DNA of 63,889 nucleotides, filler included, from Sphacelaria rigidula (lineage: Eukaryota), in assembly GCA_964200075.2 (NCBI GenBank). It is 9 parts of 9 records of this genome, joined end to end, with 100 filler letters (N's around TTAATTAATTAA, not from the genome) between each part and the next. Parts side by side here need not be neighbours in the genome. Positions count along the whole stretch, not along the records: positions 7,112 to 14,122 come from CAXNAA020016967.1; 8 more parts are not named here. One strand, 5' to 3'. Positions 1 to 63,889 of the stretch are shown piece by piece. The stretch's first letter is position 1. The number at the start of each line of letters is the position of its first letter. The translations under genes were made by a program, and so were the position numbers. The notes under the pieces were generated by a model. The model did no database searches. It saw only the letters and a list, made by a program, of their open reading frames with translations, and was not told the DNA's origin.

Positions 1-1
1 G

Positions 2-78
<77 letters not shown>

Positions 79-85
79 GCTGTTA
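1..85. repeat. (GTT)n microsatellite
   Basis: Near-pure GTT run at the contig start; it explains the poly-Leu ORF. Confidence 0.98.
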
Positions 86-230
86 CTACTAGTATTATTT
101 TTCATTTTTTATCCCGCGATTTGCCCGATCTCTCGAACCCGTGGTCACATTCACACATTAGTGTTTGTGTGTGTTTCCCTCTCAGAGAGAATGTTGCGGT
201 CGTGGTGAAATTACTCGTGTGTACGAGTAG

Positions 231-540
231 CGCTGTCGTGGAGACAATAATGGTCCGACTGTCGCCATCTGGGTGGAGAGAACGAGAGTTCGATTCCCGT
301 TACGTTGGGTTTTTTCTTCGTAAAATCTGATTCCCACCGTGGAAAGCGTGAGAACGTGAGTAAACGAAGTAGTCGACTGAGTCTGTTTGGCGTGAGTTGA
401 CGTGGTGCGAGAGTGCTGACCCAATCAGCAAGACCAAAAGGCAAGGCGTGTACCGGGGGAGAGGTAAGTTGAACCCTTGAGACCACGGACTCATCTCGAG
501 GAAGGACAGGAGTTCAAAGTGCGGCAAAAAAGAAAAGAAA
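231..540 (+). mobile_element. tRNA-derived SINE, family A
   Basis: Homologous to 38460-38758 (-). Head has A-box-like TGG..AATGG and B-box GTTCGATTCC (~288-297); A-rich 3' end. Confidence 0.7.
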
Positions 541-1842
541 AAGAGATGAGACAAGAGGCGCAGAATATGTTGATATTTCGAATGCTGTTCTCGGAACGTT
601 TTTTAGTCGAAAACCCAGGCGGTGTGAGTTTTGCCCTGGCACCGCAAACCTCACGAGGGCGCCCGTGTTGGCGTTTCATTTACTCGTGGCCCCTTCCTTT
701 CACGCACCGTGTACAAGCACCAACGCTCGACCAATAAACCATTGGCGCAAGGCCTACAATACGTGTGCCCGCGCTGCGCAATAGCAGCAATACAAACGCT
801 TCACCTGCCGTTTTGTTGGGAGATGAAGGGGAAAATAAAGAGTGATTCAATGTTGTGTGTGTGTTGTGTGTGGACTTTTGTTTCCAAACTAGCTAAGAAG
901 TAGTACCCTGCTGTAAGCATGTGTTTTAGCCCTACGTTGATCTTGCTTGTTGACTTTTGAAGGTGTAGTACGCTGCTATAAGGATGTGTATCAGCTCTGC
1001 ATTCATCTTTGTTGATGACGTGATGAACAGGGGACGCTGCACGAGATTCCCCTGTAATACTACTCGAGAAAGACACGCCTCTTATTGTGTGTTGCTCGTG
1101 CGGGTGCGTATGTTCGTTCGTGGTGTGTGTTCCCCGCGTTCCGATTCCAGGTGGCGTTGCTGAAGCTCAAGCTTCGGGAAGCTGGAAACTCTGGAACGTG
1201 ATCCAGACACGAGAGATACGATGCGCACCCCTATCTTTACAGCCATCTATCATTTCGTGACTACCATATGCTTTTCGAATCCCGTTTTCAGCCCACCTAT
1301 GGTTTACTTCGAGTGAGGCGTTGCGATATACGGCAATCGATCGTCACGCAGTGAAGCGAGACAGCAGCACGGAAGAAGACTCTACATGCATCCATCCATG
1401 GGTAGTAAAGCACGACCGTATGGCAGGTGTTGCTGCGACCCTTCCTCTTTGTGTACACCGTCTGCAGCGTCGCCCCCTTTCAGTTCTTGTTCCCTTTCTT
1501 TTGTTTTTGTAGTGATGGTTTTCGGTAAGTGAAATGAAATGCGCAGACCCGCTCCCAGCCTCGGTCGGTTGCAGTGAGTTTGAAGCTCTTCTAGTCACGC
1601 CAGACTTTTTGCGATGCAAAATGGAGATTGAGAGGGTAATCTCTTCCACGGGGATAATATATATTTTTTATACTGCCAGCTCCTGGGCTGAATGGACCCT
1701 CGCCCACAGAACGTTGGCGCACGTCGGACAGCTCATGAGCTACCTGAAGATCCCTTCTTATTAGTGTGCTGATTCAGATCATGAGCTAGCTTATTTCGCC
1801 CCTTTTTCCACATTTACTGCCTACAGCGCTGGACGCCTATTT

Positions 1843-1984
1843 AGCACGCGGAGTCGCGCACAGGTAGCGCTTCGGCTTCTCTGACCCCGCGATCACGTAT
1901 CTTGTGTTCTTGGACGACGGGTCTGAGAAGTCCTTTTCGATTATAATAGCTACTTTCGGTAGCTCACGAGCTGTCCGGCGTGTG
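1843..1984. repeat. Dispersed repeat family E
   Basis: Matches ~10188-10325. A ~30-bp inverted copy of its end lies at 1716-1745. Confidence 0.7.
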
Positions 1985-3059
1985 AAAATGTTGCCGAGGT
2001 AAGTAAGCAAGGAGAAAGACTTGCGCGATGACTATTGTAGCTGCTACTACCGCTTAGGATGTTGGTGTAGAGTACAGTGTCCCATGAGGGGGTCAGTGTA
2101 TCTCCTGTCCACGGTAGGATACTGTGTGAGAGAGAAAAGGTGCCCGCAGTTTTCTGATTGGCCAATTTTTCTTGAAGGGAAAATTCTGAATCGGGGGAAA
2201 ACCCGTGGTGGACAGATGACGTCACCCACGGCGCTGACGTCAAAACCGAAAAGCTGTGTGTGTGTGTTTTTTTATTCCCGTGGATGATGATAGATTGATA
2301 ACGCGAACGACCGAAGAGAGATGAAAGGTGCCCGTAGTAATCTGATCGGTCGATTTTTATTTTAGGAAATTTTGACACTACTTCTGATATCGTCCGGTCT
2401 TACCGTGCGGTTATGTTGGCAATAGCTCGTATTGGAAAGTTGGGAAGGTACGGCGATCAGGCAAGTCGCGGTACGGTATGAGTTTTGCGTGCCAAAAAAA
2501 AAACGCCTACTTCATTCAACCTCAAAGCAGCATAAAGGGGAGGGATTTGGCGCGTGCATCTCCTGGTGTGCATTTTCCTGTTTCACTTTGTTTTCATCTT
2601 TGCTCCTCTGGCACGAGTTTTTTTTTTCGTGCCTTGTCGAGCCATTTATTTGTTATTGCCGTCTTCCTCGCCGATTTCTCGTGACGTCGGCGACTGCCCT
2701 CCGGGGAATTTTCTCGACGGTGCTCACGAAATACTTCGTGTTTTTTTTTTCTTTCTCGTGTCTCCACACAACTCCCGCTCGCTGCTTCTGTAGCACCTGT
2801 GAAGTCCATGCTTCAAAAGTGATTATTTTCCAGAAATGATAAGCGGTCCTGTGTGTATAGTACTTACGTATGTATGTGTGTATGTGTATGTATGTATGGT
2901 ATGTACGGCCACGATGTGCATCGTGACGATCTGCTCAATTGTCACAGCACCAATCGACGCCGATTTTGTTTTCCTCATGGAATCACATTTGTGACCCCTC
3001 CCCTTCCTCGGGAAGAGTCCGTGGTCTTGAGGCATCAATCGACTGACGCCGCGATAGCT

Positions 3060-3218
3060 TCCCCCCCGCCTTCCCCAGAGAAGTGACTGGTTTAAGGCGG
3101 CAAATTTTACATGGGAATCAAAATGACAAAATCCACCGAGCAGCCAGAAATTCCCATGCTTGGGATCGTTTTCGCCACTGCCACCAATTCGAGGCGCTTC
3201 ATGAAGCCCGAACTCAGC
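3060..3218. repeat. Dispersed repeat family D
   Basis: Aligns with ~10950-11110 (AAGTG.CTGGTTT...GAGGCGCTTCATG). Confidence 0.65.
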
Positions 3219-3219
3219 C

Positions 3220-3320
3220 GTGTGTTGTGTGTTGTCATTCCATCTTTTCTGGATCCCGGTCTACACATTTCGGTGTATATGGGCGCACCAGCCGGGGTCA
3301 CATTGGAGGAAGGTTCCAAT
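3220..3320 (-). mobile_element. SINE family B, 3' fragment
   Basis: Matches the 3' end of 8107-8453 and 58508-58862, including the CA-rich tail. Confidence 0.7.
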
Positions 3321-3696
3321 TTTCAAATTGGTTGTTGTCTCAGGCTATTCCAGATTCGGCATGAGATTTCTGTGACAGAAAACGCTCTGTTTTTTTTCGT
3401 AATACTTGAAAAAAAACTAACAGAACTTTGCGAAAAACTGCTTAGAACATGACCCCATTATATGGAGTGCATCGTACTACACTGAACACAAGACAATTCT
3501 GCAGTGGTGTATGCAGTACAGAGTACTACACTGAACACAAGACAACACAGCAGTTCTGCAGTGTTTTTTAGTTTTAGAACCTGAAGACGGACTGTATACA
3601 GTATGCATCAGCTTCTCTTGTTGCAAAATTAATAATAGTGTCCAGCTGCTGCTGCTGTACTGCTACGATATCACAGCAATATTTTTTTCAGAAAAC

Positions 3697-5775
3697 AACA
3701 GTGGATCCTAGAAAATGGGGTTCATAAAAAAGTGAGGATGAAGTGACATTTCTCTTTTGCAGGGAAGACGAGAAACACTTGCGACCGAGCGAAGCCATCT
3801 TCCCCCCCAAAATGTCCGCAGCAGTCAAGCAGCTGTGGCTAGGTGCACCTAACGAATGCGATGTACACGCGTGTCGAGGACGATATCACCAGAGAGGAAG
3901 CTCCTCGCCCGTGTCCTTTGTGTGTCCTCGCTCGGTGATTACCAATCGCTTTAGAAACTGGCATCATCGATGTTATTCTACCAGCGTGTTCCAATTTTTG
4001 CATTTGCCAGAACATCGAGATGCGGAGAGATTCCGTCGTCTCTTCTTGCCTGCCGCCAACGCGAAGATCGATTTCTCTCTGCCTCTCCTTTTGGACAGGA
4101 CGTGCCTTTGTGCGCTGAAAAACATGTCGTTGAAAAATAGGTCAATGTTCCCGTCACCACTACTACTGTTCTCTGCATCCACACAATTCAAAAGGAAAGG
4201 TGGCCGGCGTAGCAACATGTACGAAATTTCGGAATCTCTGTAAAAACAAAATAGTTCGGTATTTTCAAGTACATGAACATTACTAAAAAGACTCTACTGG
4301 TCTGAGGAACTGTGGCTTTCCTGTCCTCCCGCCAGGTATACAAGAAGGACGACAGAGATTTTGCAATCGCATGTAGCACTCGCGGGGAAACATATAATAG
4401 GGTTTCCTCTACGAAATTCCGCGTTTTCCAACCTGCAAACCGTTTGATGCCCGTTGCTTCCTGATAAGAACGTTAAACCGTCAATTTCTGTTCCGTTTTG
4501 TACTGATGGCGGTATCGCCATGCCAGGAAAGGTTGGTATTGCTGTTTTACAGTATCTTCGCACGTGTGGACGGACCCAAAGCGGCCACTTTTCCTCAGAC
4601 CAGTAGAGTCCTTTTAATCATGTTCATGTGCTTGAAAAAAACGAACTGTTTTGCTTTTACAGAGGTTCCAAAATTTGGTACATGTTGCTACGCCGGGCGA
4701 CCTCTATGCAAACGCCAGCCAGTCTAGTAGAGCGACGAAAGCTAGCTATGATCGGGTTTGCCTGCCGTACTGCCGCCAGCGTTGCTTGAAAGCCACAAGA
4801 CCTTCGCGGTTGGCGGTTGATGGCGTGAGTATCAAATGCAACGACCGGTGGTTGATCACAGAGCACCCTTGTTCTTCGTGGGTTCATATCTCGCCCTCGG
4901 TGGTAATGCGTGACCTCATCACATCGGAGTATTTCTTGAAAGCTACTGTACCGAGGTGTTCACGCAGCCAGCGCGCATGCTCCAGATCGCAGCATGGACG
5001 CACCCCTCTGCACCACGCTCGCAACGGGTGGATCACTACCATAGGTATCTTTTTTCACTCCGCATGTCAAGAAGGTCTCCACAAGTGTTTGATGTCTCAT
5101 ACACACACAACCCCCCCCCCCCCCCCAACTGGCGTCTCGCACGCTGTTGTCGTTGGGCACCCAGAGGGTCGCTCACATACACGTCGGGTAAAATCAACGA
5201 TGAATAACACCCCCCAAGTCCAAGTTGGATATATCGATTGTTTTCACCACACCACCGCCCTTGCTGGCATGTGTGTGACAGAGAACAGTAGTGGCGGTGA
5301 CGGGAACATTACCCTATTTTTCAACGACATGTTTTTCAGCGCACAGAGGCGCGTCCTGTCCAAAAAGAGAGGCAGAGAGAAACCCATATTCGCATTGGCC
5401 ACAGGCAAGAAGAGACGACGGAATCTCTCTGCATCTCGATGTTCTGGCACATGGAAAATTTGGCACACGCTGGTAAAATAACATCGATGATGCCAGTTTC
5501 TCGAGCGATTGGTAATCACCGAGCGAGGACACACAAAAGAAACGGGCGAGGAGCTTCCTCTCTGTCGTTGCTTCTCTCTCTGGTGATATCATCCTCGACA
5601 CGCATCTACATCGCATTCATTAGGTACACCTAGCCACAGCTGCTTGACTGCTGTGGACATTTGGGGGGGAAGATGGCTTCGCTCGGTCGCAAGTGTTTTG
5701 CGTCTTCCCTGCAAAAGAGAAATGCCACTTCAACCTCATTTTTGAGATGTACCCCATTTTTCAGGATCTGCTGTT
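3697..5775. mobile_element. Long-TIR foldback element (non-autonomous)
   Basis: 3697-4175 is the inverted copy of 5280-5775, and 4200-4320 is the inverted copy of 4580-4700. About 580 bp of extra sequence (4700-5280) interrupts the right arm. No transposase motif seen. Confidence 0.8.
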
Positions 5776-6764
5776 AATACACACACTTACTTTGCTGTAG
5801 GCTTAGAAGAGGGAAGCTAGGAGAGAGAGAGGAATGCAGAGACAGCAACACACAGTAGGACACAGCAACAACAGCAGGCCCCAGACGCCTTGCCTTGGGT
5901 TGCCGACGTCAAATATGTACCAGAGGGAAGGCATCCTCAATACACATTGCACGAACTCTTGGTTGTATACTGAGAAGAGGCGAGGCAGAAAAGACAAGAG
6001 AAAGACCAACACAGACAGCGATGGCAATAATAGATGCGGATTCCTTGCGGATTTTGACTACAGCCAGGCTCACCTTCTTGCCGATTTTCTGGTCGGTCCA
6101 TCCTTGGTATCTGAGCTATCCGTTCTCCGGGCAAAGCTTCACGACCGGACGACCCGATTTGACTTCGCTCGTAGTAGGGTTGGTAGTAAAGAGTGAACGT
6201 CTCTACCGCCCTCGTACTCTTCGATGAGGGGAACCCGCACGCTCGCCGTTTATCGACACGTAAACCGAGGTTGGTTCAGGTCAATCGCGTGCCGAATGGC
6301 CGATACCTCGATTACGTACTTTAACACCCCCTCCACCTCAGCCACGGACGGCGTCGGCGCACACAAGCGATGACAACGAAGAAAGCAGCATTGAAGCTGA
6401 ACCTTCTTGAGGATGCTTAAAGTGATTTGGACAGCCGGTTGCTGCGTGTGATGCATCCAACCTTCAAAAGTGCCTCGATTAAATTTGCGACAGTCAAGTC
6501 TGAGAAGTTCAATCAAGACTCGCTCTGTTCAAAAGGGGTCGGAATGGGGGTGTACTCGAGTGCACCCAGAGTCAGAATCAAAACACAACCTCATGAGCAC
6601 CGATGAAGCTGAAACTTGTTGAGGGCGTCTCGATTGATGTTAGAAGAGCGATGTGATGTTTTTTTTGCGCAGCGCGGCTGCGACTCAATTCGGGAAAAAA
6701 ATCGGGAAAACCATCGGGAAAAAAAGTGCGTGGTTCGAAGCTTCGGTATGAGGCCCGGACGGAT

Positions 6765-6815
6765 AGGACAGGACAGGACAGGACAGGACAGGACAGGACA
6801 GGACAGGACAGGACA
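6765..6815. repeat. (GGACA)n pentanucleotide repeat
   Basis: About 10 perfect units. Confidence 0.97.
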
Positions 6816-6864
6816 ACTTTTGAAGTTCGGTTCAGTAGAAGCCTCTTCAGCCGTAAGGGTCTCG

Positions 6865-6945
6865 AAGAAATCAAACGATTTCATGTCATCTTCGTTCACG
6901 CCCCGTGTATCGCCCTCTAGCACGTTCCGTTCCTCCTTGTACATA
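6865..6945 (-). mobile_element. LINE ORF2 C-terminal fragment, same family as 33359-34550
   Basis: Translates YKEERNVLEGDTRGVNEDDMKSFD, versus DEERDVLEGEMQDLNEGGMKSFD in the LINE at ~33600-33670. Confidence 0.7.
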
Positions 6946-6949
6946 TTAC

Positions 6950-7011
6950 GGGGGGGTACTCATGTACTCATGATCATGCATGCCATAGTCATCAGACCAT
7001 TGACCTCGCAT
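6950..7011 (-). mobile_element. SINE family C, 3' tail (contig end)
   Basis: ...GGTCAATGGTCTGATGACTATGGCATGCATGATCATGAGTAC, then a short stutter and a C-run, on the minus strand. Confidence 0.85.
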
Positions 7012-7111
7012 NNNNNNNNNNNNNNNNNNNNNNNNNNNNNNNNNNNNNNNNNNNNTTAATTAATTAANNNNNNNNNNNNNNNNNNNNNNNNNNNNNNNNN
7101 NNNNNNNNNNN
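7012..7111. other. Artificial 100-bp contig spacer (N + TTAATTAATTAA + N). Same spacer at 14123-14222, 21233-21332, 28343-28442, 35453-35552, 42563-42662, 49672-49771, 56781-56880
   Basis: Identical spacer with stops in all frames. Contig lengths are 7011, 7011, 7010, 7010, 7010, 7010, 7009, 7009, 7009. Confidence 0.98.
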
Positions 7112-7163
<52 letters not shown>

Positions 7164-7181
7164 TAATAATAATAATAATAA
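7112..7181. repeat. (AAT)n microsatellite
   Basis: Direct observation. Confidence 0.97.
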
Positions 7182-7749
7182 CGCCTTCTTTTTGCCTGCG
7201 GCGTGTGGGAGAAAATAATGGACTTACTCAAGTCGACGATACACGGCTACAGCAGATCCACACTGCATTTTGCATTGTACACGCATGGCAGCAGCAGCAC
7301 ACAATAGACCGCACGCCACACAGCACGGCAGTGAAACAGTACGCTTAGGGTTACACGCAACTCTACACCATGAGTGGCGCGGTCAGTCGTGGTTCAGGTG
7401 CTGCACCCGCCACCGGCAATTTTGCATTGGAGGGTTCTCCCTAACTTGACAACATTCAAGGTGGAAGTACAACCGATTCTGCCTTGTCGATGACACTGTT
7501 TATTTTGAATGTCAAGGGGTGAAAGGTGTCTTCAAACAGGGCACCGGTTCCGTGTCGAGTGCCTCGAGTACCTGCCAGCAGCCGGAGCGAGTGTTGCACG
7601 GCATGAGATATTTGTTGCTACTCTGGCTACAGGCTGTCGCTACCGTGCGCTCGAGAGTGCATATATGTGTGTGAGCGTGGCCGGCATCCGAGGTCATCGT
7701 GACAGAGCGAGCAAGGAGCAGAAGTGAATATACAAACGTCGCAAAGCCG

Positions 7750-8000
7750 ATCACACCTTTCGTTTTTTGTCCGTGTTCCTTGATCACTTTCTGAACCCAC
7801 GTGCAGATCTGGGGTTCGATCTGTACAAAAATGTTCGCGATAGGATTCAAAGCTGGTGGTTTTGGGGACAATCTCCTTTCAAAAGGCGATGTTGAAAAAG
7901 AGAAAAAAAAAACGTTCGATAAGAAAGGCCCACTACGTGGTATTCAAATGATGAGGCACCCATGAGGCAGTGTATACGCCGTGGTTGCATGTGTGCGTGT
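7750..8000 (-). pseudogene. Possible decayed Tc1/mariner transposase fragment
   Basis: LLKGDCPQN / PALNPIANIF resembles the DWPxxSPDLNPIEN motif; frameshifted and the Glu is lost. Confidence 0.35.
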
Positions 8001-8106
8001 ATTCTAGCGCCCTGTCTACCTGCTTCTGTAATCCTTATGCTGTTCCTGAAATCCCCAATCAATCATCCGCGAACATCAATCCTTTCGTAGGGGGGGGGGG
8101 TTATCA

Positions 8107-8453
8107 AACACTGTTGTCGTCCCATCTCTTCTGGATGCCGGTCTACACCTTTAGGTATATGTGGGCGCATCAGCCGGGATCACACAGGAGGAAGGTCAAC
8201 ACAGGAGGTTATTTTTTTTTGCTTGTTTGAGTTTTCCACCTTCCTTCTGCGGTGCTTGCCTTCTATATATCGCGAGGGGGGTGTAGCAGTCCCTTTCCCT
8301 CGTCGACCATTAAGTTGACTTTTTTCTACCCACGACATGGTCGCTCTCCACTGTTAGGCATTGTGCGAGGAAAAATCCCGGACTGCTCCAAGATTCGAAC
8401 CCACGACCCAACCGTCAGAAGGCTTGGAGGTTACCGACTGAGCCACGGGGGCG
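8107..8453 (-). mobile_element. tRNA-derived SINE family B, full length
   Basis: Minus-strand head GCCCCCGTGGCTCAGTCGGTAA...GGGTCGTGGGTTCGAATC (A and B boxes, tRNA-Lys-like). Body shared with 14362, 35929/37244 and 58508. Confidence 0.85.
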
Positions 8454-8469
8454 AAGCTGTATCCATGAA

Positions 8470-8912
8470 TAACCCTTGGACCGTGATGCGGGTAGTCCAT
8501 CTGGATCACGCATACTTTTTTCAAGTGAAATTGATGCCGATTGCACGGGTGATCTACCCTCGCGGTGAAAGGGTTGATCTCTTGACCGCGAGGGTAGATC
8601 ACCTGCTGAATCGGCATCAATTTTCACTTGAAAAAAGTACGCATGATCCAGATGGACTACCCGCACCGCGGTTTAAGGGTCAACCTTGGAACGCGAGGAG
8701 GGTAGGTCACCTGCTGAATCGGCATCAATTTTCACTTGAAAAGCTTTGATCTAGGTAGACGACCCGCACCGCGGCCTAAGGATTAACCCTTTGTCGGAGG
8801 GTTAACCATTTGACCGCGATGAGGGTAGGCCACCTGCTGAATCGGCTTGATTTCACATAAACAAAGTATATGTGGTCCAGATGGACTACCCTCACCGCGG
8901 TCTAAGGGTTAA
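8470..8912. mobile_element. Array of ~100-bp piggyBac-like (TTAA) MITEs
   Basis: Four units with CCCTT..ACCGCG / CGCGGT..AAGGG ends separated by TTAA or variants (TTGA, TCAA); orientations +,-,-,-. Confidence 0.8.
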
Positions 8913-9507
8913 CAGAACCTGCTGTCAGAGTAGAACCATTTTCACAGGACACTGGCGCGTAGACCCGCTCGTCCAACAAACTACATTTTGAATCCACCCA
9001 CAGACAACAGAGTCGGCATGGAATATATCACTCGGGGAGCGACGATTGCCTGCGGCTAACGTGACACAACGCATGAAAGTATACGTGGTATCAAGTCAAA
9101 ATCAAACCTTAGTGTTTAGTCAACATCATCCATGCCGAAAAGGAAATTGCATCGTCCGGGAGCGTGTCGCGAGGGAGTAGGGAGCGAGGCAGTACGGTGA
9201 GCAGAGCAATGCTACGGTAAGAGTGCACTTTTTGCGCAAAATCTTGTCTGGTTCAGGGACTCCTCACGATTTTGGATGCATAAGAATATGGGTCAGGGCA
9301 TCTCCGTTTGCAACTTTATTCAGCATATTTCTATTTTAGCACATTGGAAGAGTAATCCTGGCGTACTCTCACATATTTCATAACGTCGTGTTCCGCATGA
9401 GATGAAGGGCTCCTAACAGAATATATTTGTGCACCCCTCCCGTAGCATCACTCAGCAAACACGCAGAGACGAATCACCACGAGCTGGATTGACAGCCTGT
9501 GTGTAAT

Positions 9508-9760
9508 TAGACCGCGATGCGGGTAGTCCATCTCGACCACGCACACTCGTTTCAAGTGAAATTGGTGCTGATCAGCAGGTGACCTACCCTCGCAGTCAAA
9601 GGGTTAACCCTTACACCGACCGCGACACCGCTAACCCTTACACCGCGATCACCGCTAACCCTTACACCGCGATGCGTGTAGTCCATCTGGATCACACACT
9701 TTTTTCAAGTGAAATTGACGCCGATTCAGTAGGTAACCTACCCTCGCGGTCAAAGGGTTT
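9508..9760. mobile_element. Two tandem piggyBac-like MITEs, same family
   Basis: AAAGGG|TTAA|CCCTT junction at ~9601-9610; the left TIR (TAACCCTTACACCG) is stuttered three times. Confidence 0.8.
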
Positions 9761-10106
9761 AGCTTTTTCCCGTCATGATCAAACGTTTCCTTGAACGGCT
9801 GGAATTACGTTGGCACCTGGACACAAGGGCGTGTTGTATACAACGAATGAGTTTTCCCGATGCAGTCACGGCCGTTTTTCTGGATGCAGTGACGTTGAAC
9901 GGATGAAGGAGTTTTTCCGATGCGGTCACGTCCGTTTTTTCCGTCATTTCTGGCCATATTTCGGCGTGATTATGGTGGGAAGTGTAAACTACTGTTCCGA
10001 GAAGGATCACACGCTTACTTGATTCCAGTATCGAGCGGCGGATCATTTAGGCTAATAATATATCAAAAAATATAAAAATAAATGTATATATAATATATAG
10101 GATAGG

Positions 10107-10115
10107 ATAATAATG

Positions 10116-10146
<31 letters not shown>

Positions 10147-10330
10147 TAATAATAATAATAACAATAATAATAATAACGGTGGACTCCGAGCACGCGGAGT
10201 TGCGCAAAGGTAGGGCCTTGGCTTCTCAGACCTTGCTGCCACGTTTGTTGTGCTTCTGGACAGCAGGTCTGAGAGTCATCTTCGATTAGTTATTTAAGGC
10301 AGTTCATGACCTGTCCGACATGTGCAACCT
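10107..10330 (-). mobile_element. Family E copy with (ATT)n tail; possible non-LTR retroposon 3' end
   Basis: (AAT)n at 10107-10176 abuts sequence homologous to 1843-1984. Confidence 0.5.
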
Positions 10331-10949
10331 AGGGTTGGTGACGAGATGAGAGACACACGATGGCACTCACCGGGTCGCAGCCCCTTTTTGCTGGTTTGAA
10401 AGTACACAGGTCACAGCACGCTCTGCGGGCATGAAAAAAACTCATGTTTTCCCTCGCCAACACCTTCTATTTCACCTGTGTACACCAACCACTGTGCATG
10501 CAGAGCAATAATCACCATGCAGTACAATCGTTTGTACTTTCTCTGTGCCATCAGTATACGGGGAGCAAATCGATTTTCCCCAACGGAAGTTCTCACGGTG
10601 CACTCGTTGTGTTTTGTTGAAGAGATGGAAATGATGGACATGCCCATTTGGAAAAGTATACTCCGGCGTATATTTGAAAAATTCTTGCTTGGCGGGAATT
10701 TTTAGGATTGCCTATATTTCGGAAATATTTCTGAGATTTGTTTTCATAATTGTCCGCTTTTTTGGAGTGAATTTCGACTTATACTTTCCCGCTACCTACC
10801 ACAACCACGATAGACTCTCCGGAGCGCACCTCCCCACGTCGTAAACGGGGCGCCGAAGTATCACTGGGCCGCCGATATGTCATGGCGGTGGAGAGAGCGC
10901 TGACCGTTTCTCCAGGCAAGTCGAGGATGTTTCGGAACACTTCCCACGA

Positions 10950-11110
10950 TAGCCCCCCCCCCTCAAAAGTGCCTGGTTTGGGGGGCAAAAATTTCACGTG
11001 AATCGAAATGGAAAGAGTCAAGCACAACGAGCAGCTGGGAATTCTCACGCTTGGGTTCGTTCTCGCCAATGTCGCCCATGTGAGGCGCTTCATGCAGCCT
11101 GCACCCAAAC
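10950..11110. repeat. Dispersed repeat family D
   Basis: Aligns with 3060-3218. Confidence 0.65.
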
Positions 11111-11347
11111 TTCAGGCGCTGTGTGCCATTTTTTTCGAGGCACTTTTGGGCTGGTTTTGGGTGGGGAGGCTATCGTAGGATGTGTCCTCTGGGCATTCTG
11201 GGTCCACTCACCGAGCCCTGCGGTGTTGGTCCCGAGTAACCGACACAAGTATGGACATGAGAGGAAATTCGTTCAAACCTCCTGTCCGTCGTCGCGGTAT
11301 GGGTGGGTATGAGAAGTGTTATTTTTTCTCTTTTTGTTTTGGAAGGT

Positions 11348-11418
11348 ATATGCCATAGATATGTCAAATATATGTCATAGATATGTCATAGATATGTCAT
11401 AGACATGTCATAGGCATG
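11348..11418. repeat. ~11-bp minisatellite (ATATGTCATAG)n
   Basis: About 6 degenerate units. Confidence 0.85.
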
Positions 11419-11601
11419 TGCAAAGAAGGATGGCGAATAAGCACTCTCGAGCTCGACTCCACCGAAACTTTAGCTGAGTTGATTGTACAGCAGTAGAGGA
11501 CGGGACTGTGGAAGTACGAGGGCGGGTTCTTGTCCTCAAAACAATCGACACGCATGCGGCAACATGTCGCCCTCCACCCCCTCCAGGATTTTCTCCTTTA
11601 A

Positions 11602-12103
11602 GGGTTGGCGTCGGTTAACGACGACGCTGTGAAACACGCCACTCACTGCGTAAGCTAGGCACTCGGCTTACCGTTTTTATTTCTGGCTTTCGTTTTTTGG
11701 CGGTGACCATGATGGTGGTCGACTTGGATCGTATTGTGCGGGGCGAAGAACCTCAACTCCGCGCAATGGGGATGATCATACTACGTAGTGTTGAGACGAT
11801 AAGATACCCAGGAGGCGGTGTGTAGCCCGTGACTGTCTCTGGAGGTGGCGAAACCAGAAAATGAAGAAAGTCATTCGAGGCTGTTAAGCACGTGCAGGAT
11901 AATCAGTACTCTTCGCACCAAACAATCTCAGCAGGGTAAAGCTCACCCCTCAAGCAACTCGCCGAACACATCTCGGCATTTATCGCTTGGTGATTGATTG
12001 CGAGCCTGGTCCGGCGAAATTCGGCATGCCTCGTCCCGGCATTGTAGGGATGCAAAGTCAATGGTCTTGCGACTATGGCATGCAAGATCATGAATAGTCC
12101 CCC
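11602..12103 (+). mobile_element. SINE family C, full-length copy with TSD
   Basis: Same 5' start as the copies ending at 31898 and 35110, plus a LINE-like tail. Flanked by CC(C/T)CCAGGATTTT(T)CT at ~11580-11594 and 12099-12114. Confidence 0.85.
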
Positions 12104-12156
12104 AGGATTTTTCTTGGAATGTTTTCGTGGAACGAATTTTTCGTTACCTCAGGTCA

Positions 12157-12579
12157 TCATCCATTCCCGTTACCGGAGTATCGTCTCACAGTATTTCGCC
12201 GTTTTTTTATTTTTATAGCAAAATAGACGCCTCCGCGAGAAACGGTAGATGATGGCAAATATCTTAATTTCGCCCCGAGCTTCCGCGCACGTTGTGCATG
12301 CAGCTGCGGACCTGAAAGCATCGCCCAAGTGGAATGAGTGGGCTCGGAGATGATCGAGCTGTGTTTATATACTGACAAGCAGTTCCTCTCGCAAGTTGCA
12401 TCGATAATGGTGCTGTCTGCTTGGAGCATTTGCAAAATCCGTGCAGCCTGGGTGAACACCATCACCCCCCCTCCGTCGAACCTCACTTCCGGTGTCACCG
12501 CAGAGCACGGCGCTCGCATGACGCCACCGGCAGCGACTAGGAGGGTGTTTTCGCCATCTAGAGAGGTCAATCTTTCCAC
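12157..12579 (-). pseudogene. Decayed Tc1/IS630-like transposase fragment
   Basis: VTPEVRFDGGGVMVF resembles Tc1 PTVKFGGGSVMVWG, and GAKLRYLPS resembles the GxxLxYLPPYSP motif. Confidence 0.45.
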
Positions 12580-12852
12580 AGCAAAAGGTTTTGTTGAAAT
12601 CCATTAATGCCGTGCATGAAACGACGCGACTGAAGTTTGAAAAAGTTTCAACCTTCTTTCCGCACCAGTACATGGACCATCTGGACTCCTGTGTACTGCA
12701 TCAGCAGCACATAGCAGCAAGATAGAGCGCAGCACAGCGCAGCACAGCACGGTACAGTACAATACAGTCCAGTAAAGTTCAGTGCAGTACAGAGCATTGC
12801 GCTGCCGGCGCAGTATAAAGTAATAGCTTTGTGCCGAAGAGCGTTCACAGCA

Positions 12853-13296
12853 AGAAACAGGCAGCTCTATAAAATGAGGTTGTACGATGAAATGAAGTTC
12901 AGGTCCAAAACAGCGCTTTACTCATACTTTCAGCAATGGTGCCCAATGAATTTTTTGTCGACCTAATGCCCCTCGATCGCGTAGATACTTCTTCTGCGCA
13001 TTTCACCTACTCTATGGGCTTGCAGTGCTGACCGAAGCCGTCATCTACCCTGATTGTTTTAGGGGGGGAAGGAGGTGGGGGGGGGGGGGGGGTGATATCA
13101 GGGGAAAGGATGGTGTCGGTCAGCGCTGTAAGCCCACAGAGTCGGTGAAATGCGCAGAGGGAGTATCTACGCGATCGAGGGGCATTATGCCGACAAAAAT
13201 ATCATGGGTCACCATCGCTGAAAGTGTGGGGAGAGCAATGTTTTGGGCTTGAACTTCATTTCATCGTACAGCTTCATTTTATCAAATAGCCTGTTT
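12853..13296. mobile_element. Hairpin MITE with ~200-bp arms
   Basis: 12853-13055 is the imperfect reverse complement of 13095-13296; the spacer is G-rich. Confidence 0.8.
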
Positions 13297-14222
13297 AAAA
13301 CCCCCCCGATATAAATAGTACAAGTGTGTATATAGCAATGTGATTGAGGCGTACCTACACCACTTCCTGGAAACAGCGGGACCGTAATAAATCGGCGGCT
13401 CGCGTTGTACAGGAGCGAATGCACAACTCGCACTTAGTGTCTGTCCCGAGCAGGAGAAGGAGTTCAAGTTAGTAACCTGACATCCGGAACCAAGTAGCTA
13501 ACGTCTAGCGTGATTCGAGATTTCCGGCGTTGACATGGACATAGATTTCGACTTCTCAATTGTAATTGTACTTGAGTATCACAATAGGACGTCGCGAGCG
13601 CTACATACGACAGAGAACATGTACCTCCGTCGTCACGGGAGGCGAGAACATGAGAACAGCAGGGTAGATGGCATACTCGATCAGAAGTGTTGGTGTTCAA
13701 CTCCCCACCCGACCACCCCCCTGTACATAAATTGCGGCAGATGTGGAGGATCCCCAGGCCTAATCATGGGATGCAACGTCCGGGCGCCTGCGGAGACGCC
13801 GTCCGGGGCAGTCCGAGCGTCACATACGACACCAGGACCGATCCCGAGGTAAGAGCATTTTCAATTCACTTTTGTAGTAACCCTGTGAGCTATCGAAGGT
13901 GATGATCGCACGCTCCTCATCACTCTCTTTCAGGTGATGACTGAGGCTTTCGAACCAAACGCAGGGCGTGAGCATGCGTGGGTAATATATATATATACAT
14001 ATATATATCTATACTTGTATATACATGTGTGCGCGAGAACCCCCGACCCTGACTGTTGAAACGTTAAATATTGCACAGAACTAAGTTCTTGCACACATAC
14101 GCATTGTTGCATGTCATGTGGGNNNNNNNNNNNNNNNNNNNNNNNNNNNNNNNNNNNNNNNNNNNNTTAATTAATTAANNNNNNNNNNNNNNNNNNNNNN
14201 NNNNNNNNNNNNNNNNNNNNNN

Positions 14223-14336
14223 TTGAGTGCGAGCCTGGTCCGGCGAAAACCCTGCGTGCTCCGTCCCGGCTTTGTAGTGATGCGAGGTCAATGGCCTTAT
14301 GGCTGTGGCATTCATGATCATGAGTACACCCCCCCC
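14223..14336 (+). mobile_element. SINE family C, 3' part (contig start)
   Basis: Shared body and tail ending ATGAGTACA+C8. Confidence 0.85.
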
Positions 14337-14361
14337 GCGCGCGCTATTATCGTAGGATGAC

Positions 14362-14636
14362 TCCTCACACAAAGCCCAACAGTGGAGAGTGACTGTGTCT
14401 TGGGTACACAAAATTCAACCTAATGGTCGACGAGGGAAGGGGGCTGCTAAACCCCCCTGGCGATAAAAAAAAGGGGCAAGCACCACAGAAGGAATGTGTA
14501 GAAAAATAAATAAATAAAAACTCCTCTGTTGGCCTTCCTTCTGCTGTGTGACCCCGGCTGGTGCGCCCACATACACCGAAGAAAGGCGTATAGCGGCGTC
14601 CGGAATACATGGGACGACAACACGACACACACACAG
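14362..14636 (+). mobile_element. SINE family B, 5'-truncated
   Basis: Aligns with 58600-58862; CA-rich tail. Confidence 0.8.
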
Positions 14637-15861
14637 TTGATTTGTTTCATGACGACCCGTACCTACGAACTTCGTCCCATTTAAGATATATACTATACTC
14701 GATCACACCACCGTCAAGACGTGAACGATCGACCAGCGCCACAGCTCTGCACTTCACAGTGATGTGCTCTCATGTGGCTAATTCATGAAACTTGAAAAAT
14801 CCAAGTTATTATCCTGCGCTAGAGATGAAGAGGGAAGAACGATTTTAGGCTGGTGCAGCTCCTACGCAACACGTATCTTACTGAGCACTGAGCAGCTTGT
14901 CTCTGCAAAAACCACATCCCGAAGACAAACGTAATGCTATGCTCTCCACAGTTTCCGGCCCCTGACGTATGCACATGGTTAAGCAACGCAACTGTAATAC
15001 TTTTCACACATCCCCCGTGGTGGATCCAGGATCGACCAGGGGGCGTTCGAGATTTCTCTTCGCCTGCGTACAGATATGTCGTCTTCGAACGGGGTAACGT
15101 TTTAACTCTGTCATACTACATCACAATATCGATCTTTCGTGCTGCTCCACATACCACTCCCCCAGGGCCCACGAAAAAAAGTGCAAGGCCTCACTGGCAG
15201 AGCTTATAGGTAAGCCTCAACTATATGCCATTCAATCATTAAAGTGTATGTGTTTCCTATTGCGAGTACCATTTATCAGGTGGTCGTTGCCGCCACATGC
15301 ACCGCGCTGTTTAACCTGAGTTCATATTTTTCGGTTATTTGGCGCGTGTCAATCTCACGGAACACCAAACCCCGTGGTGTAGACCTGTGCAGTGCATGAG
15401 GCGGGCACCGCGTGTGCCAGGTTGTTCACTTTAGTTGCATTCACGATTCACACGGCTATGGGTTATACCGTACGTTGATATAGAGAGGTCGCCTTAATCC
15501 TGCGTGCTTTTTGTTGAGAGACGGACTCGTGTGATTTTCGATTTCGTTTGATCCGCGGGGCGGGTTTGTGCTTTCTTTGTTGAATATCGCCTCCCTACAA
15601 GTCAGACTGCTTTGCTTCGCGAAGGCGGTACAAGTTCGGTTCGGAAGCAGAAGCTACAATCACCACGGTAAAGAGATTGCATAGAGCTGGCAAGGGATAT
15701 TTGGATTGGGGATGATCTTGACGCAAGGGTGTGTTGGTTGGGGTGCACATCTCGTGTGGGAGAAATTGATACTCTTCTCTCTTCTCCCCGACTCCTGCAC
15801 CATACGACCGTATAGTCCCATACAGACAGTCAGTTCACAGTACCGTACAGCTCGTGGCGGC

Positions 15862-15906
15862 AGGGGTGTACTCATGATCATGCATGTCATAGTCATAAGA
15901 CCATTG
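15862..15906 (-). mobile_element. SINE family C, tail only
   Basis: 45-bp tail with degenerate TSD (GGCGGCAGGGG / GCAGCCAGGGG on +). Confidence 0.7.
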
Positions 15907-17166
15907 TAGCAGCCAGGGGAGATTAACCGAGTGCGGGTATTCGGACCATGAGTGCTGTCGCCGGCATGTATTAATTCGTTGTATAGATGCTTCTGTTCCG
16001 GGTTCAACGCGACATGTCATGAAATAAAGCTAAATGACAGCATGGCAGTCAAACTCTGCATTCAACACTTGTTGTTCCTTCCGTTCGCTGGTATGGCCTC
16101 TTTCGCCCATGTTTTTACCAAAACTATGATCGAAGGTGCTATCTTGGTTGTTTTTGTTTTGATAGCACAGGGCCCACAGATGGGGTCAAGACATTTTACT
16201 GGCACGATTTTTCGACCAGTCAGAGCCTCCCGATGTACCAAAATGCGGCGTCATTTCTTCAAACAGATGAGAGAATCGAGTGGGACTGGAGTGGTCAAAT
16301 AGCCGTGATTGGCCCACACATTGCGCCGCTGCCAGTCAGACAGCTGCAGTCATCAATCGCTTGGGATACAGAAGCTCCGTGCTGGCTCAGTTTGCTTGCC
16401 CCAACCTGCAAGCGTCCGCCTTGCGTGTCTTCTCCGATCACAGCACCCGACTACAACTGAAGTACCAAAGAAGACGCAACACACAGCTGCACAGTCGTCA
16501 CGTAATCGTTTGAACTTTGTGTTCAGCACTTTGATCCCACCCCAATTCTGTGCAGACGGTAACACGGCATGCAGCAGTATAGCTGTTCAGGCGTTCTCCA
16601 GCGCACATCACATCATGTTCGTCGTAAAGTGTATGGATGCACAACAGCACAGCGACAACTACAGCATAGAAATGATGGGTGTAGAAAGCGCCTCGTTCGT
16701 TTGACGGAAGACGAAACAGCCAACACACGACAGTGTGCAGACAGCACTGCGTGCCGACAAACACAATATGCTCATTTTCTGTAAAGACAAAGGCAGCAAA
16801 GCAAAGCAACTGACGTAATCCAAGCGGAGACGAAGGTTCCCTGCTTGTGTATATCATCTGTGCGTTAACTGTTCGCGCTCGTCGAACTTCTATTTTAGTG
16901 GTCTCTCTCCCAAGTCCTGTTGTGGGCATTGCACCCCGAGCTTCGCAGTTCTTCCTGTGGGTGCGGGTTCATGTACTCCCCATTAACTCCAATGAAAAAG
17001 CTCACCACGCGGTGAACAACTTCCCGCGTGTTTTTTCCTTCATTGCAATCACCATCACCTATAATGCCGCACTTTCCTACCGTCACCCGCCCTTGGATAT
17101 GATATAATTCAATGAAAACCAAGAAGACAGGCAAACTTGAGCTTGTGCTGTCTGTGCATGGACCAG

Positions 17167-19851
17167 ATAGGCGTGGGCGAGTGCAAGACTCACCTCACGG
17201 TCTGGTGGGACCTCCGCATGGATAAACTCCGGAAGATCGTGCGCGATCGCGGCGGCATTCTTCCCGCTGCTGAGGCCGACCAGAGCCTCGTCAACGCCGT
17301 CATGCAAGGCCAAATCAGAGGACTGGCCTACGACCACCGCACGGCCGCCGTCTACTCCGTTCAACCGGGTGCCATGCCCCCGCCGAATCACCCGGGCCCT
17401 CCGCCCAGTGTTCAGGCCGTCACCCCTATGCAGCTACAGCCCCCGCCGGCTCAGCAATTTTTCCAAGCCCATGGAGGTGGTGGAAGCGCCGCCTGGGACG
17501 GCAGTGGTGGCGGCTGCGGTAGGGGGGTTGCCGGGGGCAGGATAGGGGGTGCGGGAAGCGGGCGTGTGAATACTTGGGGGAATTTCGACGTGGGGGGGGC
17601 GAGAGGCAGGGGAGGCATGCCCGACGGAATTTCACAGGTATATCCAGCGGAAACACCGCCCATGAACGACCCGCGACTCTACGGCCCGGTGCACCAACAG
17701 CATACTGGGGCTGGTGGCTCCGTACAACCACCACGACTTGCTGTCCAGAACGGACCTCGACTGTATGGCCCTGGCCAACAGCCATTTCCGTCTCCACCTC
17801 TCGGCGGTATTGGTGGCGGTGGTTCAGCAGCCGTTTGGGGGGGCACGGGTGGAATTATCGCGGTCGATACCCACGGTGCCAAAACAAACGAGCTTGGCGG
17901 TGGCGGTAGCGGTAGCACCCAGCCGCACGCCCCCGAGAGCTTCGGCGGCCCTGTTCGTGCGAAGCAGGAGCAAAGTGCAAGCATGCGCCCGGGTCAAGTC
18001 GTCCAGGATCCTACGCGCAGCCCTATCAGTGATCGCGAGCTCCATGCAGGAGCTGTCGCTTTCAAGTCGTCCCCGTTTCGTGGAGGTGGCGGTGCCGGCG
18101 TGAACAGCGTGCCTCCGCCGGGCCCCGCATTGAGCCCTGTTGTGGCGGGATCGCTGGCGGATCCAGGAGTTGCAAGGCCAAGGATGGGCGACAGCTCGAC
18201 AGATTTGATGACTCCGGCGATGATAACCGCGAACAAGCAAAAGCAGCCACGCGCGACGACGCGCAACAACGCGCAGGGTGCTGCAGCGTCCAAGGCAAAG
18301 GAGCAAGCCACCGGGTCCACCACTCGCGCAGGCCAGGAGCCGAACCGGTCACCGCCACATCAGGACCACCGGGACCACCAGCACCAGCACCGGCAACAAA
18401 ACCAACAGCAGCAGCACGAGCTGCACAAACAGCAGCAGCAGCAGTGGCAACACCGACAGCAGCCGTTATCACCAAACGACATTCCTCGGAGTGGAGACGC
18501 TGTTGATCAAAACGGTCTTCGTGGATTGCCGAAGGTCGAGAAACAATCACAATCCGGTGCAATTTCGGGCAAGCTACAGGCGAGCGATTGCCCCGCCTCA
18601 GTCGACGTCCGTCCCGCCGATGCCGGAGGCGGGTCATCCGCTCAGACTTCTGAAGCGGCGGGTGACTACGAGGCCGGCTACGAAAATGGGCCCGGAAAAA
18701 TGTTTGCTGTTGAATCCGCCTCGGTAGCGTGCGTTGGTGACGTGAGCCCTCGGAAGGAGTTTTTCCTGAAAGCGAAGGCTACACTCCACGTGACGTCGAA
18801 ACTTTTTCAGGCTGTGTCCTCTGCGGTCATGGGAGAAGAGGACTCAAACACCGCCTCCGCAGACCCCAACCCACCCCCTGATGCCGCTGTTGCGTCGAGC
18901 GTGGCCATCTCCAGCACCGATGGTGACGGAGGTGGCAGTAGCGGTGGGAAGTTAATATCTTGTACCAGCCCCGGGTTCTCGGTGGCTTTATCGCCGCCGC
19001 TGACAGAGACTGTGCCTACCGTGGCATCCAAATCACCGCAGCTGGATGCCGAGGATGCTCTGAACATCACGTTCGGCTCGCTGCCAGCTCAAACTGCTGA
19101 CACAGCTGCAGTGACGAAAAAGCCCGTCATCCCGTCGGCGGCGGTTGCGCCGGAGGCGGACGCGGTAGTGGTAGCGCCGGCAGAGTCTCACGTCGACCTT
19201 GCGACAGCGAAACCAACTGAGATCGTCGCCGCGGGCATGGGGGCCCAAACAAAATCTCCCCGTATTACTGCCGACCCCGCCGACGACAAAGAGACCGTAG
19301 CTGCCGCAACTAGCGAGCCTCCCGCCGTCAACGCCCCCCCTTCCATCTCGAAAGAAAACGACGAGATTCATGGTCCCATCTTTTCCGCAGCCACCGCCGC
19401 GACCACCGCCATGGCCGGCGCCACTGCAGTTGACGTCGGCGCGCAAAATACCCGCCTTCCAGCGGCAACCACCACCGGCGCCGCCGCTTCCCTGGCTTCC
19501 TCTACCACCTCGTCTCCTGTCACCACCAGCACGAGCCCGACCGACACCAACTCAGCGCATTCTACTGGTGCGCCGGATACCGAAACAAATTTCTTGCTGG
19601 TTCACGACCACGAGAGTCTCACGAATGCAATTTCGGCGCTTGGCGGCAGCCTGAGTGCTGGCGGTCAGTCGGCGGGCGGCGGCGGTGACGGTAACAACGG
19701 ATCGAGCGATGGCGGCGGGGATAAGGTTGGCGAGGGGCGCGGAAAGACGCGCGGGTTGAAGGAGGTGGTGTTGACCGCAACCGGTCCTGTGGCTATCCGG
19801 CTGGACGGAAGACGAATCGGGGACCAGCTGGGTATCGTATCTACGGTGCAG
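17167..19851 (+). CDS. Large internal exon: small N-terminal domain, ~750 aa G/P/Q/A/S/T-rich region, then the start of a DnaQ-like 3'-5' exonuclease domain (EXD1/Egalitarian-like)
   Basis: Inside the 999-aa ORF. Acceptor CCAG|ATA, donor CAG|GTGAGT, phase 0. Ends FLLVHDHESL...VAIRLDGRRIGDQLGIVSTVQ. Confidence 0.8.
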
Positions 19852-20489
19852 GTGAGTCCAGTTTTATTTATGAATTGCGAAGAATTTTCGTCCGTTCATT
19901 TTCGGGTTTGGATCTGTCAGTCGGCTAGATGTGCTTTCGGTGTCTTGGAGCGATCCTGTTCCATGCGCCTAGCCTTGGTTTACTTGGCTACTCGATTTCC
20001 GGGGGCCTGCACAAAAATGAGTTCGAACGCGGCTCCTTTGGCTCGACTCGCCGATAAAGAGTGCACCCGAAGTTACATCAACAGTGCTAGAGAGCAGCTC
20101 CTTACTGGGCACGTGGCAGCCATCGCGTCACCTTAAGCACCTCTTCCCAAGGACTCCGCAGCCGCAAACCGCGCTCGTAAGCGTGCACGTGTGTGTTTTA
20201 TCACTGAGCACCAAGATAGCCGGTCCTTCAATTCCACGGAGAAATGACGCATGATTTTTTGCTTCTATAGGTGTTCGATTCGTGTGACGAGTGCACTCAC
20301 TCTCTCATGTGATACATTTTGCGATTTGATTGATGTCTCTGATTTCTGTACATTCCGAGTGTTTTGCTGCGAGACAGCTCTTCTGGTGTGACAGGTTGTC
20401 ATGTCTGATATGGCTGTTATTTTGTTGATCCCGCCACTCTGCCGGCTGTCGTGGCGTGTTTGTCGTACTTTGAACTCAAACGGGAGAAG

Positions 20490-20612
20490 CTTGCTGCAAC
20501 ATGGTCTCAAGCTTTGGTCTTCGACGTTCTAACCCTTCGGGACAGTGAAGACGGAAAACGCATCCTCATGGAGCAGCTCTGCCCCATCCTCCTCGACCCC
20601 AAGATTCGGAAG
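20490..20612 (+). CDS. Next exon of the exonuclease-domain gene
   Basis: LAATWSQALVFDVLTL...LMEQLCPILLDPKIRK|GTAC fits the QlA..ylfD..LkpiLedpxixK pattern. In phase with the previous exon; the acceptor is weak. Confidence 0.75.
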
Positions 20613-21332
20613 GTACTCGTACTTTACGGCCATTTCGCCTGAAGATACCGCGTAGTACCCGAACATGGCAACGGTGGGGTATCTTACTATGGGTACCCCG
20701 AGTCTGCAGTGTACTTGCAATACCGATTACCGCAGGGTACCTGGGGTATCGAGTTCCAAACATACTGAGTACCGGGGGTTACACCGAATACGGACACCTC
20801 GAAATTCCCGTACTACACCCTAACCACATTCGTGTACTTGCTACTCCAGTGAAGTCCTCGGGTTTGACAAAACGCGAATGTTTCTTACTGTTTTTTTATT
20901 TTACCCCCCGCCCGAATTTTTACCGATGAGGCCTGTGTATACCCGTCGTTGGTGTCAAGATCTTCGGCAACCTCGTGTGGTGGTTCCCACTAGGTGTTCA
21001 CCCCGTTAGAAACCGTGACCAAATATTTGAGTGCATGATAATTGGGTCAGTTTTTTTCCGGACAAAACTTCGTTTTCCTAGCAAAATAACACACTAGTTG
21101 GCGCTGCTGCGTCTCGTGGAGAGAATCGCAAAGCTGTACCTGGGGCTTCTTTCTTATACGTGATTCCCCCCCCCCCCTCTCTCCCACATACAAGGAGGAA
21201 CGGGACGTGCTAGAGGGGGAAATGCGAGACGTNNNNNNNNNNNNNNNNNNNNNNNNNNNNNNNNNNNNNNNNNNNNTTAATTAATTAANNNNNNNNNNNN
21301 NNNNNNNNNNNNNNNNNNNNNNNNNNNNNNNN

Positions 21333-21467
21333 TTTGGTCTTCGTCATAACCCTGCGGTTACATACGCGGATTTTCAGCAACACGCCACTGTTTTGTGCAG
21401 ACGCCAGACACGTCATTCCCCACCAGCCTACTTGGTCGTTCTGGAGGCCCAGCCCCAAAAGGGTTAA
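21333..21467. mobile_element. End of a second TTAA/piggyBac-like family
   Basis: Ends CCCAAAAGGG|TTAA; reverse-complement match to 63713-63815. Confidence 0.65.
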
Positions 21468-22239
21468 GCTGAAAATCTATGTTCACGTTCTGGCTGCGCT
21501 CTATCGAGAAACTCAGACACCTTTTTTAGTAACCGACAAAAAACACGTTTTAACGGTTCTCTTCCACTCTAAAGGTCTTCACCTCGATCAAAGCACGTCC
21601 TAATTTACGACAGGATTCAATGGAAGAGGAAGGCACGCAGATGTCGTGGTTGGAGTCTCAATACGGACCACCGAAGGCGATTTGCAGTGCTACGAGGTGG
21701 GCCCATGGAGTCGTTCAACGATAGAGGAGTTGCAAACACCTCTTCTTTCAAAACGGAGAATGACGCGTTTCCTCTGCTATACTAGCTTGTTCGACTGAGC
21801 ACGCAGGGGGGGGGGGGAGGCTGAACCCCCTCCTGCTCCCTTCCATCGTTAAACGTGTTCATTTGGACACGAAACGCTCGACCACAAGTTGTTGGCAGGA
21901 AGGACTACAGACGGGTGATGGTTCAAGACGTGAAATAATACAGTCGATAGGATGATAGTCGGGTGTTAACTTCCAGTGCTACTGCACGCACTAGGTATGA
22001 CCGTTTTGCAGCATACCTTCTTGTTTATTCGATATATACACGGACATATACATATATATATATATGTTTATATGTATGGTCCCCACCAGCTGCTGTTGTA
22101 GATCTTGTCGTCACGGAAGGAAAAAAGCGGACGCCTTCAGGGCCAGGGAACGGCCAGAGGTGTACACATGGAAAACAAATCAAGGGGTGGAATCGTGCTA
22201 CTACTCCCCCCGACCATCCCCACCGTAAAATGGTGAGTC

Positions 22240-22560
22240 ACCCATGAGGCAAGGTGTAACCCATGGCTGCCAATGAAAGTGGCGATACTATAATATGAAG
22301 CAACTCGTCCGAGCCTGTCATCCAAATGCAAGATAATGAGTACGCATCGGGCCGTACAATCTCAGCAGGATGCAGCTTACCCTACCGACTCGCTAAATAC
22401 ATCACGGCGCTTCGCGCTTGGCGATTGATTCCGAGCCTGGTCCGGCGAAAAGCCGGCATGCTCCGTCCTAGCTTTGTAGAGATACAAGGTCGATGGTCAT
22501 GTGACTACGTCAAGCAAGATCATGAGAATCGCCCCCGCCCGCCCCCCCACCCTTCCCCCC
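22240..22560 (+). mobile_element. SINE family C, 5'-truncated
   Basis: Shared body and tail followed by a C-rich tract. Confidence 0.8.
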
Positions 22561-25096
22561 CTGTGAATCGTTTTGACGCTACAGAAAGACCATCACGAAT
22601 CCTCACCGGTTCAATGATCGTCTCGGAGTCCGTCTGAGCGCGCCGTTTCACATGCTTGTTTCCTGCAAGGTCCAGTGAAGAGTCATGTGCGACGCGGAGA
22701 AAGCACATTTGTACGTACAGTAAACGTGGTTTCAGACGGTGAAAATGTTGCCGGAGGAAGGTATCATATAATATCTAATTCTCAATCTCTTCTGGCTGGC
22801 GAAGGGTAAAAGACAAATGCCGCAAGTTGCCGTGCCACGCACAAGTGACAACTAGCACGGGATTCGTCATGTGATCATTTTTCAGGTAAGGAAGACGCCA
22901 ATTTCAACATACTTTTTGGTTCTTGTACGCACGCACGAGGTGACGGATTGAGACATATCGGGGGTTCACGCAGGCGCTGGACTACGTCACTTGATTTTTC
23001 CGCCTCTTAAAATATGGAACTTGCTGTTGAGAGACGCCAACGAAGAATCTGACGTTGCACCCTTTCGTTCCTGGTGCAACCGTAAGTGTTCCAACGCACC
23101 ATAACAACCGAGAAAAAGGTCAGGATTGACCATTGAGCGCTCTTTATTGTGCGTTTTAGCAGTAAGCACCGCCAGTAGTGCGGCAATTGACCTGGGAGGA
23201 CTATTACGTATATCTTGACTCGTTGTGTGCATTGCTCTGCTGTGACGTTTCGACATTGTATAATATAACATGGGTTGAACCTGCAGCTGTGTCGACATAT
23301 GTTCCAGCTCACCCATCATCATATGAGTTGAAGGAAGTGCATCCGACAATAGAACATCCCGTATGGGACATCGTACCTACCCACGGTTCAGCCGAAGCTG
23401 CACAGACGTGCATATACTTACGCATAACCGCGTGTCCTTGCCATGCAAGACACGAAGTCGCTGCCCTATCACCTGCGGTACAGCATGGGTAATACCATTA
23501 ACGGCTGACCTTAACTGTCCACGCAAAAGAACTATGTTTACACAGTAAACGCTCAGATGCACGGTAGCGTCGAAACGGTCCAGCATGAACAAATAAAGCT
23601 GCTGTAGTAGCACCTTGCGTGTGCGGGACAAGTCGGAAAAGTGTGCGCTAACCAGAGCTTCCCCCAACACCCATCGTTATTTATACCGTCAACTCGAAAC
23701 AGTGTTTTCGTGAGGTTGAGAGTTCAGGGCTGATTGAGAGTAAGCTTTGTTATTCGCTTTAGCTTGGTCCATTTTTCATCATGTGATATATGCTTTTCTT
23801 TACCTGTAACTCAGTCTTGTGCTTACAGGTACACGTCGATATCCTACTCAGGTATATTAGGGGCTTCAGTGACGAGCTACTACAACAGCAAGTGTACCGG
23901 GCCTAGTGGAGGAGCATTTCGGAACATGAATATTCTACCAGTTAATTGACCGCTTCTTACTCTCAATCCCATCCTGGACTCTCAACCTCAATAAAACATC
24001 GTTTCTAGTAGAGGTACGCTGTTCCCTACGAGAGCGCCGAAAATGTTTTTTTTCCCGCCAGATATCGGGGATCCCAGGAGGTGGTGCCTGAAATCTTAAG
24101 CCGCCGTCTCCTGGGCCCCCGGATATCTGGCCAGAGAAAATCGAAGAACCCCCCCCCCCCCATTCACAATCTTTCTGAATATCTCAGAGCATCTCCGAGA
24201 AAAATTTCAGGGTCTATCTCGAAAAATCGGCGTGGACAGTCGCCCGTATAATAGAGCTATGTGCGTAGAAGAATACAAATGTACGCTGGAAACTCTTAAT
24301 TACTTGATCATAGTATACTACCGATGTTTGCCTTGGTGCGCACTTTCAAGTCGACTGTTTGATATAAACTTTTCGAGTGATGCAACGAAAATTTGCACAA
24401 ACGTTTCTTGAACTACCTCGGGACGAGTCAGTTTCATTTGTTTCCATTTAGAATCAATATGTGTACCGGATTCTGGGGGTCTTCAACCTGGGACCCCCGG
24501 AAGCTGGTAGAGAGCGCACAAGATTTGAAAAATGTCGTTCAACGGTTTTGTTTTCCACCCGTATAGCACCCACATCTACCAATTAAACTTTCACGCTTGA
24601 CGATGATCGGAGCTTTTCTATGAAAGTTTCAGGGGAAAACGTCGAGGCTTTGTAGGTCTCCGATGCACATCCTCAGTGAGTGCAAATCCGACGACGACGC
24701 CAAAACCCTACATCATCACCGAAATACCACGTGGTGGGGTACAATTCGATCCCGTACAAATCGATTTCCAAAACGTTTTTGCGTTATTAGATTCGCTGGG
24801 TGATGGCGGCTACAAAGGTTTGATTCGTGGTGAGATTGGGTATAAAATGTGTTGACAATTCGCATATTATTTTTCAGAACAATTTGAAGGCCCATGATTG
24901 ACCGGGAAATATTTTCACTGCCAGCGCCACGGCAAAGGTCGCACGCAAAATTTGGTCATGTCACGCTGTTCGCTTGCATGTGGGGGTCACTATGATACTA
25001 AATATGCTTCAATCGGGTCAGTTTTGCGTTATGTATCTAATGGGGACTAAATTTTGGGCATTCACCATGATGAACTAGCCTGCATGAAAAAAGGCC

Positions 25097-25266
25097 GCCT
25101 GTACGGAACCCCAGCAAGCCTTTGCTTACGGCGAATGCAGCGCACTACTAGTAGTAGTGCAACTTGAAACATTTTCGTCGACTGCCTGTATGGAACCCCA
25201 GCGAGCCTTTGCTTACGGCGAATGCAGCGCACTACTACCAGTGCAACTTCAAATATTTTCGTCGAC
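25097..25266. repeat. ~87-bp tandem duplication
   Basis: GCCTGTA.GGAACCCCAGC...TTTTCGTCGAC occurs twice. Confidence 0.9.
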
Positions 25267-26823
25267 GCACACCTTGTAGGAGTGGTATAGCGTGTCTTAC
25301 TACTACAGCCCAGTTAAAGCAATAATAGTGAATTTTTGTGTGAAGTACGGCAGAGAGTAGAGCACAGGCATCAGTGAAGTCCAGCACGGCGTGGCAGGTT
25401 TGTGACTGGTGAAGCAGTTCTTATCGAAACATGAAGAAAAGTGCACAAAATATCAAATATATTTGGTAGCGGATTTGATTATCGTTTTATTATCAGCTTG
25501 AGTCACTCACCGACAGCAGCAACGCTGCAAGAACCAAGCAAGGCAAGGATGACGGTCACAGTCTGCATCATAACTTTCTTCTGCGATATATAGCTGTTGT
25601 AGCTGTATGTAATTGATTGCGCTTTCCTGAACAGGTAGTAGTGGTGGGAATGGCAAGAGAAAAATGCTGTGTAGGGGCGCGGCGGGAGGGAAGGGGGAGG
25701 GCGACGGGGAATGGAGCTAAAACTTTATGCGTTGCAGTTTCAGGATATAAACCACAATCATTTTCAGACAGATTCACTGGGCCGTTCTACGGACGCATCC
25801 GGGACAGTCAAGACAGGAAATCACGGGCCAGATGTTTCGGGGAAATTCTTCGTATTTCTCATGCAAATTAGCGACCACACACCAGCCGCACCGCATATCG
25901 TCTGTTGTTTCAGCATTTTTGCAGCAGGTGCAATTTCCCAACAGGCCTTGACATGCCGCCCGTCTTGCAACACAAGGAACGTTGTGGCTGCTGTGTAGGT
26001 TGTAGGTTGCATGGTTATTATTACCCAGCTGGCTGCTTTTTTGTGGCTTGTAGCACCTCATCATGGCGATACACTCCTTGTTGTTGTGCGATGTACGACG
26101 TGACTGGTTGCGCTGCGTAGTCTACAGCAAATGAGGAGAGATGCTGTATCGATCACCTTTCCCCATAATTTTTCATTGCTGCTCACAACAATACGACGAA
26201 CATGTCTTCGGCGTAGTAAGCTTCTTGGGCAAGGGGGTGTGTTTGTTCGTTTCAAGCGAGAAACACATTCTATACCGTATTTTCCCTGTTACCGTATACT
26301 ACTACTACCACCGGCTATATTGCTGCCCTCACCAGTCAGCGGATGATCTTGAATCGTCATCGAAGCAGAACCGGGAGAAGAAAGCCTGAAAAACTCCCGA
26401 TCGATGATCGCGTAGAGCGTAGAGACTTTTTATATGAAAATAAAAAAGAGATTTTTCACACGTATATTATAACCCTCCGACCGACCGTGAAGCTTCAAGA
26501 ATGTTCAATGAATGCACGACGAGCACTACTATTCGTACATGCCAAATCAACTTACAATAAACGCTCGTGCATCAGCATAATAGATGGTCGGTCGATCCCG
26601 CTGAAAAAAAAACATTGAGTACTGCCAAACAATAACTGATCTGTCCACTCGGTGCAGAGCAGATAGCTATAAACATGTTGAAGCTTTGCGTCTTTTATCC
26701 AAGCATCGGTCTTACTTTTACGTCAATTTTAGGACAACCGCATGTTTTTGTATGCATCAAAATGGTTCGAATATACAGTATATTCGTACGTTGATTGCAG
26801 GGTCATTATTGCGGGGCACTCAC

Positions 26824-26824
<1 letters not shown>

Positions 26825-26892
<68 letters not shown>

Positions 26893-26908
26893 AGTAGTAG
26901 TAGTAGTA
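26825..26908. repeat. (TGT)n(TAG)n microsatellite
   Basis: Direct observation. Confidence 0.97.
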
Positions 26909-27259
26909 AGATGGGATGTATTCATTGAAAGAAGGGGACAGCGTGTGAGTACTCGGGGTTATGCGACGAACCCACCGTCCTTGGCTTTTGTTGAGATATG
27001 CCTGTTGACTCCTGAGCTAATCAGCCAGCGCTCGCTAGCTCAGTCTATCGCATTATCTTCACCTGCAGCATGTCCTGGTAAGATATCCAGCACACACAGT
27101 AGTAATTCTGCACGTGACAGACTGCAGGTTCAAAACTGGTCAGGGGTTATTCCCCGGGACTATTTTCTGTATACTCGATATCCACATGATGATAATGAGA
27201 AAATACTTTTTGTACAGGGTATAGCGATCAAATAACTGTTCTCGGCCCAAAATGTGGCA

Positions 27260-27305
27260 TGGTCCATCTCAGTCCACCTACGGGGGGATCGCCGTCTAAG
27301 GGTTA
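27260..27305 (-). mobile_element. Terminal piece of the piggyBac-like family seen at 36276
   Basis: Minus strand TAACCCTTAGACGGCGATCCCCCC..GGACTGAG matches 36272-36310. Confidence 0.55.
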
Positions 27306-28262
27306 CCCGCCCTCCGACCATAGGTATCTTTTCGGAGCATTATCTCCAGTCGACTGTATCCCCATAAATAACCCCAGCAGTAGTATATTGCTCAGTAGCT
27401 CCACTCTTGTTGCGTCCGCACTATTCTTCTTGACAAATATGCGTGCATTCTGTGGTAGTCGAACGCAGATTCACATAGTATACAGTTCACCGGAATAAAC
27501 ACGTCTTCCTTCTTTTCCCCCCGGTGGTTCGTCACACGAGGTTCACGTGGGGTGCGGTGCATCAGAGGGCATCCGGCCCCCAGTGGGGTTAGTGCGAACC
27601 GACACAAGATGTACCGCGTCTTGGTTCGCCTTTGCTCTTTCGGAGGACCGCAGGCCCTTTTCGCCCAAAAAGCAGCACAGTTTTGGCCCAAAGGAGCCTA
27701 CGGAGCAACAACCCACCATCTTGCTCGATGGTAGAATATCAAACGTCGATATACATACGGGCTTTTTATCTGTCTTGTCACGAGTACAGTCCATACACAT
27801 CTGCTGTAGACTTTAAGTAGAGTACCTACAAAGCGTGAACTGAAACAACTAGTTCAGTCCTATCGCACAACAGCGGTGAATCATGATGAGGTGCTACAAG
27901 CCACAAGAAAAGATTGCCAACTCGAGGATGATGAGCCCACAACACACACAGTAGCCACAATCCTCGTAGTGTGGCAGGAGGACTATCATGCCCAGACACA
28001 CTCGGAAAATGCTTATTCCATCGGCAAATCTGATGAAGAGCCAGACAAAGCCTGGCGGTGTGGCTGCTAATAATAACTTGCACAACAAGTAGCGATCTTC
28101 GCGTAAAATCCCGAATTTTCCGCTCATGTTGCGTCGTATGTATGCGTTCGTTGCTGAACGTGCGGGGGATGGGGCCGAGCAGCAAATAAATCTGGCCGAA
28201 AATGTTTGTGGGGAATCTTCTGTCTGAAACTGTAGCGCAGGATAAACTTCAAGCCCGCCGAC

Positions 28263-28333
28263 GCCCCCCCCCCCCCCCCCCCCCCACCCCACCCCCCCCC
28301 CCCCCCCCCCTTCTCTCCCACCCCCCCCCCCCC
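28263..28333. repeat. Poly(C) tract near contig end
   Basis: Direct observation. Confidence 0.95.
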
Positions 28334-28448
28334 GCCAAACACNNNNNNNNNNNNNNNNNNNNNNNNNNNNNNNNNNNNNNNNNNNNTTAATTAATTAANN
28401 NNNNNNNNNNNNNNNNNNNNNNNNNNNNNNNNNNNNNNNNNNTTCATC

Positions 28449-28560
28449 TATTGATGACGGCAATGGCTATCGATGGATGGCTCACCAAACCTCTTGATAA
28501 CGGCAATGACTATCGATGGATGGCTCACCTAACCTATTGATTACGGCAGTAGCTATCGAT
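28449..28560. repeat. ~43-bp tandem repeat (2.5 units)
   Basis: TTGAT.ACGGCA.T..CTATCGAT repeated. Confidence 0.85.
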
Positions 28561-29024
28561 ATATACAACCCAGAATCTATTGCGGTACACCATTTCCATC
28601 GATGGGGAGTGATCTTCATCCATTGTAATTACCATAGGCTATCGATCGACTATTGCAACATCTATTGTCCCTTGCAATGCATATCAGTAGATGTCTTTCA
28701 CCATACATCGTGTTCGGTAATATATATCGATAGATTTTTTCCCGTGTCTATTGTTGAAGCAATGAACTATTGTTGTGTCCATTGTCCAGGGTGTGAAATC
28801 TCTTTAGATCCTCGATGTGATGAGCGGTGGCAAGCGAAAAGAGCCCAAGAAAATCGCCCATCACGAAGAAATCACAAAATGCTTCAAAATGATTAGTTAG
28901 ACCGCCCACTGCTGTAGTCTCCACACTACCCTCTTCCTTGTCTCCCACGGTGTCAAGAAGTGAGTCAAAAAGTCGCTTGTAGAGGCCACGCTGACTAGCG
29001 GTGATACTGAGCATCATGTTCCCA

Positions 29025-29205
29025 ACGTGTGTGCGTGTCGTGTGGAAGAGCCATCAGCATCCGCAAAAAATGGGTCCATGAGTTCGTGAGCTGCCCGTGC
29101 TTGCCACGGATTTGTTTGCTACTCACGGCGATGATGACGCAAGGATTCGAACCGTGGACCTCGCGGTTACTAGGCAGCGATTGTCATCTCTAGAAGTAGC
29201 CACCG
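29025..29205 (-). mobile_element. Degenerate tRNA-like element, possibly a third SINE family
   Basis: Minus strand CCTAGTAA..GAGGTCCACGGTTCGAATCC (Thr-AGT-like loop plus B box), ending in a CA-rich tail. Confidence 0.35.
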
Positions 29206-29491
29206 TGAGGAGACTTTGAGATCTCTCACGGCCGCTTGTGGATATGGTCTATCTTCACGGGTAGTTTCCACATAAATCTCACCACCAGCGGGCACACTTG
29301 GGGACAACGAACTCCGTGCTCATCGCATTCCATCGTCGGCAATACCCAAACACCGACCATCCGAATTCGATGGCGTACACCAGTCAAGCAAAGCCGATAT
29401 GTGTCGCTGGATCCTCTTGCTTCATGAGCACGGGAAGGGGAAGGTCAGTCCCCACTCGACTAAGCCTTCGCACTATACTCCACCGACCCAC

Positions 29492-29591
29492 CTCGTTCAA
29501 TGACAAGGCCTTCCAACACTTTTCGAACTTTGACGTCCGCGACTCCTGAGGTTCTGTCCGCGGGTATTCCCAACTTCGTCGCTATATCCTC
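29492..29591 (-). CDS. SET-domain methyltransferase, probable downstream exon
   Basis: AAG|GAG..G|GTGGGT; phase 0 follows the previous exon; EDIATKLGIPADRT...LVIER. Confidence 0.55.
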
Positions 29592-30170
29592 CTTCGGCGG
29601 CAAACGGAAATGGGCAGAGCGAAAACACAGCACGATGACGATGATCATGATGAGCTGACAGAGTATGGAAGGGAGACGGATGGCCGACGTCCAGTAGCGT
29701 ACATGAGGAAGGTCTGGTAGCTCCAACCATCGCCAAGTCCCACCATGCGTCATATAATGCACCGCGTGCTCCACGTGACACGTGACAATCAGAAAGAAGC
29801 CGTTGCACCGTCGGTAGGAATCACGCTACTCTTGGTGCAAAGCTGCTCTTGCGCGTACTGCAGTTTTGAGTCATTCTACTCCGAGAAAATATTTCGGTCG
29901 AGTCAATTCACAATATTCGCGGCATTGCTGCGAAAGTGGCCTACCGCGTGCGATAGAGAGACAACAAAGGGAAGGCAACCAGCAACCAAGACACTCGTTG
30001 CAGCTGAAGGTAGGGAGTTTGAATACACTCGGGATCAATAATGCAAGGCTTTGAGCATCGTTTGCTTCAAGTTTTCTTATGCTGAGGGTATTACTCATCA
30101 TCGGGACCAATAATGCAAGACTATGAGGGTCGTTTGCTCCAAGTTTTCTAATGCTGAGGGTATTACTCAC

Positions 30171-30285
30171 CACGACGAAAGTGTCTGCAGGACAATCCGC
30201 CTCTATGAAACCGTAAAACTGCAAAAGCTCGTCGTTGCTCTTCAACCCGTACGAGATGTAAGCCTGCTCGCCCTCCCGGTAGCCC
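30171..30285 (-). CDS. SET-domain lysine methyltransferase (SETD3/Rubisco-LSMT class) exon
   Basis: GYREGEQAYISYGLKSNDELLQFYGF motif; CAG acceptor, GTGAGT donor. Confidence 0.92.
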
Positions 30286-30712
30286 CTGCCATGAATCGAG
30301 AGGACTTTGTTTCATGAGTGAAAACTCCGACGGCGGTGTGTCGGGCCGGGAAGTTACTTGTGGGGGAGTAGTGTGCTCGTCCCGGCATGACAGACAGCTT
30401 GAGCGGGTACAGTGAAGCGCTGCAGTCACCTCCGAAGACGAATATCAGGTTGAAGGAAATCACCGACAATAGTGTTGATACCAGTTATGCCACGTGTACT
30501 CTTATAATTCGGATAGTCAATCCTTGGAAGATGACGCAATTCGTTTTGTTACTCTCAGAGATGGACAACTGGACGGTGTAATGTTTTTGTGTGTTTTCCC
30601 GACTGAGTCTTGCTCATATCACCAGCGCGATCCCCTCAAACGAATACCTATCCGATGTCTGACTCCGGCCACAGTGCGCAACCAAACACAAGAGCCATCT
30701 CGCGCTGCCCAC

Positions 30713-30848
30713 CTGTTGACGGAAACCCCCAACTCTCCAGAGATTGGGCTGAACGACAGCTCTGTTTCGGCGGTGGTGACATGGTTCATACTGTCCACGA
30801 ACGGCACCAAGACGTAGTCGCCCCCTCCCTCACTACTGCTTCCCGATA
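30713..30848 (-). CDS. SET-domain methyltransferase exon
   Basis: YVLVPFVDSMNH SET signature; splice phases match both neighbours. Confidence 0.92.
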
Positions 30849-31229
30849 CTGGTTGCGCAGATAACATTACACGCACAACACGAGGAACCCCCGACAAGGC
30901 ACCCAGAAGCGGGAGTTTTTTTTTCAGGATAGAGGATCGACTTGGCAAACCGCAGATAGCTACACGTCTACACAGTCTGGAGCGTACGGTGTCATCACGC
31001 TCGCTTTACAGAAATACATCACGCCGACACTCGCCAAGGGATGGATGTGCATACCCACCGAGAAAATGGCCACGGGCCATCAAATGTATTCAGTAGAAAT
31101 GCCGTCCCCTTAGCACGGAAAAGGCCGACACAACGGTGCCGGCCCTCTGTACACGCCACAGACAACAGCCACAGGGAAGAGAAAATACCACCATGAGGTC
31201 ACGTAGCACATGAAAGCAGGTGCATATAC

Positions 31230-31368
31230 CTGCGGCGCCGAAGGACCCCAGCTCCGGAAGTGTGAGCGGCAGCAACGCGACGGCCGCCAGCAAGACCCAC
31301 AATGGTTGCTCCGTTACAGCGTACGCGGCGGCAGCAGCGGCAACTACTGCACCGCCCAGAACCGCGGA
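31230..31368 (-). CDS. SET-domain methyltransferase exon (hydrophobic insert)
   Basis: TAG|TCC..G|GTATAT; phases match both neighbours; SAVLGGAVVAAAAAAYAV..LWVLLAAVALLPL. Confidence 0.8.
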
Positions 31369-31419
31369 CTATCAATCCGAGTACGCGTAAGCCGCGTGCA
31401 CGTAAGAGGGTAGCAACGA

Positions 31420-31898
31420 GGGTGGGGTGGGTGTACTCATGATTCTGCACGCTAAAGCCGTGGGACCAACGACCTCGCACCCCTACAAAGCTGGGGCGGA
31501 GCACGCCGGTTTTTCGACGGACCAGCCCTTGCAATCACCAAGCGCGAAGCGCCGTGATGTGTTCGGCGAGTCGCATGAAGGTGAGCTGCGTCCTGCTACG
31601 ATTGCTCGGCCTGGAGCGTACTTCTTATCTCTCCATGTGGCAGCCTACAATGAGTTGCTTCATCTTCTGGTATCGCCGCTTTCAGAGACAGAGCCACGGG
31701 TCACACTGCTTCATGGGTATTTCACCATATAAACACCGCGTACTACGAATATCCATTTTGCGCGTGATTGGGGTTCTCCACCCCGCACAATACGATCCAG
31801 CTCGGCCAGCACCATGGTTGCCGCGAAAACACGGCCACGTGGTTCCAACCTTACGCAGTAAATGGCGTGTTTACAGCATCCTCGACAACCGCGCACCC
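31420..31898 (-). mobile_element. SINE family C, full-length diverged copy (intronic)
   Basis: Aligns along its whole length with 11602-12103. Confidence 0.85.
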
Positions 31899-32082
31899 GA
31901 AAGGCCAATCAGTGTTCAGATAACCCTTCCCTGGTCAGAACTAAAACGTCGTTGCACCGATTGGTGCACATGGTAAAAAGACGGCTGTAGGCGCCGCAAG
32001 TCAATTGACAAACGCGTCTCCATCGGGTTTCAATCTTCAGTTGTATGGTATGTTGTACACATGGAAGGAAACACCAACTCAC

Positions 32083-32188
32083 GTTTTGACCCCCTCCGAA
32101 ACGGCCAGAGAAAGCGCGGCTCAGAACGCACTCCATTGCCCAAACGAGGTCCTCCTTCGTAACAGCCCGTCCGGCTCCTTCCGGACAG
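32083..32188 (-). CDS. SET-domain methyltransferase exon
   Basis: VTKEDLVWAMECVLSRAF (WA...V.SRAF motif) with GTGAGT donor. Acceptor uncertain by a few nt. Confidence 0.85.
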
Positions 32189-33358
32189 CTAGCTACTAGG
32201 CTCTGTTATGCACGTGAAGCAAACAAGAAACAAAAACCACGACGCACGAATGCTTTGTCATTGCTTCGGTCGACGCACAGTACATCGCCGCACGAAACAC
32301 AAATACTGGTACCAACCATGGCGGCCACCACCAGTGATGACGTGTGTGTGTACGTGTGTGCATGCAGTGCACATCTATTCATCTGCCTATATGTGTGTGA
32401 GTGTATTTGCGAAGGTGTGTGTCGACGGGGGCACTGCAGTAGCACGAACGCTGTGGTGCGTTGATTCTTCCGCACGGAGCATGACCTGCACCTTGTTCGA
32501 GGGCAGCGTGCGATACTGCACCATACCCGACGCTGATTCACGCTTCCGAGTTGACCGTTCCTGCAATCAAATCTCAGAGCAGCACACCAATGAGCAACAT
32601 AGCATGCCGTCGGGCGTCAAATACCCAAACTACTGTCACCTTGACTTTCGTTTCCCTGCAATATTGGACCCGTTTCTGAAACCGCAACTGCCACCATCGC
32701 AGTATGTAAGGCATCGCACGATCGTTTTCTCTACTTCCCACGGCTCCCCCTCCTGTGCTGTGCCCACATCCTACGGCTGCCATCCGTGCTCAAGTATCAG
32801 ACGGGTAAATCAACAGGCGTTAGGATACGGGCACTTACGGAGGTACGATGAATGTGCTCATTACAGGGCATAGTTGCCGTCCCCCGGCTGCTGAAACGAC
32901 ACGCGATATGATGTCCATGAGCAGATCAATATTTGGCGGTAGCAACTAACGAGCAAATATTGGTACCAATGTTCGGCGTACTTTGTTAAGAGTACGCTGC
33001 AAGCTGAGAAATACTCGCCAAAAATCTTCTGGTAAGACCTTTCGATCGCGTCCTTACACCGCAACGGAGATGTCGCCGATTGCGGATGAGAGCGAGGTGG
33101 CTCGTTTTGGCGGATGCAGAGAAGGTACCGCACGGCACCCAAAAGGCAAGGTCGGGTATCGCTCAACAGCTAGCCGCGTTTGGGAATTTTCTAGATCGAG
33201 GGGGCCGATGGTCAGATGCCGCGCCCATGCCAAAACAGATAGAAAAAGGTATTTTCAAAACCACATTTTTGCGACTACTTCATGCACGCCAAGTGGGAAC
33301 CGACACATCGAATCGCAGGATATCGATAACGGCAAATCTTCTCGGAAGCACAGGAATA

Positions 33359-34550
33359 GGGGGGGGGGGCTACTCATTTGTTGCTTGCCCTCGTCGTCTG
33401 ATCATTCGCCATGCACCCATTTTGAGACGGAGCACCGTTCCTACTCCTAATGGAAACACCCCCAACAATTGGGTGCTCACTCCGTTTCTTCCACACATTA
33501 CAAAATATACATTTTACATATCTCATTCCCGTCCTGTTTCGTCGTCTGTGGCCACCATCCATCTCCTAGTATAGCCATCGTTTTCTCTACTGTCTAATGC
33601 ATCGAACGATTTCATGCCACCTTCGTTCAAGTCCTGCATTTCCCCCTCGAGCACGTCCCGTTCCTCATCGCATACTTCACATTCTGCCACTACATGAGTT
33701 CTACTCTATTGCTTTTCCACAGGAACAATTCTGTGAATCTGATTCCTCCTCCTTTCGACGACTGGTATATCTTTCTTCTTTCTGGCAGGTCCAAGGTCCC
33801 CAACCGAAATCGCAGTTTCAAACTTTTCGCCGCGTCCGTTGGGCCATGCAGATATGTTTTCATCCCTCTCCCCTCTCTCCACCCCCCGTATATATTCAGG
33901 TGTTTTTTCTCGTCTATTTTCCGTCTGAACCGTTCTTTTCCCTTATTTCTATCACGCCTCTTACTTTCATCTTGTACCCCCCACCTTTATTTATGGACAG
34001 TATTTCGTCTCGGTTTTGTTCTATCTCCTTCCATAGTTTCTCGACTCCTTTATCCCACCTTATTCCACCCTGCCCTTTCGTACTTTTCTTCCACATAGTC
34101 CTATCAACTGTGGCTGGCAGTCTCTTGATGTGCATGTTCTTCACGGTATATTGCCATTTCAATTTCTCATAACTCTGATTGTTTCCAGTGGGTGCATTCT
34201 CAACTCTGCTCTCAATCCTATTACTCGTCGTTTTCGAGCATCCAAGTATCTTCTTGGCTGCTGCCATCTGCACTGTTTCCAGCTTCTTCACCAACTTCGC
34301 GTTCCCCTCCCATACTTCTCCTGCATATTCCAGCTTTGGTACAATCACGTCCATCAGGATGCATCTCTTTATCCTAGTGTCTAGGTGCGGGTCTCTGAGG
34401 ATCACGTTCATTCTGACAATCATTACCCCTTTCTATCACTTTGTTCATGTGTGCATCCCGAAAAAACTTTCTTCATATCTCTACGTCAAGGTATGTATAC
34501 TGGTATAAGATCGGCAGTTCCTCTTCTCCCCACTTCCATTTGAACCCTAC
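33359..34550 (-). mobile_element. 5'-truncated, frameshifted LINE (RT C-terminus, Cys/His segment, oligo(C) end)
   Basis: LPILYQYTYL, then PKLEYAGEVW..LETVQMAAAKKILG (non-LTR RT thumb), CSCG..THVVAEC. The last frame ends ..TTRASNK* followed by GTAG+C11. Confidence 0.88.
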
Positions 34551-34580
34551 TGGGTTCTAATATTCGTTACATACAAGTTT

Positions 34581-35452
34581 GGGGGGATGGGGCGTGTACT
34601 CATGATCTTGCGTACTGAAGTCATCTGACCATTGACCTCGCATCCCTATGAAGCCGGGACGGAGCATGCCGGGTTTTCGCTGGACCAGGCCCGAACTCAA
34701 TCACCGAGTTAGGGATAGCGCTAGGGGTGAGCGCCGAAATAAAGTTCGACGAGTCACATGAAGGGTGAGCTGCATCCTGCTACGATTGTTGGGCCCAAGC
34801 GTACTAGTTATCTTGAATTTGGATGACAGCCTCCAACAAGTTGCTCCATTTTTTGGTATGGCCACTTCCAGGACAGCCACGGCTTACACACTGCCTCCTG
34901 GATGTCCCACCATATCAACACTACGTAGTATGATTATCCTCTTTGCGCGGAATCGAGGTTTTTCCACCTCACACAATATGATCTGGCTCGACCACCATCA
35001 TGGTTAAGTCACAAAAATCGCAAGCGCGCAAAAAAAAGGGGCAATCTGCTTGACTAGCTCACGCAGTGAGTGGCATGTTCTACAACGCCATTGCCAACCG
35101 ACGCCAGCCCAACAAGGAGTTCGTCCCTACAAAGCCGCGAAGGAGCACGGTCTTCGACGGACCAGGCTCGCAATCAATCACCAAGAGCGAAGCGCCGTGA
35201 TGTGTTCTGGCGAGTCACATGAAAGGGGAGCTGCAACCAACCTGCCAAGATTGTTCGGCCCGAGGCGTACTGATCATCTTGATTGCGGATGACAGTCTCG
35301 AATGAGTCGCTTCATTCCTGGTATCGCCACCGCCAGAGACAGTCACGGGTTACACTGCTTCATGGGTGTCTCGACAGTTATTTGAGGAACGGAGGGGGGG
35401 GTACTCATGACCATGCATGCCATAGTCATCAGACCATTGACCTCGCATCCCT
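34581..35452 (-). mobile_element. Cluster of SINE family C copies (full 34581-35110, partial ~35120-35375, tail 35395-35452)
   Basis: Each aligns to 11602-12103. Confidence 0.85.
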
Positions 35453-35928
35453 NNNNNNNNNNNNNNNNNNNNNNNNNNNNNNNNNNNNNNNNNNNNTTAA
35501 TTAATTAANNNNNNNNNNNNNNNNNNNNNNNNNNNNNNNNNNNNNNNNNNNNGTTTCTTAAGTTTGTCTAAAATTTGAGGCTGATTTTCTTACTGACACG
35601 TTTTTTACTAGCGGGCCGGTACTGTGGGAGGCGTACATCGGCGCTAAATGAACTTGAAAGCCCAGCAGGAGTGGTGCAAGAGTTTTGGGTTTACCCAACG
35701 GGGGTGTAGCAGGGTTGAGCAAAGAGCGCACACATTTTTTCTGTCGATGCATCGGGGCTTTGTCCTGGCGTACACACGAGAAGTCGACCGAGTATTTAAA
35801 TTCGAATGTGGAATTTTGATGTGCGGTGCTCAACTCGTATAAAAGTTGGGTTTGGCAGTGACAACGAAGATGCTTCCGCGAGGTGTGTACATAGGAGTAT
35901 GAGATTCGATTTTGGGGCCGTAAAGGTC

Positions 35929-36071
35929 GGTCGCCCCGGTGGCTCAGATGGTAACTTTACAATCTTCTGACGGCTGGGTCGTGCCTTCGAATCTCGGGGC
36001 GATCTCGGATTTTTCCTCACACATTGCCCAACAGTGGAGAGTGATTATATCGTGGGTACACGTAGTGCGGC
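35929..36071 (+). mobile_element. SINE family B, 5' half, split at its internal TTAA
   Basis: tRNA-like head; the body resumes at 37244. Confidence 0.8.
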
Positions 36072-37243
36072 TTAACCCTTACACCACGAGATTAGTCTTG
36101 CTGGACCATGCATACTTTATTTCACTTGAAATTGATGCCGATTCAACCGAAGACTAACCTCGCGGTCTAAGGGCCCTTAGACCGCGAGGTTAGTCTTCGG
36201 TTGAATCGGCATCAATTTCAAGTGAAATAAAGTATGCATGGTCCAGCAAAACTACTCTCGCGGTCTAAGGGTTAACTCTTAGACGGCGACCCCCCCGCTG
36301 GTAGACTGAGGTAGACACTCCTCTTTTTGAGTTTAGAATCATTCCTGTGTCACAACTCAAAACGTCTTCTCTACGGCGGAAGGGACCGGGAATGCATAAG
36401 AGGCACATAGTTGTGAGAGTCATAATACAGACGGTGGTGTGGTTGTCGACCACCTGATTATTACCCTCGTATTTTCGCTGTGCAGTCTGTAGTGTATCGT
36501 GCCGCGGCTGCACGTGCGGTCTGCAGAGTACTGGATTTCACAGTTTTGAACGTGCCGAGTGTACGCAGCGTGCGTTTAGATATCGCACTATGACTACCGC
36601 CGCGAACGCTCCTGACTACCGTAGAGCAATTGCCCGGCGATGGCGGTCGCCTCACCGTCGAAGTGCTTGTCTACATACTCGTGGCCGCCGCTCGTGTGTT
36701 GCGCTATGACGTTTCACACCAGATGGAGGTGTGGAGCTAGTAGGGCGCCCAGGCAGTACTGAACAGACACACTGCACCGAAGATGCTCAATTACCTCTTT
36801 TTTTCTTATATAATCTATGGTTGATTCGGTTTGATGAAAATGAGATTCGAGGGTAGACGACGAATGTGTCTATAGTACCAGCTGTCTACCTCTACTGAAA
36901 CAAAAGTGCTCATTTTGACGACTGTGATTGGTCAGAATGGTCATCCCGCGTCACTCGGGCCTCGTGCACGGCTTATAATTTCTCGCGAGAAACTTCCAAA
37001 CACCCATGGTTGACTCCGTGAGCTTCTCCGATGCTCCGCGGAGAGACAACTCCCCCCCCCCCCGAGCCCCGGAAAGCCCCTCGGGACTGTCAGCCTGTAC
37101 AACTGTTCCGAGGCGACGCTCGTCGTTTAAGGGTTAACCCTTGAACCGTGGTGCGGGTAGTCCACCTGAAAAACGCATACTTTTTTCAAGTGAAAATTGA
37201 TGAAGATTCAGCAGGTGACCTACCCTCGCGGTCTAAGGGTCAA
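36072..37243. mobile_element. Nest of TTAA elements: MITE(+), MITE(-), 858-bp non-autonomous element (36276-37133), MITE(+)
   Basis: TTAA at 36072, 36272 and 37134, TCAA at 37240. The 858-bp element has TIRs CTCTTAGACGGCGA / CCCTTAAACGACGA. Confidence 0.8.
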
Positions 37244-37445
37244 TGGTCGACGAGGGAAAGGGAGTGCTGGACCCCTCTCGCGATAAAAAAGAAGGGCAAG
37301 CACCGCAGGATGAACGTGGAGTACTACATGTAAAAAAAAAATCATATTTTGGCCTTCCTCCCGCGTGACTTTGGCTGGTGCATCCACATATACCGAAAGG
37401 TGTAGACCGGCGTCCAGAAGAGAAGGGACGACAACACACACACTA
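37244..37445 (+). mobile_element. SINE family B, 3' half
   Basis: TGGTCGACGAGGG.. through the CA tail; continues 35929-36071. Confidence 0.8.
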
Positions 37446-37524
37446 AATACAACGCAACAGCTGACCAACCACAACTGAAGCCGCGTCTTGGGCCGTGTCT
37501 TACCAAGATGGTTTCGACTCAAAC

Positions 37525-38085
37525 GAGTCCGTGCGGCGGAATTGATTTTGTTCGTTTCGTAGGCTTTTGTTTCTTGTGCGCGCATGTAATTTCGCATAAC
37601 ACGGGGTTTTGGGCACAACTTGTGCGTTTTTTTAATAAACTTCCGACATCTTAGCATAACAAAGGCATAAAATCCAAGTTTTACGCATAACTTGACGCGC
37701 ACAGTACTCCAACGGGATTATGCACCCCCTGCCCAGTAGTTAGTAGCTCCTCACAGGTGCTCCATGTATCGTGGCTCGTGGTGTCGTGGCGGTTGTGTCC
37801 GTAGTTTGTTTTTCGTTGCGGGTCTGATATCGGTTGTTGTGCTGTATGTAAACTACTCTATCTTGATGTGAAAGTGAAATAAAATTAAACATGTCATATT
37901 TCAGACAATGGCTCTCGCCACAACAAGGACGCGAAAAAGGCGCATAAGTCGCGCGTATTCCACCAAGATACGCATAAAGCGGCGCATATTTTTCACTTTT
38001 GAGCATGAAAGTAAAAGTAATAAAACGCATACTGTAAAAAAAAGCGCGTAAGAAACAAAAGTCTATTGTCTTGCTGCGTGTGGAC
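37525..38085. mobile_element. Possible degenerate TIR element with GCATAA-type subterminal repeats
   Basis: TAGGCTTTTGTTTCTTGTGCGC (~37560) is inverted at ~38045-38065; many (C)GCATAA motifs. Confidence 0.4.
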
Positions 38086-38459
38086 CGACCGAATTTGCAC
38101 ACTTTGGATCGAAAAAGCGAAGCGAAATTCGTGAAGCGGTACTTGTTTACTTGTGTTCAATACAGACAAGTGTGTTTCGTACAGCATGCAGGCGCGATGT
38201 GGAAAACAAGCAGGCAACGTGACATACAGACAGGAGACAGCGGAGGTGTCCGTACTCTCTGCATACAGGATGTGAAAAATATTTGAACCGCGTGCACTTT
38301 TGTACTGCCTCTTCTGTCCATGAGCGTAATAGCAATTCGGTCGCACACCCCAACACCCAACTCCGTCGGTGCACACCACCACATCATTAGATGTCAAGGT
38401 TTTCGCCAACAAAAAATAAACACATCATGCCAAGAGGGGGGTGGTGTCGGTTCCCCATC

Positions 38460-38758
38460 ACCTTTTTTCTGTTGCACTTTGAACCCTTCCCCTTCCTCGG
38501 GAAGAGTCCGTGGTCTCAAGGGATCATCCCGCCCCTCCCTCCCCTGGCACATGCCTTGCATTTTGTTCTCGCGGATCGGGTCATCACTCCCGCACCGCGT
38601 CAACTCACGTCAAACAAACTCAGTCGACTACTTTGTTTACTCACGTTGTCACGCTTTCCGCGGTAGACATCAGATATACTAAGAAAAAATCCAACGGATC
38701 TTTACCCTCGTTCTCTTCACCCAAATGGCGACAGTCGGACCATTACACCACCGGAGCG
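38460..38758 (-). mobile_element. tRNA-derived SINE family A
   Basis: Head GCTCCGGTGGTGTAATGG; aligns to 231-540. Confidence 0.7.
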
Positions 38759-41682
38759 CGTCACTTCAGTTCATGCATTCCTATGCTGCGGGGTTGAGTC
38801 GGTAATAGCTGCAAATGAACCATGTGGGTTTTGCATAATTCTGTGAAAGGATGGTATCTGGCATGGTTGTCTGCAACATAGGAATCATGTGCCCCTTCGT
38901 TCGTTTCCACCGCTTGCTTTCAACTGAAAAAGCTAAGCCCTTCTGTTTTTCACCCTACCCGTCGCGCGCGAATAACTAAAGAATGAACTTGAAGCCATCT
39001 GACAACATGAATGCCGTGGACGAATCAGATACGAGGTATTTACGACCAACTCGATTCGACCGCATGTTTCCGCGTCGAAAAAAAATGACATGACCTCAGG
39101 TCGTGTCTGATCAAATTGTTTTCGACTCGAAAACGTACGGTGGAATCGAATTTGCTCGTACCTGATACGTCCACGGCATCCATGTTCTCAACCATTTGAG
39201 AAAATGAACAGCGTGGACGAATCAGAAACGAGCGAATTCCATTTGACCGCACGTTTTCGACACGAAAGCGATTTGATAAGACACCGCCTCACCATTTTTT
39301 TTCGATACGAACGAATTCGCACGCTTTCGATAGAAGAAGCTTGAGCGAAATTCGTGAAGCCATACTTGTTCACCTGTATTTCATACAAATACTGTCTGCA
39401 CAGTGTGTGTGTTACGACCCCCTTTGAGTGGGTGATGCAGGAGGGGTGCACACATACTTTCTGATCGATTTTCCAGGAGCATTCCATCTCATCCCAAAAC
39501 GACTCATAAAATATGTGACAGCGCGCCACGATTAGCATTCCAGCGGGCAAGGGAAATTTCGAATGGATTTGACAACGGGAAAATCCTGACCCATATTTTT
39601 GAATGAGAAGAATTTGGGCCCAGATATGCTACCCCTACCGCAGCATGATTTCTTTGTAGGAAAAGGGGTGAATACGAGAGTATGAAAATGGCAGGGTCAT
39701 GATCCAAGATCGCCGCCTCGTTGGGGAGGAGGTTCACAAAGTCGCGGTAAAATACTTGAAGCGAGAAGCTAACCTGTGCCCGTGCAAAGTATCGTCAAAA
39801 ACGAAATCTGACCATGTTTTGAAAACTTTACACATGATAGTTTTTTTTTTTACGGATTAGCGTCAAGAAGGAGGTCATGATTTCGAGAGGAAAACGGTCG
39901 AAATCAACCGATACCTTACTCTGTCGAATGTGGTATGGAGCTGCAGCATCCCTCTCCTTCTCCCGTGTCGTGTGCATATCCAGCAGATGATCAAGCAGCG
40001 GGCAGTTTTGTATTCAACGGGTAGTACAAACCTTTTACCCCCCCCCCCCCCCCTCCGCCATTCCGGAAGCTCGTCCATTGAACAAAGGGTCCGGGCCCTC
40101 AGAATCACTAATTTCACTTTCACGGGTCCGCAAGTTCGGTGAACCCGTTCCTTTGTTCACTCACCCTCCTTGCCTGCAGGATCATTTTCCGTGGCACTGT
40201 CTTGTGTGTTGTCTATGAGATCTTGTCACCGCTTGGTAGGATGGAAGTTCCTCGGAAGTTTATGATATTGAGATAACGCTAGCCCTAACCCCAACAAAGC
40301 GAGTTTATTGAGGGGGATTATCACCTTTGCGAAATTCCCCTTGAAATTGGACTGCTCCCACAACGGCCGGTTTTGAGTCGTATCGAGAAACAGATTTGTA
40401 CAGATCGAAGCCCAGAAGTCTGCACGCAGATTCAAAAATGCAGTGGGTCTGGAAGCGACCGTGGGTTCAAGGTTTCCATTGTGCTACAGACGAGACGCAC
40501 CAAGGCAACACAACACCTACCCGTCCGGCCCCGAAAAAACATGCACAGACACCCACCACTGACGAGCATCAGTTCCAGCGCAAGCCCTTGCTCATCTACA
40601 CACGGCAGTATTTGTCTGACGGAAATCTGTTTTGTATCTGACGGATAGCGGGCGTGGGCGTGCCGAAAACAACCCAAACCGTGTGTTTGGTGACCGTTTG
40701 TGTGTGCTATGCACGCATTTTACACAAATCATTTTTTTCATTGAATTGTGAAGAGATTTTGGCAAGGTCGCGCATAACGTGCTCAGCTGATGAGCAGCCA
40801 AGGCTCGAGCCGCATTGTTTTGGTTTGCGGGGGCACCAAATTTTCTCAGGTTCACCTCTGACTGTGTTGGGTTGTGCGGCCAACCTTTGCAAGTGCCCCT
40901 GTCAACGAGACATATATGTTCCCTTCCGAGGTGTACGGAAGTCCCCTTTTCAATGGGGTACGTTGGGGCGCTTTTTTGGGGGGGGGTGGTATCGCAGCAA
41001 CCAATCAGCGGTCGTTTTTGACAACGGGAATTTCCGATAAGGAAATAATCCTTCTCGATAAGACCAACTTCTACATGTAAAAAAGTATGAACCTGTTGAA
41101 AAATGCCTTTTGGGTCCTTCTCTGTCGTTCTACGCCCGAATAGAGTAATAGGTGGATGTTGACACCTTGCAATGACTTGCTCTACTCGTTGAGACCGTTC
41201 CAGGCTTGTTGCAGGAGTAGAATAAGCCCAAAGTATCGTCATCCGCGTAGCCCTCTTTTCGGACTTGAAGCGATGGAGAAGGGCCCAAAAGGCAGGGTTC
41301 ATGTGAACAGGTTCGATTGGTTACAGGCCCGTTTTGTTTCGTCGTACATCGCCCATCAATGCTATTGCCGCGATCAAGGCTGGACTTCTCATACACTCGC
41401 GTATACACACACAGACACTCGAGTTCTTTAAATGCTTAGCGCCGTCTCTGCCACCTGCCTGCACCCCCTCCTGTTATCTGCATAAGTCCAAGCCAATGAG
41501 ATCTAATTCCGCTACCCTGTGAGAACACCGAAAGCAGTACTGCCAGGTAACAACCCCCCAATGATTTGTAATCATTCATTAATATCTGTTTTACTGAGCC
41601 ATACATCATTGTGATTGATCACGAACCGCCGTTTTGTTTCATTCGTTGCGGGATGACACTACATGGGCATGACGCGAAATAG

Positions 41683-41893
41683 GGGGGCGCGGAGGTAGCC
41701 AAGTACTGCTCAGCACATATCTGTGATGTGTTGAAAGATACCCCTGGGTTCAAGGACGGCGACGTCGAACTTGGACTGAAGCAGAGCTTTTTGCGCATGG
41801 ATGACTTGATCAGAAAGCCTGCGGGGCAGGCGGAGCTGTCGGCGCTGAAAAAAGCGTCCCAGGGTGGCGGCAGCGATAGTGATGGCGATGAGG
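41683..41893 (+). CDS. PP2C/PPM protein phosphatase exon (PPM1G-like)
   Basis: TAG|GGAEVAKYCSAHICDVL..LKQSFLRMDDL..ELSAL, i.e. the segment after the DGH motif; donor G|GTGAGG. Confidence 0.85.
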
Positions 41894-42511
41894 GTGAGGG
41901 CGCTCGAAGCGTTAATTTCCAGTGCTTCTGTAACGGTTTTGGCGTAGATGTGAAAGCGGTGCATTCGTTGTGTGTACGAGGAGTTAAAAGTACCTCGAAC
42001 CCTTTCAGTTTGCTGTTGCAGGGCGTACCTCCCATCAAAGAGTAGTAGCTACATGGTGTGTTCTGACGTGGCATTTTTTTACTCTTGACTGGGGGTCTGC
42101 ACACGATGGGTTACGTGAAGAATTGAAGAAGTGGCTTGACTGGGTGGATTTCCGTTGGGTTCGAAATAACATCGTAGGGTGTAACAAGTCGGACTGGCAT
42201 GGTTGTCAGATAATGGTGAGCATTCGCTCGGCCCGTAGCTGTCTAAATAATTTCTTTGTAAGCGGTTTTGCGGACATTACGTGCCGTGTTTTGCCATGGA
42301 GCTACTCCCTCACAGTATGGCCATCACCTTCGCGTATGTGAAGGATGTTTCCATGCTCGTTGCCACAGTGTAGGGGGGCACCCGAGATGACCCCACCCCG
42401 ATTAGCACATACCTGTGTACATGTGCTGATGATACACAGAGACTGCACACGCATAGCAGTCCTTGTTGGGGTGTGTGACTGAGGAGACGGGAAAAGGGAG
42501 GGAGGGAGGGA

Positions 42512-42562
42512 GGGGGGGGGGGGGGTACTCATGATCATGCATGCCATAGTCATCAGACCATT
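42512..42562 (-). mobile_element. SINE family C tail (contig end)
   Basis: G-run + TACTCATGATCATGCATGCC on +. Confidence 0.85.
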
Positions 42563-42662
42563 NNNNNNNNNNNNNNNNNNNNNNNNNNNNNNNNNNNNNN
42601 NNNNNNTTAATTAATTAANNNNNNNNNNNNNNNNNNNNNNNNNNNNNNNNNNNNNNNNNNNN

Positions 42663-42811
42663 GGGGGGGCGTACTCATTTGTTGCTTGCCTTAGTCGTTC
42701 GACCATTGACCACGCATCCCTTTCGAGACGGAACATGGGGGCAGGGAGTATACTGATTTGTTGCTTGCCTTAGTCGTTTGACCATTGACCACGCATCCCT
42801 TTCGAGACGGA
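42663..42811 (-). mobile_element. Two tandem LINE 3' ends
   Basis: Two ~70-bp copies of CCGTCTCGAAAGGGATGCG..GCAACAAAT, each followed by a C-rich tract on the minus strand. Confidence 0.8.
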
Positions 42812-43691
42812 GAAAAGGGAAGGGGAGGGGGGGGAGGCAAAAAGGTGAGGAAAAGAAAAGAGAAGAAAATAAGAGAGAGCGAACAAAAGATGAGGACGGA
42901 AGGACGAACGAAGAACGACGTGGAAGGCAAGAAGAAATGAAAAGGACGGAGGAAAATATCCGAACGACGAAATCATTATCAACAGGGGTCTGTGACGAAA
43001 ACACGCCGTACGTTGAGTTGGTAGTGATGATATGGATAATGACAAGGGGCACGGAGATTCTGGAGGGTTCTGGATAATGACCGGGGACACGGAGATGGTA
43101 TCTGCAGGTCTAGAAAGCTGGTGCCCCAGAAGGGCACTCCTGAATATTGAGAATATTGTAAAGGTTGACAACTGACTCTGAGGTCAGTAAGACTGGGGAG
43201 TCCCTCAACAGCAGTGATCCAGCAGTGCTTACACTGGTTGGCGTCACAATATCGATATTAGTGCTAGTGCTAGTGCTAGAAACAAAGGATTTCGGTAGGA
43301 GTCTGGGAGCTGTGGAAACCTGATACACCACGGACGCGTGGAGAGGGTTTCAGCTGAGGCAGCTGCAGAAAGGCGGCTGGCCTGTGATTGATCCAGACTG
43401 GAGACTTGCTGAAGCTGCGTGCAGCGGGAGTTTGGAGGCTCCTACGACTGTGTGGTGCGGCGACGAAGCAAGGAAAGTGCAATTCGCGAAGGTCCGCTGA
43501 CCTGCAAAGGTTCGCAGATAGCCGGTTACAGCTACAGCTATGGCGACACCCGTGGTCATGCGGGGAGATCTTTGACCTCCCCAATGTGGGGATAGGTACT
43601 CAGAGAGTGCATCTCGCACTTTATTTCGAAGTACTTTAAGTACAAGAAGCGTGTGAAGCACGCTAACGAAGGGGGTGCTGTGCGGCATTAA

Positions 43692-45485
43692 GTGGTGCCA
43701 ATGGCTCAACAAGTGCCAACTTACGTGCAGAGAGTGTTTGCTCGTTTGGAGCATAAGAAGATCACAATCACCCCGCCACGATTGGTTGCGGCGATAAAAA
43801 AGCATGCTGGGCATGCGGTGGGCACTTGCCACTGTTGTGGCCAGGTCGGTCATTACGCGCGCGATTGCCCAACGTCTTCCGGTGGAGAGTCGGGGCAGTC
43901 TCATGCCGCGCGCCATCAGCATCGTCAGCACAGGGGCAAAAGACGAGGTAATCGTGGTGGCGACGGCGGATCCTCCGGCGGTGGAGGGTCGCAGTCGAGC
44001 CCTCGGCAGCAGCAGCAGCAGCAGCAAGGGCAGCGGCGTCAGCACGGGTCTGGTTCTGGGTACGGCGCCGCTGTAGGTGCTGCTGCTTCGCAACGGGCGG
44101 TGCAGGCGGGACCGACTCCTACAGTGTCGAACACTGCGCCGGCGCCGGTGGTGACGCCGGCGGTGACACCGGCAGCAGCGCCAGGCGCGACGCCTGCTGA
44201 CGCGCTGGCCGGATGTTCGCCAAATTCTTGGTCTGCTGGCTGGGGGTCATACCCGCCGGCGGTGCCGTTTGAACCTGCCGGGGCGTCTTTGCCTGCGCAG
44301 CTTGCGCAGCCGTGGCGTCAAGTGGGATTAGCGACGCATAGGTCAGCGGAAGAAGTTCCCGTGGAGCTTGCCGATAGATACATTCCGCCGGAGTCATGTC
44401 TTCCGAATCAACGGCAGTGTGGAGCCATTGTGGCTCGGTCTGTGTTGGATTCTGGCGCCCATTTCATTCGTCTGCCGGTGCAGATGGTTGAGATGCTGGA
44501 GCGACACCTCACGGGTGTGCCGCTGCGCATCCCGTTTTCGCTCGGGGCGCGGCAGGCAGTCACCGCGTCAGGCCAGCATGTTTCAGTCGCGGAGCGTACT
44601 GTTCCGTTGCAGCTAGCCTTCAAGACTGCTTGGGGGCTGGCGCCGTTGCCTCCGATCTCGTTTGCGATTATGCCAGGGTCGGATGGCGTTGTTCTTCTGG
44701 CGCTGCCGACGCTACAGGATCTTGGAGTCGACCCGTATGAGCGGTTGAAGGACTCCATCAAGACGCGGATGTCTCAGCCTGGTCCGCCCGTGAAGACGGC
44801 CGACTTTTTGGGCAGTCGTCGCGTGAGTTTGTCGGTGGATGCTTTTCAGGAGACTGGGAGACAGGTGACCGAGGAGCGGGATGCGGCGGTGGAACGCTTA
44901 GAAGAGCGCAGCCCGGATATGTTCATGGACCGGGCGGAAGAGGAGTCCACTCCGACGATCGCGCTGGAGGAGAGCGTGACGGATGCTGTGGCGAAAGACC
45001 TCAGCGTCTCGAAAGCGGAGCGCCTGCGCGGCATATTGCATTGCCGCGTCAACGCATTTCGTCGTGCGCTGCGGGGTGATCCCCCTGCGCGTGTGAAGCC
45101 CATGCGTGTTCAGCTAAAACCTGGGGCGTCCGCGGCGAAGACGAAGCCGCAGCGGTACGATCTAGTGAAGTCGAGTTGGTTGGCGTTGTGCATAGCGGCT
45201 CTTTTGGCGCTCGGGTTGGTAGTACGGAATTTGCAGGCGGGGTGGTCCAGTCCAGATATGGCATTTTCGAAGAAAGCTGCATCGTGGACGAAGGGCAGGC
45301 TGCAGGCGTGGGCGGCAGCGAAAGATCTGGTGGCTCATGCCGTGACGCTGTTCCCTCGTCGTCCTGATTGTCAGGTGTCCATGTTCCTAGATTCATCTGA
45401 GTGCCATTGCGGTAGATTGGTCATGCAGGTGCCTACAGTTGAAATTCAAATGCCTGTGCGCGCTGAGGCTGTATGGTCCGTGTGA
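43692..45485 (+). pseudogene. Gag-protease-deleted RT ORF
   Basis: CHCCGQVGHYARDC zinc knuckle and VLDSGA protease. RT N-terminus WSSP is fused directly to thumb/RNase H start; no YxDD. Confidence 0.85.
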
Positions 45486-45665
45486 ACCTGATGACTCGAT
45501 GCCGTCCGAATCTGTTGTCCGCCAACCGCAACGAAAATACCTTGAGGCCGAAGACGCGGATGTGCAATATTTCAAGTCGGACGCTGGTGCTGCTATCTTG
45601 GACAATGAAGGCGTGTGCATGTGCGTGGCCGAAACGTTTTGTGAATTCCGAGTTCTGACAAGCAG

Positions 45666-46432
45666 GTGCAAGAACGTCTGATGATTTGCGCGCACATGCG
45701 CGACGCCGGGCATCGTGGTGTGGCTGCGACGCTCGTGCGCTTGCAAGAGTTTTGTGTCTGGCAGGGGATAGAAACTCATGTGCGCGAATTTGTCCGCCAG
45801 TGTCTTCACTGTGCTGACTCGAGGGCGGGCGATGTTGTTCCCTGCCCGCTCGGCGAAACGGTCCATGGGACCACGCCGAATGAAGTCGGTCATTTTGACT
45901 TCTTGTACGTGGGCGAGAGTGGCCCGCTAACTTCCCAAGGTTTGTCAGAGGATGCTGTGTTTCGATACATTTTGGTAATCATGGATGATTTGAACAACTT
46001 TGTGGCTCTGGAACCAGTAGCAGTGTGTACTGCTGAATCGACCGTTGCATCTTTGCTGAATTGGTGCAAACCTTTGGGGGTGCCGCGTGTGTGGGTGAGT
46101 GATAGTGCCACGCATTTCAAGAATGCGATCTTGGCCCGATGGCGAGAGGCTTTGCGCGTTGATAATCAGTTTGCGGTAGCGTATTCTCCGTGGACTAACG
46201 GTACGTGCGAACGCACGGTCAAGGAAGTAGTTCGTGCTCTTCGCTCTATTCTTCTCGAGCTAAGGACATGTTCCAGCATGCTTTCAATCAGGGGCAATTT
46301 CAGATGGCTGGTATTGTCCGAGTGGTGGAAGCAGAAGATCGTTCGCTGATCGTGTTGGTCGACTGGCCTGGTTTCGAAGTTGAGGAGCGTACGTGGGAGC
46401 CTTTCAAGGATATTTTTGAGGCCGCTCCGTAA
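45666..46432 (+). pseudogene. Integrase and chromodomain (frame change)
   Basis: H..GH..CLHC zinc motif, HFDF / VSDS / NGTCER DDE residues, then VDWPGFEVEERTWEP chromodomain in another frame. Confidence 0.88.
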
Positions 46433-47486
46433 TCCCTCACGAAGGAGTTGCGTAAATTGCGCGTGACTCGTACCGTTTCTGCTCGCATTACGAGTGAGTT
46501 TGGTATTCAATTGTGACTTCTCATCGTTTTGGCGTTTTCTATGTTTCAAGCTTGTTGATCGATTTTCGTCCAACGCGCTTTGGGGGTGCTGTGACGAAAA
46601 CACGCCGTACGTTGAGTTGGTAGTGATGATATGGATAATGACAAGGGGCACGGAGATTCTGGAGGGTTCTGGATAATGACCGGGGACACGGAGATGGTAC
46701 CTGCAGGTCTAGAAAGCTGGTGCCCCAGAAGGGCACTCCTAAATAATGAGAATGTTGTAAAGGCTGACAACTGATTCTGAGGACAGTAAGACTGGGGAGT
46801 CCCTCAACAGCAGTGATCCAGCAGTGCTTACACTGGCTGGTGTCACCGGGCTGACAATTTCCGTGTCCGAGTTGAATTTGACGCCACGAAAATCGGCATG
46901 AAACGAGGCGGCGCTACATCTCTCTTGAAAGAAACATCTAAGGTGAACGGGTCGATTCCCAACAGCTTCTGAAAGCTTGAGATAGAGGTCTTCACTACAC
47001 CTACTGAACTACATCAACCCTCGACAAAACGCCGTTTGTAGAGCCTCGTTTGCAAAAACCATCCTGGGAAGGAGGGGTTCAATCTTCGAGCGCCCGAGCG
47101 AACTTTTCCCCTACGTTTGTCGCTGACAGTCCCGTGGGGAAAATGACCCACGGCGTACCTCAACTCGCCATTCGGTTTGGTGTACATGAGCAGTTTGCAG
47201 GCGGTATGCGTGTTGGTCTACGCTTTCACGTAGGCATTTCCTCTTCGCCAAAAGCAACTATTTCTAGTCGCTTCCTCCTGGATCCTGGCCAAGCTGATTT
47301 CCAACTCGAGACTCGGGTGCTCGAGGGATTGGGATTTCGAAGTCCATCATTCTTTGTGTTAGTCCGCTTCATGAGGACAAACATGTTGGGGATTCGTTCT
47401 ATCAAAACTTCGAAGCATCAGCGACATGTTGGTGCCGTGGCGGCACAGCCGCTACGAATGGGCGCAGCCCGAGTCGTAACGCCTCT

Positions 47487-47580
47487 CCCCCGGCTAGTGC
47501 TCCGTCTCGAAAGGGACGCGTGGTCAATGGTCGAACGACTGAGGCAAGCAACAAATGAGTACGCCCCCCCCCGGCTAGTG
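47487..47580 (+). mobile_element. ~70-bp LINE 3' end with perfect 13-bp TSD
   Basis: CCCCCGGCTAGTG at 47487-47499 and 47568-47580 flanks the tail ending AAATGAGTACG+C-run. Confidence 0.9.
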
Positions 47581-50500
47581 ATGGGGCTCCGCCGGCGGTA
47601 AGCAAATACGCGTTTTGTGCTCATCTTCAAAATCGAGCTCTAATGGATATCCAAGGGTGGCGCCACGCGGGCAAGGTGGAATTTTGGCACTTCCTGGACA
47701 ATAGACAATCCAAAATAGTACGCAACACGCTGACACCTTACGCAGTAGTTTTTTTCATCCGTTGTAACTATTGATTGTCTCTTCTCCAATGTGTGAATTT
47801 TTCATACCCTGGACAGAAGAATACACAGTCAAAAAGTGTACTGCGTACAGTATCGACTATGGGGCTTATTGCAATGGACAATAGATTCCATACTGCACGC
47901 AGTACATTTTTTTGACAATATAATGTAGTGTTCAGGGTGTGGAATGTTTGCCCAGAAAATAGGGGGGAAACAGTGCATCAACTGATACAGTACACGCATA
48001 TATGAATATATAAAGCACATCCTCTTCAGTGTCATCTACTGGGGGTGTTGCTCACACTCAATGCTTCCCACTGGCGGTCGTGCTGCGGCAGCAAGGCCCT
48101 GCAGATCAGCCACGTTTACACGTACACGTACAATAATGACGATAGTATAACAAATCAATGGAAAATGACAGTAAAACGTGCGCATTCGGTGAGTAAAGCT
48201 CTGCGCAGCCATATACGTATATTGGAAGACGAAACACTCTGCAAATGTGAACGGGCGATGAGTTCTCCACAAATACTTGTGGGAATTTGTCCGTCTATTT
48301 GGTGGTGTCCACATCTGTGCCCCCTTCGCGAGCTTTTTCGTGCGTTTTTTTGACGAGGAGAGGTTTGTAGGGGAAGCCTTCTTCGACCAGCAGCGGTGAG
48401 GCATATATCTTGCATATCCTGCACCTTTCTTTACATATCTCTTGCGTGCATTGGGTCCCCAAGCCAACAAACTCCGCAGAAGAGCTGTCCGTGAGGCTGA
48501 ATACTCCGCTATCAAAGAGTTGGTCTCCCGCCGTTTTTCTGGTATCCCACCATTTTTTCTCAAACACGTTCTAGTGACTACTCGCGTGTTCCGGGACATC
48601 GCCATTAGTATTGTGCAAGCTCTAACAGCAGATGATAACCCTCTGCGCGTGCTAATTGAGGGGTATAGGACACTATCTTCCCGGGTTGTCGGTAGTCTCG
48701 TCAAGAAAAACGCAAGGCATCACCAGTTCGGGTAGGTTGTAGTCTTTTCATCCATCGGTACCGGTCACACGTTTAGATTCCGCAAATGGCTCATACGTCG
48801 GATAAAAAACCCTTTCTCGCTGAAATTGATCGGGCAAACGATGCGATGATTTCATCCCTAGGAAAGGGAATGGGGTAACAAGGGCTTAAGGCCGTTATTG
48901 TCGACACAGTTTTTTGGGAGATCGCCAAGATTTTAGGCGTTTTCGCACCTTTTTTCCAACCTTCTCCCGAAATTAAGGGGCGAGATTTTTTTGCCAAGCC
49001 TTCACGTTTGGCGATAGTCTAGTATTTCGGACACCAGCACAATTCTCCGCAGAGCTGCCCTTGGCGCACGCCGCGGCGCTCGCAAGCATGCGAGAATCAT
49101 CAGGAACCTCGCTAGTGTCACCCTGGGCTATGTCGTAGAGAAAAAAGCACCGCCGGTTGGTGGTATCTATCCCCTTAGACGGTGTGTGCCCCGGCAGCGG
49201 TGTTGGAGCTGTTGGGGCCAAGCACGGTGGTCGTCGTTTGCAGACATACGCACTTTCGAAGCGAAGAGAGCAGAAACAATCCAGTAGCTACTTACTTGCC
49301 TGCAGTGCTGCTACGAGGGTACCCTACCGTACTGTCTGAAAAGTGTATTGCTGGTGGTTTGATTGGGTGTATCTGCGAATACAACTCACAGAAAGAAAGC
49401 ATGCAGCAATCTATGCACGGGGCGTTCTACAATCGGTATTTTTACTCATGTGTGCTGCTGCAGCATCCCGAGACAGCCGGTCGATCACGCCCTAGCCTGT
49501 CCGACTGCCCCCCCGTGCCACAGAGAGGTTGCGATAAATATGTTTACCACAGTTATGAACGCCATACACGAGCAGGTAGCGTAACCCTGTCCTTTATTTT
49601 GCCGGCGAAGGCAAGCAAACGACGAGATCAGCACGATCTGTAATGAGATATCCAACACCAACAGTAGATCTNNNNNNNNNNNNNNNNNNNNNNNNNNNNN
49701 NNNNNNNNNNNNNNNTTAATTAATTAANNNNNNNNNNNNNNNNNNNNNNNNNNNNNNNNNNNNNNNNNNNNAAGTGTGGGGAAAGCACTGTTTTAGGCTT
49801 GAGCCTCATCTCGAAGTTAAACCTCAATTCTCACAATTTGTTGTTCTATGTTGATTCAAGCTTTGCAATTTCCGTTCACGACAAATCGGCTCGCATGGTA
49901 TCGTGCCTTGTAGCATGTATGCACAACCAGTATGGCATTACGGTCACACGAGCAGTTTCGTGAATTCGCGAAGTATCCAGAGAATAAAAATGACCTTCTT
50001 TTACCGTTGCATCCGTAGCCATGCATGAGATACTCTAGCAAGTGATTCGCGTTCCTGGAAGTATATGCTGTACTCGTTACTACTTGTAGCCGACAACATC
50101 CCGATAGCTCCTGTGTATCTTTTCCGCAGGCAGTTCGTTAACTCCCATCTGCTGGTTGATATCGCATTGAGTAGTTTCACTCAGGCAACACGACCATTAC
50201 TACCTCATGTTTCCCCACAGTATATAGTATCCAATAGACAGTACGCGGCAGAGGTTCTTCTGCATGCATAGTCCGACATTTGATATTCGATGGTGATTCG
50301 GAATAGTTTTGTTCCCATAGTGAAAGCACATTACTCATGCACTGTTAGACTGAAAAGTGAACGAATTCATCGGGGAGATGGAGCAGGCCGTAATCAGTCA
50401 GTACCGTCATCTCGTACAGCCATATTGTAACAGCATCACAATAAATAAGGCGGTAGCATGTCGTAAAACCCAAGGGTGTTATCGCAACTCAATGTGTGGA

Positions 50501-53500
50501 GACACAGGCGATTTTTTTTAATTCAGCGGGTCTTGTCGAGTTTGAGTATTTGTGGAGCAGTATATATATATATTTGTACCGTGGTTCCATTTCAGTCAGC
50601 TGTATGAAACTCCAAAAATCATAGCGTACAGCGACAGCAGCGTCAGTTGTGAACAAGTCTAACGTTAGTCCGTCCAGCAGCGCACGAAGATAGATTAGAC
50701 TCGAATTAGGAAGAGTGCAACTGGTATTTACTGTCAACCTCGTCTGTATACATCATCCCGTTTCTGGTGTGCAAACGTGATGAAAACTCCCGTGTGGTAA
50801 ATACAGTAAGCACAAGCTTGATGGGTGAAGACGGCATAGTGTTGTGTTGCTCTTTTCAGCTGCATCACATAGCAGGAAGCACACAGCAGCTGTTGCATGG
50901 AAAGATTTAGTAAAACAGTCTAGAGAGTCATAAAGTCCTAGCATCCACCGTGACTCTACTCATTCAGGTCTACACGACAAGATTTGACCTGTCGCGGCTA
51001 TAAAGCAAGCATGAAGCTGTCTCATCTCACAGCTCCTTGCACGATCAGCTTTCACATTTCGATCCCGTGCACTCACCCGTGAGGGCAAGGTTTTATTTCA
51101 AGGCGTAAGGGAGATCACACCGCTTCAACGGTTTCATTGCTGTTTGCGAAATATTTGACCTGCCACCGCGTGTAAGCAAGCATAGCATGACACGGTCTTT
51201 TACGTGGTCGCAGGCGATACCCCACCTAGCTTCATGTAACATCATGTTTCCCTGTATGTAGTGATTCCCTGCCTGCTTGTAGGTGAGCCTATTGTATAAC
51301 GCACGCATACTCCGGACTCACGCGCATTCCCCAATTCATTCACACGCTGTCTGGCTTCCATGCTGGCATAGTGTATAATGTCTATAATTATTACTTTCGT
51401 TGTTCAGTTCCAGCCAACCGCCTGGTCGGTTTCTTTTCGATATATATATCGGCAAAAGGAATGTGTGGAACCCGTAGACCCTCAAGACCAGAAGCCCTGC
51501 CCAGACAAACGCAGCCTTGTCTGATGGTAGTCATAGCATGCACGGACAGACAAACCGCGTTGGAATTTTATTGTCGATAGGTGCAGAGTGGACAAACAAC
51601 GGGAGATGGTGTAGTGTCCGTCTGGTGGCCTCGTGCAGGTATCTTGTCTCGCAGCACTCTCCGTTGCTGCCCAATCGTGGCAGTGTTGAGTTGATCACCC
51701 CAGCTAGGGTGAACATGGGTAAATGGTCCCATTCCTTGAGTTATTGATGACTGATGGTGGATCATCCTTGATTCACCGTGCTATTTCCGTTCGATAATAT
51801 GGAGCGGGTAATCGAAAAGGTGTGTACATTCTAGTAGACACTGTCATAATTGCTACACACTAGTACAACGTACACCAGCAAGGGCTAGTTGCACTACCCA
51901 CTGGTCGCGCGACAGGAGCATCACGTTAGACTGTCGACCGTTTTAGAACGGAAACGTTCACCTCTCAACCCTCATATATATCGCGGACCATAACCGATGA
52001 TTGTTTGCTGGGTTTCTTCAAAAGTTGTGAACATAACTAAACTACACGGTTGGGTCTGGTCTTTAATTAGTATCGGAGCAGATATCCCCCAGCCCTCGAA
52101 CTATCCCGCAGGGAGAACTGCGAGAAATGTACATCCATTTTTCACAACAGTGAACCTCCCACAACTCAATGACCTGCCCCCCCTGACCGGGGGGTGCCGC
52201 GCTTCGTCCATTCAAACTTCGCAACTTCCCGTTAATGACAATTGTCTGCTCAGTCTGTCGGCAGGCGTAATTCATAATTTGATAGAGACTCGCTAAGGCA
52301 GGTCGTGATATGTTTTAGGGTTTGGTAGACGGAACGTTTTGATCTACCGCGCGTCGTTAGTTTTAACCGCCACCTTCTTTACATCATTTTTACCAGATAC
52401 GCGGTAGCACTGTGAACCTGCATGCACATGGCGAGTAACGGTACGCGGCGGGGTTGTGAAGCCGCATCACAGTCAACATGTCAGGTTTTGAAGTACGGCC
52501 CTTCAAGCATGGCTGGCGTTGGTGAACGGCTGATGTAGCGTCACCACAACCTGACTGCCCGCCTGGATGCGCTACGGTATTTTTTATCGTAAAGCTATAC
52601 AGAAGCAGCGGTACCGAATTTCAGTGCATTTTAATACAGCTCAGTCACTCAATTACCGTGTGATAACATGGGTATGGTCCTGTGTACATAACCAGTTTGC
52701 CCAGATGCAAGTGTGGGGTAATTGACAGGGGTCTGACCGCCTGGTGTACAGAAGTAGGCATACCGAAGATGTACCGCGCCCGAATCTGCTTAATTAATTA
52801 GCGTGTGAAGCTCGCATGTCACGTCAACCTTCCCAAAACCGATCGGGATGACCCAAGGTGAATGGAAAGAAGCGCGGCTATAGTGGAGTGTTTACTTGGC
52901 GTTGACTTCAATTTGAAGACCCTTCCACAATCAGCCTGAGAACTAAACCATGGAACATCTTGTTTCCCTACTGTCTCACAGCAAAAGCCTTCAAGCCCTC
53001 TCAGGTGTCGAAGCTTTTCCTGTCCGTTCTGTTGCGTTGCGTTCACGAATCGCGAACACAGTTTTGGATTGCATGAGCAGCGATACTGTCTTCGTGTTCG
53101 TCCCTACCGACCAATCTTAGTCGCACGCAGTCCTGTCTACACTTCTGTTGAAAACTTCGTGGGTATGTGGACTCTTTCATATTTGGCGAGACGAACAACG
53201 TTCTGTCGTGCTAGTGCCGTGCGTTGGGCACCTGTACTGTAATATAGTTGCAACAGTCAGTACAGTCTGCAGAAAGGATGAATTTGATATCACCACCCCT
53301 CATTTTGGAATAATTCAACCGTACTTGGCGAAGATAACCTCATTTTTTTTCATTGTTTCCCGTGATCCCTGTTTCATTCGAGCGCTATCGCAGATTCACA
53401 GGTATCTCACTGTAACTTCAACATGATGGCTAAAGTAAACACAACGTTGCTCCTAAAAGCTGCATCGCGCGGCTATCACCGAGCGCACCGCAGCTGTTGG

Positions 53501-53827
53501 GTAGGGTGGATTTGACAACCGGTGCAGCGGCATAAAGATCCAAACATCCTCATTTGGGACCTGTCTAAACAATCTATTCCACTGGATCCGGCTCTTGCTC
53601 GAAGTAGCACTCGTGTCACTCAAAGCATGAAGCGAGGTGCGGCATTTCGGTTTTCCCACTAAAACCAAACGGGAGGGTATAACAGCAGCATCGGCTTGGT
53701 GTGTAACGCACACATCGGCGCTATCCCAATCAACAGCTCACATCAGCAGTTGCTTGCTGTGAATACCCCCCCTAATTGTTTCGGTTCTTCGCCCCATCGC
53801 TGCCACTAAAATCTGATAACGTTCGAG

Positions 53828-54258
53828 GTAACACCGACCCGCTGGGTCAGTGTCGCGCATTAGCCGACAGTGATGCGGTGATGCATAGTTCATTTAACCG
53901 GTGCGGCGTTCACGTACAACAGGGCAATTTTTGCTAATGGGTGTAGCCAGCGCCACGTTGCTCCTGCCAGCTGTATCACGCGTCAAAAACCGTGCGCGCA
54001 GCTGTGTTGCATTTAAAGGATACAACGAGCGGTGCCATTAATCTCTGGCAACATTTGATGTAACACCGACCCAATGTGCAAGTGTCGCGCGTTAGCGGAC
54101 GGTAATTATGTGGGGCATAGTTCATTTAACCGGTGCGGTTTCACGTGTAACAATACAGTGTGCAACATAATGGGTGCATACAGCGCTACATTGCTCCTGC
54201 CAGCTGTATCACGCGTCAAAAACCGTGCGCGCAGCTGTTGCATTTAAAGGATACAACG
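53828..54258. repeat. ~232-bp tandem duplication
   Basis: GTAACACCGACCC...GGATACAACG at 53828 and 54060. Confidence 0.9.
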
Positions 54259-55589
54259 TGTAGAGACTCATGCCTTCCGACATCAACTCTGCGCTTCCTG
54301 CTCAATCAAGAATAGCTGAAGATTCTGACTCTAATCTGTAAGAGCATCGAATCGAACTGCGTGGGCGGCACGCCGTTTTACTTTACTCAAATGGCATCGC
54401 GCACAGGACTAGCGCATAGCCACCTCCGAGGTCACGCTGTGAGCGATATCGCTACGCTAACGTTGTGGACACGCATCTTCAAGCGATGAAAGCACACCCG
54501 GATGGAACTTAGTCTTGAGGTTCATCTCGTAGCCTCAGCTCATGTATCAATTCATATTTCGGTTGAGTCTCCGTCGACATACAATATCCTGAGATCATAC
54601 TGTTGTTTATATGGGTATGGGCCCACTGACTCGCGTCATTGGCGGCGCATTTACAATCTCCGCTCATTACAGCAGTACGCACGCCTAACGTAAATTCCCG
54701 CCTGAGCAGCATTGTATCTGGCAGTTATTTTTGCGGAGTACCAGTCATGGTCAAGAGTACATTGATCATTTTCAATAATCCGACTGCTTGCGTCTCTTCA
54801 CCTTACCCAAGCACGATGGGAACCACTCTAGTGGTCTCCGTAGCTTGAATACTCATGTGTCGTCGTAAGCGTGAGCACGAGCGCGTCGCTCCCAGCGCGC
54901 ATCACCCAGCGCGCATCATGATGGCTGATTATTTGTTTTGTCACGTGATGCCCTTGCTAACTTATGGCGAGGTGGTGAAAACGCACATGTTTTGCTCTCT
55001 TAATTAATATGAAAATTGAATATCTCAGTGAACATCTTCTTGAAGATTTTACCTACCCTGGCTTGAGCCGCACCGCAGATGATATGATCGAACACAATAG
55101 TCCCGGTAAGAAGCGCTATGATACAAGTAAACGACAGCCTCCAGTTGTTGTCAGCATTTGCTCAACTCTACAGTGCAGGGTGATCACTGAACTAGGCAAA
55201 TAACAAAACGTCGGTCAACGATTACGAAATTTCACTATTTCGGGTGGGACCTTTCATTCTACTTATTATTTGACTGCCATCCATTCGTGCACGAGTTCGT
55301 TCATATTCATTTACTACAGGTCGATCCCTTCACATCTGTTCATAAAGTACTCAAGCTCCAAACCGTCTCACCCTTGTTCTTGTACAATCGTAAGCTCACA
55401 GCACATGGGGAGACAGTCCAACGCAGTACAGTACACGTCGATCGTCAGGATATCCTTGTTCACAGCTTCAGGTGATTCGATTTGTTTCGTTCCTTGGTGG
55501 TGTTGAAACCAGAGTCTTCTCGAGAAGTTCTGAACACCAGGGCATCATAGCATTGCACCGATTCTTAGAAAGAATCGGATTCAACCAGA

Positions 55590-56642
55590 TGTAAGAGGCC
55601 TGTTTTTATGTACTCCGTGTCTTGACGGATTACTCAACATCCTCACCCCTGACCGTAGGTACTAGCCAGTTCCCGCGATCAGCCCTCCGGGGGCGTATCT
55701 TCATTCCGAATCAACGGCCCATCATTGTACTGTCCCCCTTTCCACCGCATCACGCCGCGATCCGTAACACCCCCCCTCAGTCCTACGATTGAAAACCCTG
55801 GGACTGACGTGATTCATACGATGGATCGCCGCGTTACCATGTCCCTCTTCCGAGTGCTCAGCGTCAGGGTGTAGCCGTCGATCTTGATAATCGTTCTGCC
55901 GGGTTAGACCACGTAGGGAATTTAAACACCGTGCAGGACGATCCCTTCCAGTCCGGAGGCGTCCTTGATCTTGTTGACCGCTCTACCGGGTCAGATCACG
56001 TAGGGAATTTAAACATCATGCAGAACGATCCCTTTTCCCCATTAACTAGATCCTGAAGCGGCTCTAGTACCCTGTTCCTCCACCGCATTTTTCCGCACCT
56101 CCGACGGCGTCATCTCTTCCCAGTCCCCACCCTCATACTTGATAACGGTAATACGGTCGACGGAAGTCGAACACTTCCCCGTTGAACTCCTGCCGCTCAC
56201 CTTTGTTGTCCACAAACTGTTTACGTATTCTGGTCCCTCGAGGAATGAGTTGCAAAGCTTCATCCCGAGCGAAAGAGTTTCTTTCCGCTCGAGATGGGTT
56301 AACGGATGGGCGCGGTTTGGTTTGTGGGTTATATAGTTCCCACAAAGCATGAAACACTTCCAACTGTAGCCCATTGAAACTGTCAAAAACTTCCTCCTCT
56401 GAAAGCCAGTGAGACTCGTTTCCGTCATGAAACAACCCACGATAGGCCCACTCCCAGGATGATCCTGATCCTAACACCACTTTCCCATCTGTCAATGTGC
56501 ACAGTTGCGGAACGGTCGTGATCTCCTCAGCTAACCCCAAAATTTTCATCGGCGGCGTCCTGCTGTCACTAGGGTTTGCTGCCCTCAGAAATCCTGCTCC
56601 TTGCCGCTGTAGTTTGCCCGATATGTTCCCCCAAATCACCAA
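55590..56642 (-). mobile_element. 3' remnant of a probable LTR retrotransposon with C-terminal Tudor-like domain
   Basis: ORF 56642 to 56042 with one frameshift, an 86-bp tandem in the UTR, PPT GAGGGGGGG (55770-55778) directly followed by TGTTAC. Putative LTR 55769 to 55590 ending CTTACA (end uncertain). Confidence 0.6.
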
Positions 56643-56880
56643 AGACTTTCACCACTGCTTTGATGCATAGCTCCCCCCCCCCCTGCCCCGGTGTCCAGCA
56701 ACACCGTTACTGGTGAGCGGTGGCTACTCTTGCTGTGGTGCCAAACTTCAGCTTGTACCCACAGCTGTTGTGCATCGTTCNNNNNNNNNNNNNNNNNNNN
56801 NNNNNNNNNNNNNNNNNNNNNNNNTTAATTAATTAANNNNNNNNNNNNNNNNNNNNNNNNNNNNNNNNNNNNNNNNNNNN

Positions 56881-57003
56881 CGAAAACCCGGCGTGCTCCG
56901 TCCCCGCTTTGTAGGGATGCGAGGTCAATGGTCTTAATCTTATGGCATGCATGATCATAAGTACACCCCCCCTGTAGGTCAATCATGCATGATCATAAGT
57001 ACG
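56881..57003 (+). mobile_element. SINE family C 3' part with re-duplicated tail
   Basis: Tail+C7, then a second CATGCATGATCATAAGTAC. Confidence 0.8.
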
Positions 57004-58507
57004 CTATACACTTTTTGACAATGTAACGTATTGTCCAGGGTGTGATACAGATACATAGGATGTATGGGCGCTGCCTTGACCAACATTGCCCGATTTTGCC
57101 GCGAAAAGCATGTACTGTCAGCAAACACTCCCTCGATAAAACAGAATTTTGCTCGGTATTTATTGTCCCGACAAGAAAAGGTTGGGAAACGCGTCCCGAG
57201 CGCGGCCTGTTTTTCCTTCCAATGCCTACCGATGTTTCAAACTTTCGAGGGCAGGCGACAAATCATCTATGAAAAAAAATCTTAATTGGATAAGAATATG
57301 ACAATTTGACCTTGTACCTACCTACTTACCTACCCTGTACGATCTACGGGTCTTTACACACAGTTACATATCTACTCGAATCGATATTCGTGTTGTACAC
57401 CACTTTCGAGGTTTCGGCGCTGCGTGCTGCGTGCTGCCGCTGCCTTCGTCCACTCACCGGTGCTCGCTTTTTTTTGGGGCCCGGCTTTTTTTTCTTCTTT
57501 TCCACGTCTTCAGCTTGCTCCGCCGCCTCCACCTTGAGGTCGCCTCCACCCTCTTGTGAAACCTGGACGGACGATAACCTACACATGGATGATGACCGAA
57601 TTCCCTGCGTAGCAGAAAGATACCTGCCGTCGGCGATCCAGCGATGGAACGCGAGGGGGGTGGGCGGGGATCGGGGGAGACGAGCACGTTTCAACGATCA
57701 TTGTGGTATGACCAGGAGGTGTAAAGTGATCAGTGACAGAAAGCAGTAAATCTGAAAGGGTGGGTGGGTGGGGTACAGTATTTCCTACATGTGAGTATTT
57801 AGACAAATCTCACTCTACAGTACCCAGATATTTCGGGAGAGTTCGGAGATCGAACCATCGAACCACGCAGCACAAAATTCGGGAGAATAAATACCCCGGT
57901 ATTTACCCCACCCAACACACCTTTCCAGTGTTACAGGGTACCCAGGGTATGAACTGCCGAAGATACCCAGTATTCCGGAGTACTCAGGGTATTGACACCT
58001 CAACACTAGGCAATCTGGGGTGCACGTCTGATACAGTACTTGCTAGTATATATTTTCTGGACCATGTTACATATACAGTATAAGCCCCCTCTCCTCCAAT
58101 CATTGGACCCTGTAGCAAGAAATAAACGCAAATTCTTGATCTTCGCCCAAAAGTTAGTTCGCGCTGTGATTGTTGGAAAAATATCGTACAATTCAATTTT
58201 CAGGCTTGTCGCGGATCAGGTGAGTCCCAGTGCGGGTTCCGAACTCCATACACCGCGTGTTCTGAAGTGCTGTAGACACGCCAGCCGATTTTAGAACCCG
58301 GTACAGTAATTTATGTATATTTCCATATATTATATATTGTAGCCTATGCTTTGCAAGTGCGTTGGGTACGATTTCATCGCCCGGCATGTATGTTGTATCG
58401 GCTCTACAGCAAAAATCGAAAGTGCGTTTGTATGGATAATACAGTGGAAATGGACGATGACCAAGCACCACCGACACGCCATATTCTCGGTTGTGTAGAC
58501 AGTAGCC

Positions 58508-58862
58508 GGTCGCCCCGGTGGCTCAGTTGGTAACCTCGAGACTTTCCGACGGCTGGGTCGTGGTTTTGAACCCCGGTGCAGTTACACGATCAGGGATTTT
58601 TTCTCACACCATGCCCAATAGTGGAGAGCGACTCTGTCGTGGGCACACAAAGTTCGACTCCATGGTCGATGAGGGAAAGCGACCGCTGAACCCCTCTCGC
58701 GAAAAAAAGGAAGGCAAGCACCGCGGAAGGAAGGTGGAGAACTACAAGAAACTAAAAAAAAAAAAACTGTTGGTCTTCCTCCTGTGTGACCCCAGCTGAA
58801 TCGTCCACATACACTGAACGGTTTAGTCTGGCGTCCAGAATAGATGGGATGACAAACACAGT
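58508..58862 (+). mobile_element. tRNA-derived SINE family B, full length
   Basis: GCCCCGGTGGCTCAGTTGG A box, degenerate B box, shared body. Confidence 0.85.
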
Positions 58863-61732
58863 GCACAGATAGTGTGAGGTGTCGATTCACAGCACGAGTG
58901 AGACATTGATCGAAAGCTTTACTGACAGGCTTCTCGCCGATGTCGGTAACACTCAAGCATTTATAGTTGGTGTCGAGGAAACGTAACGAAACAACTCGTT
59001 TCTTATCCCTCCGGGAACCCTCCCCTTCCGTCCCCGGGCCAGACGCCTCGTTATTTCAAGCCCTGACAAAGGATACAAGATGGGAGCAGAAACGACCGAC
59101 GGCAACCGATTTCACGGCAGCGGAAAGCCACAGAAGAATTTACTATTGATAGCGTACGTCGTGCGCGCACCAAAAATGTCACCCCGGTGCGGTCGGATTA
59201 GTTTTTGTGTATTGAAGGGGACGCAACGGGTCACGTTTGTTCAAGCTTGTGCACACAGCCAAAATTAGCACTTGCGTGCCTGAAGTCTACACAAACAAAA
59301 ATCGGCACCACCTCGCTATTTTCTATATACCGAGTCCCGTGCCCAACTCGGGCACATTTTTTTCATGGATCTGAAAAACACGAATCGGGCTGATAGTTTT
59401 GCGTGAAAAAGCTGTAAAAACTCAACCGTAAGTCGTTCGAAAAACAGCACCTCAGCATCCACACTCTTCCATCGCCAGCACCAAAAGAGTTAATTATTCC
59501 AATTTTTAATGTGTTTGGGAACACCTGGCTTACCCCGTGCACAGGTCGTCAATGTCTGCGTTGGACAGCGCTTGACGAGAGCTTTCATTCGATACAAGTT
59601 TTGACGTGGGGCTCGTAGCCGTACCGAAGATAAAAATTAAACAATGCCTCGACAGAAAAGTGATTTCCGTCATTTTGGTCGTTTTGTTTCACTTGTTGGT
59701 CGCCAAGTTCCATAGTTGACACCTGCTTTTTCGTTGAAAAGTCTAAGAAAATTCTACCGAACCCAAAAGACACTCGGCTGCTTCATTGCTTCAATGGGAC
59801 GAATACATTAGACTCGAACTTATGTAGGAAAGGGGACGTACCCTGAGATTATTTTTCTCAAGGGTATCCAGAGTACCCAGTACTCTACGAGTACGGTAGG
59901 CACGGTATTTATTGCGACCGGCATTGTCACTACTACAGGGTATCGATATCCAGAAGTAGTCAGTATTGGTAGGTTTTGTAACTAGGGCGTCGACACTACA
60001 ACTCCGTCGACTCTGCACCCCACCCGACCCCGCGCACCTTTGCGATCTTGTAGTTCGGAGCTGTGAGCACCATACTCTAATATAGTTTGAACGGGACTCG
60101 GCGCTCAACACCCCCGCACCCAATTGGGACCGCGGTGCCTGATGGCATCATGAACAGTAAGACAGTACAACGGTGTTCGTCGGATTATGCTGTTTCGAGG
60201 CCACACCCGACTCCACGCAACGGATCAGTCTGCAGCACCGACCGGCATCGCGCCCCAAATCCGTCCACATATGGCTTGACTAGCTCATCACGAACCCTGA
60301 CACGAACCCTATGCCTATCACAAACGCTCGCCGGGGATGCGCGGCTCTGAGCTACCATTTGTACGCAGAAAGAGGACAGACAGCGTAGTTTGTGTAGCTG
60401 CTGCGGGGCAACATGAACAATCGCATGATTCATGTCCGCAGTATACAACAACAATAGTGGAAGTACATGCTGACACGTCAACTACATGTGTAACACACGT
60501 TTGAATGTACTGTCGGACAGGCCAAAGGTACCAAAACACAATGCTTCTTGCCAGAGAGCGGGACGGACTCTGTTGCCCAACTTCCCCGTACCAACTCTAA
60601 ACCTTCCATTCAAGCCGCTGTTCGTTAGCCACACACTTGCACACATCTACTCTCCTCACCTCAGCATGCTCGCACCCCGCCGATGCGATGGTCCTCCAAA
60701 CATGGTAACATGACCATGTCGCCGTTGTTGTTGGACCTGGCGTCGGGCAATCCCACCGCTGCTAGGTGGCGCAAATCCCTCACTACCTACAGCTGCCAAC
60801 CCCAATGCTCCGAGATGAGCGAAAGACGCCCGCATGGTGACCTATCTCCTCTCAGTTCCCAATATGGCACGGGAGACTGGACAGCACAGGCAGACAGCAC
60901 CGCAGGATTGCCTGTATGCGGCTGAGGGAATTTCTGTTGCACTAGTCAGTACAGAGAGCACAGAGAGTACCGTAACACCTGCACGAGACCGAACAATACG
61001 GCACAATCTTCGTTTATTGCTGTCTGCGAGCCTGCAATGCAATCTCTTATTATCATGGAGATAATACCATTCCTGTGGTTTCAAGATAGCACAATGGCCC
61101 TGGGATGGGTGAGGCAACCCAGTGACAGTCCTATCTTTGCGAGGAGTCTTTTAGTCTTGGTACAGAAAGTAGGCTCAAAACGTGTCATTTCTCATTCAAA
61201 ACACACATGTCATTTTCCAAACTTGTTGCTTACCCATCATCTTTTCCCACTGGTTTTATCGATTCATCTGTCTTTCCCATCTTGATATTTTCATCATTTA
61301 CAGAATCTAGATGTAAAATTTAATTAATGGTAATATTCAAGGAATATACATGATTATGAGGCGAGCTTCGGATCGCTGACCCGCCTGTGACCGCGGGTCT
61401 GCAACCTCAACTCAGTAAATTTTCCAAGAAAACAAAATAATGTGGTGTAGAGGACAGTACGAAGTACTCCGGAGTAATACAGTATACCCAAATTTTAACC
61501 AATGAGACAACACTTTTGCTCGAGCTTTTGGGTGTTACAAATATCTGCACCCGTTAAAATATGCTTATAATTTGTCTGCACCAAATCACAGCGGCTTTCG
61601 ACCGTTGCTCCCTTAGATATCTTTCCCGTCCATGGGGAAGAGAATGATTGGACGGGAGTTATAATTTTATTTAATTCAATGCGCATGATACCCGGCCGTG
61701 GTCGTGAGCCGCATCCGTTGCATACTCTCCAG

Positions 61733-62129
61733 TCAAAGTTTACACATGGTGGCACCTGCATCTCCCGCACGATCCTCGAAGGAACAGGAAAACAATGAAA
61801 AAGGTGGTACGAAATCTAGCAAAAAAAAAAGTAGCGGGAAAAAGCATAGGAGCAAGAAAAAAGCACAGCTGGCATCGCTATTGACGACACGACCTGATGT
61901 AGCCCTTGGCGAAGCCGGCACCACACCCTTTGAGGCAGTAGAGCATAAACAACGACATGAACCACAACACCAACACCACCGACAAGAAGGAGAAGAAGAG
62001 GTGAAGGAGATGGTAGAGGAGGAGAAGCCTGCGTTGAGAAAGGTTCTTGAGGATTGCCGTGATAGGGCTGCGGATGTGCGGGAAAAAATTGAAGCTCTGG
62101 CTTTGCGTGCTGCCAAGGAAGCTGAAGAG
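61733..62129 (+). CDS. Exon of an unknown protein (K/E-rich, helical)
   Basis: TCCAG acceptor, GAG|GTGGGT donor, open and protein-like frame. Confidence 0.65.
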
Positions 62130-62437
62130 GTGGGTGTCTGTACAACACTTTACATACTTTGTGTATAAACTTTGCCTTATGTGACGGCATATAACACCCC
62201 TCAGGTGTAAAATATATTCAACCGCGATTTCTTACAAACAAGAAAGACTCAAAGACTCCACCCAGGCTCTACCTTTCCCAGGGATCTCGATTTTCGAATG
62301 ACATGATATCCCAGGCGTGAGGGATCTCGTTTTCCGGAGATAATCGAACCTGAGGAGGGCACTTGCTGAGTGCGGCCCCTTCCAAACGAATTGGAGTCGA
62401 GGTCGCATTCAAAATGTTGCTCCTGACCTCTGCACAG

Positions 62438-62545
62438 TACTTGGGACAGAGTTGGTGGTATATTTTCTACAGGACACGGGACATATTCTATCCTGCGTGC
62501 GCCATCCTTGCGCGCATGCCCCGCCTGCTTGCTACATGTGGAGGC
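62438..62545 (+). CDS. Following exon of the same unknown protein
   Basis: CACAG|TAC..GGC|GTAAGC, phase 0 matching the previous exon; YLGQSWWYIFYRTRDIFYP. Confidence 0.65.
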
Positions 62546-63712
62546 GTAAGCGAGTGTTGGTAATGGGCATGGGGCCATTATGAAGTTCTTTTTTTTGCAG
62601 TCTGCGGTATTTTCGAACGAGTGCGCTTGCGCACAGCAGGGGTGCGGCTCTGTGCCGTGAAGATCGCGAATCGCCCTTCCCGCTACTGTAGTTGGCCTAT
62701 ATACCGTTGTGGCCTGTAGGAAGATTTTTTCAGTTATATCTAAAAGACAGAGTCGGACAGTGAGTGTGACTTATCCTATCCGGACGGTGTGTGTGTGTGT
62801 AGGTTGTAGCTTCTCACTCGATGAAAGGGTACGGAGTGTGCGGAGCCGTGACGTGGACTTGAACAGGACAGACTTAGCAAGCCGGTTTGGGTTGAGGTAC
62901 GGAATGACGGAGTAGGGGATGCGCCCACGAGGAAGCATCCCGACACGGGAGAATGACCCTCCCAGACTGGGGATTGTAGGATGACAGTCCCAGGGTGATG
63001 GGCCCGGGAAGATGGTCCGGGTTGACGAGCCCGGGGTTATTAGTAAGCGGGTCGGGTCATACAGAGATCATAATAACATACCCCCCCAGCTACAGCGATG
63101 TTGGCGCGCGACTCCGCTGAAGCTAAAGACTGGGATTTGAACCTCTAAGGACAAGACCTGACGAGTTTACTAATATCCAATCCACTAATGTGGCATGAAG
63201 GGCAAAACGATTTGTTGCCAAGACAGAATCACTTGTGACGGACGTGTGACTTCTGAAAAAATATTTGACTGAAGTATGGTGAAAGACGTGATAGGTTTAT
63301 TTTGGCCAAAGACTTGAATATTTTCACCATTACTTGAACATGGTCATGTTCGAACTGACTTTGACAAGACGTGGCCGTGAAAAAAAATGTTGGCGAGACG
63401 AGACAAGACAAGAAATGATTGATGTGGCAAAACATGATGTATTCTGGGGTCTTAATCCGGCAGCATTCATCTTGTTTGCCCGGAGATCAATGCATCAGTG
63501 GAACGTACGACGATGAATATAAAAAAAAATGTTGGTGTTTTCTGGTACCGCCACCTGGGGGCCTAGTCCAACAGGTGTGAATACCCATCATTTCAATTAT
63601 TCGAAAGTCCAAGATCGAGAATCAAGTTTCAACTTGTTGTTTCATGGAGGTAAGAGTGAGTATAAAGTGGTGAAGGGGTGAGCGTGCACGCAACATTGCA
63701 ACCCACTGGGTC

Positions 63713-63889
63713 TTAACCCTTTTGGGACTGGGCCTCCAGAACGACCAACGAGGCTGGTTAGGAATGACGTGTCCTGCATATGCATGAAACAGTACAGTGG
63801 CTTCATGTTGCTCAAAATCAACGAATGTATGTAACGGCAGGCTTAGATGAAGACCGAAAGTTTCATCCAACCTATTTTCAGGTACAAAT
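63713..63889. mobile_element. End of the second TTAA/piggyBac-like family
   Basis: TTAA|CCCTTTTGGG..; inverse match to 21370-21467. Confidence 0.65.

Follow-up and report, generated by a model that had tools for sequence, protein, structure and literature searches.

Family C of Sphacelaria rigidula, an abundant short retroposon with a poly(C) tail and a head not demonstrably derived from SRP RNA

The dispersed repeat termed family C, present in the Sphacelaria rigidula assembly GCA_964200075.2, is quite probably a ~510-bp non-autonomous retroposon copied in trans by the reverse transcriptase of a LINE. A first-pass annotation of the window—the whole stretch of 63,889 nt analyzed here—had described it as an abundant SINE with a head resembling the Alu domain of SRP (7SL) RNA. 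An abundant, short and non-autonomous retroposon is indeed what we found, but SRP descent of the head gained no support: judged by its sequence, this 60-nt segment is not demonstrably derived from SRP/7SL, tRNA or 5S RNA.

Results

The window strings together nine contigs of ~7010 nt, nearly equal in length. They are separated by spacers of the composition N44-TTAATTAATTAA-N44 (7012-7111, 14123-14222, 21233-21332, 28343-28442, 35453-35552, 42563-42662, 49672-49771 and 56781-56880), whose recurrence every ~7110 bases implies that the contigs are unrelated and that the N runs are not assembly gaps within a locus. The string looks like a set of size-sorted unplaced contigs. As the contigs are separate, features on different pieces are unlinked; copy A of family C sits on a different contig from copies B and C.

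Aligning copy A to the window by BLAST revealed 11 family C loci, comprising three full-length copies, three truly 5'-truncated ones and five cut by contig joins. The full-length copies span about 470-520 bp. Copy A, the one featured in the first-pass annotation, occupies 11595..12098 on the plus strand, as delimited by self-BLAST and a three-copy alignment, with its start set by a shared CCTT..GGG and a TSD. Copy B (31434..31905, minus strand) is devoid of ~20 nt of a T-rich stretch described below, and copy C (34597..35117, minus strand) contains a T8 and a T5 run; both have a C-rich tail, and no TSD was found for either. Copies B and C, which have no recognisable TSD, are old, as family C copies are only ~73-77% identical to each other by BLAST. 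The truncated loci are a piece at 22230..22560 (plus strand; BLAST match 22230-22525) that begins at about element nucleotide 205 and carries a C-rich tail of ~40 nt, a short tail copy at 15863..15906 (minus strand) with a weak TSD beginning CCCCTG, and, counted in the same class, an internal piece at 35124..35372 (minus strand; about element nt 205-449) that abuts the head of copy C. Contig joins cut the tail copies at 6965..7011 (minus strand), 14223..14333 (plus strand, followed by C8), 35395..35452 (minus strand, followed by C8), 42519..42562 (minus strand, followed by C14 and (TCCC)n) and 56881..56958 (plus strand, followed by C7). That five contig ends fall inside family C is a sign of its repetitiveness. 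Searches with nhmmer and blastn-short returned no head in the window beyond those of copies A, B and C. The sense-strand open frames of copy A are all short (≤68 aa).

The abundance of the family extends to public sequence data. We compared the public contigs of four runs over positions 11450-12250 using summed word depth, which is not equivalent to copy number. In all four runs, summed depth reached 0.6-2.9 million in the best-conserved head and tail bins, as against 22-128 in the single-copy upstream flank, placing family C ~10^4-fold above its flanks in these contigs—an order of magnitude rather than a copy number. The head bins (11612-11665) were about as deep as the tail bins. A pattern derived from the element body hit one locus among metagenome contigs, a 5'-truncated, headless copy with a C-rich tail (contig L001, 1454 nt, positions 470-640, minus strand), so that family C or its host is present in an independent public data set. 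The head pattern had no match in the metagenome contigs, and the body pattern had none in the genome and viral contig collections searched.

Inspecting the element ends refined the boundaries. The first-pass annotation had three copies of ~500 bp beginning at the same point; the three full-length copies were confirmed, but alignment revealed a further ~7 nt upstream, CCTT..GGG, common to all of them. In copy A, the true 5' end accordingly lies at ~11595, ~7 nt before position 11602, directly after the 5' TSD copy (CCAGGATTTTCT; 11583..11594, plus strand), which is itself preceded by C-rich sequence. At the other end (12099..12114, plus strand), a short C run leads into the 3' TSD copy at 12102-12114; the two TSD copies agree exactly over 10 nt, and over about 12 of 13 positions with one extra T. 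Since the shared CCTT..GGG and the TSD place the start at ~11595, the 'closing stem' of the fold proposed for the head is not 5'-terminal. A clear TSD is found in this one of the three full-length copies, with none recognisable for the other two.

The 3' end of family C reads ...CATGATCATGAGTAC, often followed by AC and then by C's. At each of the ten loci that retain the 3' end, a run of 4-14 C's lies no more than 30 nt behind it, and the C fraction behind the 3' ends ranges from 0.23 to 0.87, compared with 0.249 for the window. Likewise, the loose-end consensus of the public contigs continues behind position 12093 with GTACAC and then ~24 C's. Joints in these contigs lead from a tail through a C-rich spacer of varying length into the next head or body, and new family C copies often lie directly behind the C tails of older ones.

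A second short family, a mini element of ~70 nt, shares the tail core of family C. Its copies (47501-47569, plus strand; 42663-42735 and 42751-42812, both minus strand; 33361-33435) all begin at the same point (CTCCGTCTCGAAAGGGA...) and end in ...ATGAGTACG plus a C run. In the copy at 47501-47569, which shares the family C tail core, the terminal C run is C9, and a 12-nt TSD, CCCCGGCTAGTG, recurs exactly on either side (47489-47500 and 47570-47581). The mini element may represent a retroposon that consists of a tail alone, or else the partner LINE's own tail. A further stretch of ~70 nt of nearly pure C at a contig end (28265-28335) has no family C tail before it.

Collectively, family C exhibits the features by which LINE-dependent retroposons are recognised: a conserved 3' end and tail, 5' truncation, and TSDs of variable length (copy A and the mini element). 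The C-initial TSDs, the C tails and the tail/C-spacer/copy joints fit target-primed reverse transcription at C/G runs. In such a scheme, the endonuclease of the partner would nick at C/G runs, and the G-rich bottom strand would prime on the C tail of the element RNA. By analogy with the Ectocarpus family RTEX-N1_Ec32, the partner would be an RTE-type LINE; we infer the RTE-X assignment from this likeness. The window contains no autonomous LINE, so the partner and its tail are unseen, and Pfam annotation of 18 long open frames of the window found nothing but a zinc knuckle and integrase domains, both belonging to an LTR element.

This LTR retroelement (42985-46846) is bounded by direct repeats of 264 bp with 96% identity (42985-43247 and 46583-46846); its frames encode a gag zinc knuckle, Integrase_H2C2 and rve, with no reverse transcriptase detected by Pfam in the frames tested. 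Several other features populate the window. A second dispersed repeat of ~350 bp, with 76-81% identity, occurs at 8112-8454, 14362-14622, 37242-37440, 58510-58860 and 35928-36061, accompanied by units of ~100-150 nt in direct and inverted orientation (8470-8913, 9507-9759, 36101-36246 and 37119-37243). An inverted repeat of ~500 bp and 87% identity (3697-4185 versus 5775-5270, in the region 3697-4316 and 4584-5775) encloses an inner inverted pair (4198-4316 versus 4703-4584), and the whole (3697-5775) looks like a foldback or terminal-inverted-repeat element. Two tandem units of ~230 bp with 81% identity lie at 53798-54258. An open frame of 1006 codons (17116-20136, plus strand), of low complexity and rich in G, P, A, S and Q, has no Pfam domain and is probably a host exon.

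With respect to the proposed Alu-type fold, the head segment of copy A (11602..11660, plus strand) can be drawn as a three-way junction with TGTGA, though fold, pair counts and Rfam give it no support. Individual elements of the original proposal were reproducible. The motif TGTNR is present in all three copies, as TGTGA in A, TGTAA in B and TGTAG in C, and the majority letter of the public contigs converts copy A to TGTAA (11631 G>A). A closing stem and two hairpins can likewise be drawn, with 88.1% of 42 cells paired as opposed to 21-43% with slid partners; however, this pairing was scored on the same three sequences that had given the fold, which is thus post hoc, and a shuffle control of pairing is uninformative at three rows. 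None of the 15 proposed pairs features a double change, in a set of three heads only, and the variation at these pairs is one-sided and mostly to G-U, as decay transitions in copies would give. Helix 4 comprises only four secure pairs.

A descriptor built from the proposed fold (helices of 4, 6 and 4 bp plus TGTNR) found two of the three copies, A and C, along with one unrelated site, while copy B failed it. Across 20 dinucleotide shuffles, it occurred 2.15 times per 126 kb, and looser versions 12.5 and 40 times per 126 kb of shuffled sequence. The geometry is hence uncommon, but it was defined after the fact. Energetically, the proposed fold is the minimum-energy structure in none of the three copies, and the minimum-energy folds of the three heads differ from each other as well as from the proposal. 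The 59-nt heads had z-scores of -0.34, +0.90 and -1.70, and the majority-corrected head +0.52, or -0.33 with the loop letters of copy C. Adopting the proposed fold, the corrected head attained -11.7 kcal/mol, compared with minima of -13.9 and -17.8 kcal/mol. The folding energies of the head equal those of shuffled sequences and reveal no excess.

Database searches for a parental RNA were negative throughout. At gathering thresholds, Rfam matched nothing in the whole window, and ARAGORN predicted no tRNA gene in it. With the threshold relaxed to E ≤ 10, neither copy A nor the region of copies B and C (31400-35500) matched any SRP, tRNA, 5S, Y, vault or U-snRNA model. Each head was also searched alone, within 101-113 nt and under the laxest filters: the comparison with Rfam SRP models that the first-pass annotation had suggested yielded no match for any of the three heads at E ≤ 10, and the tRNA, 5S, Y, vault and U-snRNA models gave none either, with the weakest row at 9.0 bits. 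The positive control was an archaeal SRP RNA whose gene is found by RF01857 at 204.7 bits: its initial 75 nt, submitted in isolation with unchanged settings, scored 37.4 bits (E 5.6e-8). These settings can therefore report an Alu 5' domain on its own, although this in-family control proves that the method works and says nothing about its reach. Conversely, a covariance model of the head, searched against three archaeal SRP loci plus the window, recovered only its own three copies above the E=1 criterion and none of the three SRP RNAs, a weak test across so huge a distance.

Promoter elements were equally inconspicuous. Within the first 200 nt, the best ungapped matches to the box A and box B motifs of 7SL (taken from PMC7245038) had 2-5 mismatches, within the range of 500 random 200-mers. 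The first-pass annotation had noted that no tRNA B box is visible, and tRNA-type boxes fitted no better than in random 200-mers. Applying a further criterion of PMC7245038, we recognised by eye no counterpart of the 3' half of 7SL (helix 5) after the ~55-nt head motif, which ~20 nt separate from a T run. Thus, with no Rfam SRP match at E ≤ 10, no double changes, no excess folding energy and no boxes, the equation of the head with an SRP Alu domain was not upheld.

Other structural readings of the 5' region were considered and rejected. A tRNA- or Y-RNA-like interpretation, in which the 5' GGGYTGG pairs with CCAGGTT, has no model match. An HDV-like ribozyme head matches no ribozyme family, and the 5'-terminal 7-nt pairing with a partner ~65 nt away misfits such a structure by eye. 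For a hammerhead ribozyme, as in a Penelope-like derivative, no family was found at E ≤ 10 over copy A or 31400-35500.

Behind the head of copy A lies a T-rich stretch (11674..11698, plus strand) that comprises T5 (11674-11678) and T6 (11693-11698) and resembles a polymerase III terminator. All three copies have a T run of T4-T8 at element nt 77-81, of only T4 in copy B, with a further T5-T6 run at 99-101 in two of the three; their remaining ~400 nt are free of T runs of 4 or more. Public contigs leaving copy A at 11661 continue with ACCAGGTTACCG and then T9-10 in all four runs, with an agreement of 0.62-0.65. Others join 11661 to 11747 (8-11 contigs per run), and there may be a minority subfamily without the T-rich stretch. 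In systems where termination has been studied, RNA polymerase III stops at such T runs. Consequently, with T runs at nt 77-105, a polymerase III transcript starting from the head would end before the tail that the reverse transcriptase needs. Judging from the sequence, the full-length mobile RNA would probably stem from polymerase II or from host read-through; alternatively, the minority subfamily free of the T-rich stretch would be the active one. In the strict sense, a SINE has an internal polymerase III promoter and no terminator before its tail; family C has no recognisable boxes and T4-T8 in three of three copies. The data support calling it SINE-like in the loose sense only, that is, as short, abundant and non-autonomous.

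Discussion

The closest known element to family C is Ectocarpus RTEX-N1_Ec32, compared by description only. According to the portion of a 2025 transposon survey used here (PMC12477816), this non-autonomous family of ~600 bp is the most abundant single family of the Ectocarpus genome, with >6000 copies and 2.48 Mb; it shares its 3' end with LINEs, its 5' part was left unplaced by the authors, and it was grouped with LINEs because SINE status requires a polymerase III promoter. RTEX-N1_Ec32 is probably the unclassified 'Sower' repeat of the 2010 genome paper, since the 1.2% or ~2.5 Mb of the Ectocarpus genome given for Sower in an earlier review (PMC3145265) match the 2.48 Mb. At this level of description, RTEX-N1_Ec32 and family C are alike in size, abundance, LINE dependence and an unplaced head, whereas the poly(C) tail and C-run targets that characterise family C go unmentioned in that portion of the survey (PMC12477816).

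SINE1 elements (Alu, B1 and hagfish SINE1-1_EBu) are, like family C, short and non-autonomous and have TGTNR between two hairpins near the 5' end, and the hagfish element is RTE-mobilised, as may be the case for family C. The account of SINE families in the part of PMC7245038 drawn on here describes SINE1 heads with boxes A and B that strongly resemble 7SL along ~96 nt and add ~44 nt from its 3' end. Unlike these, family C has no SRP model match, no boxes and no recognisable 3' half, and it contains internal T runs. According to the same part of that source, 7SL heads have arisen in just two known cases, Euarchontoglires and hagfish, while some RTE-dependent SINEs—two bird families, for example—have heads of unknown origin. 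The two RTE-type bird families resemble family C in that such a head precedes LINE-derived sequence and the chimera is uniform among copies (PMC7245038, as far as that part goes); they differ in being vertebrate, and the likeness is one of description, tails left out. As for the Alu 5' domain of SRP RNA itself (helices 2, 3 and 4 with a U-turn at UGUNR), it shares with the head the placement of UGUAA between hairpins inside a short stem, as depicted in the part of PMC11581171 consulted. The linker measures 7-8 nt in the family C head and 4 in the Rfam Archaea_SRP consensus, and the head further departs from the SRP Alu domain in its helix 4 of 4-5 pairs, in loops unconserved among the three copies and in a fold that is not energy-favoured.

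Where, then, might the head come from? Descent from the Alu 5' domain of the host SRP (7SL) RNA, or mimicry of that domain coupled to SRP9/14 binding, would make family C a 7SL-type SINE of third independent origin, with no precedent outside vertebrates. The ordered succession of H2, H3, TGTNR and H4 that can be drawn in copies A and C, the majority TGTAA, the rarity of the fold descriptor in shuffles and the hagfish precedent of a 7SL head on an RTE-mobilised SINE (PMC7245038, in the part used) all speak for it. They are outweighed by the lack of any SRP match at E ≤ 10 for all three heads, alone and in context, where the control reached 37.4 bits; by 0/15 pairs with a double change among three heads; by z-scores of -1.7 to +0.9 and a fold at -11.7 against minima of -13.9 to -17.8 kcal/mol; and by a helix 4 with just four secure pairs. 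Furthermore, no 7SL box A or B was found, the 7SL 3' half kept by Alu, B1 and the hagfish SINE was not recognised here by eye, T runs follow after ~80 nt, and, in a weak test, the head covariance model missed all three archaeal SRP RNAs. Weighing the fold geometry against these failed tests and the rarity of 7SL heads, we deem SRP descent or mimicry very improbable, and a 7SL origin of the head unsupported rather than disproved. Less far-fetched, if still rather unlikely, is that an undescribed family of small polymerase III transcripts supplied the first ~85-95 nt: such an RNA would have been captured by retrotransposition, oligo-U end included, with template switching joining it to a body of LINE origin. 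Such small-RNA chimeras are the accepted origin of SINE heads (PMC7245038, same part), T9-10 stands right behind the ~85-nt module in four of four runs, with T4-T8 in three of three copies, and a hairpin is predicted just before the T run in both copy A and the majority-corrected head. However, nothing in Rfam matches, whatever the family, no gene that could be its source was seen, versions of 79-91 nt fold no better than z-scores of -0.62, -0.15 and +0.30 (+0.6 to +1.05 for the corrected head), and the T runs may be a mere T-rich linker. That this ~85-nt head with its U-run end is a captured polymerase III RNA with an SRP Alu-5'-like fold, recruiting SRP9/14 or the ribosome, strikes us as a distant prospect; if true, a brown-alga-like genome would have as its dominant repeat an Alu analogue that arose independently and is moved by a LINE using poly(C) tails.

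Somewhat better placed, yet doubtful, is a bipartite internal-deletion derivative of the partner LINE, with the head representing the LINE 5' end and the remainder its 3' part. Derivatives of this kind are common for RTE-type LINEs (PMC7245038, in the part used), and such an origin would explain why the head bears no small-RNA signature. The Ectocarpus family, likened to family C by description, argues against it, having RTE-X similarity at its 3' side only, with the 5' side unplaced (PMC12477816, in the portion used). All these origins concern the head of a retroposon. A solo LTR, MITE or satellite unit, suggested by the length of ~500 bp, which suits a solo LTR, and by the occurrence of head-to-tail joints, is scarcely credible for family C. 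LTR elements usually generate TSDs of 4-6 bp, and those found here measure 12-13 bp. Moreover, the ends of copy A, read directly, are not inverted repeats, truncation affects just the 5' side of copies, which keep their homopolymer tail, and the head-to-tail joints contain C-rich spacers of varying length. A LINE-dependent retroposon is our preferred reading of family C.

A sound 7SL origin would have provided the first such SINE outside vertebrates, going by the part of PMC7245038 used here, and the tests reported above give it no support. The question of the head reaches beyond this genome, as the portion of the 2025 survey used here (PMC12477816) also leaves the 5' part of the most abundant repeat of Ectocarpus, the model brown alga, without an assigned origin. 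Family C is an element of an ordinary kind, a LINE-dependent short retroposon, that is unusually abundant and neatly defined and has an uncommon poly(C) tail. A literature search on poly-C-tailed retrotransposons returned nothing about such elements by title and abstract, and this tail type may therefore merit description once the partner LINE is known. What is useful here is the anatomy of family C, with its exact ends, its tail of C's, its targets at C runs and the T runs that speak against polymerase III.

Follow-up and report, generated by a model that had tools for sequence, protein, structure and literature searches.

Plants and animals harbour RTE-related LINE/SINE pairs in which the first nucleotide of the target-site duplication (TSD) is the repeated nucleotide of a microsatellite-like tail, and the tail RNA was proposed to base pair with the nicked strand and/or to guide the cut (Nishiyama and Ohshima 2018, PMC6007223). 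As described in the parts of that paper available to us, the tails consist of (GTT)n, (CAA)n, (AT)n, (A)n or T stretches, and the target signature includes a nearby homopolymer, also in a split form with a T stretch ~10 nt upstream of the cut. The same paper recounts the L1/Alu mode of target-primed reverse transcription, also established knowledge, in which poly(A) primes on a nicked T-run. The mobilome of brown algae has only just been catalogued: a 2025 paper on the transposable elements of Ectocarpus presents RTE-X as the most abundant LINE group, along with RTEX-N1_Ec32, an abundant non-autonomous element of ~600 bp that has its 3' end in common with RTE-X LINEs and whose 5' origin the authors did not determine (PMC12477816). 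In the portions of its main text accessible here, that account of RTE-X is silent on tail composition and target sites.

The LINE and its partner described here are similar to the RTE-related pairs in having a common 3' end, no poly(A) and a short-repeat tail (Nishiyama and Ohshima 2018, PMC6007223). They differ in that the tail is (C)n, a type absent from those listed in the available parts of PMC6007223, and that the host is a brown-alga-type genome rather than a plant or an animal. They also resemble Ectocarpus RTEX-1/RTEX-2 and RTEX-N1_Ec32, compared by description in the accessible text, in that a short element with an origin-less head carries the 3' end of a LINE (PMC12477816).

The window, that is, the whole stretch of 63,889 bases from Sphacelaria rigidula that was analyzed, consists of nine pieces of ~7,010 nt each, with a GC content of ~48%. 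The pieces are joined by spacers of the form N44-TTAATTAATTAA-N44, so that sequences flanking a spacer are not genomic neighbours. The features are listed in Table 1. The LINE is represented in the window by 3' fragments only, the longest of which is B2, whereas its partner is a SINE-like element of ~510 nt. Six of the piece ends fall within tails of LINE or SINE-like copies, as though this repeat interrupted the assembly.

Table 1. Retroposon copies, the insertion at B1 and other features, in window coordinates.
Feature	Position	Strand	Remarks
S7, SINE-like tail + C7	6837..7011 (including LINE fragment)	-	8-nt CATGAGTA duplication
5'-truncated LINE fragment	6942-6837	-	starts 8 nt after C7 of S7
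Internal LINE fragment, 8082-7997	7997..8100	-	C11 seven nt upstream
S1, full-length SINE-like	element ~11595-12098; with TSDs 11583..12114	+	C5 tract, TSD CCAGGATTTT(T)CT
S5, SINE-like tail + C8	14223..14336	+	5' part cut by piece start
S10, ~40-nt SINE-like tail fragment	15906-15867 (with TSDs 15855..15919)	-	degenerate TSD starting CCCCTG
C12 tract, 11 nt later a 5'-truncated LINE fragment	21166..21232	+	fragment runs to piece end
S4, 5'-truncated SINE-like	22218..22568	+	long C-rich end; C4 and C6 upstream; TSD doubtful
S3, SINE-like, ending CACCCACCCCACCC	31420..31903	-	no TSD found
B2, 1.2-kb 5'-truncated LINE	33359..34576	-	ends GAGTAG + C11
Z, full-length SINE-like	35119-34597, C-rich end to 34581	-	5' end joined to Y
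Y, 3'-truncated SINE-like	35371-35124	-	fused to Z
S8, SINE-like tail + C8	35394..35452	-	cut by piece end
S9, SINE-like tail + C14	42512..42562	-	cut by piece end
B4 and B3, tandem LINE tails	B4 42814-42744, B3 42735-42663	-	B3 5 nt after C-rich end of B4
LTR retrotransposon	42985-46846		263-nt direct repeats, 96% identical (42985-43247, 46584-46846)
B1, upstream TSD copy CCCCCGGCTAGTG	47487..47499	+	starts with C5 (47487-47491); stands in for pre-insertion target
B1, 64-nt 5'-truncated LINE 3' module, ending AAATGAGTACG	47500..47563	+	94-95% identity to LINE end on L050
C9 tract at 3' junction of B1	47564..47572	+	5 C can be TSD, 4 extra
B1, downstream TSD copy CCCCCGGCTAGTG	47568..47580	+	exact repeat
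S6, SINE-like tail + C7	56881..57002	+	followed by 30-nt partial tail-end repeat without C-run
Spacers	7012-7111, 14123-14222, 21233-21332, 28343-28442, 35453-35552, 42563-42662, 49672-49771, 56781-56880		piece joints

The insertion B1 presents the clearest case. The preliminary description had placed a perfect TSD around a LINE end at this site, which proved correct: the two copies of CCCCCGGCTAGTG match at 13 of 13 positions and are the only exact occurrences in the window. This LINE end does not belong to a long LINE, and no LINE body lies at 43-47 kb. The copy is a 64-nt fragment in unique DNA, and the adjacent region is an LTR element with its LTRs and with two long ORFs, one (43692-45482) carrying a gag zinc knuckle and the other (45645-46346) an integrase. 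The 64 nt match the last 64-67 nt of the LINE and are followed by 4 extra C. Immediately before GTGCTCCGTC, the five LINE copies found outside the window and the window copy B2 carry TTAGGAGTAGGAACG, not CCCCCGGCTA as at B1; positions 47487-47496 therefore belong to the flank, and GTG represents a 3-nt overlap at the 5' junction.

The run contigs, from public runs that contain the site and bear the labels of one coded organism and 'algae metagenome', revealed that the upstream flank of B1 is single copy, with a summed depth of ~65 compared to 0.8 million for the tail bin, and that 46875-47342, upstream of B1, is single-copy DNA as well. Contigs from three samples, two of which have their own SNPs, cross from the unique flank into B1 at both junctions, which indicates that the insertion is real and not private to one assembly. 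Among the joints listed, none skips 47500-47580 in the manner of an empty site, and the X1, X3 and X4 contigs enter the insertion from both sides. Given that homopolymers are error-prone and that the window is a nine-piece construct with six piece ends in tails, the 13-nt repeat and the C-runs might be thought to come from chance or from homopolymer assembly or polishing errors. However, the same three samples reproduce both junctions, the tail with its C-run recurs on five unrelated outside contigs, and the 13-mer is found twice in exact form, whereas only 0.95 matches are expected from shuffles even when two mismatches are allowed (five such matches in the window). An artefact of this kind is thus scarcely credible.

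The full-length SINE-like copy S1, for which the preliminary description had also given a TSD (around 11602-12103), is flanked by CCAGGATTTTCT (11583-11594) and CCAGGATTTTTCT (12102-12114), which have 10 exact nucleotides plus CT in common. Its upstream copy begins with CC and is preceded by CCCCCT (11577-11584). On the minus strand, the tail fragment S10 lies between CCCCTGGCTGCTA (15907-15919) and CCCCTGCCGCCA (15855-15866), with 10 matches over 12 positions and one indel. As a control, the longest stretch of exact identity between the two flanks was taken for each of the ten copies with both junctions in view, and its non-C letters were counted and compared with 90 cross-pairings of flanks from different copies. 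B1 has 7 such letters and S1 has 8, more than any of the 90 cross-pairs, the maximum of which is 6. The TSDs of only these two copies stand above the control; S10 and S4 do not, and the other six copies are without any. The degenerate repeat suggested near 15862 is present and does start with CCCCTG, but it is not above the cross-pair noise of the exact-match control. A control based on alignment scores was dropped, as C-rich flanks match one another and cross-pairs reached scores of up to 18. For the outside LINE copies on L050 and L049, a search for TSDs found none, the 5' end on L050 being undefined.

Both secure TSDs, B1 and S1, are C-initiated in the upstream copy, as is the degenerate one of S10, although the sample is small. 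In 2 of the 2 secure TSDs, the first nucleotide is thus the repeated nucleotide of the tail, as in RTE-type elements. The targets of B1 (47484-47495) and S10 (15911-15922, minus strand) agree at 11 of 12 positions, TCTCCCC[C/T]GGCT, and their wider flanks are unrelated. With n=2, the shared letters could reflect either a longer target motif or chance. A repeat family common to the two flanks was considered and rejected, because local alignment did not do better than with shuffles and blast gave no matches.

The C-initiated TSDs are accompanied by C-runs at the targets, as the preliminary description had claimed. In a small and partly hand-set list of 22 curated 5' junctions, a C-run of at least four was found within 25 nt upstream on the element strand at 13 junctions, compared to 6.5% of random 25-mers from the same sequences; equivalent runs of A, G and T were seen at 2, 0 and 1 junctions, respectively. 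Further out, from -50 to -26 of the same junctions, C-runs and G-runs occur four times each. A second list was derived automatically from merged BLAST matches; in it, nested copies are fused, and several entries on diverged outside contigs are points where the alignment drops off. It gave C-runs at 10 of 23 junctions and G-runs at 0 (binomial 7e-7 against the 6.5% background). The restriction of the excess to one strand speaks against a neighbourhood that is simply rich in C/G. The upstream C-runs begin 10-24 nt before the junction, fitting TSD lengths. Nine of the 22 junctions are without an upstream C-run, including those of S3 and of the 5'-truncated LINE copy on L049. The run contigs hint at a wider, genome-wide pattern: in three of the four runs, their consensus just upstream of the truncated tail is an element-strand C-run, with an agreement of 0.44-0.47.

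At no fewer than three of the positive junctions (B2, B3 and the fragment at 6942), the C-run upstream belongs to another copy's tail; B2, for instance, begins 4 nt past the C6 of such a tail, a SINE-like one. In such cases, template switching between RNAs could mimic the picture. The C-run might be purely element-borne, supplied by a master-copy template or by RT stuttering, with targets that are not chosen for C and upstream C-runs that result mostly from nesting or RT jumping. The Y-Z chimera (35371-34597), which looks like an RT jump since Y has no continuation after Z, fits this reading, as do the 8-nt and 30-nt tail-end duplications and the tail-to-tail joints, with spacers of 2-7 letters, in many run contigs. 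However, B1 and S1 sit in non-repeat flanks and their upstream TSD copies are C-initiated, and removal of the three tail-borne cases still leaves 10 of 19 junctions against the background of 6.5%. Moreover, G-runs are found at none of the 22 junctions, so that the excess of C-runs follows the orientation of the element. We consider a purely element-borne C-run distinctly unlikely.

The preliminary description had counted about 14 C-rich tails and no poly(A), in agreement with what we found. All 14 LINE and SINE-like tails in the window with their 3' end in view lead into a C-rich tract, ranging from C4 to C14 and interrupted in some copies, and all five outside LINE copies have runs of C8 to C13 at their end, in two cases with a T interruption. 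Poly(A) of the L1 type follows none of the 14 window tails and none of the five outside copies. The C-run of B3 itself is cut off by the piece end.

The lengths of these runs bear on where the C's come from. The main rival to our reading, with which it agrees that the targets carry C-runs, is a homopolymer-specific LINE whose endonuclease cuts (C)n/(G)n and whose RNA ends in GAGTAC(N) without a C tail, all C's being contributed by the target. In S10 (C4 at both ends) and S1 (C5 compared to CCCCCTCC), the C-run at the 3' junction does not exceed that of the upstream copy in length, so the C's there could all come from the target. The tandem tails in the run contigs, and the new copies that lie 4-11 nt past older C-runs, as do B2 and B3, the three LINE fragments (at 6942, 21189 and 8082) and the copy on L068, would also be expected from such an enzyme. 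By contrast, B1 has 9 C downstream compared to 5 upstream, S4 has extra C's as well, and the outside LINE copies carry C8-C13, whereas the upstream TSD copies have C4-C5 and runs as long as the former are rare as targets. Slippage of the homopolymers after insertion blurs this comparison of lengths in either direction. We regard a target-only origin of the C's as unlikely, and we infer an oligo(C) end on the RNA itself.

Non-templated nucleotide addition by non-LTR RTs is established. The C tract might thus arise from G's that the RT adds to the nicked end before copying, or from extra nucleotides at the 5' junction, in line with the variable length of the runs (C4 to C14). Addition at the nicked end predicts an upstream TSD copy without C's, whereas C's are present in that copy at both B1 and S1; nucleotides added at the 5' junction would lie next to the element, and instead 8-11 duplicated non-C nucleotides intervene. 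A non-templated origin is therefore very unlikely, and an RNA-borne oligo(C) end inserted at C-run targets is retained as the preferred reading.

The source LINE was sought by a pattern scan with two conserved tail blocks over metagenomes and genomes, which yielded 60 loci. Five of them are real homologues (the named loci include L006, L019, L049, L050 and L068), and the remaining 55 were rejected as chance matches, homology being absent beyond the pattern itself. Two viral pattern scans gave 0 matches and 4 loci, respectively, and these 4 fell outside the homology check. L050, L019 and L006 each contain one large ORF on the element strand, of 1382, 1426 and 1253 aa, respectively, the element's 5' end being undefined. 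Each ORF has an Exo_endo_phos domain (E 7e-13 to 8e-11) and an RVT_1 domain (E 8e-33 to 1e-30), an AP endonuclease and an RT in one element, as in APE-type non-LTR retrotransposons. Matching the ORF of L050, B2 gave a tblastn E value of 3e-81 and 76% identity in blastn. As expected for a LINE, copies are 5'-truncated, ranging from 64 nt up to 1.2 kb, and a TSD above controls flanks B1; most of the other copies are without a clear one.

The ORF stops with the TGA within AAATGAGTAC, 5 nt ahead of the C-run. Because the stop codon lies inside the conserved tail, the tail is coding sequence and the 3' UTR amounts to GTAC(G) plus oligo(C), that is, ~5 nt plus the C's. RTE-group 3' UTRs are described as very short; the LINE here has such a 3' UTR, with a simple repeat and no poly(A), as in RTE and RTE-X elements. 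The nearest named relatives of the RT and of the ORF are Ectocarpus proteins with 64% identity, and Ectocarpus LINE proteins share the C-terminal peptide NAPSSRG.VVNG, as encoded by the tail module. Compared to solved structures, the RT is equally remote from L1 and R2 (L1 ORF2p match, E 2e-21), and a protein atlas returned only generic APE+RT clusters, with no clade placement. The LINE is probably RTE-like and of the RTE-X group as annotated in Ectocarpus, a clade name that we derive from these sequence features and offer as a lead. The module of 113-190 on L050 (minus strand), corresponding to 47500-47563 in the window, is protein-coding in the LINE (...NGAPSRKGCVVNGQMTKASNK, then stop). It codes for a peptide and is at the same time common to the LINE and SINE-like 3' ends, so that one sequence would be under both coding and RNA-recognition constraint.

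The non-autonomous partner aligns to the LINE tail over its last ~75 nt at 72-82% identity, with the common blocks GTGCTCCGTC, GGTCAATGGTC and ATGAGTAC. It thus has the 3' end in common with a partner LINE, as SINEs do. For its head, a search of the whole window for a tRNA, 5S or 7SL origin found no tRNA (ARAGORN) and no Rfam match at the gathering score. We therefore call it SINE-like, a LINE-dependent non-autonomous element rather than a strict SINE. Single-sequence folding energies of the tail RNA were no better than those of shuffles (z -0.69 to +0.58). A 9-pair hairpin in the SINE-like tails, with compensatory change at only 2 pairs, is suggestive at most of a structured tail.

Altogether, we propose that an AP-endonuclease LINE and its partner, which have in common a ~70-nt module ending in C's, insert by target-primed reverse transcription at C-run targets, and that old tails become new targets; we put the probability of this reading at about 0.6. 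In the LINE RNA, the module would finish with ...AAA-TGA(stop)-GTAC(G) and then a few C, and the LINE protein would presumably recognize this ~70-nt 3' module both in its own RNA and in that of the partner. Reverse transcription would be primed at sites with a C-run on the future sense strand of the element, where the first nick would expose G's at a 3' end on the opposite strand. This G-run end would then pair with the C's that terminate the RNA, or those C's would guide the position of the nick, and copying would begin there; we infer the C:G pairing step itself. A second nick ~10-16 nt downstream would produce a TSD that begins with the C-run. Copying would often halt near the 5' edge of the module, giving rise to very many tail-only inserts. 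As each insertion leaves a fresh C-run, old tails would become targets, leading to chains and tandem tail arrays.

Similar to L1/Alu, the pair described here combines an AP endonuclease with an RT, is often truncated at the 5' end, has TSDs whose first letter is the tail nucleotide, and includes a partner mobilized in trans. It differs from L1/Alu in the C tail and the lack of poly(A), and in the ~70-nt 3' module common to LINE and partner, which corresponds to the stringent recognition type. Compared to L1/Alu, moreover, the module is protein-coding with a 3' UTR of ~5 nt, and the RT has no more than a distant relationship to L1 ORF2p. Microsatellite-targeting LINEs of the R1/Tx1 group also have a 3' end that matches the target repeat and form head-to-tail arrays within it, the targets being di- to tetranucleotide repeats. 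Unlike these LINEs, which belong to other clades, the elements here have many insertions in unique DNA where no more than 4-5 C are present, so that any target specificity is loose.

The preliminary description had cast this as a GC mirror image of L1 priming. The C tails and C-run targets support it in part, and the target could be chosen by the endonuclease, as that description implied, or by primer annealing. The idea is less novel than it appeared, as the match between tail and TSD in RTE-related elements was already described in PMC6007223, to judge from the parts available. The overlap differs as well: animal RTE elements have 1-2 nt in the accessible text of PMC6007223, compared to 4-5 C in the upstream TSD copies here. 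No LINE or SINE with an oligo(C) or poly(C) tail turned up in literature searches, judging by titles and abstract openings among the matches listed. The family and the principle are thus known, and the C tail, the 4-5-nt overlap and the self-targeting arrays are apparently new relative to the accessible portions of PMC6007223 and PMC12477816.

If the C:G pairing holds true, these elements would provide a natural experiment on how far the 3' end of a LINE RNA decides its landing site. They would have the enzyme architecture of A- or T-tailed relatives with another tail nucleotide and an apparently longer overlap (4-5 compared to 1-2 nt, the latter as given in the available parts of PMC6007223). 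The pairing would also account for the many long C/G homopolymers and for the tail arrays that break the assembly. A stronger form, in which at least four terminal C's of the RNA pair with the nicked G-run and steer insertion to C/G homopolymers, so that self-made targets build ~80-nt tail arrays and the C/G excess of the genome, is possible but put forward tentatively. In the window, 11 C/G runs of at least 12 were found, compared to 1 A/T run. The suggestion that the elements seed most C/G tracts was not borne out, since only 6 of the 21 C-oriented runs of at least 8 directly follow a recognized tail; another 3 are found shortly before truncated pieces of the LINE. For annotation, tail-only fragments of ~65-80 nt with C-runs should be taken as retroposon scars, not as regulatory C tracts.

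Several minor observations concern the tails themselves. A cluster of C22, C19 and C13 with short C-rich spacers lies at a piece end (28264-28333). The fragments at 6942 (minus strand) and 21189 (plus strand) begin at the same LINE position (TACAAGGAGGAAC..., ~300 nt from the end), each 8-11 nt past a C-run, which could mean that truncation is favoured at this point or that the fragments represent a short subfamily derived from the LINE. Tail-end duplications were found at 6956-6972 (minus strand, the 8-nt CATGAGTA), at 56956-57002 (plus strand, the 30-nt partial repeat) and on L049 at 2617-2660 (minus strand, ATCGAGTAC twice), and suggest RT slippage or re-initiation at the 3' end. The contigs with L049 (bin G001) and L050 (bin G002) carry a eukaryotic LINE and SINE-like element in bins labelled as bacterial genomes, and are evidently stray algal contigs. 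A further search of these two bins gave a few SINE-like copies and one tail, and no additional LINE.

Beyond the pair, no RT domain was found by Pfam in the 131 scanned ORFs of at least 100 aa, out of 151 listed in the window; the other 20, mostly frames overlapping the ORF at 17116-20133 or the LTR element, were left out without a fixed rule. The open frame at 17116-20133 (plus strand, 1006 aa, 56-61% GC) is rich in G/Q/A/S/T, has no Pfam match and lies in a region where several overlapping frames are open; it may be a low-complexity gene or merely GC-rich DNA. In the run contigs, a variant of the LTR element skips 43376-44232. The segments 8470-8913, 9501-9772, 36185-36229 and 37135-37254 form a separate repeat family with internal inverted repeats (foldback/MITE-like), unrelated to the LINE/SINE-like pair. 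A high-copy inverted-repeat (MITE-like) element occupies 47780-47950, with a summed depth of ~190,000 compared to ~65 in its flanks. At other places in the genome, run contigs join the C-run end of a tail directly to 47828-47832, and sequence related to this element follows the tail at 56994-57040.
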